From a candidate division WOR-3 bacterium (GTDB taxonomy: Bacteria > Hydrothermota > Tepidihabitantia > B3-TA06): 64,000 bases of DNA. Both the position numbers and the translations under genes were made by a program. The notes below the pieces were generated by a model. That model had not been told where the DNA came from, did no database searches, and saw only the letters and a list, made by a program, of their open reading frames with translations. The first letter of the stretch is position 1, and each line of letters opens with the position of its first letter. Location of the stretch: assembly GCA_965649265.1 (NCBI GenBank), contig CBFGKC010000006.1:114975-178974 (forward strand). The letters run 5' to 3'. Shown one piece after another: positions 1 through 64,000 of this stretch.

Positions 1-915
1 AAGCGACGGGTTCATGGAGTACCCGGCCGCGTTCGAAACGCGCGATGGGCTCGACCAGGTCTCGCCGCGGTCCAGTGAATACTCGGTGAATATCTCGAAG
101 TTATAGTCAAACCGCCTGTCCATCCACGCGAGATAGATCACCGAATCCTGGACCTCTATCGTCGGCATCCACGAGCTTGCCGGGTCGTCCGTGAGGCGTG
201 TATCCTCGCTCCAGGTCATGCCCGCATCCGCCGAGCGCTTGAAATAAATCTCCCTCGAGCCCGAGCGCGCGTCCGACCAGACCACGTAGACGTTGGAATC
301 CTTTACCGCCACGCAGGGGAAGCATGAATCCGAAGGAATCTGTACGAGCCGCACATCCGCGTCCCAGGTCTGACCGGCATCCACCGATCGCTTGTAGTAA
401 ACCTCGTCCGTGGCGTTGCGGTTGTCCTCCCACACGACGTGGACGAAGGTGCCCGAAGCCGCCATCGAGCCGAAGCGCGAGCGCGCGGGGTCCGTCGTAA
501 GGCGGACCTCATCATCCCATGTCTGGCCGTCGTCCGAAGACCGGCGGAAGTACATCTCCAGGTTGCCGTCGCGCCAGTCCTGCCACAGGACGTACACGAG
601 GGAATCCTCGACCGCGATTGAAGGATATGCCGACCCGCTTGGCGTGAGGCTGACCTTCATTGCGTCGTTCCAGGTCACACCCTTATCGGCGGACCTGATG
701 TAGTAGAGGTTGTTCGGGGCCTCGGCCTCACCCCAGATGACGTGAACGGTTGCGTCCCATACCGCCATGCAGCGGGAGTTGTTGTATCCCAGGTACGACC
801 ATGTCGGTGTCTCGGAGAGCTGTTGTAACGGTTCCCAAAGAACCTCCGCGTCGAGTGTTCCGGTTCCTGAGATCGCGATAAGCAGCGAAATCATGACTGA
901 AAAGAAAGTCTTCAT
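1..915 (-). CDS. BNR/Asp-box repeat secreted protein (sialidase-like beta-propeller), C-terminal part off-window
   Basis: Absent from the ORF track because it runs off the window edge. My translation from ATG 915 (AGGAGG 5 nt upstream) gives MKTFFSVMISLLIAISGTGTLDAEVLW... with S-x-D-x-G-x-T-W boxes SADKGVTW, SSDDGQTW, SVDAGQTW, SADAGMTW, SLDRGETW. The frame stays open to position 1. Paralog of 978..2417. Confidence 0.8.
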   Translation of the reverse strand, partial: MKTFFSVMISLLIAISGTGTLDAEVLWEPLQQLSETPTWSYLGYNNSRCMAVWDATVHVIWGEAEAPNNLYYIRSADKGVTWNDAMKVSLTPSGSAYPSIAVEDSLVYVLWQDWRDGNLEMYFRRSSDDGQTWDDEVRLTTDPARSRFGSMAASGTFVHVVWEDNRNATDEVYYKRSVDAGQTWDADVRLVQIPSDSCFPCVAVKDSNVYVVWSDARSGSREIYFKRSADAGMTWSEDTRLTDDPASSWMPTIEVQDSVIYLAWMDRRFDYNFEIFTEYSLDRGETWSSPSRVSNAAGYSMNPSL

Positions 916-977
916 CCATTCCTCCTGAATGTTATTTTAAATCGAATCTGTAGAGAGACCACGGCCGTTGAAGCCAG

Positions 978-2417
978 TCAGCGTAAAACAATCAACTTGC
1001 GCGAAAGAATCCTGTCTCCGGATTCAAGAATGCACAAGTAGACGCCTTCCGGAGCCATGCTTCCGGTGATGTCGGTTCCGTCCCACGAGACCGTATGGCT
1101 GCCTTCGGGCACTCGCTCGCACAAGAGCGTCTTCACGAGTCTTCCGGAAGCGTCAAGCAGCTTCAACCGCACGCTGCCTGCCGCCGGTATGTCAAAGTAC
1201 ACCAGCGCCACGCCTGAATTTATGAGCGATATCTTTAACGCCGGTCCATCTGCGTGGGGTTTCTCGCTTGTCCCCGGTTCAGGCTTATGGGGGATTAGCG
1301 CTTTTTTGTAGTATATCTCGTGGTTGCCGCTTTCGTTGTCCTGCAGGATCATATGCAGGACAGAATCCGAGAGTGCAAGAAAAGGGCTGTAAGAAGTAGC
1401 GGTGTTATTGCTGAGATTGGTATCGGCGCTCCAGGTCGCGCCGAGGTCGGTCGAGTACTTGAAATAAATTTCGGCGTTGCCGTCGCGGAAATCGTACCAG
1501 GCGAGGTAGACGGCCGAATCGGACGTTACCATATACGGGGTGCGGGAGTGACCGGCGGCATCCGTGAGTCTTTGGTCAGGGCTCCAGGTTGTACCCGCAT
1601 CCAGCGAATGCTTGTAGTATATCTCGTGGTTGTTCCACGGGTCGTTGCGGTCGTCAGTCCATGCAACGTGAATGTTTGAGCCGTTGACCGCAATGGCAGG
1701 ATGCTCCGAGTTCTTGGGATCGTCCTCGATGCTTGCATTTTTATCCCAGCTTTGGCCTTTGTTTCCGGAATGCTTGTAGTAAATCTGTGTGCCTTCTACC
1801 CATACGATATAGACGTCTGAACCCTGTGATCGAACGGCGGGGAACGAAGAGCGGAGAACGGTTCCTGAAAGATTCGTGTCCGCACTCCACGTGGTTCCGT
1901 TATCGGTCGAACGCTTGTAATATACCTCCATGTTGCCGTCGCGGAAGTCCTGCCAGACAAGATGGAGCACCGAATCCGAAACCGCTATCGATGGATACAG
2001 CGAGGAGTCGGCGTCGAATGTCAGCCGCTGCTCTTCCGTCCAGGTGCTTCCGGAGTCCTCGGAGCGCGTGTAGTATATCTCGTTCCACGCGTTCTGCCAT
2101 ACCACGTGAACGAGCGCTCCCTCTGTCGCGATTGCAGGGTAGTCGGCGGCGCCCGGCGCGTGAGAGAGCACCGTATCCCCGAGCCACGTTTGGCCTTCGT
2201 CGAGCGAGCGGGCGTAGCGGATGTTATATGGACCGTACGCCTCGCCCCACACCGCGTGAAGGACCTTGCCCGAACGGACGAGCGACTGCGTGTTGTTGTA
2301 GCTGAGGTATGACCATGAGGGCGTGTTCGATATCTTTTGGCCGGGCTGCCACTGCGGCTGCGCCGCGAGCGTTGCCGCGAACACTAAAGCGATGACTGCT
2401 GAAAGAAGGTATTTCAT
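978..2417 (-). CDS. BNR/Asp-box repeat protein with T9SS-type C-terminal sorting domain
   Basis: Asp-boxes SLDEGQTW, SEDSGSTW, STDNGTTW, SGNKGQSW, SLDAGTTW, STDLGATW. Signal peptide MKYLLSAVIALVFAATLAAQ from ATG 2417 after GGAGG (track ORF extends to 2459). C-terminus ...VRLKLLDASGRLV...GVYLCILESGDRILSRKLIVLR. Confidence 0.8.
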   Translation of the reverse strand: MKYLLSAVIALVFAATLAAQPQWQPGQKISNTPSWSYLSYNNTQSLVRSGKVLHAVWGEAYGPYNIRYARSLDEGQTWLGDTVLSHAPGAADYPAIATEGALVHVVWQNAWNEIYYTRSEDSGSTWTEEQRLTFDADSSLYPSIAVSDSVLHLVWQDFRDGNMEVYYKRSTDNGTTWSADTNLSGTVLRSSFPAVRSQGSDVYIVWVEGTQIYYKHSGNKGQSWDKNASIEDDPKNSEHPAIAVNGSNIHVAWTDDRNDPWNNHEIYYKHSLDAGTTWSPDQRLTDAAGHSRTPYMVTSDSAVYLAWYDFRDGNAEIYFKYSTDLGATWSADTNLSNNTATSYSPFLALSDSVLHMILQDNESGNHEIYYKKALIPHKPEPGTSEKPHADGPALKISLINSGVALVYFDIPAAGSVRLKLLDASGRLVKTLLCERVPEGSHTVSWDGTDITGSMAPEGVYLCILESGDRILSRKLIVLR

Positions 2418-2548
2418 CCGGACCTCCAGTTTTTTTCTCCGCCGTCCGGCGAAGTCCACAAAGATTGAGATAAGGATAATGTATGTCGAAAAGGCTCATT
2501 GTCAAGAGGGGGGAGGGGGCAGTGCCTGGAAGTTTGTTGCATCCGGTA

Positions 2549-2576
2549 TTGACAACGCTTGGTCTCGGCCTATATT
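2549..2576 (+). promoter_or_regulatory. sigma70-type promoter TTGACA-N16-TATATT
   Basis: TTGACA 2549-2554, TATATT 2571-2576. ATG-TAA start-stop pair at 2581-2586, 4 nt after the -10. About 70-nt leader to the 2652 gene. Confidence 0.5.
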
Positions 2577-2651
2577 AAAGATGTAAACTTTGACTCCCCA
2601 CGGGGTCCCCACGCAGACGCGAAGTGGATGCGCAGGGTATAACATTCGGAG

Positions 2652-4340
2652 GTGAACGTGAAACGGTTAGTGCTTTTAATAGTAATCCCAATGATAATCT
2701 TTGCAGGGGATGGATGGGTGAGGACATATGGTGGAGGTGGAGGATGTTGTGTACAATTGACTGATGATGGTGGCTATATTATTGTTGGGGTAAATAGTGA
2801 GCATCTCTCGATTCTTAAAACTGATGGAAACGGTGATACATTGTGGACGAGTTTTTTTCCTGAAGGAATTTGGAGTATCGGGAAGAGCATTACAGAAACA
2901 AGTGATGGATGTTATATTGTAACTGGGTTATTACATGGTTCGGGGATAAATGAAGTCGGTCTTTGGTTAATTAAGGTGGATTCCGTAGGCAAAACATTGT
3001 GGTCATATGTCTACGGAAGTGAGGAAGGAGCTGACGGTGAGTGTGTACAAAAAACAAACGATGGAAACTATATAATTACTGGTATTGTTAAAGGTGATCT
3101 TTGGTTGCTTAAAGCCAACCCTCAAGGTGATACCATTTGGACGAAAAGATATGGCAGAGAGGGTTACGAGGATATCGGTTTATTCCTCGAACAAACAAAG
3201 GACGGTGGTTTCGTAATTACAGGCTATAAAGATTATTCTGTTGCTCTGGGAAGCGAACCTAATTTGTGGTTATTAAGGACTAATTCTCAAGGTGATACCC
3301 TGTGGACAAAAAACTATGGTGGTTTGGGTATTTGTAAAGGGACCTGTGTTCGTCAAACCGAAGATGAGGGGTTCATAGTTACTGGTATAAACCGTTCACT
3401 CAATGACCTATGGTTAATCAAAACCAATAACGCAGGAAACATTGTTTGGTCTAAGATATATGACTGCGGTGTTAACTGGGATGCATCACCTTGTATTCAG
3501 AAAACTATTGACGGGGGGTATATTTTAATAACTATGACTCTTGCTTTTGGTGCAGGTTCCGTAGATTTCTGGTTAGCTAGAACGAATATTGACGGCGACA
3601 CTTTATGGACACGAACCTATGGAGGAACCGGTATAGATTGGCCGTATTATGTACAACAAACAAATGACGAAGGGTACATTCTCGTAGGTTCGGGGATGGG
3701 AGGGCTTATTGTGATTAAGACAGATTCTTTAGGAGATATCGCGGTGGCTGTTTCTCCCACCGATATCGGTCGACCAGACAACGGTGGCGATTATTACGGG
3801 GTTAGACCAGGTGCATATTTTACAAATTGGGGAACATTTGAAGAAGCAAAAGGCTTCTATTGTCATTGTGAAATTGCAGATATCAATGATTCAACTTTAT
3901 TCTACCATGACAGCGTTTTAATCGCTGCTCCCATTAAACCTTGGGAAACAAGATACGTATCATTTGTTCAGTGGATTGCACCTGCGATATCCAGTTTCAC
4001 GGCAACATTCTATACAACAAAAGCCAATAATCCACAGAGAAAGTCAGTTTCCTTTCGTTGGAGCGGTATCGCTGAACCCGTAACACCCGTAAGGTACCAG
4101 GCTTCTCCAGAAATGGAGATATCCTCATCAATCGGTTCGACCATCACCCTTCGCTACTCGAACTGCGCCGACGGTTTCCGGGCGTCCGTCTACGACGCGT
4201 CTGGAAGAGAAATTGACGAGATAGAATCGTCCTCAACCTCAGGCACACTAGAATGGGGGGAGTGTTACGGGCCTGGAATGTACTTTATACTTGCCGAGGG
4301 CTCGAATAGAAGCCCGACAAAGGTCGTGCTGGTCAGGTAG
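2652..4340 (+). CDS. Secreted repeat protein (about seven ~50-aa T-x-DGGYI-x-G...D-x-WL-x-K-x-D-x-GD-x-W repeats, probable beta-propeller) with T9SS-type C-terminal domain
   Basis: GTG start at 2652 or 2658 after GGAGG. Hydrophobic N-terminus KRLVLLIVIPMIIFAG. The repeat is seen 7 times. C-terminus ITLRYS...SVYDASGREI...GMYFILAEGSNRSPTKVVLVR. Confidence 0.7.
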   Translation: MNVKRLVLLIVIPMIIFAGDGWVRTYGGGGGCCVQLTDDGGYIIVGVNSEHLSILKTDGNGDTLWTSFFPEGIWSIGKSITETSDGCYIVTGLLHGSGINEVGLWLIKVDSVGKTLWSYVYGSEEGADGECVQKTNDGNYIITGIVKGDLWLLKANPQGDTIWTKRYGREGYEDIGLFLEQTKDGGFVITGYKDYSVALGSEPNLWLLRTNSQGDTLWTKNYGGLGICKGTCVRQTEDEGFIVTGINRSLNDLWLIKTNNAGNIVWSKIYDCGVNWDASPCIQKTIDGGYILITMTLAFGAGSVDFWLARTNIDGDTLWTRTYGGTGIDWPYYVQQTNDEGYILVGSGMGGLIVIKTDSLGDIAVAVSPTDIGRPDNGGDYYGVRPGAYFTNWGTFEEAKGFYCHCEIADINDSTLFYHDSVLIAAPIKPWETRYVSFVQWIAPAISSFTATFYTTKANNPQRKSVSFRWSGIAEPVTPVRYQASPEMEISSSIGSTITLRYSNCADGFRASVYDASGREIDEIESSSTSGTLEWGECYGPGMYFILAEGSNRSPTKVVLVR

Positions 4341-4677
4341 AACCGGATGTTCGCTCGCATTGAGTGGGGGAGAGGGCTTTTGTGAAGGCGAAGAAGGTGG
4401 TTCTAGTCAGTTAAACTTCACCGCCCCCTCCCCCTCCGGATACCGGTGGAATTTTTTGTGCCCGGGACGAATGAGGCGATTGCCTCGGCCCATGCGCCTC
4501 CCAGTCGCTGTTTGTCCCACTTCTGACCCACACTTTGACCGACTGCCGTAAGGGGCGGCTGACCCTCCTTCGGAGTGTTTGAAGTTTGCCTCGATTTCAT
4601 TTTTCAGTAGGCATACTTCCCCGCAATAATCGAAATTTCGCCCTGAATATGCCATGAAAAAAACCCAAAATTGGCCA

Positions 4678-4720
4678 TTTTGTCCATCTTTTGTCCCACT
4701 TTTGTCCAGCTTTTTTTACC
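4678..4720 (+). repeat. Phased 11-bp T-tract array (TTTTGTCCATC TTTTGTCCCAC TTTTGTCCAGC TTTTTTTACC)
   Basis: Direct reading. Near-identical copy at 49618-49661 and a variant at 49685-49728. Confidence 0.8.
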
Positions 4721-4885
4721 CCAAAATAGTCGCATTTTCCTCAAGAACGGACTACAATTTTGTGGGGATTCCCGTTTTTTCACCCCGGACGTCCACTTCG
4801 CCTCGCTCGTATCAAGCGGACTCCCCGTTTACCCAGTTATAAAATGAGATTCCACAAGATTAAGCCTGACTTGTGCTTATGAACG

Positions 4886-7153
4886 TTATCTCAAAATCAC
4901 GAGCTTGGTTTTGTAGCGGAACGAGCTGCCTTTTGCTTCAACGAAATACACGCCGCCGGGCATAGGACGGTTGAGGTTGTCCTTCGTGTCCCAGGTGTAA
5001 CTTACGTTATTCGAATAGATTACGGAAAGAGGAACCTGTCTTACCACTTGTCCTGCGATGTTGTAAATCGTCAGATTGACCGTTTGTCCCGGATCGGCTG
5101 AAAACAAAATCTCGGTTTGATTATTGGTAATATTCGGAATACATTCGAGCCCGTCGATTGTCGAGGTCACACCTGTTTTAAGTATCGGTACTGTAACGAC
5201 ATGCGAATCGTTGTTCGAATGAGGCAGAATGATAAAAATACGTTTTCCCCTGATCTCATAACTTTGCAGTTTAACCCCGTCCATCCATAAGTTACCATTA
5301 ATTTTGTACTTGTCTGGATCGAATTCGATGACCAGGGTTTCGTCCCTGCTGAGTTTCCCGTTAAAGGAAAAGACCAGACCTATATATTTTGAATATGAGT
5401 AACTTATGTTGTGTATGTCCCGAAGCTCATCCATGAAATCGCCGTATTCGTCAGGAAACAGGTAATCGAGATGGGGAAAATCGGTTTCCATAGCGGTGAA
5501 AACCTTATTGATTTTATCGTATGCCGTATCAGAACCACCATCGAACCATGCCCATGGATGTCCAGCAGTCAGCACATATTTTCCTTTCTGCAATAATATC
5601 TTGACGGAATCATAATTATCTGGTGTATCGCCCGACCACGTTGAGGAAAGGAGCCATAGTCGATTACTAGGTGAATAAACGGGGCACACAAAAGTATTCA
5701 CTTTGGATTTCGCTCTTACGAAGGAATAATCACTGACTTTAAAACCGTGGCGGAGCAGTGAAGAAGTAAGGGAAGCGCACGTTTTGAATCCGGGGGGACG
5801 AATGAAACGCAAGGATTTGTTCGTCAGACCTAAGGAGTCGTACATCTTTTCGATTCTTACGAAAGTGGATTCAGCACCTATCGAATCGTTGTGCTCAAAC
5901 TCCCAGCCTGGCCCCAGAGAATCCGGCGTCGGATAGTCAGGCTCGCTGTCACTTGGGGTGTGGTGCAGACCGTGGCTGCCCAAACGCGCCTGGTCTTCGT
6001 AGCCGTAAATCAAGTTTGCGTTTTCTATGTTGCGCAGCCAGGCCCTGTATTCTTCAGTTGAATGGTAGAGGACATTCCTGTACTTACCGTTTACTCGCCA
6101 CCACCGGGTTTCTTCAGGGTTTTCTACCCAGGAGCTGTCCCTGACATAATTAAGCAAGATCAGCCATCCCTGTTTCATGCGAGGATGATCTTCCAACAAT
6201 CTTACCATGCAATGACTTATTGGAGTTGTCGTATCCTGTCCGGATTTAGGCACGAACCATGTGGGCGGCGATCCTGGTTTTTTAGGAACCTCAAAGGGGA
6301 TGTTGTCAAACATCATCATTACGATTTGCTCGTTCCCGTTGGGGAACGGGGAGAAGTATGCGAGAGGGCATTCGAGTGCTGTTTGAATTTCTTCTGAGGC
6401 GTTGCCTAAGACAAGTTCATAACTGCATTCGAGAACATCACCAGGGCCAAGAATGGAGTAAGATGCCGGGCCGGTCCATGAATTTATTTTTCTCAACAAC
6501 TCACTTTTTAGAGTCCATTCCTTTGAGTGTGAAATGTGGTTAAGATTCCACAATCCCCAATAAGGGTTTCTTGAGATTACCCATAACGTGGAGTAAAGAT
6601 TTCGGAATTCTAGTATAGGGAAAACACTCAAGGGAGATTTTTTTAAAGTATCAGTGTCGGAAAAAGAGTAGACTTCGCCTGTATGATTATAAGTCTTGAA
6701 AGATTCGAAAGTCGGTATCTTCGATGTGAGATCAAGCCCTTCGGGAAATTTTACCGTGTCGAGTGCCTCGAAGCGGTATTTCAAGAACAGATGATTTTCC
6801 ACAAGCGTCATTTCAATTTCTGTGGAGAGGTTAAGCGGGGTAGCACTCGAATTGGTGAATTGCGGAGAAAATATTTTAATCTTATTTGTGTCCAGTATTA
6901 CGACTTCTCCCGATGAAGGAAAGTAGTCGCCCGCCCTGAGGGCAAAAAAATCATTTGTTCCGTCAACGATCTTTTTTTCTCCGGCGGTAAGATTCAGGAT
7001 AGAACCGACAGGGGTTTTCAATTTCGTAACACTCGTAGTGACTTCAAATGAAGATGATCTTATTGACCATGTGCCGTCGAGATTATTGATTACTGTTGCG
7101 AAACCAAATCCACGGATCAATAAAAACGAAATTAAAACAAGAAAACGTTTCAT
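4886..7153 (-). CDS. Large secreted protein of unknown function with T9SS-type C-terminal domain
   Basis: Signal peptide MKRFLVLISFLLIRGFGFA from ATG 7153 (track ORF extends to 7207). C-terminus VNLTIYNIAGQVV...GGVYFVEAKGSSFRYKTKLVILR. The central region is not recognisable to me. Confidence 0.65.
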   Translation of the reverse strand: MKRFLVLISFLLIRGFGFATVINNLDGTWSIRSSSFEVTTSVTKLKTPVGSILNLTAGEKKIVDGTNDFFALRAGDYFPSSGEVVILDTNKIKIFSPQFTNSSATPLNLSTEIEMTLVENHLFLKYRFEALDTVKFPEGLDLTSKIPTFESFKTYNHTGEVYSFSDTDTLKKSPLSVFPILEFRNLYSTLWVISRNPYWGLWNLNHISHSKEWTLKSELLRKINSWTGPASYSILGPGDVLECSYELVLGNASEEIQTALECPLAYFSPFPNGNEQIVMMMFDNIPFEVPKKPGSPPTWFVPKSGQDTTTPISHCMVRLLEDHPRMKQGWLILLNYVRDSSWVENPEETRWWRVNGKYRNVLYHSTEEYRAWLRNIENANLIYGYEDQARLGSHGLHHTPSDSEPDYPTPDSLGPGWEFEHNDSIGAESTFVRIEKMYDSLGLTNKSLRFIRPPGFKTCASLTSSLLRHGFKVSDYSFVRAKSKVNTFVCPVYSPSNRLWLLSSTWSGDTPDNYDSVKILLQKGKYVLTAGHPWAWFDGGSDTAYDKINKVFTAMETDFPHLDYLFPDEYGDFMDELRDIHNISYSYSKYIGLVFSFNGKLSRDETLVIEFDPDKYKINGNLWMDGVKLQSYEIRGKRIFIILPHSNNDSHVVTVPILKTGVTSTIDGLECIPNITNNQTEILFSADPGQTVNLTIYNIAGQVVRQVPLSVIYSNNVSYTWDTKDNLNRPMPGGVYFVEAKGSSFRYKTKLVILR

Positions 7154-7294
7154 AGACTGTGTTAAAGGGCTTTGTTCAGCCAGGCAAGGAAAATTCCCGC
7201 CCTTCATGATTTTTAAAAGTAACCCGCACGGTTGATGGTATAAATATCACCACTACTACCTCTGAACAATACCCTTACCTCCTTTCATAAACAA

Positions 7295-7322
7295 ATTATA
7301 ATATGAGGTGCGTGTTTGTCAA
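7295..7322 (-). promoter_or_regulatory. sigma70-type promoter TTGACA-N16-TATAAT (minus strand)
   Basis: Reverse complement reads TTGACA (7322-7317), aacacgcacctcatat, TATAAT (7300-7295). An ATG at 7288, 6 nt after the -10, opens a 10-codon mini-ORF MKGGKGIVQR. Confidence 0.55.
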
Positions 7323-7437
7323 GGACTTATCGGAAAGAAGCATTTGTACTTTATATAGATAAGTTTGTTGTCCTTCATTCATGTCTTTTGTATTTTCTCT
7401 TGAAGCGGCACATATGATTTTTTTTGCAATGTACGAA

Positions 7438-8856
7438 TTAGCGTGTGACGGTAGACAAGTCAAAACGGGAAAACCCGGCGTCAGTGGCAATCCAGAGATA
7501 ACGATCTTGCAGAGCTACTGCGGTGACATTATCCGAAAGCAAACCGTCCTTTGATGTGAGGGAAAGCTGGTAGTTGGTTTCCGGATTGTATATGGTAACT
7601 CCGCCCTTGCCGCCGATTATTATGAGGCTGTCCGTTCCGGTTACCGAACGCTGCGGAACCGGCATAAATCCTGGGGTTACGTAATATGACCAGCCTGACC
7701 GCGATTGCTTGACCACAAGGGAGCCGGTCCAGAAATAGCGAGCGTTTTTGCCCCTAACTATCGCAAGTACGTCGTTTCGAACGAGTTTCATGCGTTCATC
7801 CTCAAGTGGAGCAGGAGAGCCTTTTGGTATTATTGCAAGCGTTATCCCATCCTCAGACGCAACGAAAAGCGAGTCTTTGTGAAAATCGACATCGTAAATT
7901 GTTTTTTGGGTGGTAATTGTTGACAGGGTTCTCGCCCCGAGATTATAAACGTCAATTTTCAGAGGGGCAAGAAGAAAGAGGTTTCCTTCTATAAGTCGAG
8001 CCTTATCATAGGTTGTCAGGCGGAGGTTCCCGGCGATGCCGTCGCTCCAGGCGGGCTGAGGACTGGTCGTGGTTCCCCAACGTGAAAATGCCCGAAATAC
8101 AGTACTTCCGTTTCTCTGAACTAACTGATCTACTCCGTTCGTACCGAAGGCGTAAAGCGAGGTATCCGAACTGAAAAAAGAACTTACATCTACAGCTCCA
8201 GGGCTTTGGTATCGTAAGAGCTCGCGCCAGGAGAGCGCGTCAAATACCAGATATCCATACCCCGGTACTGATACGTAGGCCCTGTTCCTGAATTTGAAAA
8301 CCATGGTGTAGGAGCGCTGCATGAGGGCATCATCGGTAAAAAACCACGGATTTAAATAAGGGTAACTGCGTGGTTTACTCTCAGGGGTATTCGGCCCGAA
8401 CCAGTGAGTTGTCGAATCAGGTTCAACGTTTTTCTCCTGGCCGGAGAGCTTCTCGACAGGCTGTACAAACGAGCCGTGGTCCAGAAACAGGTATTCGTTC
8501 GAGAGTCCAATTTTTGAGACAGGTGAGACTTTTGAAAGAATTATAGAACTTGTAATTCCACTCTGCGGTTGGAAAGTGTAAAGCCTGCCTTCTGTCGTGA
8601 CGACCCAAAACCCGATAATGCTGCGGTCGTATATCGCCATTGATATGTTTTGAGGCAGCCCCCTCTCTGCTCCAAATGTCTCTCCGGGCAGGTTAGTGGA
8701 GGCGTCAAGTGTTAGTATTGACGTCCTGGTTACGGCGTATACGCTGCCGAAGACGTCATCGGCCGTGAAATTTCTTATTTCGTACAGCTTCGGATACTGC
8801 TGCCAGTCCGAGGGATTAAAGAAGTATGCCAGAATCGAGAGCAGGATTGCGTTCAT
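7438..8856 (-). CDS. Hypothetical beta-propeller-like protein (two-component-regulator-propeller-like C-terminal motif)
   Basis: 472-aa ORF. Its ATG overlaps the nnr stop (ATGA at 8853-8856), implying an operon. C-terminal LSDNVTAVALQDRYLWIATDAGFSRFD resembles Reg_prop repeats. Weak assignment. Confidence 0.5.
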   Translation of the reverse strand: MNAILLSILAYFFNPSDWQQYPKLYEIRNFTADDVFGSVYAVTRTSILTLDASTNLPGETFGAERGLPQNISMAIYDRSIIGFWVVTTEGRLYTFQPQSGITSSIILSKVSPVSKIGLSNEYLFLDHGSFVQPVEKLSGQEKNVEPDSTTHWFGPNTPESKPRSYPYLNPWFFTDDALMQRSYTMVFKFRNRAYVSVPGYGYLVFDALSWRELLRYQSPGAVDVSSFFSSDTSLYAFGTNGVDQLVQRNGSTVFRAFSRWGTTTSPQPAWSDGIAGNLRLTTYDKARLIEGNLFLLAPLKIDVYNLGARTLSTITTQKTIYDVDFHKDSLFVASEDGITLAIIPKGSPAPLEDERMKLVRNDVLAIVRGKNARYFWTGSLVVKQSRSGWSYYVTPGFMPVPQRSVTGTDSLIIIGGKGGVTIYNPETNYQLSLTSKDGLLSDNVTAVALQDRYLWIATDAGFSRFDLSTVTR

Positions 8857-10445
8857 TTTTCATCCTTACAATGGCATTCATCACACTCTTCTTCATTATC
8901 ATCCTCTTCCAGTGACGCGAAGGCCTGAGGAAGATAGCGAAGCAGGTCGCCGGCAAGCAAGGAGTGTTCGCCGATGTCCTCTATCGCTATATCAGCCGCT
9001 TTACCGTGAAGCCAGACGCCGAGCCGCGCGGCGGGGGAGAGGGGCATTTTTTGTGCAACAAGGCCGGCTATTATCCCTGTCAGAACGTCGCCGGTTCCTC
9101 CCGATGCGAGTCCCGAGTTTCCGGTCGAGTTAACCCAGGTTTCTGAGGGGCATCCGGTAACCGTCGGCGCGCCTTTGAGTGCAAGCACCGTTCCCCATTT
9201 TTTTGCATACTCCTCTGAAAGATCAAGTCTTTTCGAATCCACTTGCTTCGCATCCATGTCGGTCAGTCTTCCGAACTCTCCGGGATGCGGTGTCAGAATA
9301 AGTGGGGGCTTCTTTCCTTCGAGTAATCCAGGCTCCGAGGCAATGGCGTTGATTCCGTCAGCATCGATAATCAACGGTTTCTTCCACTGCTTGAAGAGTT
9401 TCTTGACAAGTTCCACCGTTTCAGGATGAGTGCCGAGTCCTGGACCAATTGCCAGAACGTTCACGTCCTCCACCATTGACATTATTTCCTCTAGCGCTTT
9501 CGATGAGATGTGGCCGTCGCCTGTATCTGCCAATGGTTTTTTGACGACCTCCAGGAGAGAGGAATCGAATACGCCGCTCATGGTTGCCGGGAATCCGAGG
9601 TAAACGATTCCGGCGCCGGACCTTCCTGCCGCCTCGCAGGCAAGCCGCGCGGCGCCGCTCATGCCCTGGGAACCTGCAACAACGAGAACCTTGCCGAAGG
9701 TCGCCTTGTTTCCCCAGGGGACGCGAGAAGGAACTAGGAGGGAGGCGTCTTCGGACGTCATAAGTCGCAAATGCCCCTCGCCATCAAAGATCGCGCCAGG
9801 TATACCGATATCTGCAACCCACACCTCGCCGCAGTATTCCATGGTTGGATAAAGCACATGGCAGGGTTTCAGGTAAGCCATTGTGACCGTTACATCCGCT
9901 TGAACCGCAGTCCCTGGTTTTTCAAGCATGCCGTCAGCCTCGATTCCTGACGGCAAGTCGACGCTCACGACGAAACCCTCAGACTCGTTTACGAGTTCTA
10001 TCGCCTTTTGAGCGAGTTCATCAGGCTTACCCTTGAATCCTGTGCCGAGAATCGCGTCCACGACCACGTCAAACGAATCGATATCGTCAATCCACGAAGC
10101 CAGGCCGTCCTCATCCAAGACCTCGTCTATGGGCAATCCCATCTTCTCGGCTATTCTCGCATTGGTAAGGGCATCGCCTTTCAGGTCGTCCACCCTGGCA
10201 AGCAGAATGATTTCGACGAACGCACCCCTGTTGGCCAGGTGGCGGGCCACGACGAATCCGTCGCCGCCGTTGTTACCTTTTCCGCAAACCATAAGAGCCC
10301 TTAAGCCGTCCGTGCCCAGGTACTCCTCGATGGTTTCGGCGACCGCACGGCCCGCGTTTTCCATGAGTAAAATTGTGGGTATCCCGAACTCGCTGGACGC
10401 GCGTTCATCTATTCCGCGCATCTCGTCGCGTCTCACAATACGCAT
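8853..10445 (-). CDS. nnr: Bifunctional NAD(P)H-hydrate repair enzyme (epimerase / ADP-dependent dehydratase)
   Basis: YjeF-N motif VCGKGNNGGDGFVVARHL near the N-terminus. C-terminal carbohydrate-kinase motif GGTGDVLTGIIAGLVAQ. 530 aa. Confidence 0.9.
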   Translation of the reverse strand: MRIVRRDEMRGIDERASSEFGIPTILLMENAGRAVAETIEEYLGTDGLRALMVCGKGNNGGDGFVVARHLANRGAFVEIILLARVDDLKGDALTNARIAEKMGLPIDEVLDEDGLASWIDDIDSFDVVVDAILGTGFKGKPDELAQKAIELVNESEGFVVSVDLPSGIEADGMLEKPGTAVQADVTVTMAYLKPCHVLYPTMEYCGEVWVADIGIPGAIFDGEGHLRLMTSEDASLLVPSRVPWGNKATFGKVLVVAGSQGMSGAARLACEAAGRSGAGIVYLGFPATMSGVFDSSLLEVVKKPLADTGDGHISSKALEEIMSMVEDVNVLAIGPGLGTHPETVELVKKLFKQWKKPLIIDADGINAIASEPGLLEGKKPPLILTPHPGEFGRLTDMDAKQVDSKRLDLSEEYAKKWGTVLALKGAPTVTGCPSETWVNSTGNSGLASGGTGDVLTGIIAGLVAQKMPLSPAARLGVWLHGKAADIAIEDIGEHSLLAGDLLRYLPQAFASLEEDDNEEECDECHCKDEK

Positions 10446-10522
10446 GTTACCTCTCCCTTTGTGTATCTATTTTTTCTTCTTGTCCTGAAAATTCTTGCCT
10501 GTGCCGGATAGTGCAGAAAGGC

Positions 10523-11587
10523 TCATCCGTAGAAGTACTGGTAAGAGAGCGAGCGTATTACGTCTCCGGAACGATCCTTGCTTATCTCCTCCAGAATATG
10601 TCCCTTGTCATCGTAGCGTAGATCGACGAATCCGTAAGGCTTGTTGCGCTCGTCGTGCCAGATTATCTTTATAGGCTCCTTTCCTTCTTTATCGTACTTG
10701 TACTCCCATGATTTCGTACGCCTTTTGTTGCTGTCGTGCCATTCCTTTTTAAGAAGGCGGCCTTTGCGGTCGTACTGGAATTCAATCGTATTTAAAATCT
10801 CGTTCTGGGAGTTACGGGTAATTTCCTTGGTAATCTTTCCGTCCTTGCTTACTTCCCTGTCGAAAACCTGCAGGGTGACACCCGAACGATCTATGTGTAT
10901 TTCCTGAACCAGGACCCCGTCCTTGTCGTAAATCATCTGTTGTGTGCGGACAGGCTGTCCTGCGGTGTCGAAGAAAACCATTCTCGTGAGACGATCCCCG
11001 TCGTACTCGTAGCGGCATATCTCGTTTACGCGATCGTTGAGAACCGTGCGGCGTTCGACCAGTCGGTTGCCCGATCCCTTTGGAGGAGGGGGAGGGGGTG
11101 CTGAAAAAGAAGCCTGGCCTTGAGGCTGGGGTTGTGGAGAAGCGGTTCTTGTGTCCTTTGCTTGCGTTTTGGCCTGCGGCTGCAGCTGAGGCTCCGGAGC
11201 GCGCTGTTTGGCGGCAATGGCGGGCGAAAGCGTCGGCATGGCATCCCTGCGCGGATGTTCGTCTCCCTGTTTGAGCGATAAGCGAAGTCTGGATTCCAGA
11301 TGTGTTTCAAGATGATCTATGAGCTTTACGGCCTTTTCGAGGTCGTTGGACTCGATAACGGCCAGCGTAATTTCGTTAAGTATCTCGACCTGGAATTCGT
11401 GAGCGGCAATCTTGATAAGCTCGGGAGAAATGGATTCGCGCGCGGCCGCAAGATGCACTTCCACCCTCTGGCTGAGCTTGCGGTTTTCCTCAAGAAGATC
11501 CGCAATGCGTTTGGCCAGTTCTTCCTGTTCTTTTGCCAGGTCCTGGTACTTTAAATAATCTTTTTCGGGATCGTACTTAGAAGCCAT
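10523..11587 (-). CDS. Hypothetical protein: N-terminal coiled coil, Pro/Gln-rich linker, C-terminal YD-like repeats
   Basis: ATG 11587 (MASKYDPEK...); the track uses an upstream GTG at 11599. Repeats seen: IYDKDGVLVQE, FQYDRKGRLLKKEW, YKYDKEGK, LRYDDKGHILEE. Confidence 0.55.
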   Translation of the reverse strand: MASKYDPEKDYLKYQDLAKEQEELAKRIADLLEENRKLSQRVEVHLAAARESISPELIKIAAHEFQVEILNEITLAVIESNDLEKAVKLIDHLETHLESRLRLSLKQGDEHPRRDAMPTLSPAIAAKQRAPEPQLQPQAKTQAKDTRTASPQPQPQGQASFSAPPPPPPKGSGNRLVERRTVLNDRVNEICRYEYDGDRLTRMVFFDTAGQPVRTQQMIYDKDGVLVQEIHIDRSGVTLQVFDREVSKDGKITKEITRNSQNEILNTIEFQYDRKGRLLKKEWHDSNKRRTKSWEYKYDKEGKEPIKIIWHDERNKPYGFVDLRYDDKGHILEEISKDRSGDVIRSLSYQYFYG

Positions 11588-11618
11588 GGATTGTCTCACT
11601 GGTTGTTGTCATACGCTA

Positions 11619-11647
11619 ACTATACCAAGCTTAAGTGCCCTTGTCAA
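11619..11647 (-). promoter_or_regulatory. sigma70-type promoter TTGACA-N17-TATAGT (minus strand)
   Basis: TTGACA 11647-11642, TATAGT 11624-11619. An ATG at 11612, 6 nt after the -10, opens an 11-codon mini-ORF MTTTSETIHGF that overlaps the main ATG out of frame. Confidence 0.55.
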
Positions 11648-11688
11648 GCTAAATAAAATGCCCCCTAAAAGTCGAATGACGACATTTA

Positions 11689-11727
11689 GGGATCCCGAGA
11701 AGTCAGTTTCGGACTTCTCGGGGTCCC
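11689..11727 (-). terminator. Long GC-rich hairpin 5 nt after the stop of 11732..13069 (possible terminator)
   Basis: GGGATCCCGAGAAGTC / loop agtttcg / GACTTCTCGGGGTCCC, 15 of 16 positions paired. No clean U-run follows, so it may not be a classical intrinsic terminator. Confidence 0.45.
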
Positions 11728-11731
11728 GGAT

Positions 11732-13069
11732 TCATTTCACAATTATAACCTTGCAGATTCGGCAAGGATCTACATCGGGGACTATGAAATACACGCCTGC
11801 CTCGTGTCCTTTACCCCATTTGAAAGTGCCTTGTGTTTGAGATGGTTTTATTTTGTCCACCTTGCGGCCGGATGCGTCGTATACATCGGCTTGAAAACCG
11901 CTGGGATGTCCCGAGTATTGCAGCACTATCTCCTTACCGATGGGGGAGAGGAGTTGCCAGGCTGTTATTTGCTCGACAGCAGGTTTTTCCGCGACTCCTA
12001 CGTTGCCAAGGGAATCGGTCTTAATAAGACAGATTTTGTAAATACCGCTTTCCGAGGTCATAACCTCTCCGGTAATAATAAAACCCTTATCCTGGGTTTC
12101 CTGGACACTGAATCCTCTGTTCCATGAGTTTTCGCCGAATTGTTTTGTCCACTGAAAGTTTCCATTTTTATCTAACTTAAGGAGGAGCAGAAAAGTTCCG
12201 TGATCGGTCCTGAAAATTCCGGTTGCGGCTAAACCGCCGTCATATGTCTCATCACAATCATAGGCCTGCAGAGAATCTCTTGCAAAAGACCAGACTGTAT
12301 CCCCCAGTTCATCGAGCTTGAGTATCCATAAAGCCTGCCCGCCGTTTTTCCAGCCTGCAACATAGTACCCACCTTCGGTCTGGTGTATGGAGTAGCCCTT
12401 TTCTCCTTCCGTGGACAAGCCATGGCTTTTTGCCCAAAGGAGATTGCCCTTATCATCGGTCTTGACAACGCCCAGATGAAAGGCTGAATCTCTGCCTGTT
12501 ACAATAAAACCGTTATCTTCAGTTTTTGCGATACACAAACCTTCCAGCCCATACTGGTGCGTCCAGACCGTATCGCCGTTCTTGTCGAACTTCATGATAG
12601 TCCAGGGGGTGCCTGTTGCAGCATATCCGTCTGCCGTTTCGATTACACATTCGCCATAAGAAAAACCACTATTATTGCCAATCGCCTGAGTCCATAAAGT
12701 GTCGCCATAAGGGTTCGTTTTTATCAACCACAAATGAACCGTCTGCCAGCCACCCGCACAACTACCCACGAGCGTATATCCTTCGTCAGTTGTTTGGATG
12801 ACAGAAAGGCCTTTACCGCCGTAAGCTTTTGAATCCTTGTATGTTTTAGACCATTGGATTTCGCCCAAAGGATCGGTTTTCAGGAGGCAGGTTCCGGCTA
12901 CTATATATCCTCCATCCTTTGTTTGCTTGACGGAGTATCCTGAATTGAAATCAGCGTCACCGTAAGTTTTCATCCAGCCGGCAACACTCGACAGAGGGAA
13001 TATCAGCAACCCAAGAACCGTCAAGACTATGTTTGTCAGAGGATTAAACACTAACCTCGATTTTTCCAT
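11732..13069 (-). CDS. Secreted repeat protein (same ~50-aa repeat family as 2652..4340) with T9SS-type C-terminal domain
   Basis: N-terminal hydrophobic segment LTNIVLTVLGLLIFPLSSVAG. Repeats such as VKQTKDGGYIVAG...KTDPLGEIQW and IQTTDEGYTLVG...WLIKTNPYGDTLW. C-terminus IVLQYS...DVYDASGRKV...GVYFIVPDVDPCRICKVIIVK. Confidence 0.7.
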   Translation of the reverse strand: MEKSRLVFNPLTNIVLTVLGLLIFPLSSVAGWMKTYGDADFNSGYSVKQTKDGGYIVAGTCLLKTDPLGEIQWSKTYKDSKAYGGKGLSVIQTTDEGYTLVGSCAGGWQTVHLWLIKTNPYGDTLWTQAIGNNSGFSYGECVIETADGYAATGTPWTIMKFDKNGDTVWTHQYGLEGLCIAKTEDNGFIVTGRDSAFHLGVVKTDDKGNLLWAKSHGLSTEGEKGYSIHQTEGGYYVAGWKNGGQALWILKLDELGDTVWSFARDSLQAYDCDETYDGGLAATGIFRTDHGTFLLLLKLDKNGNFQWTKQFGENSWNRGFSVQETQDKGFIITGEVMTSESGIYKICLIKTDSLGNVGVAEKPAVEQITAWQLLSPIGKEIVLQYSGHPSGFQADVYDASGRKVDKIKPSQTQGTFKWGKGHEAGVYFIVPDVDPCRICKVIIVK

Positions 13070-13157
13070 AAAACCTCCTCAAGGTTTTTTTGGCTTACGC
13101 CTCCTCATTAACGCCCAACAATTAAATTCTGGTCAAAAAACCTGCTTATCAAGCTCT

Positions 13158-14459
13158 CTAGCTCGCGTAAGGGAACAGGAACTTTAGCGATGCGCCGAAG
13201 CGGTAGAACTTTTCGGTATACAAATCTTCCTCCAGCCCGAACTTCTTGGACCAGGTCGCGTACTCGAAGGAACTGTTGAGGACAACATACGAAGAGATAG
13301 GTATGCCTATCCCTGCGGTTACACCTTTGAGATACTTTGGTGTGTGCTGGCCTGAGTCGGCCTGCGGGATCGCGTCAAAGTAGAAACCTCCGCGTACTAT
13401 CACAGGCGATACGAATTCGGCACCGAAGCGGAACGTGGAACCGTCGTTCACGCCGAGCCTTGAGCCTAAGGCCTCGACGGCAGTGAAGAAGCGAGTCTGG
13501 AATTCACCTGAAAGATTGAGGAAAGGCAAAATCTTCGACCGCAAACCGACGGTGAAGACGCCGGGCAACATGTAGGCTGTTGAGTCATCTACCTGGTGTT
13601 TTATCTGAATTCCATTAGTGTCCAATACAAGCGTTGAATCAAACCAAGTAATCTCCGTTCCGGAAAGGCTTTCCTCGCCCCATCTCCAGCCCCAGGCTAT
13701 AGGTGATCGATATGAGAAGCTTATACCCAACTGGGGAAAGGGTTCCGCAAACGCGCCTACAGTGAAAAAATTTCCTGTCGAGGAGAAGTTACCTTTGTAT
13801 CTTATTCGTGTTTCATCGTATATACCGGAGGTGTCCCCGTCTTCAATCTCAAGATCATCGTAAACGCTTACTTCGTAATAGCTGCTTTTGAGCTTCTCTA
13901 GTGCGCTGAAGCTGAAGGCCAGACCAATGGAGTAATTGTCCAGTATGCTCATTGCGATCGCCGGGGTTATTACCCTTAAACCGCCGGTTGCGGTATCGGT
14001 CATCTTATAACTTCCGTTTTCGAATTCCCAGTTAATCTCCCTGTTGACGGCATTATCAATATGTAGGTGATAGCCGAAAGCAGGATAGAGCACAGCGTAT
14101 TCCGCGATCTGGATGGGCAAAGCTAAAGAGACGTGTGTGAACTGGGGGATGGTGTTATATTTTGTGTAGTATTGCTCTTCTTGTATCTCTTCCTGGCCGA
14201 AACCCCAGTAAAGCCTTCCGCCGATCTCCATTTCAAGATAATCAGCGTCCAGCAAAAGAGCAGGATTGAAAAAGATGGCGTTCGAACCCTGAGCGCTGAC
14301 CGATCCGGTATTGCCCATGCCGCAGGAACGGACATCCACGACGGTGGGATTAATTGCGTCAACCATAAATGCATAAACGGTTGAATTTACGAAAAATAGC
14401 GGTAACAATACGACCAAAGTCTTAAAGGTCGCTTTTTTTTCAAATCCTGACATGCACAT
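13158..14459 (-). CDS. Putative outer-membrane beta-barrel protein (PorV/FadL-like N-terminal motif)
   Basis: ATG 14459 after GGAGGT (track ORF extends to 14567). Signal-like FKTLVVLLPLFFVNSTVYA. The motif GMGNTGSVSAQGSNAIFFNPALLL resembles the G-x-G-G...NPA motif of PorV/PorQ/FadL-like barrels. Sequence shows alternating amphipathic pattern. Weak family call. Confidence 0.45.
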   Translation of the reverse strand: MCMSGFEKKATFKTLVVLLPLFFVNSTVYAFMVDAINPTVVDVRSCGMGNTGSVSAQGSNAIFFNPALLLDADYLEMEIGGRLYWGFGQEEIQEEQYYTKYNTIPQFTHVSLALPIQIAEYAVLYPAFGYHLHIDNAVNREINWEFENGSYKMTDTATGGLRVITPAIAMSILDNYSIGLAFSFSALEKLKSSYYEVSVYDDLEIEDGDTSGIYDETRIRYKGNFSSTGNFFTVGAFAEPFPQLGISFSYRSPIAWGWRWGEESLSGTEITWFDSTLVLDTNGIQIKHQVDDSTAYMLPGVFTVGLRSKILPFLNLSGEFQTRFFTAVEALGSRLGVNDGSTFRFGAEFVSPVIVRGGFYFDAIPQADSGQHTPKYLKGVTAGIGIPISSYVVLNSSFEYATWSKKFGLEEDLYTEKFYRFGASLKFLFPYAS

Positions 14460-14492
14460 ACCTACCTCCAGGCTTGCCTTTTTTGTATCTAT

Positions 14493-14521
14493 AGTGTATA
14501 CCGAAACATGTGATTTGTCAA
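14493..14521 (-). promoter_or_regulatory. sigma70-type promoter TTGACA-N17-TACACT (minus strand)
   Basis: TTGACA 14521-14516, TACACT 14498-14493, about 30 nt upstream of ATG 14459. Confidence 0.4.
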
Positions 14522-14671
14522 GCCCTTCTGTGAGCTTCTGGTCATCTAAGTCAAGCCAAAAAAACATCTGTAACCGTCAGCCCTCTCAGTCATATCCCGG
14601 CATTGGTCTTACAGACTGAGTTAATTGGAATAATATCCAAATCACAAGCAGAGAAAGATGTGTTACTGAGT

Positions 14672-14968
14672 CCTCCTCAGAAACCTCCTCAGAGCTACCC
14701 CTCAGTCTTCCTTACATCCCCGGCGCTCCTCATTGGATCAGTAATAATGAAACAGCAGAAGCCGGAGGGTTCTGCCAATGCGCCTCCGGCGCTCCTCATT
14801 GGAGAGTAGAAGTAAAATGGCGGAAGCGGAGCTTGCGCCCAGCGCCTTCGAGGCGCTCGCTCTCCTCAGAAATACCCTGACACATGTCTGACACACTGAG
14901 CTAATCTTAGCGGTATGTTTCTATTTATGAGCTATGAGGGAGAAGGGGGGGCAGGAGCCCTCCTCAGA
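14672..14968. repeat. Composite repeat island: CCTCCTCAGA copies plus GC hairpins (GCGCC-TCC-GGCGC, GCGCA/G-GCT-TGCGC)
   Basis: CCTCCTCAGA at 14672 and 14684, with shorter CTCCTCAGA/CCTCAGA copies ending at 14870 and 14968. The segment 14790-14855 is about 85% identical to the 86-bp unit at 51946 and 52078. Confidence 0.75.
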
Positions 14969-15040
14969 GACCTCTCGGTGTCGATTTTACATAATTTTCT
15001 GAGCGGAGTATCTTTCTATTCACGACCAATGAGGGATGGT

Positions 15041-15096
15041 GTGTTACGGGGGGGGGACGGGTGTTACGGGTGGGTGTTACGGGTGGCGTTACGGGG
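15041..15096 (-). repeat. C-rich decamer array (CCCGTAACAC on the gene strand), 4 copies, overlapping the rSAM stop codon
   Basis: Plus strand reads GTGTTACGGG at 15041, 15061 and 15074, and GCGTTACGGGG at 15087. Same motif arrays occur at 48002-48082 and 58790-58832. Confidence 0.8.
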
Positions 15097-16111
15097 CAGA
15101 GAGAATCTGGGCGACGAATGGTTCGGTACCACCGCATTCATTTGCGGCGGCCCGGCACGATGCCCGGCATGTCTCGATATCCTTGCACCCTCTGCACATC
15201 TCCGGTATATCCTCAATGAACTCCTTCCTTTCGGCGGAATCCATCAGCTCCCAGAAACTTTTTTCCCTGATATTCCCGAGAACGAGCGGGGTGTGGTTGC
15301 ACGGACGCAGATTGCCTATGGAATCCACCACCGGGTAGCACTCCTCGGTTCCCGCCGAGCAGAAACCGAAGCCGAGATGCGGGTAGTTCTTAATATCCAC
15401 GAGGCAGCAGGGGATAGGTATCGATACGCTTATGGGGAACCTCTTTTCTACCGCGAACCGCTCGGCTGTGTCGAGCATGAAGAGCACATCCTGGGGGGAG
15501 GGGGAGAGTTCGTCGAGATTCTCGAGTCCCCTTCCGCCGGGATTGAAGCGGTTGAGCATCACGCCGTGCGTACCGAGGCTCCTTGCGAACTCCAGGGTTT
15601 CCCAGAGCCTTGCGAGGTTGATCTTTGTGACGATCAGGGCGACTACAATCTTCGCCTTTGTCGAAAGCACGGCCTCTATCCCTCGAACTGATTTCTCGAA
15701 GCTTCCACTGCATCCCTGCAGGTATTCGTGCTCGTCTGGCCTGTCCGATAGAAGCTGGATCTCGAAAAGAGAGATTCCAGCCCTCACAAGCGTCTTTGCG
15801 AGTTTCTTGTCGAGCGCCTGGCCGTTCGTGATGATGTTGAGCTGAGCGCCCGAGAGTGCGGCCTGAAGCGAGATGTCCACGAGATCGGGTCTCAGAGTCG
15901 GTTCTCCGCCGCTTATCGTGAAGAGTGACGGCTTCGTCTCTTTTAAGAGCTTTGCCAGCATCTCGCGGGTTTCCTTTGGGTTCAAGTCCTCATGTACAGT
16001 TTCCGGATGCTTATGCCAGATGTTGTAGCAGAAGCGGCATTTGAGATTACATCTTTGGGTTACTTCGAAGATGAGGATTTTCTGGCGGCGGTCCCTTAAC
16101 GAATCGTTCAT
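15089..16111 (-). CDS. Radical SAM enzyme with C-terminal SPASM-type auxiliary cluster domain
   Basis: CNLKCRFC (CX3CX2C) at residues 21-28. GGEPTL SAM-binding-like motif. C-terminal FCSAGTEEC...GNLRPC...LGNI...CRGCKDIETCRASC cysteine pattern. The ATG lies 1 nt after the stop of paralog P1 (TAG-C-ATG). Confidence 0.85.
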   Translation of the reverse strand: MNDSLRDRRQKILIFEVTQRCNLKCRFCYNIWHKHPETVHEDLNPKETREMLAKLLKETKPSLFTISGGEPTLRPDLVDISLQAALSGAQLNIITNGQALDKKLAKTLVRAGISLFEIQLLSDRPDEHEYLQGCSGSFEKSVRGIEAVLSTKAKIVVALIVTKINLARLWETLEFARSLGTHGVMLNRFNPGGRGLENLDELSPSPQDVLFMLDTAERFAVEKRFPISVSIPIPCCLVDIKNYPHLGFGFCSAGTEECYPVVDSIGNLRPCNHTPLVLGNIREKSFWELMDSAERKEFIEDIPEMCRGCKDIETCRASCRAAANECGGTEPFVAQILSAP

Positions 16112-16112
16112 G

Positions 16113-16688
16113 CTAATTATCTTCCTTTTTCTCAGTTCCTGACGTATCCGGTTTGCTGACTATTAGTTTTGCCAGGTGAGAGGTTTCAGAATTAAGCGAG
16201 GATATTTTCATGAAGACCCTGACGGTTTCAGGCGGAAGGCCTCGAACATCCAGCCTCGCTTCCAGAAGTTCCGCGGAGCTGTCGAATTTCCCGTCGACCG
16301 GGTCGAGCGATATAATATAAGGTTCAGCATCCGGTCGGCTAACCGCGGCCGTAGCACTGTATATTATGTCACCAGGTATTTCTGTTCTTCCAAGAACCTT
16401 TATAGTTACGGAATCCGCACCCCTGGTCGGGTTGGGATAGATCAAAAGCGAGTCGACAATCTCATCTGCAGGCGGAGAAAAATGAACATAGTAGCAAGTA
16501 ATCGCCGGTTCATAGTGACGGTGTGTCAGACATCCTATGAGCGAAAGTAAGCCTCCTAGAAGAACCAGTTTAAAATGTCTGGTTGTTCTTGAAAATCGGT
16601 TCTTGCTCTCTAAAACCGAAAGAAGATGGAATACTAAACCTCCCGCTCGGCTCAACAACCCTGAGAGCCTATTACGCAACTTGATCAC
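16113..16688 (-). CDS. Array paralog P1 of 12 (numbered by coordinate): anchored Ig-like protein, unknown family, lipobox variant
   Basis: GTG start. MIKLRNRLSGLLSRAGGLVFHLLSVLE. Lipobox-like LIGC. ITCYY. YPNPTRGADSVTIKV. DGKFDSSAE. Acidic tail KPDTSGTEKKEDN. Confidence 0.8.
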   Translation of the reverse strand: MIKLRNRLSGLLSRAGGLVFHLLSVLESKNRFSRTTRHFKLVLLGGLLSLIGCLTHRHYEPAITCYYVHFSPPADEIVDSLLIYPNPTRGADSVTIKVLGRTEIPGDIIYSATAAVSRPDAEPYIISLDPVDGKFDSSAELLEARLDVRGLPPETVRVFMKISSLNSETSHLAKLIVSKPDTSGTEKKEDN

Positions 16689-16717
16689 TGGTCAATATAC
16701 GGCTGATAGGGATGGTG

Positions 16718-17278
16718 TCAATCCTTTTCTTCCGTAGAGTCAGGGTCCGTCACGACAAGCATTAGTTGTTGCGTATACATGCCTGCCTGGGAGGTGTAGA
16801 AGGTCAGGTCCACCCATGTTGTTTCGGAGACAAGCCCTCCGATATAGAACCTCCCCTGAACGGCCTCAAGCGTGTCCGAAAAATCTCCGTCAACCGCATC
16901 GAGAGGCGTAAGAAGCGTGTCTGATGCCAGTTTTATCGTCGCGCCGGTAATGATGTTGCCTTCTATTCCCGGATCGTAAACCTTGGCCGTCGCCTTCACC
17001 GTTACCGTATCCGCGCCTTTTGTAGGATTCGGCGTAATAGCAGCCTCGGTGACTACCACGGGGTCAATTATGGCCATGTCGTAGCAGGTTGCTATGGGTG
17101 TCTCCGGCTGTGCCCTGAGCCAGCCTGCAACAGTCAGAACGAGACCTAAAACGAAGAGCTTGGTCCACCTCGCCGTCTTTTTAATAGTTCCCTCCTCCTC
17201 CCAGCTTGAAAGAACCGGAAGGAGTTTTGCTCCTATCCTCGTTATGAATGATGAAAGCGCGTTTCGAGTCTTAATCAT
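16718..17278 (-). CDS. Array paralog P2
   Basis: MIKTRNALSSFITRIGAKLLPVLSSWEEEG. ARWTKL plus hydrophobic helix ending WLRAQ. ATCYD. TPNPTKGADTVTVKATAKV. DGDFSDTLE. Tail DPDSTEEKD. Confidence 0.8.
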   Translation of the reverse strand: MIKTRNALSSFITRIGAKLLPVLSSWEEEGTIKKTARWTKLFVLGLVLTVAGWLRAQPETPIATCYDMAIIDPVVVTEAAITPNPTKGADTVTVKATAKVYDPGIEGNIITGATIKLASDTLLTPLDAVDGDFSDTLEAVQGRFYIGGLVSETTWVDLTFYTSQAGMYTQQLMLVVTDPDSTEEKD

Positions 17279-17307
17279 GTTTTACTGTACCTCACTTTTC
17301 CGGACTG

Positions 17308-17865
17308 TCAATCTTTTTCTGTCGAATCGGGTTCAGAAATCACAAGCTGCAGCCCTTCAACATTTATGCCTGCCTGCGGGGTGTAGAATGTGATGTAAAC
17401 CCGGGTGGTTTCGGGTCCAAGCCCGGTGACGCACAGACGGCCTTCAACTGTCTCGAGCGTGTCCGAAAACTTGCCGTCGACCGCACGGAGAGGGACAATA
17501 ACCGTATCGCCGCCAATTCTTGCATCCGCTCCGGAGATTATATTGCCTTCAAGTTTCGAATCGTAGACCCTTGCGGTCGCTCTCACCGTAACCGAGTCGG
17601 CGCCATTTGTGGGGTTAGGCGTAATAGCAGCCTCAGTGATTATTACCGGTTCAATGACGACCGGATCATAACAGGTCGCATACCCCCTGGTCTCTTGGGC
17701 CGAGAGCCAGCCTAGTAAGCCCAGGATGAAACCCAGAATGTAGATTTTTGCAAATCTCGCGAATCCCTTAAGAACCCCTTCCTCCTCCCACCTTGAGAGA
17801 AGCGGGAAGAGTTTTGCTCCAACATTGCTTACAAACGCCGCGAGCGAGCTGCGAGCTTTGGCCAT
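17308..17865 (-). CDS. Array paralog P3
   Basis: AAGGAGG RBS. MAKARSSLAAFVSNVGAKLFPLLSRWEEEG. ATCYDP. TPNPTNGADSVTVRATARV. DGKFSDTLE. Tail EPDSTEKD. Confidence 0.85.
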   Translation of the reverse strand: MAKARSSLAAFVSNVGAKLFPLLSRWEEEGVLKGFARFAKIYILGFILGLLGWLSAQETRGYATCYDPVVIEPVIITEAAITPNPTNGADSVTVRATARVYDSKLEGNIISGADARIGGDTVIVPLRAVDGKFSDTLETVEGRLCVTGLGPETTRVYITFYTPQAGINVEGLQLVISEPDSTEKD

Positions 17866-17929
17866 AAAATTCCTCCTTGACTGCGACTACTCCTGTTATA
17901 CAGTTGCAGGTGCAATAAATTCCCTTAAC

Positions 17930-18469
17930 CTATTCGGTTATCTCGATATCTGAGCTGTCTTCGATTACCTTGTTCTTGCTTGTAGATATTCTGACATGGA
18001 CTTTTGCGTTTGCGGTATCGATACCCCTGATGCTTAACTTCGCCGAGATTTCCTCGTATGAACCGTCAAAAGCACTATCCGCAGCCAGCATCTCCACCGT
18101 GTCGGAATTTGCACCTTTCCCGGTAATGAAACACTGTGCCGATTTTACATAATTGTCCTTGGAGCCTGGGATTATATTGGCTCTGGCTTTGACCATAACC
18201 GAGTCGGCTCCAGCCGTAGGATCAGGCAAAACCTCGATATTATGAATGGGGGGAGGTACAGGCTCGTAGCACGTGACCGGGCAGCAGGCGGTCGAGCCGG
18301 CCGCTCCGGAAAGACCTAATCCTGAAACGAGTGCACTCAGGAATGAAAGCTTCATCCACCTTGCAAGCTTGGGTAGTACCCTGCGTTCCTCGCATCTTGA
18401 GTAGAAGTCAAAAAGCGCAAAACCGGCTTTCCTGAGAATCTCGAAAACAATGTGTCTTGCCTGAGCCAT
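17930..18469 (-). CDS. Array paralog P4
   Basis: The track ORF extends to 18547. ATG 18469 (MAQARHIVFEILRKAGFALFDFYSRCEERRVLP) aligns with the other N-termini and removes the overlap with P5. VTCYEP. LPDPTAGADSVMVKA. Confidence 0.8.
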   Translation of the reverse strand: MAQARHIVFEILRKAGFALFDFYSRCEERRVLPKLARWMKLSFLSALVSGLGLSGAAGSTACCPVTCYEPVPPPIHNIEVLPDPTAGADSVMVKARANIIPGSKDNYVKSAQCFITGKGANSDTVEMLAADSAFDGSYEEISAKLSIRGIDTANAKVHVRISTSKNKVIEDSSDIEITE

Positions 18470-18476
18470 GATACTG

Positions 18477-19016
18477 CTATTCTGATTCCGTGATGTACAA
18501 ATCCACTGTCGTGTAATCTCGCTCCCCTTTATTGGAGGTGGCCTCAATGTTTACACTGCAGGTATCGCCTGCGGCAAGATTGCCTACGTATAATCGAGCT
18601 TCTACGTCTTTCATTCCGTATGGATCGGTTTTCGTGACAATCATCGTTATGGTGTCGTCATTAAGAACACATATCACCTTATCCACATAATCTTCTTCTA
18701 TGCTTACTCCATTGGGGACATTTGCGCTCGCTTCAACGGTTACTGAATCTGAGCCTGACGTCGGATTAGGGGTTATTGAGCAGGTTGCGATTTGAGGTTT
18801 CGGGTACTCCATCGGTGCGTAACACGTTATGCAGTTGAGCATGCTGGCCGCACTCAATGCGGTAATTCCTGTCACGAAGGCTCCGAGGAAGGTCGTTTTT
18901 ACCCACCTGGAAGCCCTTGGCAGTATCCCGCAATCCTCACAGTGGGAGAAGAAGTTGAAGAGTGATGTTCCCATTCTCCTCAAGGTTTCAAAGAAGAGGT
19001 AGCGGCTACTGGCCAT
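18477..19016 (-). CDS. Array paralog P5
   Basis: GGAGG RBS. MASSRYLFFETLRRMGTSLFNFFSHCEDCGILPRASRWVKTTFLGAFVTGITALSAASM. ITCYAP. TPNPTSGSDSVTVEA. Confidence 0.85.
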   Translation of the reverse strand: MASSRYLFFETLRRMGTSLFNFFSHCEDCGILPRASRWVKTTFLGAFVTGITALSAASMLNCITCYAPMEYPKPQIATCSITPNPTSGSDSVTVEASANVPNGVSIEEDYVDKVICVLNDDTITMIVTKTDPYGMKDVEARLYVGNLAAGDTCSVNIEATSNKGERDYTTVDLYITESE

Positions 19017-19031
19017 TGTGCCTCCGGTGAT

Positions 19032-19547
19032 TTATTCAGTTATCTCGAGGTCGATTGTTGTATCCGCTCGCTGGTCTTCATTGTCGTATTCTGTGATTTG
19101 TATGGTTACTGTATCGGGCTCGAGGTCTCCTATATACAACTTCGCGTTCACGGCATATTCATTCGTGTAGTCTCCAGGCTCTATCTTCATGACGGTGGTG
19201 TCATTCTCGAGGATACATATCACCTTTTTCAATTCAATCCCGTTATCGGCAATTGCCTTGGCGGAAACGCTAACAGTGTCGGCCCCTGCCGTAGGATTTG
19301 GTGCCACGGAGGCGTTTTCGATTCGAGGTGATTCAATTGGCAAGTAGCAGCCGGTGGGGATACAGTTGATCATGCTGGCCGCGCTCAACGCGGTAATTCC
19401 TGTCACGAAGGCTCCGAGGAAGGTCGTTTTTACCCACCTGGAAGCCCTTGGCAGTACCCCGCATTCCTCACAGCGAGAGAAGAAGTTAAAGAGTGAGGTG
19501 CCTATCCTCCTCAAGGATTCAAAGAAAAAAAACTTTGTTCTAGCCAT
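19032..19547 (-). CDS. Array paralog P6
   Basis: ATG 19547 after AAAGGAGG (track ORF extends to 19580). MARTKFFFFESLRRIGTSLFNFFSRCEECGVLPRASRWVKTTFLGAFVTGITALSAASM. TGCYLP. APNPTAGADTVSVSA. Confidence 0.85.
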   Translation of the reverse strand: MARTKFFFFESLRRIGTSLFNFFSRCEECGVLPRASRWVKTTFLGAFVTGITALSAASMINCIPTGCYLPIESPRIENASVAPNPTAGADTVSVSAKAIADNGIELKKVICILENDTTVMKIEPGDYTNEYAVNAKLYIGDLEPDTVTIQITEYDNEDQRADTTIDLEITE

Positions 19548-19569
19548 GGTTCCTCCTTTCACTGTATTA

Positions 19570-19597
19570 AATATAATCAACTTGCTCGGATTGTCAA
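19570..19597 (-). promoter_or_regulatory. Internal sigma70-type promoter TTGACA-N16-TATATT inside the array (upstream of P6)
   Basis: TTGACA 19597-19592, TATATT 19575-19570, in the 82-nt P7-P6 gap. Confidence 0.45.
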
Positions 19598-19629
19598 TCC
19601 ATGAAAATCACCTGAAATCCTGGCAGGTG

Positions 19630-20157
19630 TTATTTATCAGTAACGCGGAGAACGGTCGAGCCTATGCCCCAGCCTGAGGTTTTTGAATCGACTTTTACAA
19701 AGACCTGAGTGCTGTCCGTTTTGATTTTCTTCACGTATATGCGCCCGATGAGTTCCTCATTATTCTCGTCGAATGCGCCGTCCCTCGCTATCATCCGGAT
19801 GGTGTCTCCATCGACTATGCACTGGGCTGAGGCTATTATTTCGAGATCGCTTGCGTTTTCAAGTCTGGCTTTGGCGGTAACGGTCACCGAGTCGGCGCCT
19901 TTCGTCGGGTTAGGCTTGACTACTATCTCCGAAACCCTGGGATATACGGCCACAGGTTCGTAGCAGGTCACGAGCCCCTGATCCAGCGGAGGTTTTTTGG
20001 CGCATGCCGCAATGATGGTCAGCCACGCTCCAGCAAGCGCGAGCTTGAGCCAGCGTGATATCCTTGGCAGAGCGCTTCGTTCCTCACACCCGGTCAGAAT
20101 GGAGAACAGTGCCGAGCCTGTTCTCCTCAAAAACCTTGACAGTAACTCTCGCTTCAT
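19630..20157 (-). CDS. Array paralog P7, lipobox variant
   Basis: MKRELLSRFLRRTGSALFSILTGCEERSALPRISRWLKL. Lipobox-like IAAC. VTCYEP. KPNPTKGADSVTVTA. ATGA overlap with the P8 stop. Confidence 0.8.
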   Translation of the reverse strand: MKRELLSRFLRRTGSALFSILTGCEERSALPRISRWLKLALAGAWLTIIAACAKKPPLDQGLVTCYEPVAVYPRVSEIVVKPNPTKGADSVTVTAKARLENASDLEIIASAQCIVDGDTIRMIARDGAFDENNEELIGRIYVKKIKTDSTQVFVKVDSKTSGWGIGSTVLRVTDK

Positions 20158-20726
20158 AACGAGTCCTTTTCAGTGATAAATAGCGGTAATGAAACCAGTG
20201 CTTCTTCACCCTTGGAAGTGGCCGCGTGCACGTAGACGAAGGTGGTCCCGGGTTTAAGACCCGCGACGCTGATGCGTGCCTCAATCATCTCGACGGTATC
20301 CGAGAAGCGGCCGTCCACAGGGTACATCCGGATTTTCCTTGACGTATCAATGGCCATTACGAGCCAAGCATCCGACACGTAATTGTTCTCAAGGCCAGGT
20401 TCCAGCACCCTTGCGGTGCCCGTTATCTTGACAGTGTGCACGCCCCTTGTCGGGTTCGGGCTTGCCTGAACTACTGAGATTTCGGGATCCATCCTTCTCA
20501 TCATGTAACATGTGTGGACAGGACCGTCGCCGTCTCCTCCTGGTCCGGGTCTTGCCTTTTTCCCGCACGAGGCTATCAGGGCGACAACGAGCCCGAGTAG
20601 CGAAACCTTCAAAAAGCGCGCGGTCTTTGAAAATATTGGAGTATCCTGGCATCTCGATAGCGCATTAAACACCAGATTACCTGCATTTCTGAGAACTGCA
20701 ATCAAGCTCTTTCTCATCTTTGCCAT
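20154..20726 (-). CDS. Array paralog P8, lipobox variant
   Basis: MAKMRKSLIAVLRNAGNLVFNALSRCQD. Lipobox-like IASC, then Gly/Pro/Asp linker. HTCYM. SPNPTRGVHTVKITG. DGRFSDTVE. Confidence 0.8.
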   Translation of the reverse strand: MAKMRKSLIAVLRNAGNLVFNALSRCQDTPIFSKTARFLKVSLLGLVVALIASCGKKARPGPGGDGDGPVHTCYMMRRMDPEISVVQASPNPTRGVHTVKITGTARVLEPGLENNYVSDAWLVMAIDTSRKIRMYPVDGRFSDTVEMIEARISVAGLKPGTTFVYVHAATSKGEEALVSLPLFITEKDSL

Positions 20727-20745
20727 TCTGCCTCTCCTATCTCGT

Positions 20746-21288
20746 TTAATCTGGTTCAGTAATCACCAGTTCTAAAGATTCAATTTCAATTTGACCGGAA
20801 GAATTTTCTACCTCTAAGTATATCCATGTCGTTTCCGGCTCAAGGTCTCCAACGTAAAGTCGGCCGACTATTCTCTCCGAAGCGGCGTCGAATTTCCCGT
20901 CAATCGCCCGCATGGGGTAATATATTGTATCTCCATCCATTCTCATGCGGGCTGAGCTTATCGTGCTTTCGCCGCTGTAGTGATCGCTAATCTTTGCCGT
21001 GGCCTTGACGGTTACCGAATCGGCGCCCCTTGTAGGGTTAGGCCTTACGGAAAGTTTGGATAGTTCTATGAGGGGAGGGGGGGCGGGCTTGTAGCACATT
21101 ATGACGTCTTCCTTTGCTTCGAGCGAGAGAGCGCTCACGAGTGCCACGAAAAATCCGAGGAATGTGAGCTTCAACCATCTTGCCGCCCCGGGGAGGATGC
21201 GGCGTTCCTCGAATCCGGAAAACGTTCCGAAAAGCCTTCCGCCAATCCTTGCAAAAAAGTCTGCCAGGCGTTTTCTGAGTTCAGGCAT
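20746..21288 (-). CDS. Array paralog P9
   Basis: AAGGAGGA RBS embedded in the P10 tail codons. MPELRKRLADFFARIGGRLFGTFSGFEERRILPGAARWLKL. IMCYKP. RPNPTRGADSVTVKATAKI. DGKFDAASE. Confidence 0.85.
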   Translation of the reverse strand: MPELRKRLADFFARIGGRLFGTFSGFEERRILPGAARWLKLTFLGFFVALVSALSLEAKEDVIMCYKPAPPPLIELSKLSVRPNPTRGADSVTVKATAKISDHYSGESTISSARMRMDGDTIYYPMRAIDGKFDAASERIVGRLYVGDLEPETTWIYLEVENSSGQIEIESLELVITEPD

Positions 21289-21289
21289 A

Positions 21290-21859
21290 TCAATCCTCCT
21301 TATTCTCGTTGCTGTCCGCTTCCGGTGCGGTGATGATTAATTGCCTCCAGGTGCTTTCCGCGTTGCCTGAGTTTGTCCTCACCACTATGTAAATCCAGGT
21401 GGTCTCCGGCTTGTGATCCCCGACGTAGAGACGGCCTTCGACTGTTTCAAGGGTATCGCCGAACTTACCGTCAACCGCTTTCATCGGATATAAAAGGGTA
21501 TCTCCGGTAAGCTGCATAATTGCTTCGGAAACAGCGGTGTCACCTGAGCAATAATATGCAGATTCCAATTTTGCGGTTGCCTTGACTGTAACGGTGTCTT
21601 TTCCTGCAGTGGGGTTCGGTGTTGCCGAGACATCGAAGATACTTAAGTGAGGTTCCTCAATAGGCACGTAGCACATGATGATATCGTCGTCCGCCTTGAG
21701 CGCTGGCGCGCCCAGCAGGGTTACCAGCAATCCCAGAACCGAAAGCTTTAGCCATCTTGCCGGTCTGCGTAGGATACCGCGTTCCTCCAATCCGGACAGT
21801 ATCCCGAATAAGGAGCCGCCTATCCGTGAAGAGATGCGGGCCAGTAAGCCTTTTGTCAT
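21290..21859 (-). CDS. Array paralog P10
   Basis: The ATG directly follows the P11 stop (TAGATG). MTKGLLARISSRIGGSLFGILSGLEERGILRRPARWLKL. IMCYVP. TPNPTAGKDTVTVKATAKL. DGKFGDTLE. Tail EADSNENKED. Confidence 0.85.
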   Translation of the reverse strand: MTKGLLARISSRIGGSLFGILSGLEERGILRRPARWLKLSVLGLLVTLLGAPALKADDDIIMCYVPIEEPHLSIFDVSATPNPTAGKDTVTVKATAKLESAYYCSGDTAVSEAIMQLTGDTLLYPMKAVDGKFGDTLETVEGRLYVGDHKPETTWIYIVVRTNSGNAESTWRQLIITAPEADSNENKED

Positions 21860-22435
21860 CTACTCCTCCCTGGCAGCGCTCGAATCAGCTGCGAGCGAAT
21901 CAATCCTTGTTACGGTGTAGGACTGCCAAAGAATCTCTTCATCTTCTCTGGAACTCGTCACGTCTATAAAGAACCAGTGGGTGCCGGTATCCAGGTCGCC
22001 TGTGTAAAACATGGCCTCAAGAACCTCAAGAGTGTCGTTAAGCTTGCCGTCCACGGCCTTCATGGGAATCCTCAGGGTGTCACGCTGCCTGGAAAGCCAG
22101 GCGTTTCGGATGTAATTGTTCTCAAGGGTCGGGTCCAGAACTTTTGCAGTTACCTTTACTTTTACCGAGTCCGCTCCTCGAGTCGGATTTGGTGTGATGG
22201 ACACATCCGAAATCTTTACCTCCGGCATCCTCATGGCTACGTAACAGGTCTTAATTGTTTCTACCTCGGCGGAAAGTGCTCCGATGGCTGCGGTAAGAAA
22301 TCCAAGCAGTGAGAGCTTTAACCAGCGCGAAGCGCTGGGCACAATCCCGCGCTCTTCGAATCGCGACAGGAGTGAAAAGAGACCTCCTCCCAGCACTTCA
22401 AGAATCCTTACGACGAACCCTTTCGTTCTCGCCAC
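21860..22435 (-). CDS. Array paralog P11
   Basis: The track ORF extends to 22654. GTG 22435 (AAAGGTGGAG RBS, 1 nt after the P12 stop) gives MARTKGFVVRILEVLGGGLFSLLSRFEERGIVPSASRWLKL, matching the family. KTCYV. TPNPTRGADSVKVKV. Confidence 0.75.
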   Translation of the reverse strand: MARTKGFVVRILEVLGGGLFSLLSRFEERGIVPSASRWLKLSLLGFLTAAIGALSAEVETIKTCYVAMRMPEVKISDVSITPNPTRGADSVKVKVTAKVLDPTLENNYIRNAWLSRQRDTLRIPMKAVDGKLNDTLEVLEAMFYTGDLDTGTHWFFIDVTSSREDEEILWQSYTVTRIDSLAADSSAAREE

Positions 22436-22436
22436 G

Positions 22437-23009
22437 TCACTCCACCTTTGTCGAATCAGTCCTGATAGAATCAGGCTCCGAGACTTCAAAATAAAACCAG
22501 CTCGCTTCCAGTGCATCCTGGGATGTCTGGACGAGCATTGAGATCGAGTACTGGCCCGGTTCAAGATTTCCAACGTAAACCGTACCCTCGAGCACCTCGA
22601 GCGTGTCGTCCATCTTGCCGTCAAGTGCTTTGACCTTGAACCTCGTCGTATCACCGTCCCAGGAGAGCCAGGCGTCCTTTATGAAGTTATCCTTGATATT
22701 CGAGTACATCACCTTGGCCTGGGCCTTCACTTTCACCGAATCCGCTCCCTTCGTGGTATCAGGGGTTACGGACTTCTCTGTTATGATGACGTCGGGAATC
22801 CTCGCGACGATGTAGCAGGTGACTTCCGGATCCCTGGCTTGAAGTGAGAGTGTCGCGACTAGCGAGGCTATGATTCCCAGGGTCGAGATCTTTATCCATC
22901 TCGCGGCACGCGGCATGACGCCTTTTTCTTCTATCATTGTCAGAAAATGGAAAATTGCATCTCCCAGTTTCCCTAACAGCCTGGATAAGAGGTTGCGTGT
23001 CTTGGCCAT
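22437..23009 (-). CDS. Array paralog P12 (first gene of the operon)
   Basis: ATG 23009 after AAAGGAG (track ORF extends to 23087). MAKTRNLLSRLLGKLGDAIFHFLTMIEEKGVMPRAARWIKI. VTCYI. TPDTTKGADSVKVKA. DGKMDDTLE. Confidence 0.8.
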   Translation of the reverse strand: MAKTRNLLSRLLGKLGDAIFHFLTMIEEKGVMPRAARWIKISTLGIIASLVATLSLQARDPEVTCYIVARIPDVIITEKSVTPDTTKGADSVKVKAQAKVMYSNIKDNFIKDAWLSWDGDTTRFKVKALDGKMDDTLEVLEGTVYVGNLEPGQYSISMLVQTSQDALEASWFYFEVSEPDSIRTDSTKVE

Positions 23010-23058
23010 CGTCGCTCCTTTAATTCTCAATACAAGAAAACATCTCAAATATTCCCCA

Positions 23059-23086
23059 CAATATAAGCCCCAAAAGACAGGTGTCA
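23059..23086 (-). promoter_or_regulatory. sigma70-type promoter TTGACA-N16-TATATT driving the paralog array
   Basis: Reverse complement reads TTGACA (23086-23081), cctgtcttttggggct, TATATT (23064-23059). About 45 nt upstream of ATG 23009. Confidence 0.55.
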
Positions 23087-23111
23087 AGCATATCTTACGG
23101 GCGGATACTCA

Positions 23112-23140
23112 TTGACAAAGATGCAGCATTTCTCTATAAT
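23112..23140 (+). promoter_or_regulatory. Perfect-consensus sigma70 promoter TTGACA-N17-TATAAT, divergent from the array promoter
   Basis: TTGACA 23112-23117, 17-nt spacer, TATAAT 23135-23140. Confidence 0.6.
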
Positions 23141-23145
23141 AAAAC

Positions 23146-23223
23146 ATGGGAAAGAACAGGGAGTTTCCAATGAAAAAAAAAAGGTTTGTGATAGTTCCGA
23201 GTCATTTTACAGGGAGAGATTGA
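23146..23223 (+). CDS. Candidate leaderless 25-aa upstream ORF (MGKNREFPMKKKRFVIVPSHFTGRD)
   Basis: ATG 5 nt after the TATAAT. Its stop TGA (23221-23223) lies 1 nt before ATG 23225 of the next gene. No homology evidence. Confidence 0.3.
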   Translation: MGKNREFPMKKKRFVIVPSHFTGRD

Positions 23224-23224
23224 G

Positions 23225-24547
23225 ATGCATCCATTTCTGGTTTTCTGTTGTTGTTTGATTTCATCTTTGACTTGGAATAGACATTATGATTTTCGGTTTA
23301 GTGACCACTGTAGCGCGCTTGTGCCGGTAGAGGACGGTTACGTGATTACGGGTAACACTATGCGGTATCTATTCGTGCAGAAGGTCGATACTCTGGGAAA
23401 TCAAGTCGGTTACAAAGAGTGGTATAAGGCCGAAGGTTATGACATAGAGAGAATGTCTGATGGTTATATTATTCTTGCGTACAAAGACGAATCTCCCAGG
23501 CACGGGATTTGGTTGGTAAGAACAGATAGCGATTTTGACACACTTTGGAGTAGAAGCTATGGATATAATAATGGAATTATGGCAAAATCTCACTCATTTG
23601 ATTTAACAGATGACAGTGGTTTAGTGATGGTCGGTGAGTGCGGCACGGGTCTTATTGTCTTTAAAACCGATAGTCTTGGTGATAGCTCCTGGGTAAAAAA
23701 ATATTTTCAGTCTGTCTCGATGCGCGCTGGGAATTTTATTGAAGAAACATCTGATCAAGGTTTTATTGTTACGGGAGTTTGTGAGGAACGTTTTTTTGCA
23801 CTGAAATTGGATGAGAATGGGGATTCCTTATGGTGTAAGAAATATTTTGAGGAAAAAACAGGTGAAGGTCTTTGTATAAGAGAAACCTCCGACAAAGGCT
23901 TTATAGTATTGGCTAGGATAAGGTATGGTAGTTCGGATTCCTTGCTTCTCATCAAGACGGATTCTTTTGGAAACGCTTTGTGGGTGAGAAAATTCAATTC
24001 GATGTCTCATTGGACTAGAACATGTTATATTGAGGTTCTGGATGATGGTTATGTTATGATTTCAGGGTCACAAGAAGGTCCATTAGTCAGGAAATTTGAC
24101 GAGTCTGGGAATGTCCTTTGGACAAAGACCTACAATCGTAATTTCGGTTATTTTTCCGGATTTGAAGGCACATGTATTCATTACACATCGGATAAAGGTT
24201 TTATTATTGGCACCGCTTTGGATATATCTCCATACGGATCAGACCTCTGGCTGGTGAAAACCGACAGCCTAGGAAACACGGTTCCTCTTGAATCCGTGAT
24301 AGAGCCAACGGAGACTGCCGTTAGCGAAGTTCATCTGAGTGTTTTGAATTCAGCTGTTGCATATTCCTTACCTGCTGGCGAGCGTTGTTTGTTGAAAATC
24401 TATGATGTTAGTGGAGTATTGAAAAAAGGAGAAATTGTTTGTGGCCGCGGAGAGATGCGACTAAAAGAATTCCCTGTAGGGGTTTATTTCGCTGAGTTAC
24501 AGTTCATGCGAAGTGCTGAAATCAAAAAGGTATTAGTTTTTCCCTAG
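23225..24547 (+). CDS. Secreted repeat protein (same ~50-aa repeat family as 2652 and 11732) with T9SS-type C-terminal domain
   Basis: Repeats such as IEETSDQGFIVTG...LKLDENGDSLW and IRETSDKGFIVLA...LLIKTDSFGNALW. C-terminus LLKIYDVSGVL...GVYFAELQFMRSAEIKKVLVFP. Confidence 0.7.
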   Translation: MHPFLVFCCCLISSLTWNRHYDFRFSDHCSALVPVEDGYVITGNTMRYLFVQKVDTLGNQVGYKEWYKAEGYDIERMSDGYIILAYKDESPRHGIWLVRTDSDFDTLWSRSYGYNNGIMAKSHSFDLTDDSGLVMVGECGTGLIVFKTDSLGDSSWVKKYFQSVSMRAGNFIEETSDQGFIVTGVCEERFFALKLDENGDSLWCKKYFEEKTGEGLCIRETSDKGFIVLARIRYGSSDSLLLIKTDSFGNALWVRKFNSMSHWTRTCYIEVLDDGYVMISGSQEGPLVRKFDESGNVLWTKTYNRNFGYFSGFEGTCIHYTSDKGFIIGTALDISPYGSDLWLVKTDSLGNTVPLESVIEPTETAVSEVHLSVLNSAVAYSLPAGERCLLKIYDVSGVLKKGEIVCGRGEMRLKEFPVGVYFAELQFMRSAEIKKVLVFP

Positions 24548-24576
24548 TCGAAAATAGTTTTCGTTGACTAACTCTT

Positions 24577-25017
24577 TTGTTCAAGTACAATCCCCGCGTG
24601 AAGCAGCTCTTATCGGACTGGCGGGTGCTTTCGGCGATCGCGATACTCGGATGGGGGACCTGGGGCATACTCTCAAAGATTGCCCTGAAACAGGTTGACT
24701 GGCGGGTCATGATGCTGATTACGTCCGTAGCCGCCCTTCCTCTGGCTTTCATACTCGGGATTCCGAATTTCGACTGGAAGTTTAACCGCTACATCCTTCT
24801 CGCTTTTTTTGCAGGAATCGGAGCCGAGGTCGCGACGCTCTCCTTCAACCGCGCGATTCAAAAGGGCGGACCCGCGAACGTCGTGGTCCCACTCACCTCA
24901 CAGTACGTGCTCGTCATAGTGCTTTTTTCGACCATTTTCCTAAAAGAGCCTATAACGTGGCAGAGAATCGTCGGCATCGTTGCCGCGCTCATAGCAATTG
25001 TGATGCTTTCGCTGTGA
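24577..25017 (+). CDS. Small DMT/EamA-like membrane transporter (single EamA-type domain)
   Basis: 146 aa with 4-5 hydrophobic helices. FFAGIGAEVATLSFNRAIQKGGPANVVVPLTSQYVLVIVLFSTIFLKEPITWQRIVG resembles an EamA domain. TTG start, or the downstream GTG. Confidence 0.55.
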   Translation: MFKYNPRVKQLLSDWRVLSAIAILGWGTWGILSKIALKQVDWRVMMLITSVAALPLAFILGIPNFDWKFNRYILLAFFAGIGAEVATLSFNRAIQKGGPANVVVPLTSQYVLVIVLFSTIFLKEPITWQRIVGIVAALIAIVMLSL

Positions 25018-25322
25018 TATTTTTCCTTATCGAATGAGTGCAAATCGAACCACCTCTTTCGTACTCTCCTTCTTACCCCCGGGATAGTATTGAGGGCGTC
25101 ATTGCGTTGTTCACAGGATTACTGATATGGTTTTGCATGCAGAATTGCAAAGAATACTATATTTAAGAAAACACCCGATTTTCAGGCGAAGTTAAAGATA
25201 CAAATCGAAAATCATTACGGCGGCGACAATCATTGCGAATCAACGCTATAATCCCTAATGCACAATTGATGAATTTCCTGTGACTTGATACGGTGGCCTT
25301 CGGCAAAAGCCGAAATCTACTG

Positions 25323-25538
25323 TTATTTCCTTGAAGCTTTGTTCAGTTCTTGCAGAACTTTTTCAGGCTCGGCAATATTGTAGCGGTCCATAAGCTCACC
25401 AACGGTTCCCCAGGCTGGTTCGCCGCAAACAAAGCAAGGCATACCAAACGCTATGAAAACCTCGACCGTTTCAGGATATTTCGAAATCACCTCTTCGATG
25501 ACGGATTCCCTCGAAATCTCAAAGTCTCCTTTATTCAT
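25323..25538 (-). CDS. DUF1858-like small redox/disulfide protein
   Basis: 71 aa. ...VISKYPETVEVFIAFGMPCFVCGEPAWGTVGE... shows the C-x-x-C pattern typical of DUF1858 (hybrid-cluster-protein-associated) domains. Confidence 0.55.
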   Translation of the reverse strand: MNKGDFEISRESVIEEVISKYPETVEVFIAFGMPCFVCGEPAWGTVGELMDRYNIAEPEKVLQELNKASRK

Positions 25539-25578
25539 TATAATCTCCTTAAGTTATGTTAGTTATAATAACAAATAC

Positions 25579-25607
25579 TTGACAATTCGGTGATTCTTTA
25601 GCATAAT
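25579..25607 (+). promoter_or_regulatory. sigma70-type promoter TTGACA-N17-CATAAT
   Basis: TTGACA 25579-25584, CATAAT 25602-25607. GGAGG RBS before GTG 25631. Confidence 0.45.
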
Positions 25608-25630
25608 TATACGGACTATAGGAGGATGCA

Positions 25631-26005
25631 GTGAATTTATCTCGTGCCGAGCGAATACAAGAATTACTCAACGATATCCGCAGGATTGATCCTGATATAG
25701 AAGGTACAGCCGTTGCGACAAATGAAGGCCTTGTCATTGCTTCTTCCCTTAACGAGAATCTTGACGAAGAAAGACTTTCGGCCGTATGTGCAGCAGTAAA
25801 CGAGGCCATTCGCAGGACGGCGGAGGAACTGGATAAAGGCAGGCCAACAGAGGTTCTCATTCATGCCCCGCAAGGCTACATTTTCATCATGAAGGCAGGA
25901 GCGGCTTCGCTTCTTGTTGCCGTCACACGGCGTACGGCGAATGTCGGACTCATCCTGTTGGACATGCGTAAGATAGCACGCGAAGTAACACCTATCCTCG
26001 ACTAA
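25631..26005 (+). CDS. Roadblock/LC7 (MglB-like) domain protein
   Basis: IEGTAVATNEGLVIASSL...ERLSAVCAAV...VLIHAPQGYIFIMKAG...LLVAVT pattern. 124 aa. Confidence 0.6.
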   Translation: MNLSRAERIQELLNDIRRIDPDIEGTAVATNEGLVIASSLNENLDEERLSAVCAAVNEAIRRTAEELDKGRPTEVLIHAPQGYIFIMKAGAASLLVAVTRRTANVGLILLDMRKIAREVTPILD

Positions 26006-26006
26006 A

Positions 26007-26630
26007 TCAATTTCCGCTCGTTCGGAAGTACACCTTGAAATCGCTCCAGTCCTTGGGTGTCTGGAGAGGAGGAAATGTGTCAATTTCTTTTGTATCTGTA
26101 CTGTCAACAGGTAAGTGGGGGAGAAAGATTGTTTCGGCCGCCACGTCTTTCCAATTTGATATATACCAGTAGTTGCCCCGTTTTATAATCTCGAGCTTCA
26201 TTCCACCTGCAAGGGTTTCGTAGCCGTCGATGGCTGTAAGAATCAGGTAGTTTGCGTCAAGGTAGGCCATGGTATCGTTTGCGGAGAAAGAAGTAGTGTC
26301 CATTTGAAGCAGAAGGGGGGGGATCTGTCTGGACGTGGCGAGCTGGTTGAACATCTTCTGGGTGAGCCTTGATTCGGCCGAGTCCTCCCACGGGGTATAC
26401 GCGGTTCCTCTTGTGGAATCCTCGGGGTTGAACTTGAAGCTGAAGGTATCCAGACACAGAAAGAATTTTTCGAAATCAAGCGTGTTGTAGGAATCCACAA
26501 GATTGTGAATGACGGCCATGGAATCAATGGGAGTCAATTCCCTTGCATAGTCGCGGGGGTCAAAAAACTCGCAGCCAGCCGCCAGAAGTACTAAAATAAA
26601 ACCCAAAATCACGCAAAAGAACTTTTTCAC
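26007..26630 (-). CDS. Lipoprotein of unknown function
   Basis: MKKFFCVILGFILVLLAAGC lipobox signal. 207 aa. Confidence 0.6.
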   Translation of the reverse strand: MKKFFCVILGFILVLLAAGCEFFDPRDYARELTPIDSMAVIHNLVDSYNTLDFEKFFLCLDTFSFKFNPEDSTRGTAYTPWEDSAESRLTQKMFNQLATSRQIPPLLLQMDTTSFSANDTMAYLDANYLILTAIDGYETLAGGMKLEIIKRGNYWYISNWKDVAAETIFLPHLPVDSTDTKEIDTFPPLQTPKDWSDFKVYFRTSGN

Positions 26631-26684
26631 GGTAACTCCTTGTTATTCAAATTTCGATTCGTCTGCGGTTCATACGAGGTGAGT

Positions 26685-28460
26685 CTAAAAAGAACCGTAG
26701 ATCGACAAAGAAGCTTCGAGTGGTGCCTCATAGTCGCTTCTGATAAACTTGAAACCGCCGCTTATGGTCAGATACGGCCACGGGTAGTAGTTTGCCTCAA
26801 TGCCTGCAAAATGGCTGGACTGTGTCAGCGCTTGCCCGTCGGAAGGGAATAGCTTTTGTTTGAGTCCCACGAAACCGGTGATTGTCAACCACTGTCTGGA
26901 CCACCAACCGGGTTGATACCATTTTGGAGCCTCCTCTTTTCTCAGGGATATGTAAGAGAGGCTGTAGCGCTGCTCAATCTCGTCGCGAATAGCGCTTTGT
27001 TTGAGGTCGCCGGAAATCATGCGCCAGTTTTCGTATCTCTTCCAACTCACTCTTGCATCAGGTCTCAAGCACTCTTTCGGAAAAAGAGTCAATTCAAAAA
27101 TATCGGACCAGGTTCTATCGGCGCGGTTGTTGGAAGAGTCTGTATAATATTCGGTCCAGTCAAAAGAAAGACTGGCAGAATTCGCAATGGACGAAAAACT
27201 CAGTATATTAAGATCGCAGTCCCATGCAGCCTGGCTTGAACGGCGAAGGTTTGAACTTGCAGCATAGGCCGGTCTTACATAGTGCGTGCGAGTAACAGAA
27301 TGGTTGAGCTTGAAGTTTGTCGTAAAGTCGGTCCAGAGGTTGAGGGAGGTGGAGAGGTTTGCCTTTTCCGTGAACTTGTCATGGTCCAGATTGTTGAGGG
27401 TATCGGGCGTGTCAAAGCGTTCCAAAGAAATGGTGTGGGAGAAATACATGGATCCGGGAGATAGGGGGCGGGCCTCGCTGCCTGTGCTTCTGGCGTAGGA
27501 AGGTCTTCTCGTGAAATTGTGGTTTATTGTGCTGGTGAATGTGTTAAGTGTTTTGTTGTAATCGTAGTAACTTTCACTTTGGTCGTGCAAGGTGTTGTCA
27601 GTAGAGAAAAGAAGGCGCAGGGAAGTATACCGCAAAACCTGGTAAAGCATGGTTGCGTCAAGATTGCGTTCGGTTTCCTTGTAGCTGGAACTCATGAAGG
27701 AATTGTTCACGAGCGTATCGATTGAATAGTTCGCGGAAAAATCAAGTTTAATACGCGGAGATAATGAAAGGGTATCTCTGATCCAGGCAAGAGCGCCCAG
27801 CTCGTCATAATCCGAAAAACCCCTTGCTTCGCGCTTGCCGAATGATGCTCCCGAAAGGAAGCCGCTTTTAAAAAACGGCAGCGATGACAAGGAAATTTCA
27901 AAGGTGTCTCCCTTATCGCTCCAGTTTGAATGAATTTCTCTATTGTGATAAAAACTCAAGGTGCAAGGTGCGGTACGAACCATAAAAAGCGCATAGTCCT
28001 GCATAGTCGTATCGAAAGACCATCCGGCACCCGGTCCGTAAAGAGCGACTCTTTCATTTCCGTAACTGGCTTTGAAGTGTGTATAGAGGAGGTCCTTTGT
28101 GGTTACCGTATTTAAATAAGCGTAGGATGCGTGGCGTTCGTATCCTTCCGTACCGTCGGACTCGGTGGTAAGGGTTTTGGAACCATTAATTCCTGTGGTC
28201 AGGGAAAACCAGTCAACGGGACGATATGTGAGATCGACGACGCCGTAGTTAATCCTGTTAAGATTCTTGGAAAGCGAGTCCCAGTTGGAGGAACTCCACT
28301 GGCTCAGGGATACTCCTAACTGGCTGGAAAGCATGCGCTCAAAGTATGCACTTTCCCAAAACCCTCTGGTCAAGACGGTATTGTATCCGGAACTTTGAAC
28401 TATTACCGTGTCTGCGTTGAAGGCGCTAGGCAATAATATCAATAAGCTTAACATAATCAC
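26685..28460 (-). CDS. Putative outer-membrane beta-barrel protein
   Basis: 591 aa with N-terminal signal-like MLSLLILLPSAFNA. Rich in Tyr/Ser/Thr/Asn with alternating pattern. Terminal ...SLSIYGSF (C-terminal Phe). The start overlaps rsmA by about 30 nt. Confidence 0.5.
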   Translation of the reverse strand: MIMLSLLILLPSAFNADTVIVQSSGYNTVLTRGFWESAYFERMLSSQLGVSLSQWSSSNWDSLSKNLNRINYGVVDLTYRPVDWFSLTTGINGSKTLTTESDGTEGYERHASYAYLNTVTTKDLLYTHFKASYGNERVALYGPGAGWSFDTTMQDYALFMVRTAPCTLSFYHNREIHSNWSDKGDTFEISLSSLPFFKSGFLSGASFGKREARGFSDYDELGALAWIRDTLSLSPRIKLDFSANYSIDTLVNNSFMSSSYKETERNLDATMLYQVLRYTSLRLLFSTDNTLHDQSESYYDYNKTLNTFTSTINHNFTRRPSYARSTGSEARPLSPGSMYFSHTISLERFDTPDTLNNLDHDKFTEKANLSTSLNLWTDFTTNFKLNHSVTRTHYVRPAYAASSNLRRSSQAAWDCDLNILSFSSIANSASLSFDWTEYYTDSSNNRADRTWSDIFELTLFPKECLRPDARVSWKRYENWRMISGDLKQSAIRDEIEQRYSLSYISLRKEEAPKWYQPGWWSRQWLTITGFVGLKQKLFPSDGQALTQSSHFAGIEANYYPWPYLTISGGFKFIRSDYEAPLEASLSIYGSF

Positions 28461-29301
28461 CTGGAGAAAGTTCTTGCGGTCTTACATTTGACAAATGTCC
28501 GGTATTTTCGATAACCATTGCCGGGGAGGGTACACCGATCATTTTCAGGTTATTGGCGAGGGTTTTTCGCCTGTGAGCGAAACACTGCCTGACAAGCCTA
28601 GAGAAGGTTGCGGGGTCGTCGGGCCACAAGGGCTTTTCCAGCGGTTCGACTTTTATCGTTATCGAACGAACCTTGGGCACGGGCGCAAACGCGCGCGGGT
28701 CAATCTCAAAGAGTTTCTGGGTTTTCAGGAAAGCCTGCGCGACCACGGAAAGAGCCGAATAGTCATGAGAACCAAGCTGGGCCGTCAACCGCTCGGCAAA
28801 CTCCGCCTGAACCGTAAGCACGGCTTTCTTCCAGAATTTCCTCCTGTCGAGCAGCCAGAAGAGTATCTCCGCCGACAGGTGATACGGAAGATTTCCCAGT
28901 ACCCCGTCCACACATCCATAGCGATCAATATCAAGTTCTCTGACATCCGAAAGGAAAAGCTCGAGATTCTTGTGGAGGTCGGCAAGAACCCGGAGAGTCG
29001 GGAAGCATGTCTCGTCCACTTCCACCGCTACTATTCTCGATACCCTGTCGACAATCAAGCGGGTCAGCTCGCCGGTTCCCGCACCTATCTCGATTACCGT
29101 ATCTTCTTTTTTTGCGCCAAGACTGTCAACGATTCTTTCACCCACCTCTTTCCATCGCAAGAAGTGCTGACCCAGGCGCTTCTTGGGGTGAACATGGATA
29201 ATACCCCCATCTAATTTACTGCGTAAATTAGATGGGGACCCGCTATCCACGGGCACGGTTCTGGTACTTGAATCTCCGTGCAAGGTTTTCCTCTTACCCA
29301 A
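28426..29301 (-). CDS. rsmA: 16S rRNA (adenine1518/1519-N6)-dimethyltransferase
   Basis: KKRLGQHFL, VIEIGAGTGELT (SAM-binding motif), NLPYH. The N-terminal ~40 aa may be over-extended. Confidence 0.85.
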   Translation of the reverse strand: MGKRKTLHGDSSTRTVPVDSGSPSNLRSKLDGGIIHVHPKKRLGQHFLRWKEVGERIVDSLGAKKEDTVIEIGAGTGELTRLIVDRVSRIVAVEVDETCFPTLRVLADLHKNLELFLSDVRELDIDRYGCVDGVLGNLPYHLSAEILFWLLDRRKFWKKAVLTVQAEFAERLTAQLGSHDYSALSVVAQAFLKTQKLFEIDPRAFAPVPKVRSITIKVEPLEKPLWPDDPATFSRLVRQCFAHRRKTLANNLKMIGVPSPAMVIENTGHLSNVRPQELSPGDYVKLIDIIA

Positions 29302-30046
29302 GGAACAGCTCCTTGCCGTTGCGTTCGGTAAGTGCCGCTATATCCTCAGCAGGTTTGACTAGAATTTCGGCCGCCTTCTCCACAACATATCGGACATATG
29401 CGGGTTCGTTACGTTCCCGGCGATGGGGTTCGGGCGTCAGGTAGGGACAATCGGTCTCCACTAGAAGCCGCTCGAGTGGTGCATTGCCTAGCCAGCGTCG
29501 GGTTCTCAGAGCGTCATAAGTTATGGTTCCGTTCAGACCGAGGTAGAAGCCGAGTTCGACTATTCTGTCCACCTGATTCGAATCGGCGGACACCGAATGG
29601 AACACACCCCAGTAGTAGCCGATTTCCTCTACCGTTCGTATGGTATCGTCCATCGCCTCCCTGGTGTGAATAACTATCGGTAGCTTAACGGACTCGGCGA
29701 GTTCTATCTGCTCGGCAAACACCCGGCGCTGGACGTCGCGCGGGGAGAGGTCCCTGTAGAAATCTAACCCTATTTCTCCAATGGCCTTGACCTTCTCGTG
29801 TCTTGTCAATTCCTCAAGTCTGATTAAATAGTCAGGAGGTGTGTTACGGGAGTCGTGAGGATGATAACCCACGGCAACCCATACCCCGTCGTGTCTTTCC
29901 GCGAAGCCAATGGCATCCTCGCACGATCGCAGGTCCCAGCCCACCTCAAGCATGAGCGTGACACCCTCCCCCCTGGCCCGTTCTAAGACTCTCTCCCTGT
30001 CATTAGCGAAACGTTTGTGGCATATATGGGTGTGGGTATCGAACAT
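29294..30046 (-). CDS. TatD-family metal-dependent hydrolase/DNase
   Basis: MFDTHTHI..., ...IGEIGLDFYR..., ...VIHTREA..., ...FHSVS..., ...ETDCPYL motifs. 250 aa. Confidence 0.85.
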   Translation of the reverse strand: MFDTHTHICHKRFANDRERVLERARGEGVTLMLEVGWDLRSCEDAIGFAERHDGVWVAVGYHPHDSRNTPPDYLIRLEELTRHEKVKAIGEIGLDFYRDLSPRDVQRRVFAEQIELAESVKLPIVIHTREAMDDTIRTVEEIGYYWGVFHSVSADSNQVDRIVELGFYLGLNGTITYDALRTRRWLGNAPLERLLVETDCPYLTPEPHRRERNEPAYVRYVVEKAAEILVKPAEDIAALTERNGKELFLG

Positions 30047-30062
30047 CTTCCCCCTTCATTCC

Positions 30063-30386
30063 TTAAGTCAGTCTTGAACCCGGTTCCGCTTCCTTGTCCA
30101 TCGTTGCAAGGATAATCTTTCCCTCGCTTGTCGCTGCAAGAAGCATTCCCTGCGACTCTATTCCTCTGATTACCGCAGGTTCAAGATTGGCGACCACTAT
30201 AATTTGTTTGTCAAGGAGTTCCTCAGGCGCATAATGCTGGGCTATACCCGCTACAAGCTGACGTTCTTCGATGCCCACGGTGATTTTCAACTTCAGGAGC
30301 TTGTCAGCGCCTTCAACTCGTTCCGCCGCGAGTACTTTTGCGACTCTCAGATCTACCTTCCTGAAATCATCAATGGAGATGGCCAA
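30063..30386 (-). CDS. tRNA-binding domain protein (CsaA/EMAP-like)
   Basis: FRKVDLRVAKVLAAERVEGADKLLKLKITVG...VAGIAQHY...VVANLEPAVIRGIESQGMLLAA. TTG start after AAGGAGGAG. Confidence 0.8.
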   Translation of the reverse strand: MAISIDDFRKVDLRVAKVLAAERVEGADKLLKLKITVGIEERQLVAGIAQHYAPEELLDKQIIVVANLEPAVIRGIESQGMLLAATSEGKIILATMDKEAEPGSRLT

Positions 30387-30414
30387 TTCTCCTCCTTGAA
30401 TTAATTTTTAGTGT

Positions 30415-30442
30415 AGGATACTCATGAGACTCGTTCTGTCAA
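30415..30442 (-). promoter_or_regulatory. sigma70-type promoter TTGACA-N16-TATCCT (minus strand)
   Basis: TTGACA 30442-30437, TATCCT 30420-30415. Confidence 0.4.
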
Positions 30443-30489
30443 CGATATGAATTTTTTCGCGTAAAGAAATTGGCAATAATTGGCCGGTT

Positions 30490-32526
30490 TTAATTAACCA
30501 GGATAATCTTTCTTATGGATATTTCGTCGGTAGTTAATGTTCTTAAGAAGTATACGCCGGTTGAAAGGTTTTGAGGCCAGTGTATTTCCATTTCACCGTT
30601 AATTACTTGCAGTGGAAGGATTTCTTCTATCCTTCTGCCGCCAATATCGTAGAGTTCCATTCTGGCGAGCGTCCGGTAGGGCAGATTGAGTTTGAACGGC
30701 ACGCGGCTGTCCATTACCACGGGAAGGCTAAGGAGCCTGGAAACGGCACTGTCACGGGGCAGTATTTGTTCCTCGATGCTCAGTCTCAAGACCGGTTTGG
30801 CAGCAACAGGCTTGCACCTGCGGAACATTGCATCGATGGTGTTGCTGTCTGCAGCGTAAGATAAAAGAGTAATCTCATCGACGATTCCCTCTACAGAGTG
30901 GAGCTTATTGTTCTGACTGCCGACAAAGAAAGGCCAGTCTTGGTTTTGGTCTTTACCGGGGCGGCCGACCCAGATAGAATCCTGCAATACTGAATTTCGG
31001 TAGAAACGAATTATTTCCCCGTCATATGTAGCCGCCAGAAACATCCAATGATCAAGATTCTCCTGCGGATCCCCGGTCAAACGAAAGAAAGACTTCGATC
31101 GCGATTCGGTTGTGGTCCAGAGCGTGTCGTGCAAGAACGCAAGGTCCTCCGGCAGCAAGGGCTCGGAACAGAACGAAACGAATCCGGCTCTGTAATCTTC
31201 GAAAGCCGCGGCTTTTTCGAGATCGAATTTGATGAGACTTGCGTTGCCCGATTCCCAGACGTACTTACCGTCAAAATCCAGACCCTGAGAAGAGCCGGCG
31301 TTTCTGTATCGTCCTAAAATCTTCGGCTGGCCGGTGGCAAGAGAGGTCTTTTCGTCAACGATGTATGTGTAATGATTGACTCCCCAGGTGGAAATAAGAA
31401 GGCGTGACGTATCACCAAACGGAGCAAAACAGCATGCGGATAAGCTGTCTTGGTTGATAGAGAACGTACCGATGATGTTCGCGGAATGCGTTTCGTATGA
31501 TTTATGATAATCGATCGCGTAAATCATATTGGATTTGAAATCCGAGGCCCACAAGATATCGGATACCGAATCGTATGCCAGTCCTGACGTATGTTTGGCC
31601 TCGGGCGGCATATCGAACCAGCCGGTGCGTGACAGGTCGGCAGGATTGATCCTCCATACTTGAGAGGGTTGATTCGGATCGAGGTCAACGGCAAGAAAAA
31701 GCTCTTCCCCGACCGATGTAAGCCCCTGGGGAATAAATTTTTCTGAAACAAGGGGGCTTCCTACCCTTTCCCAGCCGAATGGAGGCATCATGCACGTAGA
31801 GGTTGTTGCCGCGTGGGATACCGAAAAGCAGAGATTCCCGCTTTGGAGCCAAATTTTGAAAAAATCGCTCACTTCGGCAATGATTCGCTGCGAAGCGGAG
31901 TATGCAAGGTTGCTCGAAGTGTCAAGCTTGAGCCATAAGGCGACTGTAAATGAATCCCTCAACGAATTCACGGGAATATCTGCCATTGCATAAGTACCTT
32001 TAGAAAAACACAAAGCCGAGCCCGATGAAAATGTCAAATCTTCCCTGTTTTGCCATCCTCCGCCGTCCCCTTCCTTCCAGGATGTTCCGTTAAGAGTAAG
32101 ACAACCGTTATGTTCCTCATAGTATGTCGAGTTCCCCAGGCCTTCGTCGCAGTGGAAAACCCAGCCTTGACCCGGGTCGACGGATATTTTTGTAAATACC
32201 GAATCGAAGTTTGGCCCAGTGTTTTCTTCATTTGCATAATATAAATCAAGGAAATCTTCGCCGGGTAAGAGAGTATCCATCTTGAGCCAGATGCTGGTTG
32301 AATTGGTTTGAATAGTATCCTCAATCCAGTACGGGATAAGATTATTATGGTGATAAAAGCGCAGCGAGTACGCCTCCGGATCGAGCTTTCCCTGGTCAAT
32401 TAGGTCGCGGGTATCCAGATTTAAATGAACCTGAACGTCTACAGCCGGGGTATCCGCAGGATTGCTTACTGTAATCTTGCGCTCGTATATATTCGACGCG
32501 AAGAGGTATAAAATCAAAAGCCCCAC
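30490..32526 (-). CDS. Secreted DUF2341/LamG-like protein with T9SS-type C-terminal domain
   Basis: N-terminal ...VQVHLNLDTRDLIDQGKLDPEAYSLRFYHHNNLIPYWIED...TSIWLKMD resembles DUF2341. C-terminus RMELYDIGGRRI...GVYFLRTLTTDEISIRKIILVN. Confidence 0.6.
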   Translation of the reverse strand: MGLLILYLFASNIYERKITVSNPADTPAVDVQVHLNLDTRDLIDQGKLDPEAYSLRFYHHNNLIPYWIEDTIQTNSTSIWLKMDTLLPGEDFLDLYYANEENTGPNFDSVFTKISVDPGQGWVFHCDEGLGNSTYYEEHNGCLTLNGTSWKEGDGGGWQNREDLTFSSGSALCFSKGTYAMADIPVNSLRDSFTVALWLKLDTSSNLAYSASQRIIAEVSDFFKIWLQSGNLCFSVSHAATTSTCMMPPFGWERVGSPLVSEKFIPQGLTSVGEELFLAVDLDPNQPSQVWRINPADLSRTGWFDMPPEAKHTSGLAYDSVSDILWASDFKSNMIYAIDYHKSYETHSANIIGTFSINQDSLSACCFAPFGDTSRLLISTWGVNHYTYIVDEKTSLATGQPKILGRYRNAGSSQGLDFDGKYVWESGNASLIKFDLEKAAAFEDYRAGFVSFCSEPLLPEDLAFLHDTLWTTTESRSKSFFRLTGDPQENLDHWMFLAATYDGEIIRFYRNSVLQDSIWVGRPGKDQNQDWPFFVGSQNNKLHSVEGIVDEITLLSYAADSNTIDAMFRRCKPVAAKPVLRLSIEEQILPRDSAVSRLLSLPVVMDSRVPFKLNLPYRTLARMELYDIGGRRIEEILPLQVINGEMEIHWPQNLSTGVYFLRTLTTDEISIRKIILVN

Positions 32527-32566
32527 GCGCTCCTGCCTTTCTTAGAGTGAGTGGGGCTTTCGAATA

Positions 32567-32929
32567 TCATGAACTCATGAAGTTTTGATAGATAATCCCG
32601 TAGCGCGTCCTGACCGGTTCGTTGGAGCCCATTCTTGCGACCCAGCCGTTCTGAACGACTTGCCAGGTGCCGGGCTTGACGCCCTTTGATTCCACGAACG
32701 CGTTCACGGCCTCGGGGCCCATGATGCTATTCTTGCCCATCAGCGCCGTTATCTCGGCGTACTTATCCAGGGTGATGCCCTCGATAGGCGCCCACATGGG
32801 GTCATTGAAGTCCACCGGCTGCGAAGCCTTCTGCTGATCTTCCGCGGCCTTTGCCTGCATATCCTGGGATTTTTTTATCGCATCGTTGGCGTTCTTCATC
32901 ATGTTGTCGAAATCCTTAAACATGCCCAT
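32567..32929 (-). CDS. Hypothetical protein (120 aa)
   Basis: ORF with AAAGGAGG RBS. No recognisable motif. Confidence 0.5.
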   Translation of the reverse strand: MGMFKDFDNMMKNANDAIKKSQDMQAKAAEDQQKASQPVDFNDPMWAPIEGITLDKYAEITALMGKNSIMGPEAVNAFVESKGVKPGTWQVVQNGWVARMGSNEPVRTRYGIIYQNFMSS

Positions 32930-32960
32930 GGTTCCTCCTTTGGTTTTGGCATACGTTGGC

Positions 32961-32988
32961 AGTATAGACAGCCGGTTAAAGTTGTCAA
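32961..32988 (-). promoter_or_regulatory. sigma70-type promoter TTGACA-N16-TATACT (minus strand)
   Basis: TTGACA 32988-32983, TATACT 32966-32961. An ATG at 32952, 8 nt after the -10, opens a 17-codon ORF overlapping the main start out of frame. Confidence 0.5.
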
Positions 32989-33373
32989 TACGGAATTTTC
33001 CGGGTGTACTTAGGTAGAATAGAGGATGTCCTCCTTATCGAGAGGGGGTACTACCCCTCTTCGTTCTTGGATGAGGCTGCGCTTCAAGGAAGCGCCGGGT
33101 GAGGGTTCCTCACTAACTGGAAGGGGGGAGGGGGAATCACTTTCTTCCTACCTTGGTGGAGGGGGCGGGGCGACCTCGTAGGGGCTTACGTGGATGCTTC
33201 TGCATCCGCTTCGCGTTAGGTGAGCCCGCAAAAAAACGGGCTGACCTGAAGGTCGGCTCCTGCACTTTGCGAGGCTGCGCCCGTTAAAGAATTTGATATT
33301 GCAGAGTAAACCTAATTGCTTTGATAATCCTCGATTATCTTCCCATGATCGAAACAAATGTCACCCCAAGTAA

Positions 33374-33793
33374 TTACTTCGTAATTTCTTGGGGACCCCG
33401 ATTGATGTAATCACGGATGATTGTTGAGTGATCAAACGTAATCTGTTCCGGTAATGTATCCAGCTTAAAGACGCGGGCGAGCTTCGCGTCGTCGCCTTCG
33501 CGTAACACACCCTTGCCGTCGGCGGTGAAGACGACGGATACGGTATGGAAGCGGGGATCGCGCGAGGGTTCGGAGTAGACGTGGAACTGCTCGAGATTGT
33601 CCAAATCGAGTCCGGTCTCCTCCTTCATCTCCCTGCGCACGGCCTGCTCGACCGTCTCGCCTATCTCGACGAACCCGCCCGGCAGCGCCCACCCCGGGGG
33701 AGGGTAGCGTCTCTCGACAAGGATAATCCCGCCTTCGTACCGGATGATGCAGTCAACGGTCAGGTATGGGGTTTTGGGCGGCGACCAGGTCAT
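33374..33793 (-). CDS. NUDIX hydrolase
   Basis: Nudix box GGFVEIGETVEQAVRREMKEETGL (G-x5-E-x7-REUXEEXGU). Confidence 0.85.
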   Translation of the reverse strand: MTWSPPKTPYLTVDCIIRYEGGIILVERRYPPPGWALPGGFVEIGETVEQAVRREMKEETGLDLDNLEQFHVYSEPSRDPRFHTVSVVFTADGKGVLREGDDAKLARVFKLDTLPEQITFDHSTIIRDYINRGPQEITK

Positions 33794-33820
33794 ACGCTGT
33801 CAGTAATGCAACAATCGTTT

Positions 33821-33966
33821 TGTTGCCGCAATGACACGGTCATTGCACTCCACACGGACTTGTTGCCGCAATGACACGGTCATCGCACTCCACACGGACT
33901 TGTTGCCGCAATGACGCGGTTATCGCACTCCACACAGACTTTGTTGCCGCAATGGCGCGGTCATAA
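33821..33966. repeat. 40-bp tandem direct repeat, about 3.6 copies, each with an 8-bp-stem hairpin
   Basis: Unit TGTTGCCGCAATGACACGGTCATTGCACTCCACACGGACT at 33821, 33861 and 33901, with a partial copy at 33942. GCAATGAC-ACG-GTCATTGC hairpin in each unit. No spacers. Confidence 0.9.
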
Positions 33967-33998
33967 TCGATCTGCGTAGTTCTTGAATCAAATAATCC

Positions 33999-36530
33999 CT
34001 AATGCGCTTCGCCCCAGTTATCGCCCGAACCTATCTCGACCTCCAGGGGCACCGAGAGCTTCCACGCCGATTCCATGTCGCGCTTGACTATCTCCATCGC
34101 GCGGTCTACCTTTTTTTCAGGAACCTCGAACAGAAGCTCGTCGTGTATCTGCAGGAGCATTCCTGGCTCTATGCCTTCGTCCGTAAGACTCTTTTCGACC
34201 TTTATCATCGCGGCCTTGATGATGTCGGCTGCGGAGCCTTGCACGGGCGCGTTGATGATCGCGCGCTCGGCGACGTCGGCGCGATTGGGAACCTGCGGCA
34301 CGCGGCGCACACGTCCCGCAATCGTGGAGACGTAGCCTTTCTCCACCGCCTCCTGCACAATGCGCTCCCGCCAGGCCGATACGCCCGGGAACGACGCGAG
34401 GTAGTGATCGATGAAGTGCGCGGCCTCCTCGGTCGAGACGCCCATGCGGCGGGCGAAGCCGTAGGGACCCATGCCGTAGATGATTCCGTAGTTGATGGCC
34501 TTCGACATGCGGCGGTGGTCCGCCGTGATCTCCGATTCTTTTACCCCGAACACGCGCATGGCGGTCTCGGTGTGCACGTCGCGGTGGGCGTGGAAGATTT
34601 CTGTAAGCGCATCGTCGGCTGCGATATCGGCAAGCACGCGAAGCTCTATCTGGGAGTAGTCCGCCGACAAAAGCTTGTTGCCTGCAGCGGCCACGAAGCC
34701 CTTGCGCATCGCCGGCCCGCGCTCGCCCCTTATCGGAATATTTTGCAGGTTAGGGTTGGCGGTCGAAAGCCTGCCGGTCGAAGCGCCGGTCTGGTCGAAG
34801 GTGGTGTGAATCCTCGAATCGGAATCCACGAGCGTGACGAGCGGCCTCAGATACGTTGAAAGCAACTTGGAGAACTCCCGCCACTCGAGAATCTTCGGGA
34901 TGACCGGGTGCGCGTCCACCATCTCCTCAAGCACGTCCGCCGAGGTCGAATAGCCCGTCTTCGTGCGCCTGCGCGGCCTGATGCCTAAATCCTTGAAGAG
35001 AATTTGCTGCAGCTGCTTAGGCGAGCCTATGGTGAACTTCGTTCCGGCAAGCTCGTAAATATCGGTCTCGAGTTTTGCGAGTTCGTCCTCCCACTCGTCC
35101 GTCAACTTACCGAAATACTCAGTATCGAGCCTGACTCCGCGCTCTTCCATCTTCGCAAGAACAGGGATGAGGGGCACCTCCATCTCTTCGTAGACCTTGA
35201 GTGCGCTCACTTCCTTTAGCTCCATCTCGTAATGCTCGCCCGCATCGTGCATGAGGCTTACGGCGTCGGCCGGCGATGCCAGCGGCCTTCCTGCCGCGTG
35301 CACGAGAACGCGCTCGAGCGTTCTCAGGGAGAGATCGGAGTTTTCCACGAACGCCATAAGATGCAAATCCCAAAGCTTGCCTTTGATCTCAAACCCCAGC
35401 TTGATCAGCGGTTTGGCGTCCCAGAGAATCTTGGGAAAAGCTTTGTTCGAAAGCAACTCCCGAACTTGTTCCTCCTTGACCTCGGCAATCGTGAATCCGT
35501 CGGATGCTAGAACCCTTTCGTAGCATCCTCCGATGCAGCCTTTCTCGTCGGAAAACATGTCGGCCTGACCCGTTTTCTCCTCGAACAGGAAGGAAAGGGG
35601 GTCACCCTTCTTCGGCGCAAACTCAGCCTTCGAAATCTCGAGCGTTCCCTTCTTCTTGTCCTTCGGTTTCATGTGCGAAAGGCGCGAGGTGAAGCCGAGC
35701 TCGTTGTAGACGGCCTGCAGCGCCCCTTCGTCCTCGCTTCCGCAACGCAGGTCCTCATCCTTGATCTTCAAGGGTACGTCCTTGTGAAGCTGAACGAGTT
35801 CGTAAGAGAGCGTTGCTATCTGTCTGTGTTCTGCCAGCTTCTCGTCCTTTTCGAGCGCGGTCGCGAGGTTACCGTACTTCTCGATAAGAGCGAGCGCACG
35901 TTTTGGACCGATGCCGGGAACGCCCGGTATGCCGTCCGACGAGTCGCCCATGAGTGCGAGGAGGTCCGTTACCTTTTCGGGCGTCACTCCCATCTTCGTC
36001 TTCACTCCCTTTGAGTCGAACTCCTCGTCCTTGTAGGTGTCGTAAACGACTACATTATCTCCCACCAGTTGCGTCAAATCCTTGTCGCCCGAGACAATCA
36101 CGATCTTCGTGAACTTTTCCCTGAAACGCTCCGTTATCGTGGCCATGATATCGTCGGCCTCGTAACCCTCGAGTAAAAAGACGGGCAGGCCCTGCATCTT
36201 GGCGATTTCAGCGATCATGGGAACCTGCCAGATAAGCTCGTCTGGCGTCTCGGGTCTGTCCTTCTTGTAGTCTCGGAACTTTTCGTGCCTGAATACTTCT
36301 CTTCCTGCGTCGAACGTGATGACAATGGAATCCGTCGGGTAGCGTTCCCTTATCTTGTCCATGGCCTGAAGGAACCCGTAAATCGCCGAGGTGTTGCGAC
36401 CTTTTGTGTCTCTCAGGGGGTTGCGGATAAGGGCGAAGTACGAGCGGTAGGCTATGGAGTGGCCATCAATCAGGACAAGTATCACGCCCCCCTCCCAGCC
36501 TTCCTCGCCCTCCTCGCCCTCCTCAGGCAC
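33999..36530 (-). CDS. polA: DNA polymerase I
   Basis: 5'-nuclease N-terminus LVLIDGHSIAYRSYFA. Polymerase motifs RRMSKAINYGIIYGMG and LQIHDELLFEV. The true start may be GTG 36485 (MILVLIDG...); the first 15 codons (MPEEGEEGEEGWEGG) are encoded by a C-rich repeat. Confidence 0.9.
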   Translation of the reverse strand: MPEEGEEGEEGWEGGVILVLIDGHSIAYRSYFALIRNPLRDTKGRNTSAIYGFLQAMDKIRERYPTDSIVITFDAGREVFRHEKFRDYKKDRPETPDELIWQVPMIAEIAKMQGLPVFLLEGYEADDIMATITERFREKFTKIVIVSGDKDLTQLVGDNVVVYDTYKDEEFDSKGVKTKMGVTPEKVTDLLALMGDSSDGIPGVPGIGPKRALALIEKYGNLATALEKDEKLAEHRQIATLSYELVQLHKDVPLKIKDEDLRCGSEDEGALQAVYNELGFTSRLSHMKPKDKKKGTLEISKAEFAPKKGDPLSFLFEEKTGQADMFSDEKGCIGGCYERVLASDGFTIAEVKEEQVRELLSNKAFPKILWDAKPLIKLGFEIKGKLWDLHLMAFVENSDLSLRTLERVLVHAAGRPLASPADAVSLMHDAGEHYEMELKEVSALKVYEEMEVPLIPVLAKMEERGVRLDTEYFGKLTDEWEDELAKLETDIYELAGTKFTIGSPKQLQQILFKDLGIRPRRRTKTGYSTSADVLEEMVDAHPVIPKILEWREFSKLLSTYLRPLVTLVDSDSRIHTTFDQTGASTGRLSTANPNLQNIPIRGERGPAMRKGFVAAAGNKLLSADYSQIELRVLADIAADDALTEIFHAHRDVHTETAMRVFGVKESEITADHRRMSKAINYGIIYGMGPYGFARRMGVSTEEAAHFIDHYLASFPGVSAWRERIVQEAVEKGYVSTIAGRVRRVPQVPNRADVAERAIINAPVQGSAADIIKAAMIKVEKSLTDEGIEPGMLLQIHDELLFEVPEKKVDRAMEIVKRDMESAWKLSVPLEVEIGSGDNWGEAH

Positions 36531-36591
36531 ACCCTTCTCAGCCTCATCTGTCTGATTAAAGGACGTTTCAATCGAGGGAGTCTTGCTCGAT

Positions 36592-37350
36592 TCATGGTGT
36601 ACTCTGCCGCTTTTCTTTTGCTTGTTGAAGAGACTTTTTCACCAGCTCAGTTGCTCTGTACAGCGATTCGAAGGTGCCCGCATCCGTCCACCAGCCCGAA
36701 AGCTTTGCCCAGCGCATCTGGCCCCAGGAGATATAGGTGTTGTTCACGTCCGTTATCTCGAGTTCATTTCTTCCTGATGGCGAGAGCCCTTTAACGATCT
36801 CGAACACACGTTTGTCGTACATGTAGATTCCGGTCACAGCCAGGTTGGATTCCGGTTTCTTCGGCTTCTCCACAATCCTGGCGACGTGTGCACCTTCCAC
36901 GGTCGCAACGCCGAAGCGCTGGGCGTCCTTCACTTCCTTCAGAAGAATCATCGCGCCGGTTCCGGCGGCCTCGAACTTCTTGATGTAGGGGAGGAGGGGG
37001 GCGGAAAAAATGTTGTCTCCGAGAATCACCACAACCGGCTGGCCCTCCGAGAAATCCTCGGCGAGCGATAGCGCTTCCGCGATGCCGCCGTGACCGTCCT
37101 GGTAGGTGTAGTGCAGACCCTTGATGCCGAACTTCCTTCCGTTTCCCAAAAGCCTCAAAAAGTCACCCGCGAATTCGCCGCCCGTGACCAAAAGTATCTC
37201 CTCGATTCCGGCCTCGACTAATTTCTCAATAGGATAAAGCACCATCGGTTTGTCGTAGACAGGCAAAAGGTGTTTGTTGGTCACCTCAGTCAGCGGCGCG
37301 AGCCTGGTGCCCATGCCGCCCGCAAGTATCACGCCTTTCTTCAATTTCAT
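36592..37350 (-). CDS. Sugar-1-phosphate nucleotidyltransferase (glucose-1-phosphate thymidylyl/uridylyltransferase-like)
   Basis: KGVILAGGMGTRLAPLTEVTNKHLLPVYDKPMVLYPIEKL. 252 aa. Confidence 0.8.
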   Translation of the reverse strand: MKLKKGVILAGGMGTRLAPLTEVTNKHLLPVYDKPMVLYPIEKLVEAGIEEILLVTGGEFAGDFLRLLGNGRKFGIKGLHYTYQDGHGGIAEALSLAEDFSEGQPVVVILGDNIFSAPLLPYIKKFEAAGTGAMILLKEVKDAQRFGVATVEGAHVARIVEKPKKPESNLAVTGIYMYDKRVFEIVKGLSPSGRNELEITDVNNTYISWGQMRWAKLSGWWTDAGTFESLYRATELVKKSLQQAKEKRQSTP

Positions 37351-37355
37351 TCGCT

Positions 37356-37384
37356 ATCTTACAGCAGGAGAGGGGAGGAGTCAA
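37356..37384 (-). promoter_or_regulatory. sigma70-type promoter TTGACT-N17-TAAGAT abutting the start codon (leaderless)
   Basis: TTGACT 37384-37379, TAAGAT 37361-37356. ATG 37350 is 5 nt after the -10. Confidence 0.5.
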
Positions 37385-37409
37385 GGGAGTAAATGATTAC
37401 ACGCAAAGT

Positions 37410-37438
37410 TTGACACTATAAGACGGTTTTCTTATAAT
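37410..37438 (+). promoter_or_regulatory. Perfect-consensus sigma70 promoter TTGACA-N17-TATAAT
   Basis: TTGACA 37410-37415, TATAAT 37433-37438. AAAGGAGG RBS before ATG 37472. Confidence 0.6.
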
Positions 37439-37471
37439 GCAAACAGAGGATACAAGCCAAAGGAGGAAAAG

Positions 37472-38683
37472 ATGAAGCGTTGCTTTCTCGCAGTTGTGTT
37501 CGCAGTGCTTTTGTTCGTTTATTGCTCTCTGCCGAAGTATCACGGCGAGCCTCTCTGGACTTTTGAGGCCAAAGGGAGGATATGTTCCTCGGCTCTCGGC
37601 CAGGATGGAACTATTTATTTTACCATGAATTACAAAGATACCGCAAGTCTTTATGCGCTGAACCCCGACGGCGACATTAAATGGAAGTACACGTCAATTA
37701 GCACAAAGGATACTTTGAGGAGCTTTGATTTCCTGTCGATAAGAAGCGACGGGACAATCTATGTCGGCGGCGAGAGTGTTCTTTTCGCGCTGAATCCGGA
37801 CGGAAGTCTCTTATGGAGTTATGAAGATGTTTGTCAGGTCGGCGGAATGCTAATCGGGACTGAAGGGGCGTTGTACATTCTCGACAGCGGTATTCTCATC
37901 GCATTAAACGAGAGTGGAGAAAAGCTATGGGAATCTGATTTGGACATTATTCTTCTGGGATGCATTTCAGCCGATGGATCGGTATATGTTTATGAGAGCA
38001 GCCTTAGTTCTCCGATTGAAAATGCTGTTTCCTTGTATCCAGACGGCACTTTAAAGTGGCGGCGTGATTGCACAATTGGATTTCCTTGTCCCTATCCTAG
38101 TCCAGCTGTTGGCGAGGACGGAACAATCTACGATGCACAGATGTATCTCATGGCCATTTCGGACAATGGGGATTGCTTATGGAATTACAAGGATTGTTTT
38201 AATCCGTCAATAGGCTCAGATGAAAGCATATATGCCGTTGGGTATTACAACAATGCCAAAAAGAACAAAGTTATAGCGTTTGACGATTCGGGTAAAGTGG
38301 CATGGGAATACAAGATTCCGGGGGAAAAAAGAACAGTGGGTTATATTTCGCCTGTGGTTGGTGCAGACGGGACGATCTATGTGGGTGAATGTTTTTACTT
38401 CTTTTGGGGTTGGACTCCTGAAGAAGACTACTATCTTTACGCGCTGGATAATACCGGCAGGCTTTTGTGGACATATAGTATTGACGGGTTTCTCTCGAAT
38501 CCTCCTCTGCTTGCCCAGGACGGGACGCTCTACTTATGCACGAATTCTTCACTCGAAAGCGACGGTGCTAATTCAAAAGTAAAAATAACCGCCCTTCAAA
38601 CCGAGTCAATGGGTCTTGCCTCCTCCTCCTGGCCGCGGGCCGGGCACGACAACCAGAACACGGGCCGCGCGAGTGGGCATTAG
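37472..38683 (+). CDS. PQQ-like beta-propeller repeat protein (BamB-like fold), probable lipoprotein
   Basis: Repeats DGTIYF...LYALNPDGDIKWKY, DGTIYVGG...LFALNPDGSLLWSY and similar. N-terminal MKRCFLAVVFAVLLFVYC. C-terminal SSSWPRAGHDNQNTGRA. Confidence 0.7.
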   Translation: MKRCFLAVVFAVLLFVYCSLPKYHGEPLWTFEAKGRICSSALGQDGTIYFTMNYKDTASLYALNPDGDIKWKYTSISTKDTLRSFDFLSIRSDGTIYVGGESVLFALNPDGSLLWSYEDVCQVGGMLIGTEGALYILDSGILIALNESGEKLWESDLDIILLGCISADGSVYVYESSLSSPIENAVSLYPDGTLKWRRDCTIGFPCPYPSPAVGEDGTIYDAQMYLMAISDNGDCLWNYKDCFNPSIGSDESIYAVGYYNNAKKNKVIAFDDSGKVAWEYKIPGEKRTVGYISPVVGADGTIYVGECFYFFWGWTPEEDYYLYALDNTGRLLWTYSIDGFLSNPPLLAQDGTLYLCTNSSLESDGANSKVKITALQTESMGLASSSWPRAGHDNQNTGRASGH

Positions 38684-38766
38684 GAAAGTACTTGACAGTG
38701 TAGAATTTCCTTTTATTATTTATATGTGGTCAAACCCTGCGAGGCGGGAAAATCTAGGAGGATAAC

Positions 38767-39960
38767 ATGAAGCGTGTGTACGTTATCTCCATAGCCGCGG
38801 CAGTCGTCCTTACAACCTGTTCCTTTCCTGAATACAAAGGTGAAGCACTCTGGACTTACGAGGTCTCAGGACACCTGGGTTCCACAGCGCTGGGCAACGA
38901 CGGTACAATCTATTTTACCGTCGACTACGTCTCCGATACTTTTAATGTTGACAGCGCCAGCCTTGTTGCCTTGAATCCTGACGGCTCACTGAAGTGGAGT
39001 CGTACCGAGAAATACGATGCCGGAACCTACAACGGAATGGGGGCCTTATCCATCGGTTCGGACGGCACCCTTTACATCGCAGGCAAGTTACTTTATGCGT
39101 TATCTCCCGAGGACAGCGTTCTATGGATGTATGAGCCGGAACAATACATATACCAGATTCTTGTCGGTGCGGATGGCACCCTTTATATCCTTGTCAATCG
39201 CACCCTCTGTGCTGTAACCGGCGAGGGGCAGCTTTTGTGGAAATCTCCCTTGAACCTGTGGAGACTCTACGGCGTGACTTCCGACGGAACCGTCTACGCC
39301 GCGGAAATAGATAATACTTTCTCCAATATTGCGGTGAACGCGGACGGGTCTCTCAAGTGGCGCTACGACCGGGGAACGTCGAGCAACTGTCAGTATGCGG
39401 CAATCGGCGAAGACGGCTCAACCTACTGCAGCGGTTTTGCGCTTAAGCCTGACGGAAGCCTGAAGTGGAAGTACGCCGGAATGTACGAGCCTTCTTTAGG
39501 AACGGATGACAACGTCTGCTCAGGCTCCTACATAGAAGAAAATAAGAGAGGGATCATTACCCTTGATACGAGCGGAAATCTTCTCTGGGAATACGAGATT
39601 CCGGGAAAGAGCTATGTTTCGGGGTTGAACCCGCCTGCTATCGGCGCCGACGGAACAATCTACATCGGTGAGTATTACATATCTATGGGCATAGGAAGCG
39701 ACCCCGGCGTGGTCCCTCACGATTATTACCTCTACGCGGTTGACAAGACCGGAAAATCGCTGTGGAAGTATAATACCGACGGCCAGGCTGCAGGCTCTCC
39801 GCTTATCGCACCCGACGGGACGCTTTACCTCTGGTCCGAAACGTATTTGTCTGAGCTCGGCTACAAACTTCACGCGATAAAGACGGAGTCCATGGGGCTT
39901 GCCGCCTCTTCATGGCCCCGCCCTGGTCACGACAACCGGAATACGGGCTGCGTGCAATAA
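38767..39960 (+). CDS. PQQ-like beta-propeller repeat protein, paralog of 37472..38683
   Basis: Same repeat pattern (DGTIYF, LVALNPDGSLKWS, DGTLYIAG...LYALSPEDSVLWMY). N-terminal MKRVYVISIAAAVVLTTC. C-terminal SSWPRPGHDNRNTGCVQ. Confidence 0.7.
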   Translation: MKRVYVISIAAAVVLTTCSFPEYKGEALWTYEVSGHLGSTALGNDGTIYFTVDYVSDTFNVDSASLVALNPDGSLKWSRTEKYDAGTYNGMGALSIGSDGTLYIAGKLLYALSPEDSVLWMYEPEQYIYQILVGADGTLYILVNRTLCAVTGEGQLLWKSPLNLWRLYGVTSDGTVYAAEIDNTFSNIAVNADGSLKWRYDRGTSSNCQYAAIGEDGSTYCSGFALKPDGSLKWKYAGMYEPSLGTDDNVCSGSYIEENKRGIITLDTSGNLLWEYEIPGKSYVSGLNPPAIGADGTIYIGEYYISMGIGSDPGVVPHDYYLYAVDKTGKSLWKYNTDGQAAGSPLIAPDGTLYLWSETYLSELGYKLHAIKTESMGLAASSWPRPGHDNRNTGCVQ

Positions 39961-40018
39961 TCTTTTCCGGTCCACTTGGAGGTTTAATACGGTCGCGCGG
40001 CAGTACCCGGTATTTTAG

Positions 40019-40047
40019 TTGACAGATCGCGAAGCGCACCTTATAAT
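40019..40047 (+). promoter_or_regulatory. Perfect-consensus sigma70 promoter TTGACA-N17-TATAAT abutting the start codon (leaderless)
   Basis: TTGACA 40019-40024, TATAAT 40042-40047. ATG 40053 is 5 nt after the -10. No room for an SD. Confidence 0.6.
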
Positions 40048-40052
40048 GAAGG

Positions 40053-41186
40053 ATGAAGCGTTTGCTTATCCTTCTGGTCGCGGCGGCGTTGCTTGCAGGT
40101 TGCGCGTCCCAGTCGGTAAAAAAAGGTAAAACCGGGCTCGAACTGCTCTATATCGCGGACGTACCGGCCGACGATGCCGGGTGTTCGGCGCTCTACTCTA
40201 CAATCAAGGGGTTCGAAAATCCCCTCGTCGTAGTTGATGATCCAACGTTCTCCACTATCTCCGATCTTGCCTGGTGGGAGGGGCAAAGGGAGCTTTTTCT
40301 CCTCGACTCTCTGGGTGTGGGACTTTTTTTCCTTCCTTCCTCCTGGATGCTTCTCGGTGCGGACAAGCTCAAGGAACTCTCGAACGAGGCCGATTTCTTC
40401 ATGCCAGCGATGAATCTTGCCGACAACTCGCTGCGCTACATTTTGCCTCGCTACATGATACGCAGGCAGGGTTCGTATCGTCTGGCCTTCTCTGCGGCGG
40501 TCAGACCGGAGAAACAAGCGTTTCTCATTAAAGGAGAGAATCTTCTTAATGTGGATTCGCTTCTGCCCGTGACCGCTACTTACCTGGCCATGCAGTCCGA
40601 TTTCTTCTTCTTTTTCAATGATGATTCGACCGGAAAGGTTTCATCGGGGATCAACTCCATTCCGCGTGGTGCCGGTTCTCGTCAGCTTTCCTTAAGCTTC
40701 CGCAGCACGACGGAATTCAAGCTTAACCAGAAGCCCTTGAGACTTGCGGCCGCGTCTGCGACCAATCCATGCGCGCTGTGGCAGCAGAAGGCTGATTCCA
40801 TCGACTTGGAGCTTCTGGGCGCGAGTTCTGAAGGCGTTTCCACGGACTCGCTGCGGCAGCTGGCAGCGAAGGCTCTTGGCTCAAGCGAGAGCGTAATGGT
40901 TTATCTCGGCGATGGGTTCATAAAAGATTCGCTGCCCGCCGGTCAAATAACATTCGGCAAGATGCGCAGAGTTCTCGCCCCCGAGATTTTCGTCGCAGTT
41001 CCAAGACAGGATTTCGTCAACGCTTTCCCGCGAGAGGGGGAGGGGGTATCTCAAAAAATAAAGGAAGTGATTTTACCTTCATCTCTTTTCATCGCCGATG
41101 AGGCTTTAGGAAGCACTCACGCGAAGCCGACAGGATTGACTTCGGCTTCGCTGGTTCGTAAGATGTTTTCAAAGGAGGAGAAGTGA
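40053..41186 (+). CDS. Lipoprotein of unknown function
   Basis: MKRLLILLVAAALLAGC lipobox. 377 aa. Confidence 0.6.
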   Translation: MKRLLILLVAAALLAGCASQSVKKGKTGLELLYIADVPADDAGCSALYSTIKGFENPLVVVDDPTFSTISDLAWWEGQRELFLLDSLGVGLFFLPSSWMLLGADKLKELSNEADFFMPAMNLADNSLRYILPRYMIRRQGSYRLAFSAAVRPEKQAFLIKGENLLNVDSLLPVTATYLAMQSDFFFFFNDDSTGKVSSGINSIPRGAGSRQLSLSFRSTTEFKLNQKPLRLAAASATNPCALWQQKADSIDLELLGASSEGVSTDSLRQLAAKALGSSESVMVYLGDGFIKDSLPAGQITFGKMRRVLAPEIFVAVPRQDFVNAFPREGEGVSQKIKEVILPSSLFIADEALGSTHAKPTGLTSASLVRKMFSKEEK

Positions 41187-41866
41187 CAGCTCAAGAAGCA
41201 ACCATCAAAAAGGAACAAAAAACACGTGGTATTCGCTGGGGCAGGCTTATCTGGACGCTGTTCGTCGTCCTCTACCTCATAAACTTCGCAAAGAACCTCT
41301 TCGGCGACGTCGCTCAGAATGAAGCCGCAATACCCATAATCTACTTCATCGTATGGCTTTGCTGGCTCGGAGTGGAGTTTTACCTTGGGGCGCTCTTTTT
41401 CCAGTCGAGCCTTGTGATGAACTTTAATCCATGGCTCAAGGCCGGTTTTGCCCTTTTCTTTTACGCCATGCAGGGGCTTGCTCCATGGGACGCATTCGCA
41501 AGCACACATATCCGCTTCGCATACCCCGTGTTCAACATCCTCGGGCTTCTCCTGTTCGGTCTCGGGATTTTTATACGCATCTGGTCGCTTATAGTCTTTA
41601 AACGCGCTAAAAACCCGAGGGACGTTCTGAAAACGAGGCCGTGGCTGATGTCGAGGCACCCGCGTTACATCGGCATGCTTCTCGTGATGTTTGCAATACC
41701 TCTCGTGTTCTTTTCGCCGTGGGCCATGCTTGCGACCGTCGTAATCGGGCTGCCCTTGTGGTATCTTGAAACGAGATTCGAGGAGAAAAAACTTGCGGAA
41801 GAATGGGGCGAAACTTACAGGGATTATTGCGCACGCACTCCCCTGGCTCCTCGTCTTAAGCCTTAG
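41183..41866 (+). CDS. Isoprenylcysteine carboxyl methyltransferase (ICMT)/phospholipid methyltransferase-family membrane protein
   Basis: Multi-pass. ...TRPWLMSRHPRYIGMLLVMFAIPL...ETRFEEKKLAEEWGETYRDYCARTP matches the ICMT/PEMT family pattern (RHPxY...EE..L...G..Y..Y). ATGA-type overlap with the upstream gene. Confidence 0.7.
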   Translation: MTAQEATIKKEQKTRGIRWGRLIWTLFVVLYLINFAKNLFGDVAQNEAAIPIIYFIVWLCWLGVEFYLGALFFQSSLVMNFNPWLKAGFALFFYAMQGLAPWDAFASTHIRFAYPVFNILGLLLFGLGIFIRIWSLIVFKRAKNPRDVLKTRPWLMSRHPRYIGMLLVMFAIPLVFFSPWAMLATVVIGLPLWYLETRFEEKKLAEEWGETYRDYCARTPLAPRLKP

Positions 41867-42650
41867 TTCCTGTTCGCCGGCCGGGCATAAAGAAAAGGTC
41901 GTGGGCACACCTCGGAAAGTGGTGTCGCTCGTTCCCAGCATCACCGAGATAGTATACGCGCTTGGGGAGGATTCTAAACTTGTCGGCGTGACTACGTTCT
42001 GTGATTATCCGCCGCAGGTCAAGGAGAAATCTGTAGTCGGCGATTTTCTTCATCCCGATCCCGAGAAACTCAAGTCGCTGAAACCGGATATCGTTCTTCT
42101 GACAACCCCGACACAGGCTCAGCTGGCATCCGACCTGCGCGCCTCTGGATACAGGGTGGCCGTATTCGAGGACCCGGCGACGCTCGAGGGCGTATTCGCG
42201 CAAATCCAGGCACTCGCCGACACGCTCGGAGTCGGTTCCAAAGGCCGCAAACTCGCCGACAGCCTTCGTGCGAGCGTTACCGCCATCGGCGCAAGGGAAA
42301 GCCTTTCCTGCTACGTTGAAATCTCGGACGCTCCGCTGGTTGCGGCAGGCGCGTCCTACCTATCGGACGCGCTCGCGCACATAGGGCTTTTTAATATCTT
42401 TTCCGACCGCAGAGGATATCCTGCAATAGACCCGGAGGAAGTCGCCAAACGCCAGCCGCAGGTGGTTCTGCTGCTTTATCCCAATGCGTCCGGGGCAAAG
42501 GTCTCCTCGCGCATCGGCTGGGCAAAAGTTCCTGCCGTCCAGAACCGTATGGTTTTTTCGAATCTTCCTCTTGACGAACTCATGCGTCCCGGGCCGAGGC
42601 TCATCCACGCTCTCATCGAAACCGATTCCGTAATACGTGATGCGCGCTAG
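41793..42650 (+). CDS. ABC transporter periplasmic substrate-binding lipoprotein (BtuF/FecB-type, iron-chelate or cobalamin)
   Basis: TTG 41793 after AGGAG gives MRKNGAKLTGIIAHALPWLLVLSLSSC (lipobox); the track starts at 41766. RKVVSLVPSITEIVYALGEDSKLVGVTTFCDYP...LKPDIVLL is typical of the PBP type 2 family. Overlaps the ICMT gene by about 74 nt. Confidence 0.75.
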   Translation: MRKNGAKLTGIIAHALPWLLVLSLSSCSPAGHKEKVVGTPRKVVSLVPSITEIVYALGEDSKLVGVTTFCDYPPQVKEKSVVGDFLHPDPEKLKSLKPDIVLLTTPTQAQLASDLRASGYRVAVFEDPATLEGVFAQIQALADTLGVGSKGRKLADSLRASVTAIGARESLSCYVEISDAPLVAAGASYLSDALAHIGLFNIFSDRRGYPAIDPEEVAKRQPQVVLLLYPNASGAKVSSRIGWAKVPAVQNRMVFSNLPLDELMRPGPRLIHALIETDSVIRDAR

Positions 42651-43584
42651 ACTGGGTTGGGCCCTCCTCCTCATCCTGCTTCTCATACTCGTTTCTCTCT
42701 CCCTCCTTATCGGTCCGGCGGGGCTTTCCTTCGGCCTGATTCTGTCTCGCCTGCCGAGAACCTTTCTCACACTCTTTGCAGGCGGCATCCTCGCTCTCGT
42801 CGGCGCGGCGCTTCAGGGGCTTTTGGAGAATCCGCTCGTCGATCCCTACATCATAGGCTCCTCATCAGGCGCAGGTGTCGGTGTTGCCCTTGCCTTGCTC
42901 ACCGGCTGGACATCGGTGTACGGCAGACCCTTGTTCGCATTCGCAGGCGCAATGGGTGCGCTTCTTCTCGTATACTTCTTTGCCCGCATGAAGGGCCGTA
43001 TCTCACGTCTCTCCCTTATCCTATCCGGGGTCGCGGTCGGCTTCGTGGGTTCGAGTCTCGTAATGATTCTTATGGTGCTTTCCCGCTCCGAACTCTCCCA
43101 GATCATCTACCTCCTTATGGGTTCCACCAACATCATCTTCACCCCTCAGGAGTTCTGGACCTTTGTTATCTCCGCATTTCTCTCCATAGTCCTTTGCACC
43201 TGGCTTATCACGCGCTGGCGCTCACTCGACATACTTTCCGCAAACATCGAGTCCGCCGAATCGCTCGGGGTCAACACCCAGCGACTGACGACCGAGGTTT
43301 TCATCATTTCAGCCGTGCTCGTGGGCGTTGTGGTCGCGTTTGCGGGCGCCGTCAGCTTCGTGGGTCTGATAGTTCCCCACATCGCCAGATTCATATTCGG
43401 TCCAAGGCATTTGCGCGTGCTGCCTGCAAGCTTTCTTGCCGGCGCGTCCTTGTTACTTCTTTCAGACATCATCCTCAGGCTTTTTGCCATGCTCACGAAC
43501 GTCTACCTGCCTTTGTCCGTCATCACCACTCTCGCAGGCGTGCCGTTCTTTCTTTTCATCATGAGAAGGAAGTCGAATGTTTGA
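42637..43584 (+). CDS. FecCD/BtuC-family ABC transporter permease
   Basis: 315 aa, about 9-10 TM. ...NPLVDPYIIGSSSGAGVG... and ...ESAESLGVN... motifs of FecCD permeases. Confidence 0.85.
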   Translation: MMRARLGWALLLILLLILVSLSLLIGPAGLSFGLILSRLPRTFLTLFAGGILALVGAALQGLLENPLVDPYIIGSSSGAGVGVALALLTGWTSVYGRPLFAFAGAMGALLLVYFFARMKGRISRLSLILSGVAVGFVGSSLVMILMVLSRSELSQIIYLLMGSTNIIFTPQEFWTFVISAFLSIVLCTWLITRWRSLDILSANIESAESLGVNTQRLTTEVFIISAVLVGVVVAFAGAVSFVGLIVPHIARFIFGPRHLRVLPASFLAGASLLLLSDIILRLFAMLTNVYLPLSVITTLAGVPFFLFIMRRKSNV

Positions 43585-44344
43585 GGTTCGTTCTCTTTCC
43601 TTTTCCTATCCCAGACGCCCGCTGTTCGAGAACCTTTCCGTCGGCATCGAAAAAAACGAGTTCGTCTCGGTCGTCGGTCCTAATGGGGCGGGCAAGAGCA
43701 CGTTCGTCAAGCTTCTGGCTAGGCTTCTTTATCCCTCATCCGGCAAGATACTGTTCGAGAAGCGATCCCTCGCCTCTTATCCCCGCCGCGAACTCGCAAG
43801 GCGAGTGGCGTACGTTCCGCAGGAGAGCCATTTTTCCCTCGACTTCACCGTTCTCGAGACCGTGCTTCAGGGACGCCATCCCTATCTGGGCGCGCTCGAA
43901 TTGTATCGCTCTTCCGACTACGCGCTCGCGCGCTCGTCGCTCGAAAGGCTCGGGATACTCCATCTCGCCGGGAAGAACATCAACAATATCTCCTCTGGTG
44001 AGCGCCAGCTTGCCGTCATATGCCGCTCGCTCGTGCAGGAGCCGTCGATCATCCTTCTTGACGAGCCCCTCAATCACCTCGACCTGCACCACCAGCTAGA
44101 AGTCCTTGTCCTTCTCAGGTCCCTTAACCGGGAGGGGATAGGTATCGTTCTCGTCGCCCATGACCTCAATCACGCAGCGCTCTGCTCGAACCGCATGCTC
44201 ATCTTCGCCCAGGGCCGTCTTGCGGAGGATAATTCTCCAGACGTTCTTCTCAATCCGGATATCATCGAACGCTACTGGGGCATCAGACCTCTCGAAGGCC
44301 GCCACCCTGAAACCGGCAAGCGCCAGATATTCCTGCCACTGTAG
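43577..44344 (+). CDS. ABC transporter ATP-binding protein (iron-chelate/cobalamin type)
   Basis: Walker A GPNGAGKST, signature-like ISSGERQ, Walker B IILLDEP. Confidence 0.85.
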   Translation: MFEVRSLSFSYPRRPLFENLSVGIEKNEFVSVVGPNGAGKSTFVKLLARLLYPSSGKILFEKRSLASYPRRELARRVAYVPQESHFSLDFTVLETVLQGRHPYLGALELYRSSDYALARSSLERLGILHLAGKNINNISSGERQLAVICRSLVQEPSIILLDEPLNHLDLHHQLEVLVLLRSLNREGIGIVLVAHDLNHAALCSNRMLIFAQGRLAEDNSPDVLLNPDIIERYWGIRPLEGRHPETGKRQIFLPL

Positions 44345-44416
44345 ATTACCCCAAAATAATACTCCGTATTCTTTTGGGGACCCCGTAAGACACGAAAGCG
44401 CGAATCCCACACAAGC

Positions 44417-44496
44417 CCCTTCAGATTTTCCTCAGCCCTCCTCAGCCCCCCTCACTCTCCCCTCAACTCGCCTCAGTTCCCCTCAGCCTTCCTCGG
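44417..44496 (+). repeat. 10-bp periodic C-rich array (CCTCAG/CCTCAC/CCTCAA/CCTCGG, 7 copies)
   Basis: CCTCAG at 44430, 44440, 44471 and 44481; variants at 44450, 44461 and 44491. About 85 nt after the ABC ATPase stop. Confidence 0.8.
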
Positions 44497-44724
44497 TTCT
44501 TTACGTATTGGCATCGCGCGTGATTTGTAAATTTGTCGTCGATCGCGAACAATCAATCTCTTAATTATTTCTAACCCTTTTATTTGTCGCGGCTGATTAT
44601 TTTTATGAGGATGTGAATCGCAGGCGTAGTTGTGGAAGAAGGGGTACCCCGCAAAGATGCCGGGTCTCTTTGCGGGGTATTTAAAGGGCGGCTTTCGCCG
44701 CCCCACAGTCTGTCCCTGAACGAC

Positions 44725-46359
44725 TTACTTTACGATAGTTACCTTTGCGGTCCTGGTACCCGCGCCGTTGTCGAGCCTGACGAAATAGACTCCTGTTGGA
44801 ACATGACGTCCCACATCGTCCGTGCGATTCCAGGAGAGCGTGTGATTGCCAGCGCTCGCCTCGGTGCTCGCAAGCATCCGCACCAGCCTGCCCGACGCGT
44901 CGAATACGGAAAGTGTCATGCTTCCGGCCTTCGGCAATTGGTAGTTGATGCGGACGCTGCCCGATGCCGACATATCGTTCACCGAAAGACTCAGCTCGCG
45001 AACCATCTCCATTGTTTGCGATTGCGGGGTCTCAACCTCGTTGCTTGAGGGGGGGAGGGGTATTGTCGAAAGTCCGAGAAGCTTCTGTGAGGTCTCGAGC
45101 TTCCGTATCTTTTCCGTGACCGCCTTGTAATCGGTCTTCTGCTCCCTGCCCTTTACACGCGCGATGGCCATCCAGCTGAAGGTCGCGTTGAGGTCGCCTA
45201 CCTCGGATACCGCGGTGAATCCTCTTGTCGTCACGTCCTTCACGTATATGCCCGAGTAGGATCCCTCGGGTGTCACTATCACTTTGATCGGTATCTGACT
45301 CGATATCACCTGCGGGTACGGTTCCTCGAACTCTATCCTTGCAATGCCGTTGGAAAGCTTCGTGCGTCCCGATATGGTGTATTCGGGATACGGTGCTTCG
45401 GTGGCCGACATGGTCACCCAGGTGCCGTCGTCCATCTTGATCACGTTGTCCTTGTCGCCCGTTACGTAAAGGTCACCCTGTATAAGGACGTCTCCTAAAA
45501 AGTTGCCTGCATAGGGGGTGCCGACGATTTCGATTCCGGCATTCGCGGTTCCGATATATACGTAGTTCGATCCAAGTCCTTTGATGTATGCGCCCCAGTT
45601 GCTGCCTGCAAGGGCTGCTTCGGAGCCGTTTACGTGAAGGAATTGTCCCGCCAGAGAGCTTGTAGATGCCGCGTAAGCGTACAACCCCCTGGTCGAACTG
45701 CCCAGGTATGCGTTGTTGCCGTTATTATTTCGACCGAACACTCCGTAACTTGCGGAACCTATATATCCGTAGTTGCCCGATGAGCTTCTGCCGTATACCC
45801 CGTAGGAAGAATGACCCAGTATCCCGTAATTCGAATTTGAATTCGCTCCGTATGCGCCGTAAGTCGAGGAGCCAAGATAGGCGTAATTCCCGTTGCCGTT
45901 CGCGGCATAGGCAGCGTAGTCATTCGAACCTATATATCCATAGTTGTTGCTCGAGGAATCCTTGCCATAGACCCCGTAGTCGGTGGAAGCCAGATAACCG
46001 TAGTTGCCCAGGTTATGACTGCCGTATGCCCCATAGCTGAAGGAACCCAGATATCCGAGATTCCCTGATGAGTACTTGCCGTATGCGCCGTAGCCGATTG
46101 AAGCGATGTGCCCCTGGTTTCCCGAATAGTGCTCGCCGTACACGCCGAACAAGGTGTATCCCAGATAACCCAGGTTTCCGTTCGCGTTCTCTCCATACGC
46201 GCCGAAGTAGAAGTGACCCAGATATCCAACAGTCGAGGACAGTGTAGAGGTTCCTTTTACTCCCCAGTAATCACCTGAACCTTCCACCTGTACGGCGAAA
46301 AGGTTTATGCAGGCGAGCATTACACTCGCGATGACGACGAGTTTTTTTATTGTGGACAT
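44725..46359 (-). CDS. Secreted protein with about nine 19-aa Gly/Tyr/Ser/Asn repeats and a T9SS-type C-terminal domain
   Basis: Signal MSTIKKLVVIASVMLACINLFA. Repeats GYLGSFSYGAYGSHNLGNY / GYIGSNDYAAYAANGNGNY / AYLGSSTYGAYGANSNSNY and others. C-terminus MTLSVFDASGRLV...GVYFVRLDNGAGTRTAKVTIVK. Confidence 0.75.
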   Translation of the reverse strand: MSTIKKLVVIASVMLACINLFAVQVEGSGDYWGVKGTSTLSSTVGYLGHFYFGAYGENANGNLGYLGYTLFGVYGEHYSGNQGHIASIGYGAYGKYSSGNLGYLGSFSYGAYGSHNLGNYGYLASTDYGVYGKDSSSNNYGYIGSNDYAAYAANGNGNYAYLGSSTYGAYGANSNSNYGILGHSSYGVYGRSSSGNYGYIGSASYGVFGRNNNGNNAYLGSSTRGLYAYAASTSSLAGQFLHVNGSEAALAGSNWGAYIKGLGSNYVYIGTANAGIEIVGTPYAGNFLGDVLIQGDLYVTGDKDNVIKMDDGTWVTMSATEAPYPEYTISGRTKLSNGIARIEFEEPYPQVISSQIPIKVIVTPEGSYSGIYVKDVTTRGFTAVSEVGDLNATFSWMAIARVKGREQKTDYKAVTEKIRKLETSQKLLGLSTIPLPPSSNEVETPQSQTMEMVRELSLSVNDMSASGSVRINYQLPKAGSMTLSVFDASGRLVRMLASTEASAGNHTLSWNRTDDVGRHVPTGVYFVRLDNGAGTRTAKVTIVK

Positions 46360-46702
46360 TGTTGCCTCCTATGGTCGTTTTTTATGGAGACAGGGAAACA
46401 CCGACATTGTGCCCCGGAAAATCACGTTGTGTTTTTCCGCTCGTCCCGCCCATACTGCTTGACTCGATGCCAGCAATGGGACCTCCTGCTATCCACAAAT
46501 CCTCCTGCGGTCGAACGAAAGCGGCGCACGACGCTGGTTCGACCCGGCGCCATCCGGGCGCGTCCTAAAAATAACGGAAGTAACACTTCCGCCAGGCGCC
46601 TTCCGGGCGCAAGCCCTCCTTGCTGTCTCGCAAGTTTATGGTATACCTGCAATACAGCCGCCGCAGGATTTTATTCCATTTAATTAGACCGGGCCGCACA
46701 AG

Positions 46703-46730
46703 TTGACCTCGTTTCCAAAGCCCGTATAAT
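46703..46730 (+). promoter_or_regulatory. sigma70-type promoter TTGACC-N16-TATAAT close to the start codon (near-leaderless)
   Basis: TTGACC 46703-46708, TATAAT 46725-46730. ATG 46739 is 8 nt after the -10. Confidence 0.5.
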
Positions 46731-46738
46731 CGAGCGTT

Positions 46739-47998
46739 ATGGAGCACATCCCACTCCTTGCGAAGCTCGGAATTATCTTCGGCGTCATCATCGTCGTCAT
46801 GGTATTCAGGCTGCCCACGTTCGTGCCAATCCTTTTGGGCGCTGTCGTCACCGGCGTCCTCTTCACCATGCCCGCGCTCGATATCGGAAGAACATTCCTC
46901 GACAGCGTAATAGACTTCTACACCATTGACACCATCCTCATCGTCTGCTTCATCGAGATTCTCGGCAAGATGATGAAGGAGCGCGGCATCCTCTCGCGAT
47001 TCGCCGGCGGCGCCGACTACCTTCTGCGGGGCTCTCGCGTGAGCGTGGTCACGATCCCCATGTTCGTCGGCCTCCTGCCAATGCCGGGCGGCGCCTACTT
47101 CACCGCACCCATGACCGAGGAGCAGATAAAACCCTACGGAATAAAGCCCGGGCTCGCGGTCTACATCAACTACTGGTTCCGGCACGTGTGGGAGTACTTC
47201 TGGCCGCTTTACCCCGGCCTCATCGTGGGCTTCGCCATCCTCAAGGACGTCACCGTCGGCTCCGTCATCATCCACCAGTCGTTCGTGACACTGCTCGCGA
47301 TTGCGGCGGGCGCCGTCATCATCTTTGCCTTCGTCAAGCGCAGGGTGGTGCGGCCGGAGCGTCTTGCGGGCAAGGGTCGTTCTTCCACAAAAGACGTGCT
47401 CTACGGCGCGTTCCCTCTACTCATCATCGTCGTCCTCATCGTGGTCACGCAGGCGCTTGGCTCCATAGTCAAGATTCCCGTTTCCTCCGTCATGCTGATC
47501 GTGCTGGTCTCTTCGTGGATATTCTACAAGGTTCCATTGAAAGGTTCAGGCAAGCTCATTCTTTCCGCGCTCGACTGGCGCGTGATCTCGCTCATGGCGT
47601 CGGTCATGTTCTTCAAGTACATGCTCGACCGTTCGTCCGCGCTGACCGGGCTCGGCCCGATGCTTGCAGGGGCCCCCTCCTCCCTCATCATCGCCATGAT
47701 AATGTTTCTTCCCTTCGTGGTCGGACTCCTCGTGGGACTCAACCAGGCGTACGTTGCCACGACGTTTCCCCTGCTCGCGCCCTTCATCGGCCATGACCCC
47801 GGACTCGTCATGCTCGCGTACGCGTTCGGGTTCTTCGGCGTGATGCTCTCGCCCTCGCACCTCTGCCTTGCCTTATCGCGCGAGTACTTCAAGGCGAGCT
47901 GGGGCTCGGTGTACAAGTGGTTGGTGCCCTCAGTGATCGCGGTCGCCGTCGTGACGTTCGCCGTGTGGTTCTTCCTGTTCCCGCATCCTAAACTATAG
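46739..47998 (+). CDS. Multi-pass integral membrane protein (permease-like, possibly DUF401-type)
   Basis: 419 aa with about 11-12 hydrophobic helices. The family call is a weak recollection only. Confidence 0.6.
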   Translation: MEHIPLLAKLGIIFGVIIVVMVFRLPTFVPILLGAVVTGVLFTMPALDIGRTFLDSVIDFYTIDTILIVCFIEILGKMMKERGILSRFAGGADYLLRGSRVSVVTIPMFVGLLPMPGGAYFTAPMTEEQIKPYGIKPGLAVYINYWFRHVWEYFWPLYPGLIVGFAILKDVTVGSVIIHQSFVTLLAIAAGAVIIFAFVKRRVVRPERLAGKGRSSTKDVLYGAFPLLIIVVLIVVTQALGSIVKIPVSSVMLIVLVSSWIFYKVPLKGSGKLILSALDWRVISLMASVMFFKYMLDRSSALTGLGPMLAGAPSSLIIAMIMFLPFVVGLLVGLNQAYVATTFPLLAPFIGHDPGLVMLAYAFGFFGVMLSPSHLCLALSREYFKASWGSVYKWLVPSVIAVAVVTFAVWFFLFPHPKL

Positions 47999-48001
47999 AT
48001 A

Positions 48002-48082
48002 CCCCCCGTAACACCCCCCCCCGTAACACCCCTCCCGTAACACACCCCCGTAACACACCCCGTAACATGCTCCGTAACACGC
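48002..48082 (+). repeat. C-rich decamer array, 6 copies of CCGTAACAC at 12-15 bp spacing
   Basis: Copies at 48006, 48021, 48035, 48048, 48060 (CCGTAACAT) and 48072. The array starts 8 nt after the stop codon at 47996-47998. Confidence 0.9.
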
Positions 48083-48294
48083 CAACGTCATCCTGAGAAC
48101 CGCAGATGCGGGGCGAAAGGATCGCCTTCAGAAGGCAGTTTCTTTGAACACATGGGATCATTTATGTCTAAGGCGATGGCTTTGCTTGCTCGAAGCAGCC
48201 GTGCAAAGACACCCTCGTCCCACTTTCCCAGAGGGCAGGGGGTGTCCCACTTCGATAGGGGGGAGGGGGGGATTAATGTTTTGAGGGGGTCAGG

Positions 48295-48996
48295 CTAGTG
48301 AATCACCACTAACTTTGAGGTGTAGTCAATGTAGAACGAGCTGTCGGGAACGATGAATCTCGTAAAATAGATGCCAGCAGGCAAGGTCGAGAAGTCTTTC
48401 TGTATTGAGTGTGAACCTGCGCAGTAATTACCACTTAGTATTGTCTCGATTAACGCTCCCCGGAAATCGTAGAGAGCCAGGTGAACTACCATGGGTTTCG
48501 GTATCGCGTAGTTCAAACCGGCAGTTCCTGAGACTATTGAAGGGAAGTGCGGCGGTCTTTCTAACCGCAACTTTCGCGATGCGGTGTCGTTTCTTGCAAC
48601 GGTATCGTATGGATTCGAGACCCGCGCGAAAATCATGAAGGAATCAACGTCTTGAGAAGAGAAAGGCTTGTGAGAGTAGACGACCGTCTTTCCGGGCGCA
48701 AGCGCGTTTACGTACAACGTGTCTGTGTAAACCACCTGGTTTGTGGTAAGAGATGTTATCGTGAAGTAAAAATCGGCATAGGTGTGATGCGAGCTGAAAC
48801 TCTCTACGGTGCATCCGATCTTGATCTTACTATCAGGATACAAGTCATAGGCATAAAGACTACCAGCATAATTGATACTTGTTATCCAGAGGTCAAGGCT
48901 GTCGCCTGCCTGCAAACCTCTCTCAGGCGTGTTCGCTGCATTCATCGCGCTTGCTGAGACAAGAAGAAGTGTCGCTGTCAGAATTTTATTTCCCAT
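48295..48996 (-). CDS. Small secreted protein with T9SS-type C-terminal domain
   Basis: Signal MGNKILTATLLLVSASAMNA. C-terminus VVHLALYDFRGALI...GIYFTRFIVPDSSFYIDYTSKLVVIH. Confidence 0.65.
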   Translation of the reverse strand: MGNKILTATLLLVSASAMNAANTPERGLQAGDSLDLWITSINYAGSLYAYDLYPDSKIKIGCTVESFSSHHTYADFYFTITSLTTNQVVYTDTLYVNALAPGKTVVYSHKPFSSQDVDSFMIFARVSNPYDTVARNDTASRKLRLERPPHFPSIVSGTAGLNYAIPKPMVVHLALYDFRGALIETILSGNYCAGSHSIQKDFSTLPAGIYFTRFIVPDSSFYIDYTSKLVVIH

Positions 48997-49617
48997 TCGG
49001 TTTCATATCCTCTCCATTTTGAAGCCGCGGGTATTCCCACTCTGGATAATCAGCATATTCAATAACGCCGTTCAGTCAACCTTGCAGGCTCGACGTTAAC
49101 GCCTCAAGCGTTTGCGTGAGTCAGGTCAGCCCGAATGGTGCGGGCCGACCTAAAGGTCGGCCCCTACGTTGTGTTAGTCATAAGGTGCATTTGTACCCTT
49201 CGTTCGCCCTTCGGTGGCTTCGTAGCCACTCGGGGTTGCATGTGCGGAACTACGTTCCACGAAGACTATTTCCAATTAAGGAGTATCGCCAGGGGTGATT
49301 TCGTCATCTTCGATTGCGGAAGGAACTTCCGCCCATGCGGATTCCATCCGCTCGCTCGCCAACGACAATCTAATGAATCCCCCTTGCCTTTCGGGCGTTC
49401 CCCCTTAATAAGGGGGATGTTACGGCCCCCCTTCGATAAGGGGGGAGCGGGGGGATTCTCCCGGTCTTCGTCTCTCGTTTAATGGGAGGGAAAGTCAACC
49501 CCTCCTCTTAATCCTCTTCGCAAGGGGGAGGAGGTTTTACTTTCAGTCGGTAAATTTCCATAATTTTCCTCCCGAGACCGTCCGTTTTTTGCCCCCAAAA
49601 TGCCCTCAAAACCCCGG

Positions 49618-49728
49618 TTTTGTCCATCTTTTGTCCCACTTTTGACCAGCTTTTTTTTCACGAAAATTGCCCCAAAATGCCCGATTTGTCCATCTTTTGA
49701 CCATCTTTTGTCCCACTTTTTTTATGCC
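49618..49728 (+). repeat. Two phased 11-bp T-tract arrays (TTTTGTCCATC TTTTGTCCCAC TTTTGACCAGC ...)
   Basis: 49618-49661 is near-identical to 4678-4720. Second array at 49685-49728 (ATTTGTCCATC TTTTGACCATC TTTTGTCCCAC TTTTTTTATGC). Confidence 0.85.
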
Positions 49729-49824
49729 CCACAAAATTGCTGCGCAATTTTGCGGGGACCCCATTAGAGAGATATGAATTCTAAAACATAAGTGATTGTA
49801 AAAGAATATCTTAAACAAATTCAA

Positions 49825-50016
49825 GTCGCCTTATTGGCGTCTGAGGGATGAAATCCCTGGGCTTAAGTTATTCTATAACTTCAAGATTGAAATAACTTAA
49901 ACAAGAGGTGTCACTTATTGTGACTTATGAAACAGAGTTTCATCGGCTTAAGTTGTTACATAACTTTATAATTTGAATAACTTAAGCAAATCGCCGCCAC
50001 TTATTGTGGCGGCGAT
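49825..50016. other. Tandem pair of AT-rich structured modules (three TTATT-loop hairpins separated by two CTTAAGTT...AACTTAAG long hairpins)
   Basis: GTCGCC-TTATT-GGCGTC (49825), GTCAC-TTATT-GTGAC (49910), TCGCCGCCAC-TTATT-GTGGCGGCGA (49991). Long inverted repeats at 49862-49903 and 49947-49987. Confidence 0.6.
49991..50015 (-). terminator. 10-bp GC stem hairpin downstream of 50099..51097 (probable terminator)
   Basis: TCGCCGCCAC / TTATT / GTGGCGGCGA. On the minus strand it is followed by TTTGCTTAAGTTATT. Lies 83 nt after the stop codon. Confidence 0.5.
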
Positions 50017-50098
50017 AGCTCGCATATACGCGGAGTCTTTGTGCTCATTGGGCCATCCGCGGGGGCCGACTCCATAACCCCTTGTCGGATGGTAAGTT

Positions 50099-51097
50099 CT
50101 ATTCGTTGTATCGGATGTCGTAATCCCTCGATGGCTTCGTCTCCTGCTCTGGGAACAGGTCGGTATGCACCAAAATTCCGTCCGCAAGCAGCGCCGAACC
50201 CTGCGAGTCGTGACCGTCGACTTCGTATAAGTCGCCTGATCCCGGAGTATACGCGTCATCGAGGTCGGCCTTGGTGTACACCGCTAAGAGTTCCTTGGCC
50301 TTCTGCCACGAAACGGAGCCGTGCTCCTCGCCCTGCATTGCTTCAACTATATAGGATTCCAATAACTTATGCCAATAACTCTTCATCATCGTGTGGGAGC
50401 TGAAGAGGTCGATGCCCACAACCTGGTCGCCCACGCAAACGATTACGCCTTTCATGTTTGTATTGTTTGCCGCAAGGCCTTCGAGCTTTTTCCAGTATTT
50501 GTCGCGGTCACCTTTGTAGGAACTGGAAGTGTAAATATCGTTAAATGCGCCGGTTGATGAAGTCTCGCCCATCACTTTTTCCTGGTTTTCCGCGACCTTG
50601 TTCCAGACTTCGGACTGGCTCTTGTTCGCGCGCGCGTTGGCCCTGACAGACGGAGAAACGTTGATGTCGGCCTTCGCGAACTCCTTTGAGGAACCCGACC
50701 AGCGTCCGTGCTCGGTGCAGTACACGGAAACCTCCAGCCAGCCTGAACTTGGAGGAAGGATCAGGTCGTTTTCAATCATCCGGTCCTGCTTTGCGCCGAG
50801 TATTACCTCGCCCGCCATCGCGAACACCGGGTTAGAACTTTTGTTCTTTACGAGGACGGTGTTAACCTCGCCCTCGTTTTTTTCCTTGACGACCACAAGA
50901 CCCTTATCAAGCGCGTCCTTGAGGATCATAAAGCTTTCCGCGTCGCCGGTGTAAGAGAGGGGGTAGATACGTAAGTTCTCGGCTTCAGCATAGTTAAGAA
51001 TCGTGACCTTGCCAGGAATGGCGTTTACCACAGACTCGTCTCCTGAGGTGGACCCCAGGAGAGCGAGCGCTAAAGGTATGAGAAATTTCATTTCCAA
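50099..51097 (-). CDS. Secreted hypothetical protein
   Basis: Signal MEMKFLIPLALALLGS. 332 aa. No motif I can assign with confidence. Confidence 0.55.
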   Translation of the reverse strand: MEMKFLIPLALALLGSTSGDESVVNAIPGKVTILNYAEAENLRIYPLSYTGDAESFMILKDALDKGLVVVKEKNEGEVNTVLVKNKSSNPVFAMAGEVILGAKQDRMIENDLILPPSSGWLEVSVYCTEHGRWSGSSKEFAKADINVSPSVRANARANKSQSEVWNKVAENQEKVMGETSSTGAFNDIYTSSSYKGDRDKYWKKLEGLAANNTNMKGVIVCVGDQVVGIDLFSSHTMMKSYWHKLLESYIVEAMQGEEHGSVSWQKAKELLAVYTKADLDDAYTPGSGDLYEVDGHDSQGSALLADGILVHTDLFPEQETKPSRDYDIRYNE

Positions 51098-51102
51098 CCT
51101 CC

Positions 51103-51828
51103 TTAGTTATCGGTAAGTTTGAAATTTACGGGAACCGAAATCTTGACGGCCAGCGGTTTTTCGCCCTGCATTGCCGGTGTAAAGCGCGCGTTGCGAACGG
51201 CTTCCTCCGCGGCGTTATCAAGCTCTTCATATCCGGAACTCTTCAATATTTGTGTGTCGAAGACAAGCCCTTGTTCGTCCAGTGCCGCACCGACTATGAC
51301 CAATCCCTCAACTTCCAATTTACGCATCCGTTCAGGATACTTGATATCCATTCCCCCGATAAGTTGCGGTTTTTTTGCACTTGCAGGTAAAAAGGGGACA
51401 TCGTTGATGGTTCTGATGATTCTGTCGCCGCCGATGATTCCGGGGTCAATCAAATTTGTATTTCCAGGGAGAATGGAATCAGCGGTCTGGCCAGGTGCAG
51501 CTTTCTCAATCTGGACCACTTTGTTGTCGATGGGAGGAGGAGTGTTGGGGTAGTTCTCGACGGTGATTCCGCCCCAGTCGATGATATCGCTGCCTGAAAC
51601 CGGTTTAACGTTCAGGGGTTTGATCGTAAAGCTTCCAAGGAACGCGAAAATTAGTATAGACGCTCCCAGCGCTCCAATCACTCCCACTTGCAGTCTTTCG
51701 GTTGCATGTTCGCGGATGGTGGCAATTTTTGCTTGCATTTCATCCTCCTTTGCATTGTTATACATCTTGTCCCAAGGTTTATTCCGCTCTCCATGATTTG
51801 TAATCGTGAATCGCATAAGCTTATGCAA
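51103..51828 (-). CDS. TonB-family protein (C-terminal TonB domain)
   Basis: One TM (VGVIGALGASILIFAFLGSF). C-terminal ...YPERMRKLEVEGLVIVGAALDEQGLV...NAAEEAVRNARFTPAMQGEKPLAVKISVPVNFKL. The true start may be an internal Met. Confidence 0.7.
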   Translation of the reverse strand: MHKLMRFTITNHGERNKPWDKMYNNAKEDEMQAKIATIREHATERLQVGVIGALGASILIFAFLGSFTIKPLNVKPVSGSDIIDWGGITVENYPNTPPPIDNKVVQIEKAAPGQTADSILPGNTNLIDPGIIGGDRIIRTINDVPFLPASAKKPQLIGGMDIKYPERMRKLEVEGLVIVGAALDEQGLVFDTQILKSSGYEELDNAAEEAVRNARFTPAMQGEKPLAVKISVPVNFKLTDN

Positions 51829-51845
51829 ATGCGCCCCCGGCGCTA

Positions 51846-52170
51846 GCCCTCCTCAGACCCCCTCAGACCCTCCTCAGACCCTCCTCAGACTATCCTCAGA
51901 CTATCCTCAGACTATTGGGGGCTCAACACCTTGCAGAATTCTATTCTGCGCATGCGCCTCCGGCGCTAGCCCTTTGGATAAGTAGAAATGAAATGGCGGA
52001 AGCGCAGCTTGCGCCCAGCGCCTCCGGCGCTCCTCCTTAGATCGGTAATAGTGAAATCGCAGAAACCCCATGGGCTTCTGCGCATGCGCCTCCGGCGCTA
52101 GCCCTTTGGATAAGTAGAAATGAAATGGCGGAAGCGCAGCTTGCGCCCAGCGCCTCCGGCGCTAGCCCTG
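51846..52170. repeat. Composite repeat island: 6 copies of CCTCAGA (10-11 bp period) followed by an 86-bp GC-hairpin unit duplicated at 132-bp spacing
   Basis: CCTCAGA at 51851, 51861, 51872, 51883, 51894 and 51905. An identical 86-mer occurs at 51946-52031 and 52078-52163. Related to 14790-14855. Confidence 0.9.
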
Positions 52171-52260
52171 ACTCAACACACAGTCGAAACAATCTGAATA
52201 GCATCTTCCTAAGTCATCTATAATATGCGGAGCTTTTTTTGTAAGTATTTATGCCGCATA

Positions 52261-52288
52261 TTGACAAATTACCCTTACATCGTATCAT
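52261..52288 (+). promoter_or_regulatory. sigma70-type promoter TTGACA-N16-TATCAT
   Basis: TTGACA 52261-52266, TATCAT 52283-52288. GAAGGAGGAG RBS before ATG 52314. Confidence 0.5.
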
Positions 52289-52313
52289 TTTGCAAACGAG
52301 AAGGAGGAGTATT

Positions 52314-53723
52314 ATGAAACCTATGTGTTTTCTTTCAATAACGTTTTCGTGTATATTTTTTTTCCTCTCCACGGTCGTACGCGCCGAGGATGTTCCCGTT
52401 AACGTCTGGAACAAGGTCTATGATTCAGGCAAGAACGACGTACCTTACGCTATTGCGGTGGATGATTCGGGCTACGTTTACGTCGCGGGACTTTATTACA
52501 ATGGTGAGAACAGCGATTTCAGAACCATAAAATTCGACCCGGACGGGGAGATTGCATGGAACAAAACATTCGGGCCTGCAACCGAAGATATTGCCTGGGC
52601 GGTTGCGGTCAGCAGTACGGGTTCGGTATACGTTGCAGGTGAATCCAAGGATGCCTACGAACTGGTCAAATATGACTCGAAAGGAACCGAACTCTGGAAC
52701 AAATCATACGAATCCCAGTATAAATATTCGGACGCGGCGTACGGGATAGCCCTGGATGAGGATAACGGTTTTTGTTACCTTACCGGCAAGGTTCACAACA
52801 CGGCTACCGGAAACAACGATTACAGGACAATAAAATGCGATACATCCGGCAACAAGAAATGGGACAACAAATACGATTCGGGCGCAGATGACTGCGCATA
52901 CGGGGTGACAGTAGACAAAGACGGTAACGCTTACGTGACAGGCGGCATCAACTCCGACACGAGTGTGATGACCGTCAAGTATGGTCCTACCGGAAATACC
53001 GTCTGGAAAAAAACATACTCCGGAGGCGATAAAAATGTTGGATATTCCATAATAACAGATAATGGCGGTTCTTTTTATGTCGCCGGAATGTCGAAAAGCA
53101 GTGCCGGGAATATGGATTATCGCACCGTCAAATACGATCTTGCCGGAAATATGAAATGGGAGAAGCTATATGGATCGAGTAACAATGAGTTTGCCTGTGA
53201 TGTTGCGCTTGATGACAAGGGTTTCTTGTACGTAACAGGTTCATATTACGAGGGGTCATATCCTTTCTCCAGAACCATGAAGTACGATTCTCTTGGAAAC
53301 ATCCAGTGGGAGTTTGCTTATGATCAAGGCTCGAGGGAAGAAAGCGAGGGCGTAGCCGTGGATGCTGACGGGAACATCTACATCATCTGTAAATCTTACA
53401 ACGGCAAGGATAACGATTTCAGGCTTTTAAAATATCGGCAGTCTTCAGGGATAGCGGAAACGTTTTTTAAACCTGAAGATATGAATCTGGAACTTGAAAA
53501 TAAAGGATCCTTTTGGACTGTAGCCTACTCTCTTGTGGATTCCGGCCCAATAGAGCTGTCGATTTTTGATGTCAGAGGTACGAGGGTTGCAACGTTAGAT
53601 CACGGTTTTCGAAGCTCAGGCACACACTCTCTTGTCTGGATTCCGGAGGTAAATGGGGTATATTTCCTTAAGCTTTCGAAAGGGGCGAGCGTCGAAAACA
53701 GGAAAGTAGTGGTAATTCGCTAG
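52314..53723 (+). CDS. SBBP-like beta-propeller repeat protein with T9SS-type C-terminal domain
   Basis: ATG 52314 (MKPMCFLSITFSCIFFFLSTVVRA); the track starts at 52251. Repeats YAIAVDDSGYVYVAG...DFRTIKFDPDGEIAW and YGVTVDKDGNAYVTG...TVKYGPTGNTVW. C-terminus IELSIFDVRGTRV...GVYFLKLSKGASVENRKVVVIR. Confidence 0.75.
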   Translation: MKPMCFLSITFSCIFFFLSTVVRAEDVPVNVWNKVYDSGKNDVPYAIAVDDSGYVYVAGLYYNGENSDFRTIKFDPDGEIAWNKTFGPATEDIAWAVAVSSTGSVYVAGESKDAYELVKYDSKGTELWNKSYESQYKYSDAAYGIALDEDNGFCYLTGKVHNTATGNNDYRTIKCDTSGNKKWDNKYDSGADDCAYGVTVDKDGNAYVTGGINSDTSVMTVKYGPTGNTVWKKTYSGGDKNVGYSIITDNGGSFYVAGMSKSSAGNMDYRTVKYDLAGNMKWEKLYGSSNNEFACDVALDDKGFLYVTGSYYEGSYPFSRTMKYDSLGNIQWEFAYDQGSREESEGVAVDADGNIYIICKSYNGKDNDFRLLKYRQSSGIAETFFKPEDMNLELENKGSFWTVAYSLVDSGPIELSIFDVRGTRVATLDHGFRSSGTHSLVWIPEVNGVYFLKLSKGASVENRKVVVIR

Positions 53724-53753
53724 TTTCCAAACAGGGGCTTTATAATAACTATT

Positions 53754-53781
53754 AATCGGTGCGAAGCTAAGCCGATTTTTT
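53754..53781 (+). terminator. Rho-independent terminator candidate
   Basis: AATCGG / 12-nt loop / CCGATT followed by TTTTT. Lies 31 nt after the stop codon. Confidence 0.5.
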
Positions 53782-53794
53782 AGTCACGGAGGCC

Positions 53795-53822
53795 TTGACT
53801 AAATGCTGAATGTTGGTATATT
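53795..53822 (+). promoter_or_regulatory. sigma70-type promoter TTGACT-N16-TATATT
   Basis: TTGACT 53795-53800, TATATT 53817-53822. GGAGG RBS before ATG 53888. Confidence 0.5.
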
Positions 53823-53887
53823 TTCAAGAGTAATCTAGTCGTGTTGGGAATAAGAGGGCCAGAAAACAATAAAACTTTGGAGGTTAT

Positions 53888-55546
53888 ATGTCAAAAAACA
53901 AGTTTTTGTTACTGTGCATAGTTACCCTCGTGACAATGAGTTCCGGGTATGCTGTTTTGCCTCCGGAGGAGGTTTGGAACGTACCATACAGCTCAGGGGA
54001 CTTCGTGAGAGGTTATGATCTCGCAGTTGATGCACAGGGAAATGTATTCGTCGCAGGCGAGTACGATAACGGCATGGATAATGATTTTCTTATCATCAAA
54101 TATGACCCTTCAGGTACGGTATTGTGGTACAGGATTTTCGACTCCGGTGGAAATGATGAACCGCAGTCGATAATCCTTGACGCCGGCGGTAACGTTTACG
54201 TCTGCGGCTCTTTCGTGGATACTCTCGTACCCGGAACCGTTCACGCAAGACTTCTTAAGTACAATTCCGCCGGGGACAGCCTTTTAAACGCATCGTACGG
54301 TTTTTCGGCTTTCACCAGGCTGTACGCCGTAACCATTGATAAATCGGGCGGCCTTTATCTGGCCGGCTACACGACGAATCCATCGAACTCGGATTTTCTA
54401 TTCATGCAATGCGATACGATTACCGGCGACACTCTCTGGACAAAAGTTTATGATTCAGGAAGGGAAGAGAGTGTCTACGGTATTGCGGTCGATACGCTCG
54501 GTAACATTTTCGTGACCGGGACTGCAGGAGCAGATGCCGATACCACGGACGTAAGGACCATTAAATACGGTCCTACTCGCACTATTTTGTGGAACGAGCT
54601 CTACAACTCCGGCAGCTACGATGACGCCGGGGATCTTTCGCTTGACGGACAGGGCAACGTTTACGTCGGCCTTTCGAGCTACAACTCGTCAGGGAATGCC
54701 GACTATAGATTAATCAAGTACGACTCCGGCGGTGGTATTGTCTGGAACAAATATTATGACGCCGGCTCCGAGGACTGGCTGAATGACGTGATTTGCGATG
54801 AATCGGGTAACGCCTACATAACCGGTATGTCACTAAGCGGGCCGACCAACAGTGACATAAGAACCATGAAATATACACCTGACGGGGATATCGAATGGTA
54901 TAAGGTCTACGACTCTGGAACCCGTTTCAACGCCTTGTTAGGAGATGGTGCCAGTGGCATTGTTCTTGACGGACTCGGCTATGTTTATGTTACTGGTTAC
55001 TACGCGACACCAGGCAGCGTGAGTATCCGCACAATAAAGTACAGGCAGTTTTTTACCATAGCCGGTAAAACAAGTCAGCCCTATGCTACCTTGAATCTTG
55101 ATGGAGCCGTTACTGCCCAGACAATGTCCGATTCGAACGGCTACTACCAGTTTCTCGATCTTTCTTGCGGAAAGGATTACACGGTTACACCCAGTCTTGA
55201 TGGTTATACCTTTGAACCGTCATACAGGAAATATTCTCCTCTTATAAGCCACATGTTTCTTGAGGATTACACTGCTACACCGACTGGAATTGAAGACCTT
55301 TCGCAAATACGAGCAATTTCGCTCGAGGTATCCGCAAATAATGTAAGATACACTATCGATGAGCCCGGATTCGTAAAGCTTAGCGTTTACGATGCATGCG
55401 GCCGCAATGTTGCGTCCCTTTTCGAAGGCATCCTTTCACCGGGAGAGTTCAATGCCGACTGGAAACCACAGGCTGCCGGGGTCTACTTCGTCAAGTTGGA
55501 CGTGTCGAACAAATCGGTAACAAAAAAGATAACTTTCATAAAGTAA
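53888..55546 (+). CDS. SBBP-like beta-propeller repeat protein with carboxypeptidase-regulatory-like module and T9SS-type C-terminal domain
   Basis: Repeats YDLAVDAQGNVFVAG...DFLIIKYDPSGTVLW and YGIAVDTLGNIFVTG...RTIKYGPTRTILW. ...GKTSQPYATLNLDG...TMSDSNGYYQFLDL... C-terminus VKLSVYDACGRNV...GVYFVKLDVSNKSVTKKITFIK. Confidence 0.75.
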   Translation: MSKNKFLLLCIVTLVTMSSGYAVLPPEEVWNVPYSSGDFVRGYDLAVDAQGNVFVAGEYDNGMDNDFLIIKYDPSGTVLWYRIFDSGGNDEPQSIILDAGGNVYVCGSFVDTLVPGTVHARLLKYNSAGDSLLNASYGFSAFTRLYAVTIDKSGGLYLAGYTTNPSNSDFLFMQCDTITGDTLWTKVYDSGREESVYGIAVDTLGNIFVTGTAGADADTTDVRTIKYGPTRTILWNELYNSGSYDDAGDLSLDGQGNVYVGLSSYNSSGNADYRLIKYDSGGGIVWNKYYDAGSEDWLNDVICDESGNAYITGMSLSGPTNSDIRTMKYTPDGDIEWYKVYDSGTRFNALLGDGASGIVLDGLGYVYVTGYYATPGSVSIRTIKYRQFFTIAGKTSQPYATLNLDGAVTAQTMSDSNGYYQFLDLSCGKDYTVTPSLDGYTFEPSYRKYSPLISHMFLEDYTATPTGIEDLSQIRAISLEVSANNVRYTIDEPGFVKLSVYDACGRNVASLFEGILSPGEFNADWKPQAAGVYFVKLDVSNKSVTKKITFIK

Positions 55547-55574
55547 CTGTTTTTTCTAAACACAAGGATTTGAG

Positions 55575-55609
55575 CAGGGGCGTTCATGAACCGCCCCTGT
55601 CTCTTTTTG
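55575..55609 (+). terminator. Rho-independent terminator
   Basis: CAGGGGCG / ttcatgaac / CGCCCCTG followed by TCTCTTTTTGT. Lies 29 nt after the stop codon. Confidence 0.7.
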
Positions 55610-55684
55610 TACTGAAACGGTATCTTCTTGGAATTTCTGCACGACCAGGGACGTAAGGCGCATTTCGTTTTTTAATAGATTCTG

Positions 55685-55712
55685 TTGACACTGCGTATGC
55701 AATACATATAAT
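55685..55712 (+). promoter_or_regulatory. Consensus sigma70 promoter TTGACA-N16-TATAAT for the V-ATPase genes (near-leaderless)
   Basis: TTGACA 55685-55690, TATAAT 55707-55712. ATG 55722 is 9 nt after the -10. No SD. Confidence 0.6.
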
Positions 55713-55721
55713 CTTTTTAAG

Positions 55722-56708
55722 ATGGTCGGCTATACCCCCTCTGAAGACCCGCGTTACGCATTTGTCATCGGTCGCGTAAGATCGCGGGAAGCTCGTATGT
55801 TGAATCGCCAGCAGTTCGACAGGCTGCTCGAGGCTCGTACCGAGAGTCAGATGCTTTCAAATCTAGCGGATACACCCTACTCGGAAACTCGCGCCGAAGA
55901 CATTGAAACCATGCTTATGCGTGCCGCGTCAGAGGAGGAGGCGTTCTTCTACCGGTATCTTGAAAATGAAAGGATACTTGACTTTTTTAAGGCACCTGAT
56001 AGAGCCTCTAATCTTAAATTTGCGTTGAGACGCAAGTACCGGGGGGAGGTGGAGGATTCACTTTTTATTTCTGACGCTCCTTCCTCAATGGAGGTGTTAG
56101 CCAGGTATCTTGAAGGAGAGTCCGTTATAGTCCCTGACTGGATGCGCGCTGCGGCCGGGAAAGTGGTCGCGGCGAATATCGAAAAAATCGATCCATCGAG
56201 CATAGATGTGATTGTGGATTCGGCTCTGATTATGCATCAACATACCCTTTCAGAGGGGTCTTCTTTTCTTGAGAAGCTGCTGTCGTTAAGGGTCGATTTT
56301 GCCAACCTTCTTGCTTTTTTACGAATAAAGGTTTCAGGGGAGGAGGGGGATGAATTCTCGAAAACGTTTCTTCCTTACGGTACGATTTCAATCGCTCGTT
56401 TCAACTCATGGTCGCAGCTGGGTTGGGATTCCTTGCCGCGGGAGGTAAAAAAAACAGAGATTTTCAAAAAACTAGAAGAAGGATTAAAGGAACTGCCGGA
56501 TAGTTTTCTTTTACTCGAACGTGAAATCAAGGAGGAGGAACTCTCATACCTTTTGTCGACAAGACGATTGGTTTTTGGATATGAACCCCTGGTGGGTTAC
56601 AGTCTTCTCAAGAGAGAAGAGCGCCGCAACATTCAAAGGGTAGCTACAGGTTTGCGGTACGGTCTTGAAAAAGAAACAATAAGGAAGTCCATTGCCTGGT
56701 TTGACTGA
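55722..56708 (+). CDS. atpC: V/A-type ATP synthase subunit C (V0 d-like)
   Basis: N-terminal ...RYAFVIGRVRSREARMLNRQQFDRLLEA... is typical of A/V-type subunit C. 328 aa. Operon context. Confidence 0.75.
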   Translation: MVGYTPSEDPRYAFVIGRVRSREARMLNRQQFDRLLEARTESQMLSNLADTPYSETRAEDIETMLMRAASEEEAFFYRYLENERILDFFKAPDRASNLKFALRRKYRGEVEDSLFISDAPSSMEVLARYLEGESVIVPDWMRAAAGKVVAANIEKIDPSSIDVIVDSALIMHQHTLSEGSSFLEKLLSLRVDFANLLAFLRIKVSGEEGDEFSKTFLPYGTISIARFNSWSQLGWDSLPREVKKTEIFKKLEEGLKELPDSFLLLEREIKEEELSYLLSTRRLVFGYEPLVGYSLLKREERRNIQRVATGLRYGLEKETIRKSIAWFD

Positions 56709-57018
56709 AATTTGTGTCCTTGGCCCGGAGGAGCTTCTGGAACCATTCAGGGCCGTCGGGCTTGCCGGTTCGGTTGCGGACAAGAGCAGCGCCCTCGAAC
56801 GGGCAAGAACGCTCGCACAGAGTGAGTACAAGATAGTTTTTTATGACGAGGAATTCTATCCGCTCCTCAAGGATTTTCTCCTTAAGCGACCTGGCGGGGT
56901 TTTCCCAACCTACATCCCCGTTCCCTCTCTTTCCGGAGGAGAACGATACGCCATGGAGCGGCTGAGAGAGTTAATAAAAAAGGCCATAGGAGTTGACGTC
57001 TACTTGGAGGCCAAGTGA
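56692..57018 (+). CDS. atpF: V/A-type ATP synthase subunit F
   Basis: About 105 aa. [19 protein letters not shown]...IVFYDEEFY... pattern. The start is TTG 56692 or 56701, overlapping the atpC stop. Confidence 0.7.
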
Positions 57019-58787
57019 GAAAAGAAGAAACTGGTCGAATAGTAAAGGTATCGGGCCCGCTGGTCATTGCCGAGGGTATGAGTACCTCAAAGATGTACGA
57101 CGTGGTTAAAGTGTCGGACAAGCGTCTTGTTGGTGAAATTATTGGATTGTCAGGCACTCGTGCCTCGATACAGGTTTACGAGGAGACAGGCGGTATCGGC
57201 CCCGGTGAACCCGTATATCCGACATACGAACCCCTTTCCGTGGAGCTTGGTCCGGGTCTTATTGAGGCCATTTACGACGGGATTCAGCGTCCCCTGTCAG
57301 ATATAGCGGATAAAACGGGAGCCTTCATATCCCGAGGTGTTGAAGTGCCTGCGCTGCCGCGCGACAAGAAATGGGATTTCGTCCCCTCCCTCAAGAAGGG
57401 CGACAAGGTTGGGCCTGGCGATGTGCTCGGAACGGTCAAGGAAACGATACTCATCGAGCACCGTATACTGGTTCCACCGGGTGTATCCGGCGAAATCGTA
57501 GAAATATCAAAAGGCTCGTTTAACGTGGAGTCGACCGTTGCCGTCATCAAATCACCCGAAGGTAAAAGCATCGAAGTCGCAATGATGCAGCGCTGGCCGG
57601 TCAGAAAACCCCGTCCGTATATGCGCAAATATTCGCCATTTGAGATTCTATCCACGGGGCAGCGCGTTGTGGACACGTTCTTCCCGCTCGGAAAGGGTGG
57701 AACCGCATGCGTTCCAGGGCCGTTCGGATCGGGCAAGACCGTCATCCAGCATCAGCTGGCCAAGTGGGCGGATGCCGAAGTGATCGTCTACGTGGGCTGC
57801 GGCGAGCGCGGAAACGAGATGACCGATGTGCTCATAGAGTTCCCGGAACTCAAGGACCCCAAATCGGGCGAGCCCCTTATGAAACGCACGGTGCTCATCG
57901 CCAACACATCGAACATGCCGGTTGCCGCACGGGAAGCGTCGGTCTACACCGGTATTACGATAGCCGAGTACTTCCGTGACATGGGGTATTCGGTTGCCCT
58001 CATGGCCGACTCAACCTCGCGCTGGGCCGAGGCCATGCGAGAGATTTCCGGACGCCTCGAGGAGATGCCCGGTGAAGAAGGTTATCCTGCATATCTTTCC
58101 GCTCGCATCGCCGAGTTCTACGAACGCGCTGGACTTGTCGAATGTCTGGGCTCGACCTCGAAAAGAGGGGCCCTGTCCGTTATCGGCGCCGTGTCCCCTC
58201 CGGGCGGCGACCTTTCGGACCCGGTCGTTCAAGCCACCTTGCGCGTCGTAAAGGTTTTCTGGTCGCTAGAGGACAAACTGGCCTACGCCCGCCATTTTCC
58301 TGCAATTTCCTGGTTGCGCTCTTACTCCTTATATGTCGATTCGATCTCGGCAAAGCTGCGTGAAGAGATAGGAACTAACTTCCTTGAGGATACGAAGGAA
58401 GCCATGAGACTCTTGCAGGAGGAGGCCGATCTGACCGAGATAGTCCGACTCATCGGCATTGACGCACTTTCACCTAACGAACGCCTCATTATGGAAGCGG
58501 CGCGTTCGATTCGCGAGGACTTTCTGCACCAGAACGCGTTCCACGAGATTGACACGTACGCCAGCCTTGATAAACAGGCACGTATGCTTTCCCTTGTTCT
58601 CTGCTACTACAAAGAAACCAAGAAGGCACTCGAACAGGGAGCACTTCTTGAAGATCTCGTCAGCCTCCAGGTTCGTGAAAAGATTGCCCGAGCTCGCTAC
58701 CTGCCTGAGAGCGAGCGCGAAACCATCACTAAAACCGAGGAGGAGGTTATCGCTGAAATCGCTTCCTTAAAGAAGGAGGTCTCCTGA
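57015..58787 (+). CDS. atpA: V/A-type ATP synthase catalytic subunit A
   Basis: Walker [10 protein letters not shown]. ...[11 protein letters not shown]..., ...[13 protein letters not shown]... 590 aa. GTG start after GGAGG, overlapping the atpF stop. Confidence 0.9.
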
Positions 58788-60295
58788 TGCCCCGTAACAC
58801 CCGTAACACACCCAATCCCTCCCATAACACCTCCCAAACTCTTGAGGAAACCTCTGGTTTAAAGCCTACTGTGGAAGATAAACCCAAGGGTATAATCGAT
58901 TACCAGACGATTACCTCTGTTTCTGGTCCACTCCTTCTCGTTGAGGGAGTCGAAGGAGTCAAGTATGAGGAGCTTGTTGAGATATTCCTTCCCTCAGGCG
59001 AACGCCGCAGGGGAAGGGTGCTTGAGGTTAACCAGGACAAGGCGCTCATACAGATATTTGAGGGTTCCTCGGGAATCGAGATAGGCCAGACAAGGGTACG
59101 CTTTCTTGGCAAGGGCATAACCTTGGGGGTCTCCGAGGAACTTCTCGGCCGCGTATTCGACGGCCTGGGCCGCCCGCGCGACAGCTCACCCGAGCTTATC
59201 CCTGAAGAATTTCGCGACATCAACGGTCTTCCAATCAATCCCTTCGCTCGCAGCTACCCCAACGAGTTTATCGAGACAGGCATCTCCGCTATAGACGGAT
59301 TGAACACGCTAGTACGTGGGCAGAAGCTTCCTATCTTCTCCGGTTCCGGTTTGCCGCACAACCGCATGGCGGCTCAGATAGCGCGTCAGGCAAAAGTACT
59401 CGGCGCAGCGGAGGAGTTTGCGGTGGTGTTCGGCGCAATGGGCATCACGTTCGAGGAAGCCCAGTTCTTTATCGATGATTTCCGCCGTACAGGGGCCCTT
59501 GAGCGCGCGGTACTCTTTCTTAACCTTGCGGACGACCCTGCAATCGAGCGAATCGCGACACCGCGTGTTGCGTTCACCGCAGCGGAGTATCTCGCCTTTA
59601 CGAAGAATTATCACGTCCTCGTTATCCTCACAGACCTGACCAATTACTGCGAGGCCCTTCGTGAGATATCCGCCGCCCGAAAGGAGATTCCCGGTCGGCG
59701 CGGTTACCCCGGCTATCTATACACCGATCTTGCCACCATCTACGAGCGATCAGGCCGCATCAAGGATTCGACCGGTTCCATAACCCTCGTTCCCATTCTC
59801 ACCATGCCCGAGGACGACAAGACCCACCCTATTCCAGACCTTACCGGGTATATCACCGAGGGGCAGATCATCCTTTCCCGCGTACTCAATAACAAGAACG
59901 TCGCTCCGCCGGTAGACGTACTCCCCTCCCTCTCCCGTCTCAAGGACAAGGGTATAGGCAAGGGAAAAACTCGCGAGGATCACGCGGATTCGTTTAACCA
60001 GCTTTACGCCGCGTATGCACGAGGCAAGGAAGCCCAGGAACTGGCCGTGATTCTCGGTGAGGCGGCGTTGACCGATATCGACAAGCTTTACATGAAATTT
60101 GCCGAGGCGTTCGAGCGCCGCTACATTTCCCAGGGCGAGTACGAGGCTCGCAGCATCGAGGAGACACTTGATTTGGGTTGGGAGCTTTTGACCAGTCTTC
60201 CGCGTTCGGAGATGAAGCGCGTTCGGGACGAAAACCTTGCAAAGTATTACGATACCGCGTTCGCAAAATTCCAGAAGACCGGGGAGAAATCATAA
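58787..60295 (+). CDS. atpB: V/A-type ATP synthase subunit B (with about 28-35 aa repeat-encoded N-terminal extension, or alternative GTG start at 58871)
   Basis: ...[28 protein letters not shown]... core and ...[19 protein letters not shown]... The ATG overlaps the atpA TGA (TGATG) with AAGGAGG 7 nt upstream. Confidence 0.9.
58790..58832 (+). repeat. C-rich decamer array (CCGTAACAC x2 plus CCCATAACAC) immediately after the atpA stop, inside the annotated atpB 5' end
   Basis: CCGTAACAC at 58792 and 58801; CCCATAACAC at 58821. Confidence 0.85.
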
Positions 60296-60374
60296 TCGCC
60301 ATCGATTTCTGTAGTGCTTTGAGGGCGCCTGTCAACCTCGCATATGATTACAGAAAACAACTCGGAGGTAAGCG

Positions 60375-60992
60375 ATGAGGCTTAACGTGAATGCGACCAG
60401 AATGGAGCTTCTTAAGCTTCGTCGCAGGCTTGTCATAGCAGAGCGTGGATACAAGTTGCTGAAGGACAAGCTTGAAGAACTCATGCGTAATGTTTATTCG
60501 CTTGTGGACGAGATTCAAGCACTCAGAAAAGAAGTAGAGGAATCCCTTCGCAAGGCAGTTGCCCGTTACGCACTTGCAAAGAATCAGAGAGTACCGAACT
60601 CGACAAGGATAGCCACTTCGCTGCCTTCGGTCAAGCTTTCAGTTGAATCAGGAACAAAACGAATCCTTAACGTGAAGACTCCTACTTTCAAACCCAAGCT
60701 CGAGGGGCGCATTCGTTGTTATGGGTTTCTTGAAACCTCTGGAGAACTTGACCTTTCACTTGCTTCTCTCTATAAGGTTCTCGAAAAGATGGTGCTGCTG
60801 GCCGAAAAGGAAAACACCCTTGAACTCGTCGCTCAAGAAATAGAACGTACTCGCCGCAGGGTCAACGCCCTCGAGTACGTCGTCATTCCGAACATCAAAG
60901 AGACCATTTCTTACATAAACCTGAAGCTGGCCGAAATGGAGAGGGGTAATCTTACACGTCTCATGCGGATTAAGGAAATCATCAGGGGTTAA
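60375..60992 (+). CDS. atpD: V/A-type ATP synthase subunit D
   Basis: MRLNVNATRMELLKLRRRLVIAERGYKLLKDKLEELM... and ...RRRVNALEYVVIP... are typical of subunit D. 205 aa. Confidence 0.85.
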   Translation: MRLNVNATRMELLKLRRRLVIAERGYKLLKDKLEELMRNVYSLVDEIQALRKEVEESLRKAVARYALAKNQRVPNSTRIATSLPSVKLSVESGTKRILNVKTPTFKPKLEGRIRCYGFLETSGELDLSLASLYKVLEKMVLLAEKENTLELVAQEIERTRRRVNALEYVVIPNIKETISYINLKLAEMERGNLTRLMRIKEIIRG

Positions 60993-60993
60993 G

Positions 60994-61326
60994 TTGAAGC
61001 GACAACACGTATATCTGATAGTTTGGGGAGTGTTTCTTATCAGTCTTTCGCTGATTCCGGGAAGGATATCGATTGTCAATAAGTTTCCCATGGACAAGGT
61101 GCTTCACTTTTTCGCCTTCAGTTATCTGGGTTTTCTTTCAGGACGTTCTTTGGGTTGGTGGGGTGTTTTAGTCGTTCTGGTTTTCGGTGTGGGAAATGAA
61201 TTTTTGCAGTATTTGACTCCGGGGAGGAATGTGGCTTTTTTTGATATAGCGTCAAACGAACTCGGTATAATTGTCGGGTTTATTATCGGATACGCCAGAA
61301 GGAAACGTGCGGTTTCAGAGAGTTAA
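60994..61326 (+). CDS. VanZ-like membrane protein
   Basis: 110 aa, 3-4 TM. ...DKVLHFFAFSYLGFL...GNEFLQYLTPGRNVAFFDIASNELGIIVG matches the VanZ-like pattern. TTG start. Confidence 0.6.
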   Translation: MKRQHVYLIVWGVFLISLSLIPGRISIVNKFPMDKVLHFFAFSYLGFLSGRSLGWWGVLVVLVFGVGNEFLQYLTPGRNVAFFDIASNELGIIVGFIIGYARRKRAVSES

Positions 61327-62596
61327 GGGCACGCGCGACGTGCTCCCACTGGAGATGATGGCTCGCAAAGAGCTTGAGGAAATCGCTTTCGCGCATTTTT
61401 CGAAAGCGGGTATCCTGCCTGTTCTTACTCCCACATTTGAAGCCTACGAGATGTATGAACGCTCAACGGGCGAATCCTCCGATATAGTTATAAAAGAGAT
61501 GTACAAGTTCAGGGATATGGGTGACCGTGAATTGGCCCTGCGACCAGAGGGAACACCATCCATCATCCGCGCGGTCCTCGAGAATAATATCAAATTGCCG
61601 GCGCGTCTCTGGTATATGATGCCCATGTTCAGGCAGGATAAGCCGCAAAAAGGCCGCTATCGTGAGCATACCCAGATCGGCGTCGAAATAATCGGAGAAG
61701 CCGAGCCTGAGACCGATGTCGAACTCATAAAACTCGGTTTCGATCTTTTCACCAATATCGGTATGGATGGTCTCTATCTCGAACTCAACTCGATCGGCTG
61801 CAGGGAATGCAGAACTTTGTATATGAAAGAATTGAACTCCTTCCTTTCCCTGCATCGCGATAAACTTTGCTCGGATTGTAAGGTTCGCATGGAACGTAAC
61901 GCCCTGAGGGTTTTCGACTGCAAGGTGCCGAATTGTCAGGAGATTTTAAAAGATGCGCCTTCTCAATCGTCGTATCTTTGCCCGGAATGCTCCGTCCATT
62001 TCTCCAGGGTCAAGGAAGGACTTGTATACTTCAATATCCCATTCAAGGAGAACCCGAGGCTGGTGCGTGGACTTGACTACTATTCACGAACGGTCATTGA
62101 ATTCAAATCCTCGTCCCTTGGCGCACAGGATACGGTGTGCGGAGGAGGTCGTTATGATTACCTCATGGAAGAGATGGGCGGCCCGCCAACTCCCGGTGTA
62201 GGATTCGCATTCGGAGTCGAGCGTGCTCTTCTTGCCTCAAAAGGGGAGGAGGTGCTTGAATATTCAGGAGCATCAATTCCGCTTGTTCTGCTTCCTCTCG
62301 GAGAGAAAGCACGGTCTGCCTCTTGCGGGTACGTTTTTAAACTCAGGGAATCAGGTATAACGTCTCTCGTCGAGTACCGGTCAGGGAACCTTTCAAAACA
62401 GCTCAAGCGAGCTTCCTCTCGGAATGCCTTAAGGGTTCTCATTATCGGCGATGACGAGTTGGCCTCGGGCAAACTAATTTTGAGAGACATGAAAACGGGA
62501 GAGCAAAGGGAAGTAACCTTGGAGGAGCTTTGCATGATACAAGAACTTAAGACACCCGCTTTTTTGTTGACAAGCGGTGATAATTCAATAACATAA
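61307..62596 (+). CDS. hisS: Histidine--tRNA ligase
   Basis: GTG 61307 gives MRFQRVKGTRDVLP... (track starts at 61271). ...ALRPEGTPSIIRAV..., ...YMMPMFRQDKPQKGRYREHTQ..., ...GGGRYD... class II motifs. Confidence 0.9.
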   Translation: MRFQRVKGTRDVLPLEMMARKELEEIAFAHFSKAGILPVLTPTFEAYEMYERSTGESSDIVIKEMYKFRDMGDRELALRPEGTPSIIRAVLENNIKLPARLWYMMPMFRQDKPQKGRYREHTQIGVEIIGEAEPETDVELIKLGFDLFTNIGMDGLYLELNSIGCRECRTLYMKELNSFLSLHRDKLCSDCKVRMERNALRVFDCKVPNCQEILKDAPSQSSYLCPECSVHFSRVKEGLVYFNIPFKENPRLVRGLDYYSRTVIEFKSSSLGAQDTVCGGGRYDYLMEEMGGPPTPGVGFAFGVERALLASKGEEVLEYSGASIPLVLLPLGEKARSASCGYVFKLRESGITSLVEYRSGNLSKQLKRASSRNALRVLIIGDDELASGKLILRDMKTGEQREVTLEELCMIQELKTPAFLLTSGDNSIT

Positions 62597-62599
62597 AGA

Positions 62600-63355
62600 A
62601 TGCGAAGGATTGCCATAGTCAATCAAAAGGGCGGAGTCGGTAAGACTACCACGGCAATAAACCTTTCGGCGGCCCTGGCAGTAGCGGAGAAGCGGGTATT
62701 GCTTATTGATGTTGATGCCCAGGCGAACGCCACTTCGGGACTCGGTCTTGAAAATCGCGAATCCAACCACTCCACATACGAGATTTTCATTAATCCTTCC
62801 AACATCAAGGAGACTATCCGCGCGACCTCCGTTAAATATCTGGATGCGGTGCCTGCATCCCTGGATCTTGCAGGTCTTGAGATTGAACTCATCGATACGG
62901 AGGGCAGGGAGTCTAGACTTCGACAGGCAATGTCTTACATTGATTCGTACGATTACGTTATAATGGACGCCCCCCCCTCCCTCGGTCTCCTGACGCTTAA
63001 CGCTCTTGTTGCCGCAGACAGTGTTCTCATTCCGGTTCAGTGCGAATACTATTCCCTTGAGGGCATAAGCAAGCTCACTGATACTCTTAACAGGGTAAGG
63101 AGCTTTCTTAATCCGTCCCTCGAAATTTTCGGAGTCCTCCTGACCATGTATGACCCAAGAACGAATCTGGCCGATCAGGTTGCGGAGGAGATTAGAAAAC
63201 ATTTCCCTGAAAAAGTTTTCAGGGCGATGATTCCGCGAAACGTGCGTCTTGCCGAAGCGCCCAGTTTCGGCCAGACCATTCTTCATTACGACATCAATTC
63301 CCGCGGCGCCCAGGCTTACCTTGAGCTTGCGAGCGAGGTGATGGCTCGTGGCTAG
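62600..63355 (+). CDS. parA: Chromosome partitioning ATPase ParA/Soj
   Basis: MRRIAIVNQKGGVGKTTTAINLSAALA (deviant Walker A). ...YVIMDAPPSLG... 251 aa. Confidence 0.9.
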   Translation: MRRIAIVNQKGGVGKTTTAINLSAALAVAEKRVLLIDVDAQANATSGLGLENRESNHSTYEIFINPSNIKETIRATSVKYLDAVPASLDLAGLEIELIDTEGRESRLRQAMSYIDSYDYVIMDAPPSLGLLTLNALVAADSVLIPVQCEYYSLEGISKLTDTLNRVRSFLNPSLEIFGVLLTMYDPRTNLADQVAEEIRKHFPEKVFRAMIPRNVRLAEAPSFGQTILHYDINSRGAQAYLELASEVMARG

Positions 63356-64000
63356 GAAAGCGCTGGGCAAAGGTATCGACGCGCTTATTCCGGCGTCAAC
63401 GGTCGAGGATAAAGGTTCCTTCATTACCATACCTGTGACCTTGATAGCCGAGAATCCATATCAGCCGCGAAAGGTCACAGGCCAGGAGGTTCAGGATCTT
63501 GCTTCCTCTATAAAGGAACACGGATTGCTGCAGCCTATAGTGGTCCGTCGACACGGCGCAGGCTACCAGCTTGTCGCAGGTTCGCGTCGTCTCAAGGCTT
63601 CCCAGCTGGCAGGCCTTAAGGAAGTGCCTGTAATCATTCGCGAGGCGGATGATCGCCAGATGTTAGCCCTGGCACTCGTTGAGAATCTCCAGCGTGAGAA
63701 TCTTAATCCGATAGAATCTGCACTTGCATACAAAGAACTCAGCGAGGCGTTCGGGATGACCCAGGAAGATATATCAAGGGTCGTTGGAAAGGATCGTTCT
63801 ACGATCGCCAACACGCTGCGCCTTCTCTCCCTGCCTCGCAAAGCCAGGCTTTATCTTGAGGAAGAAAAGATATCCGAGGGCCATGCAAGGGCACTGCTCC
63901 AGATAGCCTCACTTTCACTCGTTGAAAAGATATGCGACAGGATATTAAACGAGGGACTTACTGTACGTGCCGTCGAAAAAATGGCCCAGGCATCTAAGAA
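63348..64000 (+). CDS. parB: Chromosome partitioning protein ParB/Spo0J, C-terminal part off-window
   Basis: Not in the track (truncated by the window edge). My translation from GTG 63348 gives MARKALGKGIDALIP...NPYQPRK...HGLLQPIVVR...YQLVAGSRRLKAS...ALVENLQRENLNPIE...TQEDISRVVGKDRSTIANTLRLL. Overlaps the parA stop by 8 nt. Confidence 0.85.
   Translation, partial: MARKALGKGIDALIPASTVEDKGSFITIPVTLIAENPYQPRKVTGQEVQDLASSIKEHGLLQPIVVRRHGAGYQLVAGSRRLKASQLAGLKEVPVIIREADDRQMLALALVENLQRENLNPIESALAYKELSEAFGMTQEDISRVVGKDRSTIANTLRLLSLPRKARLYLEEEKISEGHARALLQIASLSLVEKICDRILNEGLTVRAVEKMAQASK

Follow-up and report, generated by a model that had tools for sequence, protein, structure and literature searches.

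The window, meaning the whole 64-kb stretch of DNA analyzed here (64,000 nt), carries three arrays of a short C-rich motif. One follows a DUF401 membrane protein gene, one lies at the junction of the V-ATPase genes atpA and atpB, and one lies at the end of a radical-SAM/SPASM (rSAM) gene. The features discussed below are listed in window coordinates.

4078-4086 (plus strand) and 4262-4270 (minus strand): single motif copies in inverted orientation, inside ORF 2652-4340
14493..14526, minus strand: relic of an ancestral gene end and promoter, with GGGCTTGACAAAT at 14526-14508 (compare GTGCTTGACAAATAA in orthologs)
14527..15096, minus strand: repeat island of ~570-590 nt between the rSAM gene end and the promoter of the next gene
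15041..15096, minus strand: array 3, units at 15041, 15061 and 15074 plus a degenerate first unit CCGTAACGC at 15086
15089-16111, minus strand: radical-SAM/SPASM gene, whose stop codon is the TAA of the degenerate unit of array 3
46739..47998, plus strand: DUF401 membrane protein gene (Pfam PF04165, E = 2e-48), whose TAG stop (47996-47998) precedes array 1
48002..48082, plus strand: array 1, six non-coding units, each a C-run followed by CGTAACA(C/T), with a period of 12-15 nt
48083..48145, plus strand: hairpin elements 3' of array 1, a GTCATCCTGAG...AGGATC hairpin followed by a terminator-like hairpin
49412..49425, minus strand: single inverted motif copy, reading GGGGGATGTTACGG on the plus strand, between two CCCCC...GGGGG hairpins
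58787..58873, plus strand: N-terminal low-complexity extension of AtpB, which holds array 2 in the frame CGT-AAC-ACC (R-N-T)
58792-58830, plus strand: array 2, units at 58792 and 58801 plus CCATAACAC at 58822

An earlier note on this DNA had claimed three C-rich arrays, and all three were located in the window at these positions. Its statement on strand also held, as the C-rich sequence of arrays 1, 2 and 3 has the sense orientation of the gene upstream. Matches of the CCGTAACAC type with at most one mismatch numbered 33 in the window compared to 9.6 expected, and 33 was reached in 0 of 100 shuffles. Exact CGTAACAC was present 16 times (1.3 expected). In array 1 the CCGTAACAC units start at 48006, 48021, 48035, 48048, 48060 and 48072, with spacings of 15, 14, 13, 12 and 12 nt, and the unit at 48060 is CCGTAACAT, with one mismatch. 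The six copies described by the note, 12-15 nt apart with the first 8 nt past the last base of the stop (47998), were therefore found; if the C-run is counted the array begins 3 nt past the DUF401 TAG stop. Array 1 comprises 76 nt with 53% C and 9% G, and its RNA was predicted to be unpaired over the first ~57 nt. The terminator-like hairpin downstream, GCCTTCAGAAGGC plus AGTTTCTTT, is located at 48124-48145. Array 3 was, as claimed, made up of four minus-strand copies overlapping the rSAM stop; the TAA (15089-15091) sits in unit CCGTAACGC, and the array RNA was predicted to be unstructured. Array 2 starts 5 nt past the atpA TGA (58785-58787).

The assertion that the motif always lies near a stop codon failed even within the window, where single copies were present at 4078 (plus), 4262 (minus) and 29841 (minus). 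The copies at 4078-4086 and 4262-4270 could be of chance origin. The inverted copy at 49412..49425 lies 1.34 kb downstream of array 1, and a pairing of the two had no statistical support. No match was found in an Rfam scan of the window at the gathering score or, at E ≤ 1, around array 1 and around the element E described below, and a tRNA scan of the window found nothing. GC skew in the window was uninformative. Tandem Repeats Finder also predicted other short tandem arrays in the intergenic DNA of the window (CCTCAGCCCC, CCCTCCTCAGA, TTTTGTCCAAC and 40- and 64-bp repeats).

The V-ATPase subunit B encoded in the window is 502 amino acids long and an identical protein is on record (P0001). Its ATG at 58787 overlaps the atpA TGA, and AAGGAGG lies 7 nt upstream of the ATG. 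Array 2 is not non-coding sequence after the atpA stop; it lies inside the atpB ORF. Seven relatives with AtpB proteins 85-91% identical all have an open in-frame N-terminal extension from the atpA stop, and the number of RNT units in these extensions was at least seven, four, two or zero. At locus L133 the atpB junction reads AAGGAGG-N5-ATGA-(CCCGTAACA..)n and is fully in frame. Because in-frame extensions at the atpA stop recur across the AtpB relatives, array 2 is regarded as translated and not as a post-stop element. The AtpB of the window is 91% identical to that of WOR-3 MAG095 (JAYELY01), an array-rich MAG, and the window belongs to the same WOR-3/Stahlbacteria group.

Array 3 forms the outer edge of the repeat island, which also contains two copies of a 64-bp repeat (14720-14870) and TCTGAGGAGG repeats (~14640-14700). 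The 64-bp repeat is also present at 51944-52169. No array was found at the rSAM orthologs with 89% and 79% identical proteins, where the spacers are 52 nt (L127-129) and 44 nt (L130-132). In these orthologs the -35 box of the next gene's promoter overlaps the final rSAM codons (GTGCTTGACAAATAA). The relic promoter in the window has a -35 TTGACA, a 17-nt spacer and a -10 TACACT, and the downstream gene has its ATG at 14459 with the Shine-Dalgarno sequence GGAGG. Although displaced by ~570 nt, GGGCTTGACAAAT is predicted still to act as the -35 of a good promoter. The rSAM C-terminus reads ...VAQILSAP* in the window and ...VAQVLDK* in the 89% ortholog, and the stop codon of the window gene appears to have been taken from the first repeat unit of array 3. 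A possible C(C/A)CAGA target-site duplication at the rSAM island was weak.

At the DUF401 locus four relatives (L117/118/119, L123, L124) carried a tandem array of a different type 2-19 nt past the DUF401 stop. Its motif is (G/A)(C/A)AGATT, which is G/A/T-rich and not C-rich. A GTCA(C/T)TGCGAG hairpin element related to the GTCATCCTGAG element of the window comes after these AGATT arrays. More distant relatives, with DUF401 proteins 54% identical, carried arrays with the identical core. An exact look-up of the window's DUF401 protein gave no record. The site after the DUF401 stop is a hot spot for short arrays, and C-richness is not its conserved property.

The arrays were variable between close relatives. 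Over 7.4 kb loci L117 and L118 share 95% identity, but two of their arrays differ through in-frame indels of 27 nt, with unit counts of 7 compared to 4 and 3 compared to 4. One ATG start became GTG between the same two loci. L001 and L100 have ~98% identical flanks with 4 and 3 units, respectively, and their island interiors diverge abruptly. A 64-nt element with two hairpins (element E) is embedded in arrays at five loci and was present in one and absent from the other of near-identical partners (L064 and L094; L065 and L023). In the arrays within ComEC at L057 and L113 the 9-nt core is perfect while the flanks have diverged to ~55-65% identity. The length of the C-run also changes between close relatives.

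The distribution of the repeat was investigated by a pattern scan covering 185,579 species, each represented by a single genome, for pairs of units no more than 12 nt apart. At least 116 loci were found among the matches listed. Some 45 of the loci among the matches listed were in ~10 MAGs of Candidatus Stahlbacteria, candidate division WOR-3 or related groups, with up to 10 separate 8-kb loci per MAG among these matches. In a megablast search the window matched none of the 116 pattern loci, and its own genome was thus not among them. Matches in Cloacimonas and Fimbriimonadaceae were set aside due to their different architecture. In viral contigs the 12 pattern matches included no array of this type and were nearly all unrelated 15-nt coding repeats. 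These were repeats of the G-D-x-N-T type in low-GC phage contigs.

The contexts of 62 arrays from the window and related WOR-3/Stahlbacteria genomes were analyzed. Genes in the relatives were called using long-ORF criteria and a simple codon-usage caller, and key cases were checked by Pfam. Each unit, CCCGTAACA(C), combines a 9-nt core with a C-run that varies in length, and 2-7 copies are arranged head-to-tail; the period across the family is 8-30 nt with modes at 9 and 12. Ten of the 62 arrays start 0-15 nt past a same-strand stop (ORFs of at least 150 codons), a frequency which, like the other per-context frequencies given here, is approximate because the gene calls were home-made and the loci were chosen for carrying arrays. 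Random placement gave 0.6 such arrays expected and a maximum of 4 in 2,000 trials. The enrichment at same-strand stop codons is statistically solid. A further five arrays supply the stop codon with their own TAA, so that 15/62 abut or supply a same-strand stop. An opposite-strand stop adjoining the other end of the array was found for none of the 62. Several of the post-stop arrays coincide with a stop/start overlap (ATGA or TGATG) and run on in frame as N-terminal extensions (M-T/P-R-N-T...), examples being atpB in the window and an ABC ATPase in L117, L118 and L123. The arrays in L023, L063 and L065 likewise start at ATGA and run in frame into the downstream ORF.

Stop codons are not the only host feature. 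Nine arrays on the other strand lie upstream of a TTGACA box, at a distance of 0-8 nt, and each of these boxes is accompanied by a plausible -10. TTGACA was present at the opposite array end in none of these nine. The genes behind the nine promoters are unrelated (a Crp-family regulator, TrkH, TadA, a MiaB-like enzyme and a CPBP protease among them). Approximately 25-30 arrays lie within real genes, on either strand and in several frames. Sense copies were found in a lipoprotein linker between the signal peptide and Peripla_BP_2, in a C-terminal tail and in GlyS. Antisense copies were found in GGDEF-TPR (as GVT repeats), ComEC (as VLR repeats) and HypF. The ComEC array is at the same site in two MAGs, as is the HypF array. 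GGDEF-TPR, ComEC, HypF, GlyS and the lipoprotein with Peripla_BP_2 were confirmed as coding hosts by Pfam. Within genes the arrays occupy N- and C-terminal tails, linkers and loops. Arrays also occur within operons (RnfC/RnfD, atpA/atpB and an ABC permease/ATPase junction), and the genes adjoining arrays have unrelated housekeeping functions. The rule linking arrays to stop codons therefore fails for the family as a whole, since arrays are also promoter-side and translated inside genes. Of the two observations which the earlier note had set against its own rule, a distribution random with respect to gene ends was not found, the stop enrichment being real, and absence or replacement of arrays at orthologous loci of relatives was found.

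The spacing between units depends on coding context. Spacings were a multiple of 3 in 54/56 cases in arrays spanned by an ORF, and both exceptions came from array 3 of the window, which is non-coding and was misclassified through a spurious antisense ORF. The antisense copies escape circularity here, since all frames of the G-rich strand are free of stops. Where no ORF spanned the array 37/56 spacings were a multiple of 3, largely because the unit itself is 9 nt, and spacings of 8, 10, 11, 13, 14, 16, 17 and 22 nt were common.

Array DNA is thus translated in three or more frames, with both strands in use, or is left untranslated. Since the motif is present in non-coding DNA and in genes, on both strands and in several frames, it is a DNA-level entity and not a peptide or an RNA signal of one polarity. 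The C-rich arrays are not a dedicated stop-codon-linked termination signal. They are most readily explained, with a probability of about 0.6, as a lineage-specific, dispersed, hypervariable short tandem repeat that exists at the DNA level in the WOR-3/Stahlbacteria clade. The alternative offered by the earlier note, a minisatellite with an insertion preference at gene ends, was essentially borne out by the 10 near-stop arrays (0.6 expected) and the five that supply a stop. An origin as a PRNT peptide repeat was rejected, given that one DNA sequence yields RNT when translated from one strand, GVT or VLR when translated from the other, and is left untranslated elsewhere. Seeding by microhomology at TAA stops was also rejected, as the 10 adjacent stops comprise six TGA, three TAA and one TAG.

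Under this dispersed-repeat explanation, arrays would grow and shrink by slipped-strand mispairing or unequal recombination, and they may arrive together with other intergenic repeat modules as islands. Selection would then decide which survive. Inside genes only spacings that preserve the frame (multiples of 3) would be kept, and only in tolerant places. Where genes are tightly packed the sole permissive slot would be the gap of a few nucleotides from a stop to the promoter or ribosome binding site that follows, and a slot this narrow would leave arrays abutting stops or -35 boxes. As the sense unit holds a TAA, an irregularly spaced array would close an incoming ORF and so overlap the stop automatically. 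Effects on the host would be side effects, such as the replaced rSAM C-terminus, a disordered N-terminal tail on V-ATPase B and an unstructured C-rich 3'UTR on the DUF401 gene.

A purely neutral repeat does not explain three properties, namely the strict polarity, the perfect core and the seeding of new loci. The 5' end of the C-rich strand faces the host feature in all 15 arrays at same-strand stops and in all nine at outward -35 boxes, and the other array end faces island DNA. The slot between stop and -35, which the rSAM locus shows directly, accounts for where the arrays lie but leaves their orientation unexplained. For the core to remain perfect amid diverged flanks there must be selection on the motif itself, concerted evolution or a process that generates this motif specifically. 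Such a polarity would be expected of an array forming the outer end of an inserted element, or of one selected for presenting C-rich RNA to polymerase entering the island. The arrays would then be a functional end-module, either the terminus of an undescribed small insertion element or a Rho-loading pad, with the in-gene copies as domesticated or stranded remnants. This combined form is considered rather improbable.

Its two components were also weighed separately. A small mobile insertion would have the array as its terminal module or footprint, inserting head outward in either orientation and leaving solo in-gene arrays as remnants. It would account for the polarity rule and for the rSAM locus, where a discrete insertion of ~590 nt has the array at its outer edge and filled and empty sites can be compared. 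L004 has a unit of ~130 nt with inverted arrays at both ends, placed exactly between a stop and a -35. The presence or absence of element E in near-identical pairs and the different island interiors of L001 and L100 (~98%) also point this way. Most arrays, however, have no inverted partner. Neighboring clusters were tail-to-tail in 7 cases, head-to-head in 3 and in the same orientation in 19, which supports a model with terminal inverted repeats (TIRs) only weakly. Further, the analysis revealed neither a transposase nor a clear TIR or a clean target-site duplication, element E has no terminal inverted repeats, and the viral contigs scanned held no matching arrays. A mobile insertion is accordingly viewed as an unlikely origin. 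Rho utilization (rut) sites are defined by composition, as ~60-80 nt of C-rich and G-poor RNA, and not by a repeated 9-mer. If the arrays were Rho-loading pads, as the earlier note proposed in reading them as rut-like or other RNA-recognition arrays, their unstructured C-rich RNA would bind Rho and terminate transcription, and translated or antisense copies would be by-products. Array 1 alone fits this composition, being C-rich, G-poor, untranslated, predicted to be unpaired and ~76 nt long, with six units at 12-15 nt giving regular YC dimers, and array 3 is also predicted to be unstructured. A Rho homolog is encoded in the related Stahlbacteria locus L102 (3162-4415, minus strand; 58% identical to E. 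coli Rho over 418 amino acids). Head-outward polarity would be expected if arrays guard against transcription into intergenic islands. As a rule for the family the proposal fails, since most arrays are too short, translated or wrongly oriented. Only 2/25 non-coding arrays are at least 57 nt long (mean 31 nt), and the 60 nt downstream of arrays are not C-rich (28% C, 20% G). Approximately one third of arrays are G-rich in the sense strand, namely those on the promoter side and the antisense copies in ComEC, HypF and GGDEF-TPR. Array 2 is translated, and arrays inside operons (RnfC/RnfD, atpA/atpB, permease/ATPase) are in places where termination would harm. Array 1 itself is already trailed by a hairpin and a terminator-like site, the orthologous DUF401 site holds a G/A/T-rich AGATT array in four relatives, and array 3 is missing from orthologs that keep both genes 44-52 nt apart. 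Rho loading across the family is therefore quite unlikely. It is kept as a possible candidate for array 1 alone and as a possible secondary effect.

Two readings concern the DNA duplex or its folding. The arrays could be rows of double-stranded binding sites for a clade-specific protein, either a nucleoid or boundary factor or an activator upstream of the -35. A perfect core with a variable spacer resembles a row of binding sites more than pure slippage, the core is conserved across deep divergence, and nine arrays are within 0-8 nt of a TTGACA with a plausible -10. Against this, non-coding spacings range from 8 to 22 nt with no helical phasing, the adjoining genes have nothing in common functionally and orthologous loci do without the arrays; such a role is very unlikely. 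Phased arrays such as iterons and OmpR/PhoB-type direct repeats, which have constant spacing near one helical turn, were rejected because the non-coding spacings of 8-22 nt show no preference. A non-B DNA structure, in which a G-quadruplex (G4) formed by the G-rich strand or an i-motif formed by the C-rich strand would serve at transcription-unit boundaries as a block or signal, is highly improbable. Arrays 1 and 3 do account for two of the four canonical G4 motifs in the 64-kb window, both on the template strand of the upstream gene, and the minimal unit is a G3 plus a 6-nt loop. The loop TGTTAC is conserved and the G-run is variable, whereas a G4 would need the reverse. With 2-3 units, most arrays contain too few G-runs, and array 2 gave no G4 match. 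Integron attC sites, which are imperfect palindromes of 55-140 nt with RYYYAAC...GTTRRRY core sites after each cassette ORF, were rejected as a candidate; the arrays are direct repeats with no palindromic partner and their core CCGTAAC does not fit RYYYAAC.

The dispersed-repeat explanation was compared to described repeat families. Heptamer arrays termed STRR were reportedly described in cyanobacteria by Mazel et al. in 1990. The MPTR of Mycobacterium tuberculosis is said to have a 10-bp core with 5-bp spacers (attributed to Hermans et al., 1992). MPTR are essentially coding, in PPE-MPTR proteins, and use one frame. The present repeat shares with MPTR a conserved core of ~10 nt with a variable spacer, a dispersed distribution and partial translation, but uses several frames, both strands and non-coding sites. 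The closest described phenomenon appears, from this comparison, to be the family of TAACTGA heptamer direct repeats in marine Beggiatoaceae, some Cyanobacteria and Bacteroidetes (MacGregor 2015, PMC4679880). These form dispersed sets of 2-6 or more copies which are mostly intergenic and by gene boundaries, mainly just upstream of starts; a forward repeat inevitably closes an ORF, reverse repeats encode peripheral parts of proteins, the neighboring genes share no function and the role is unknown (PMC4679880). Both families have a short unit, many dispersed loci, restriction to a lineage, an orientation whose stop ends ORFs and functionally unrelated neighbors. In place of a fixed heptamer the WOR-3/Stahlbacteria unit has a 9-nt core and a variable C-run with a period of 9-15. 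Its arrays follow stops, precede -35 boxes or lie in frame inside genes, its sense strand closes only one frame per unit, and the clade is different. Long simple sequence repeats (LSSR) with units of 5-11 nt were reported by Mrazek et al. 2007, as summarized in PMC4679880. LSSR and STRR share with the present arrays lineage-enriched tandem short units, a copy number that varies by slippage and tolerance of multiple-of-3 units in coding regions. The present arrays differ in having a perfect core common to several genera-level lineages and a clear polarity to neighboring genes, which is not known to have been reported for those repeats. The features of the LSSR, STRR and TAACTGA type, namely a short unit, many lineage-restricted loci, variable copy number and frame preservation in ORFs, were all found here.

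No paper linking tandem repeats to WOR-3 or Stahlbacteria was found in the literature searched. Dispersed hypervariable short tandem repeats are already known as a kind; the WOR-3/Stahlbacteria-specific family is new. It matters for the annotation of these genomes since arrays create and move stop codons. The arrays add variable low-complexity tails or linkers to V-ATPase B, ABC ATPase, ComEC, HypF and GlyS, and they mark intergenic hot spots of repeat build-up and operon splitting. They reveal no new termination mechanism at present. The polarity and the conserved core make the family a modest but suitable case for studying the origin and maintenance of lineage-specific short repeats, and because the copy number varies the arrays are a possible marker for strain typing. 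The motif also matches 10 of 11 positions of CCCGTCACACC in the 1400 region of 16S rRNA, and this resemblance is probably due to chance.

A second C-rich tandem family has the unit CC(C)TCCTCAGA. The opposite strand reads TCTGAGGAGG, which includes the Shine-Dalgarno-like sequence GGAGG, and the array at 51847 precedes the start of the minus-strand gene 51103-51828 by 19 nt. At both window sites of a 64-bp repeat the copies (3.3 at one, 2 at the other) adjoin the CCTCAGA array upstream of a minus-strand gene. In L067, a locus of another genome, CCGTAACAC and ATCCTCAGA are joined in one 30-nt repeat. Further tandem repeats were present in the window. These were as follows (L-numbers are loci of other genomes, WOR-3/Stahlbacteria among them).

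Window 51847-51912 and 14640-14700; L067 6-133: CC(C)TCCTCAGA tandem family
Window 51954-52169 and 14720-14870: 64-bp repeat GCGCCTCCGGCGCTAGCCC...GGCGGAAGCGCAGCTTGCGCCCA
Window 4678-4714 and 49597-49723; L123 3959-4026: 11-nt tandem repeat TTTTGTCCAAC / TTTTGACCAAC, 3-5 copies
Window 33820-33964: intergenic 40-bp tandem repeat, 3.6 copies, 93% matches
Window 44430-44488: CCTCAGCCCC array, 5.8 copies

The 11-nt repeat is kept in one relative, upstream of the V-ATPase region. The stop codon of gene 43577-44344 lies 86 nt before the CCTCAGCCCC array, which is preceded (window 44346-44393) by a hairpin, CCCCAAAATAATAC-TCCG-TATTCTTTTGGGG, and then ACCCCGTAAGACAC. Similar units of a hairpin plus ACCCCG come after arrays in L103 and L004.

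Directly 3' of the post-stop arrays a recurrent hairpin element, GTCAT(C/T)(C/G)(T/C)GAG..., was found in the forms GTCATTGCGAG, GTCACTGCGAG and GTCATCCTGAG. (G/A)(C/A)AGATT is an additional dispersed tandem family with a period of 7-10 nt, two sets of which, 235 nt apart in L123, make a perfect 18-nt inverted repeat. An element of about 64 nt, designated E (CCCCTnnGGGGCATTyTCAyTATTACTyGGAGCTnnCGCTCC...AAGGAyATAACAC), had no match in Rfam. It is flanked in every case by CCCGTA and ACAC of the CCGTAACAC motif. L064 has a tandem duplication of E, and near-identical partner loci lack it.

Window 48083-48120; L117 ~5300-5360; L123 3042-3080 and 3747-3767: hairpin element
L117 5240-5300; L118/L119 5250; L123 3005-3035 and 3260-3277; L124 2127; L020 4398; L073 3755: (G/A)(C/A)AGATT arrays
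L064 7340-7511; L066 3346-3406; L024 3521-3590; L014 1741-1774; L065 ~1430-1510: element E

A distinct conserved element of Candidatus Cloacimonas, CCGTAACACTTCCGTAACACTTCCGTAGTTCCGTTACGG...GTTGTTACTT..., includes the motif and lies upstream of genes (L018, L045, L046, L050 and L106). Direct and inverted GTAAC/GTTAC copies are mixed within it, and it may be a regulatory region.

Approximately 10 tandem paralogous genes (window 16113-22654, minus strand) lie immediately upstream of the radical-SAM/SPASM gene, an arrangement kept in relatives (L127-L132). Their products, of about 175-205 amino acids, are hydrophobic in an N-terminal segment and acidic at the C-terminus, and all carry a conserved T-C-Y motif. 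Two paralogs checked against Pfam (L127 531-1070 and 1131-1703) gave no match. Together with the radical-SAM/SPASM gene the paralogs may form a substrate/maturase cluster.

In the Stahlbacteria locus L102 (1608-4415, minus strand) rho is located two genes upstream of a release-factor gene with Pfam PCRF and RF-1 domains. The rho product is 58% identical to E. coli Rho. The stop codon of the release-factor gene is contained within an CCGTAACAC array.

Follow-up and report, generated by a model that had tools for sequence, protein, structure and literature searches.

Rickettsia palindromic elements (RPEs) are palindromic repeats of about 100-150 bp that are inserted at internal surface positions (PMC10969869). 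The tandem repeat described here, from a candidate division WOR-3 bacterium, resembles RPEs in several respects. Both are dispersed, multi-copy and apparently selfish, and both occur in intergenic DNA as well as in frame and stop-free within unrelated housekeeping genes, where the added peptide appears to be tolerated; both are also open in more than one frame. However, the WOR-3 repeat is built of direct tandem units of 9-15 nt that only sometimes accompany a ~65-nt two-hairpin core, it occupies the extreme N-terminus after ATG(A) with a variable copy number, and its sequence is unrelated and belongs to a different phylum. In the atpB gene of the window, which is the whole 64,000-nt stretch of DNA analyzed, no palindromic unit of about 100-150 bp was found, and the insert consists of two direct 9-nt units that are unpaired in the predicted fold. 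A dispersed distribution with in-frame, stop-free copies inside conserved ORFs was found. In-frame RPEs are the closest analogue of the repeat.

Heterocystous cyanobacteria carry STRR sequences, lineage-specific tandem short units dispersed over many loci, most of them at gene boundaries; their units are heptamers and are described as non-coding. The WOR-3 repeat is likewise a lineage-specific, scattered family of short tandem units located mostly by gene boundaries, but it differs in its sequence, its variable C-run, its precise adjacency to stop codons, start codons and -35 boxes, and its coding role in several genes. The term STRR is used in PMC4748335 and PMC2670836. A different comparison is offered by the V-ATPase B subunits of eukaryotes: yeast Vma2 begins to align at its residue 24 and the human and bovine B2 proteins at their residue 45, matching residue 35-37 of the atpB product. 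The eukaryotic proteins and the window's protein thus share extra residues ahead of the same beta-barrel domain. However, the eukaryotic extensions are conserved within lineages, whereas the tail of the window's type is hypervariable even at about 90% identity and derives from a genomic repeat. The eukaryotic extensions have been reported to bind actin.

The features of the atpA-atpB junction in the window are as follows.

57015-58787, forward strand: atpA, V/A-ATPase catalytic subunit A (Pfam ATP-synt_ab_N, Xtn, ATP-synt_ab and VA_C)
58773-58779, forward strand: Shine-Dalgarno (SD) sequence AAGGAGG of atpB, within the last atpA codons (KKEV), 7 nt 5' of the ATG
58787-60295, forward strand: atpB, V/A-ATPase non-catalytic subunit B, 502 aa counting the extension (Pfam)
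58787-58891, forward strand: N-terminal extension of 35 codons, absent from solved prokaryotic B subunits
58791-58809, forward strand: two perfect tandem CCCGTAACA units with a period of 9 nt, or 3 codons, encoding RNT-RNT (TRF, motif search)
58810-58845, forward strand: C-rich, G-poor stretch that includes one degenerate unit (sequence, motif search)
58871-58873, forward strand: in-frame GTG at codon 29, proposed at first as an alternative start, unlikely to be used

The atpB product is subunit B (NtpB/AtpB) of a V/A-type ATPase by domain content, similarity to solved structures and operon context. Its Pfam domains are ATP-synt_ab_N (PF02874, residues 42-108), ATP-synt_ab (PF00006, 165-383, E = 1.3e-77) and ATP-synt_VA_C (PF22919, 388-488). 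Residues 36-488 match Enterococcus hirae NtpB (3vr2_D) with E = 2.5e-218, and the B subunits of T. thermophilus and archaea match with E about 1e-175. Translated atpA holds the Walker A motif GPFGSGKT, and comparison of the two translations places a degenerate P-loop, FSGSGLPHN, at the equivalent site of B. By start coordinate, the operon runs C/d (55722), F (56692), A (57015), B (58787) and D (60375). The atpA TGA (58785-58787) and the atpB ATG (58787-58789) overlap as TGATG, and the SD duplex for this ATG, formed with ACCUCCUUA, reaches -12.4 kcal/mol, ranking second among 30 window genes. The overlap, the AAGGAGG and the location of the conserved core were all placed accurately by the original prediction: the core begins at about residue 36, where the NtpB alignment starts, and the Pfam beta-barrel follows from residue 42. 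Most homologues begin with M[IL]KEY, 10 residues ahead of the GPL motif.

The extension is free of stops in frame 0, and frames 1 and 2 contain one and five stops, respectively. TRF describes 58791-58809 as 2.1 copies with a period of 9 and 100% matches, and CCGTAACAC is found at 58792-58800 and again at 58801-58809. Further downstream, CCATAACAC at 58822-58830 is a one-mismatch copy of the repeat 9-mer, and by its sequence the whole 58810-58845 stretch is probably a decayed part of the atpB array. In an AF2 model of mediocre overall quality (mean pLDDT 65.6), residues 1-34 have pLDDT values around 30 and form no secondary structure, which lends weak support to the predicted disorder of the tail.

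The repeat follows the consensus (C3-9)GTAACAC, the family being also written as GTGTTACGGG repeats, and forms arrays at three sites of the window. Two of them lie outside the ATPase operon.

48001-48080, forward strand: intergenic array of six units with periods of 15, 14, 13, 12 and 12, between convergent genes
15033-15096, reverse strand: array of four units (TRF, motif search)

The first begins 3 nt past the TAG of the ORF at 46739-47998, and the TAA in the first unit of the second is the stop codon of the ORF at 15089-16111. When one mismatch at most is allowed, the 9-mer matches the window 33 times, compared with 9.6 +/- 3.2 matches in shuffled sequences (maximum 18; 33 or more in 0/100 shuffles). 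The repeat is a genuine dispersed family in the window, in agreement with its original description as dispersed. The accompanying term decamer does not hold for atpB, whose unit is 9 nt long; intergenic units measure 10-15 nt because the C-run is variable.

The family extends through the relatives of this bacterium. At least 61 arrays were surveyed in 37 sources, comprising the window and related loci taken as 8-kb pieces. Arrays within 0-7 nt of stop codons are found in the window and in relatives, and the reverse complement of TTGACA is adjoined in 15 of 83 cases; many arrays stand in the opposite orientation beside -35 boxes. A general rule that arrays always follow stop codons was discarded, as it is true of about a dozen of the 61 arrays listed, the others adjoining the TTGACA reverse complement or lying elsewhere. 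In five conserved gene families the array directly follows ATG(A). Besides atpB, they encode an ABC ATPase, a PD-(D/E)XK nuclease, a CDP-alcohol phosphatidyltransferase and a PQQ/BamB-like protein, and in these four the arrays are in frame with copy numbers that vary in multiples of 3. Separately, the spacing of arrays to ATGA, stop codons and TTGACA is near zero, an observation that mere tolerance explains incompletely. Some arrays flank the ~65-nt core with two short hairpins, which is missing from the window's atpB. The consensus fold of nine cores has two short hairpins, and its 2 covarying pairs do not make a convincing case for a structured RNA. A search of Rfam 15 with seven element-bearing loci returned no relevant match to the arrays or the hairpin core at E <= 1; the lone match above gathering was a tRNA elsewhere in one locus, and four weak chance matches fell far below gathering. 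Nothing relevant on repeats in Stahlbacteria or WOR-3 was found in the literature searched. The repeat family is undescribed and lineage-wide in WOR-3/Stahlbacteria.

Is the extension part of the protein? Eleven atpA-atpB junctions were compared (the window, L141, L001, L128, L002, L136, L003, L129, L004, L007 and L005), which are phylogenetically related and not fully independent. The atpB ATG overlaps or adjoins the atpA stop codon in all 11, and GGAGG stands 6-9 nt 5' of it in 10/11, L128 having GGAGA. The ATG-to-core linkers span 19-50 codons, and none of them contains an in-frame stop; their TAA-containing frame holds 1-10 stops. The rough joint chance of such open linkers is about 1e-11, a value that overestimates the significance because the loci are related. 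All 11 linkers are in frame with the core although they have 10 different lengths, and the one frame in which the repeat unit holds TAA is never used by atpB.

The original prediction had also offered the opposite reading, in which the repeat is an untranslated spacer and GTG 58871 the ancestral start. Repeat and linker would then be skipped, ribosomes would re-initiate at this GTG or at a non-canonical codon by the core, and the long ORF would be a stop-poor accident. C-rich, T-poor linkers are indeed poor in stops, each linker remaining stop-free in 12-62% of its shuffles, and the tail sequence is unconstrained; moreover, codon 29 of the window's ORF is the in-frame GTG, and in L129 a gene caller favored an ATG located one codon ahead of QGIIDYQ. 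However, GTG 58871 lacks an SD, its duplex reaching -2.2 kcal/mol (the poor SD had been noted at the outset) against -12.4 kcal/mol for the ATG, and it is not conserved, so that it was rejected as the true start; none of the aligned orthologues starts at the equivalent position, as the refutation named in the original prediction would require. Downstream of the junction ATG, 7/11 linkers reach the core without any in-frame ATG, GTG or TTG. This, the uniform frame across diverse lengths and the conserved junction SD and ATG make the spacer reading very unlikely. In-frame starts near the core are present in L129 and L007, and dual initiation may occur in these two loci and in the window. Two short proteins that look like counter-examples are artefacts: in P0127 (471 aa) the gene caller picked an internal ATG although the long ORF is open, and in P0136 (450 aa) a run of N breaks the array. 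The comparison of junctions argues that the extension is very probably translated from ATG 58787, as the predicted translated tail requires.

The periods of the arrays bear on the same question. Eleven arrays follow a start codon, are read as RNT and lead into an ORF of 100 codons or more, and 39/39 of their periods are multiples of 3, compared with 90/136 in other arrays; the test is partly circular because the open-ORF requirement already removes most frame-shifting arrays. In intergenic arrays, periods of 7, 8, 10, 11 and 13 occur as well. Among B proteins clustered at 90% identity, copy-number variants are all in frame, one example being MTPHNTRNTRNTSLK; a copy-number difference of 9 residues, again in frame, separates P0002 from P0121, and L128/P0124 carries a complete array-hairpin core-array element in frame within atpB (RTPSGHSHNYSELALRSQGNNTRNT). 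A variable-copy tandem repeat just 3' of the start codon, whose copy number differs between close relatives, stands at the classical position of a phase-variation contingency locus, where slippage, whether of the repeat or of its C-run, would frameshift atpB on and off. However, copy-number changes that shift the frame were not found in the 5'-end arrays; the changes keep the frame at all 11 assembled junctions, and the gene stays on. At the start of atpB the C-runs measure just 4-6 nt, the homopolymer tracts of classical contingency loci are longer, and the B subunit of the V-ATPase is a core housekeeping protein. Since every variant keeps the frame, we dismiss phase variation, which is barely credible.

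A further alternative is that the array, at atpB and at other genes, is useful as RNA and the peptide a by-product. An unfoldable G-poor, C/A-rich stretch might open the coupled start and increase initiation, or an untranslated rut-like site might load Rho and so impose polarity. In favor of such a role, the minimum-energy fold of 58755-58880 leaves the array unpaired, arrays begin exactly after ATG(A) in the five gene families, and those near stop codons begin 0-7 nt away. The 48001-48080 array, with six C-rich units spaced at 12-15 nt over 80 nt, would resemble what a Rho hexamer binds; judged by sequence, it fits in composition, length and position a rut site, which is C-rich, G-poor, unstructured and untranslated RNA of roughly 60-80 nt past a stop codon. 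The atpB array, set against the same rut features, is short and lies inside an ORF. Furthermore, the region folds like its shuffles (z = 0.02), and many -35-box arrays stand in the opposite orientation, for which a role of the C-rich strand as RNA makes little sense. The array also appears dispensable, because the relatives L004, L005 and L007, with cores 87-88% identical, have tails without an array. On this evidence, an RNA function of the array at the 5' ends of atpB and the other genes is unlikely. SD sequestration or another special RNA structure was likewise rejected, since 58755-58880 and the L001 junction are not more strongly folded than their shuffles (z about 0); the sole pairing that involves the atpB SD is a small local hairpin with GCUUCCUU. 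At the level of the family, (C)nGTAACAC arrays might be a lineage-specific cis-element that marks gene boundaries, as a binding site for a putative DNA- or RNA-binding factor or as a Rho-loading module, with RNT tails on V-ATPase B and at least four other conserved proteins as a tolerated side-effect. We hold this improbable; if true, it would reveal a regulatory system so far undescribed.

What, then, does the tail do? A tail of 18-40 residues is present throughout the clade, including relatives that lack a perfect repeat copy and begin with decayed-looking units (MTPHN, encoded by ATGACNCCCCACAAC). The extension thus occurs in orthologues, as the original prediction proposed to check; however, because the tail is found clade-wide even where no perfect copy exists, the repeat is not demonstrably the creator of the tail in this genome, and that prediction is supported in part. 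P0129, the closest relative at 92% overall identity, has a tail that by eye looks largely different from that of the window. Because no sequence, length or charge is conserved, the tail is most likely neutral cargo, that is, tolerated selfish or slippage DNA and no functional module; this absence of conservation is the one argument for neutrality.

Thus, we propose that atpB likely starts at the junction ATG and bears a repeat-built, unstructured, neutral tail that derives from a lineage-specific tandem repeat. Translational coupling at the ATG overlapping the atpA stop, aided by the strong SD, would begin synthesis at 58787, and because translation begins there, the whole 35-codon linker, including its two CCCGTAACA units, would become protein. 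In subunit B, the resulting unstructured tail would sit ahead of the beta-barrel 'crown' domain. The variable-copy repeat may occupy permissive sites, namely after stops, after starts and upstream of -35 boxes, and at the atpA/atpB junction the site after a stop would at the same time be the site after a start. Within atpB, only the stop-free frame (CGT-AAC-ACN, read as RNT) with periods in multiples of 3 would survive.

For annotation, this reading would make the long ORF the correct gene model, and models that are trimmed, as in P0127, or stopped at a gap, as in P0136, would give wrong starts. The exact adjacency of arrays to stop codons, start codons and -35 boxes is the part most deserving of follow-up. 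For the ATPase, the finding would mean that a core subunit of a rotary enzyme tolerates on its crown a tail of 20-50 residues whose sequence is arbitrary. For the WOR-3/Stahlbacteria lineage, it would mean that an undescribed tandem-repeat family repeatedly turns coding at the first codons of unrelated genes, and this would be a second, mechanistically different case of selfish DNA in protein-coding genes beside the Rickettsia palindromic elements.

The atpB gene of the window starts within the atpA stop codon, downstream of a Shine-Dalgarno (SD) sequence, and carries the repeat in its first codons. This arrangement, described in the original prediction, was confirmed on the sequence by TRF and a motif search.

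57015..58787, + strand: atpA, ending in TGA
58773-58779, + strand: SD AAGGAGG, 7 nt upstream of the atpB ATG
58787, + strand: atpB start ATG, overlapping the atpA stop as TGATG
58791-58809: two perfect tandem CCCGTAACA units (TRF period 9), in the first codons of atpB
58822-58830: CCCGTAACA copy with one mismatch, within the early atpB codons

The atpB product is a bona fide B subunit, unexceptional within the V/A-ATPase B family, and its gene lies within a C-F-A-B-D operon. Its conserved part extends from about residue 36, where the alignment with E. hirae NtpB begins, and the Pfam beta-barrel begins at residue 42. Most of the best 120 AtpB homologues start with M[IL]KEY, only 10 residues ahead of the GPL motif.

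Is the N-terminal tail of residues 1-35 translated? We retrieved DNA spanning the atpA-atpB junction from the closest relatives and aligned 11 junctions. Conserved features are the end of atpA, an ATG overlapping or abutting its stop, the core from GG-ATH-ATH-GAY-TAC-CAG on and, in 10 of the 11 junctions, GGAGG (GGAGA in locus L128). The intervening stretch from ATG to core is hypervariable, with 10 different lengths of 19 to 50 codons, and in every junction it shares the reading frame of the core and lacks stops; the CCG-TAA frame of these linkers contains 1-10 stops. In seven junctions this linker lacks any in-frame ATG, GTG or TTG after the junction ATG, and those genomes cannot make the B protein without a tail. 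The conserved ATG, the open frame and the missing alternative starts support the proposal that a repeat insertion is read as an N-terminal tail. The other proposal, an untranslated spacer followed by a start at GTG 58871, is disfavored because this GTG has no SD (-2.2 kcal/mol) and no start codon occupies the equivalent position in the orthologues of the aligned junctions. The SD of the junction ATG (-12.4 kcal/mol) is the second-strongest among 30 window genes tested. On this comparative evidence, the atpB tail is very probably translated.

Two homologous proteins were considered as tail-less exceptions and rejected. For P0127, which starts with MQGIIDYQ, the gene caller took an internal ATG of a reading frame that is open all the way from the junction ATG, and the locus of P0136 (450 aa) has its array cut by a run of N. 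In genome CAZUXE01 (L144, 1305-1404), 100 N break the atpB array and the annotation places the gene start inside the beta-barrel; the arrays both fragment assemblies and lead gene callers astray.

The clade with cores at 85-92% identity to that of the window has tails of 18-40 residues throughout, against 0-12 additional N-terminal residues in WOR-3 B subunits further away. Tails differ among AtpB proteins grouped at 90% identity (e.g. MTPHNTRNTRNTSLK... and MPRTRNTPRNTSPHNTPSKKK...), and P0002 and P0121 are nine residues of RNT-type (Arg-Asn-Thr) repeat apart. P0129, the closest relative of the window protein (92% identity overall), has one unit versus two in the window, and its tail looks by eye largely unlike the window's. 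Loci L003 and L005/L006, from genomes in which no arrays were found, have tails without perfect units, several of which still open with a degenerate unit (MTPHN/MSPHN = ATGNCNCCCCACAAC). Judging from these sequences, the atpB tail may be a decayed array in whole or in part.

Genes other than atpB also have an array directly after the start codon. In a metagenome scan and in the genome loci, arrays stand at the first codons of four further gene families, namely an ABC-transporter ATPase, a PD-(D/E)XK nuclease (901 aa), a CDP-alcohol phosphatidyltransferase and a PQQ/BamB-like beta-propeller protein. Unit number varies among orthologues in each of the four families, always by multiples of 3 nt. 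In 11 start-codon arrays that lead, in the RNT frame (CGT-AAC-ACN), into ORFs of 100 codons or more, 39 of 39 periods are multiples of 3, compared with 90 of 136 in the remaining arrays, a contrast partly built into the selection because the open-ORF requirement drops most frame-shifting arrays. A phase-variation locus was ruled out, as all variants are in frame.

The repeat is dispersed, as originally predicted. The window contains 33 matches to the 9-mer with at most one mismatch (9.6 +/- 3.2 in shuffles) and two arrays besides that of atpB.

48001-48080, + strand: array starting 3 nt past the TAG of ORF 46739..47998
15033-15096, - strand: array whose first unit provides the TAA stop of ORF 15089..16111

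A two-unit copy, CCCGTAACACCCGTAAGG, lies at 4077-4094 (+) inside ORF 2652..4340, where it is read in the other stop-free frame as PVTPVR, and the same ORF has one inverted copy 180 nt further downstream (4262-4270, -). Among the matches listed in a three-unit pattern scan over species-representative genomes, arrays occur in many contigs of several genomes, including the Candidatus Stahlbacteria MAGs SOJW01, DAOVCF01 and JAUVJT01, the WOR-3 MAGs JAYELY01 (the genome of P0003) and JAGMDF01, and CAZUXE01. The related loci and the window, 37 sources in all, hold 61 arrays of at least two units with periods of 7 to 27 nt; 9, 12, 15 and 18 are commonest, and 7, 8, 10, 11 and 13 are also common. No description of the (C)nGTAACAC family was found in Rfam or the Stahlbacteria/WOR-3 repeat literature.

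The arrays take three placements. First, about a dozen, counted on a crude map of long same-strand ORFs, directly follow a same-strand stop (-6 to 18 nt from its end), all three window arrays among them. Second, arrays come straight after a start codon (ATGA-CCCGTAACAC) and share the frame of a real gene. Third, 15 of 83 arrays, at no fewer than 9 distinct loci, lie in the opposite orientation 0-11 nt from TTGACA; a -10-like box follows after another 16-18 nt, and a gene start after that. These include L073 (7072), L092 (three sites), L123 (two sites), L138 (3872) and one orthologous locus, L010/L063/L101/L107/L133/L135. On the G-rich strand, such arrays end 0-11 nt before TTGACA, where a UP element or activator site would be, and the gene often starts with almost no leader. 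The trinucleotide most enriched just ahead of arrays is TGA (7 observed, 0.73 expected).

Some arrays flank a ~65-nt core, CCGTACCCCTTCGGGGCATTCTCAYTATTAYTCGGAGCTTGCGCTCCG..CAAGGAMATAACA, with two short tetraloop-type hairpins (CCCC-TTCG-GGGG and GGAGC-TTGC-GCTCC) and CCCGTAACAC arrays on both sides. The core matches no Rfam family, and 9 copies of it show only 2 covarying pairs.

L128, 9257-9335: core site
L007, 2557-2753: two cores directly past the atpB stop
L020, 3505-3600: core site
L088, 2400-2590, - strand: core site
L124, 1388-1500: core site

The core is open in two of three frames, and the complete array-core-array is read in frame in proteins P0124 and P0125 (..RTPSGHSHNYSELALRSQGNNTRNT..), as confirmed inside atpB on L128 DNA.

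We propose that a ribosome ending atpA would re-initiate at the overlapping ATG with its strong SD and would read through the array in the sole frame permitted by selection. The last atpA codons, GCTTCCTTAAAGAAGGAGGT (58761-58780), could fold into an 8-bp hairpin in which the atpB SD pairs with sequence upstream of it, and L141 and L007 share this hairpin-capable sequence; the hairpin would fit unmasking by the atpA-translating ribosome, with a fold no better than shuffles. The RNA around the atpB start shows no unusual structure relative to shuffles (z about 0), and its predicted fold leaves the array unpaired. The 35-residue tail is unconserved in sequence, length and net charge and is modelled without secondary structure (pLDDT around 30, in a model that is mediocre overall with a mean of 65.6). 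In established V/A-ATPase structures the crown of the A3B3 head is made up of the N-terminal beta-barrels, and a free tail on the crown should not hinder catalysis. Because the tail is unconserved and unstructured in the model and the RNA is not unusually structured, we interpret it as the tolerated cargo of a repeat that is either slippage-prone or mobile. Tolerance alone does not fully explain why the arrays abut ATGA, stop codons and TTGACA so exactly. This leaves room for a sequence-seeded origin, given that TGAC, TAAC and GTCAAC resemble the GTAAC of the unit, and for a cis-regulatory function as a candidate reading of the abutment.

The window holds further repeats. The gene-free, repeat-filled region 48997-50098 (1.1 kb; repeats at 49380-50100) contains two 66-nt units (49593-49724) built of 11-nt TTTTGTCCA/TTTTGACCA repeats, which we take to resemble DnaA boxes; a third unit lies at 4653-4718. 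The cumulative GC skew minimum falls at 48-52 kb, parA/parB lie at 62.6 kb, and the region is a possible replication origin. A second family of 64-132-nt units (GCGCCTCCGGCGCTAGCCC...GGCGGAAGCGCAGCTTGCGCCCA), with two 88-nt copies 100% identical, occupies the intergenic sites 51809-52169 and 14720-14855, one of which adjoins the 15033-15096 array. A 40-nt unit (TTGTTGCCGCAATGACACGGTCATCGCACTCCACACGGAC) is repeated 3.6 times at 33820-33964 (93% matches). Intergenic 38-nt hairpins without a T-run (ACCCCAAG...CTTGGGGACCCCG; 11692, 33363, 44348 and 49726) may be terminator-like or REP-like. At 16113-23087 (-), about 10 tandem paralogous ORFs (175-265 aa, spaced around 545-610 nt) share conserved blocks of 51-58 nt and constitute a tandemly amplified gene family. 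The starts at 55722 (the first gene of the V-ATPase operon), 46739, 40053, 61271 and 2652 lack an SD and have a TATAAT-like hexamer only ~2-10 nt upstream, which suggests leaderless or near-leaderless mRNAs.

In how the phenomenon works, the atpB repeat is like the in-frame Rickettsia palindromic elements and other intragenic MITEs (PMC10969869). However, those elements are 100-150-bp palindromes, whereas the repeat consists of direct 9-nt tandem units and falls outside their structural definition. It resembles cyanobacterial STRR arrays as a lineage-specific dispersed tandem repeat, and its intergenic arrays match a rut site in composition and position, as candidates. The weight of the finding lies mostly in the repeat family rather than in the ATPase.
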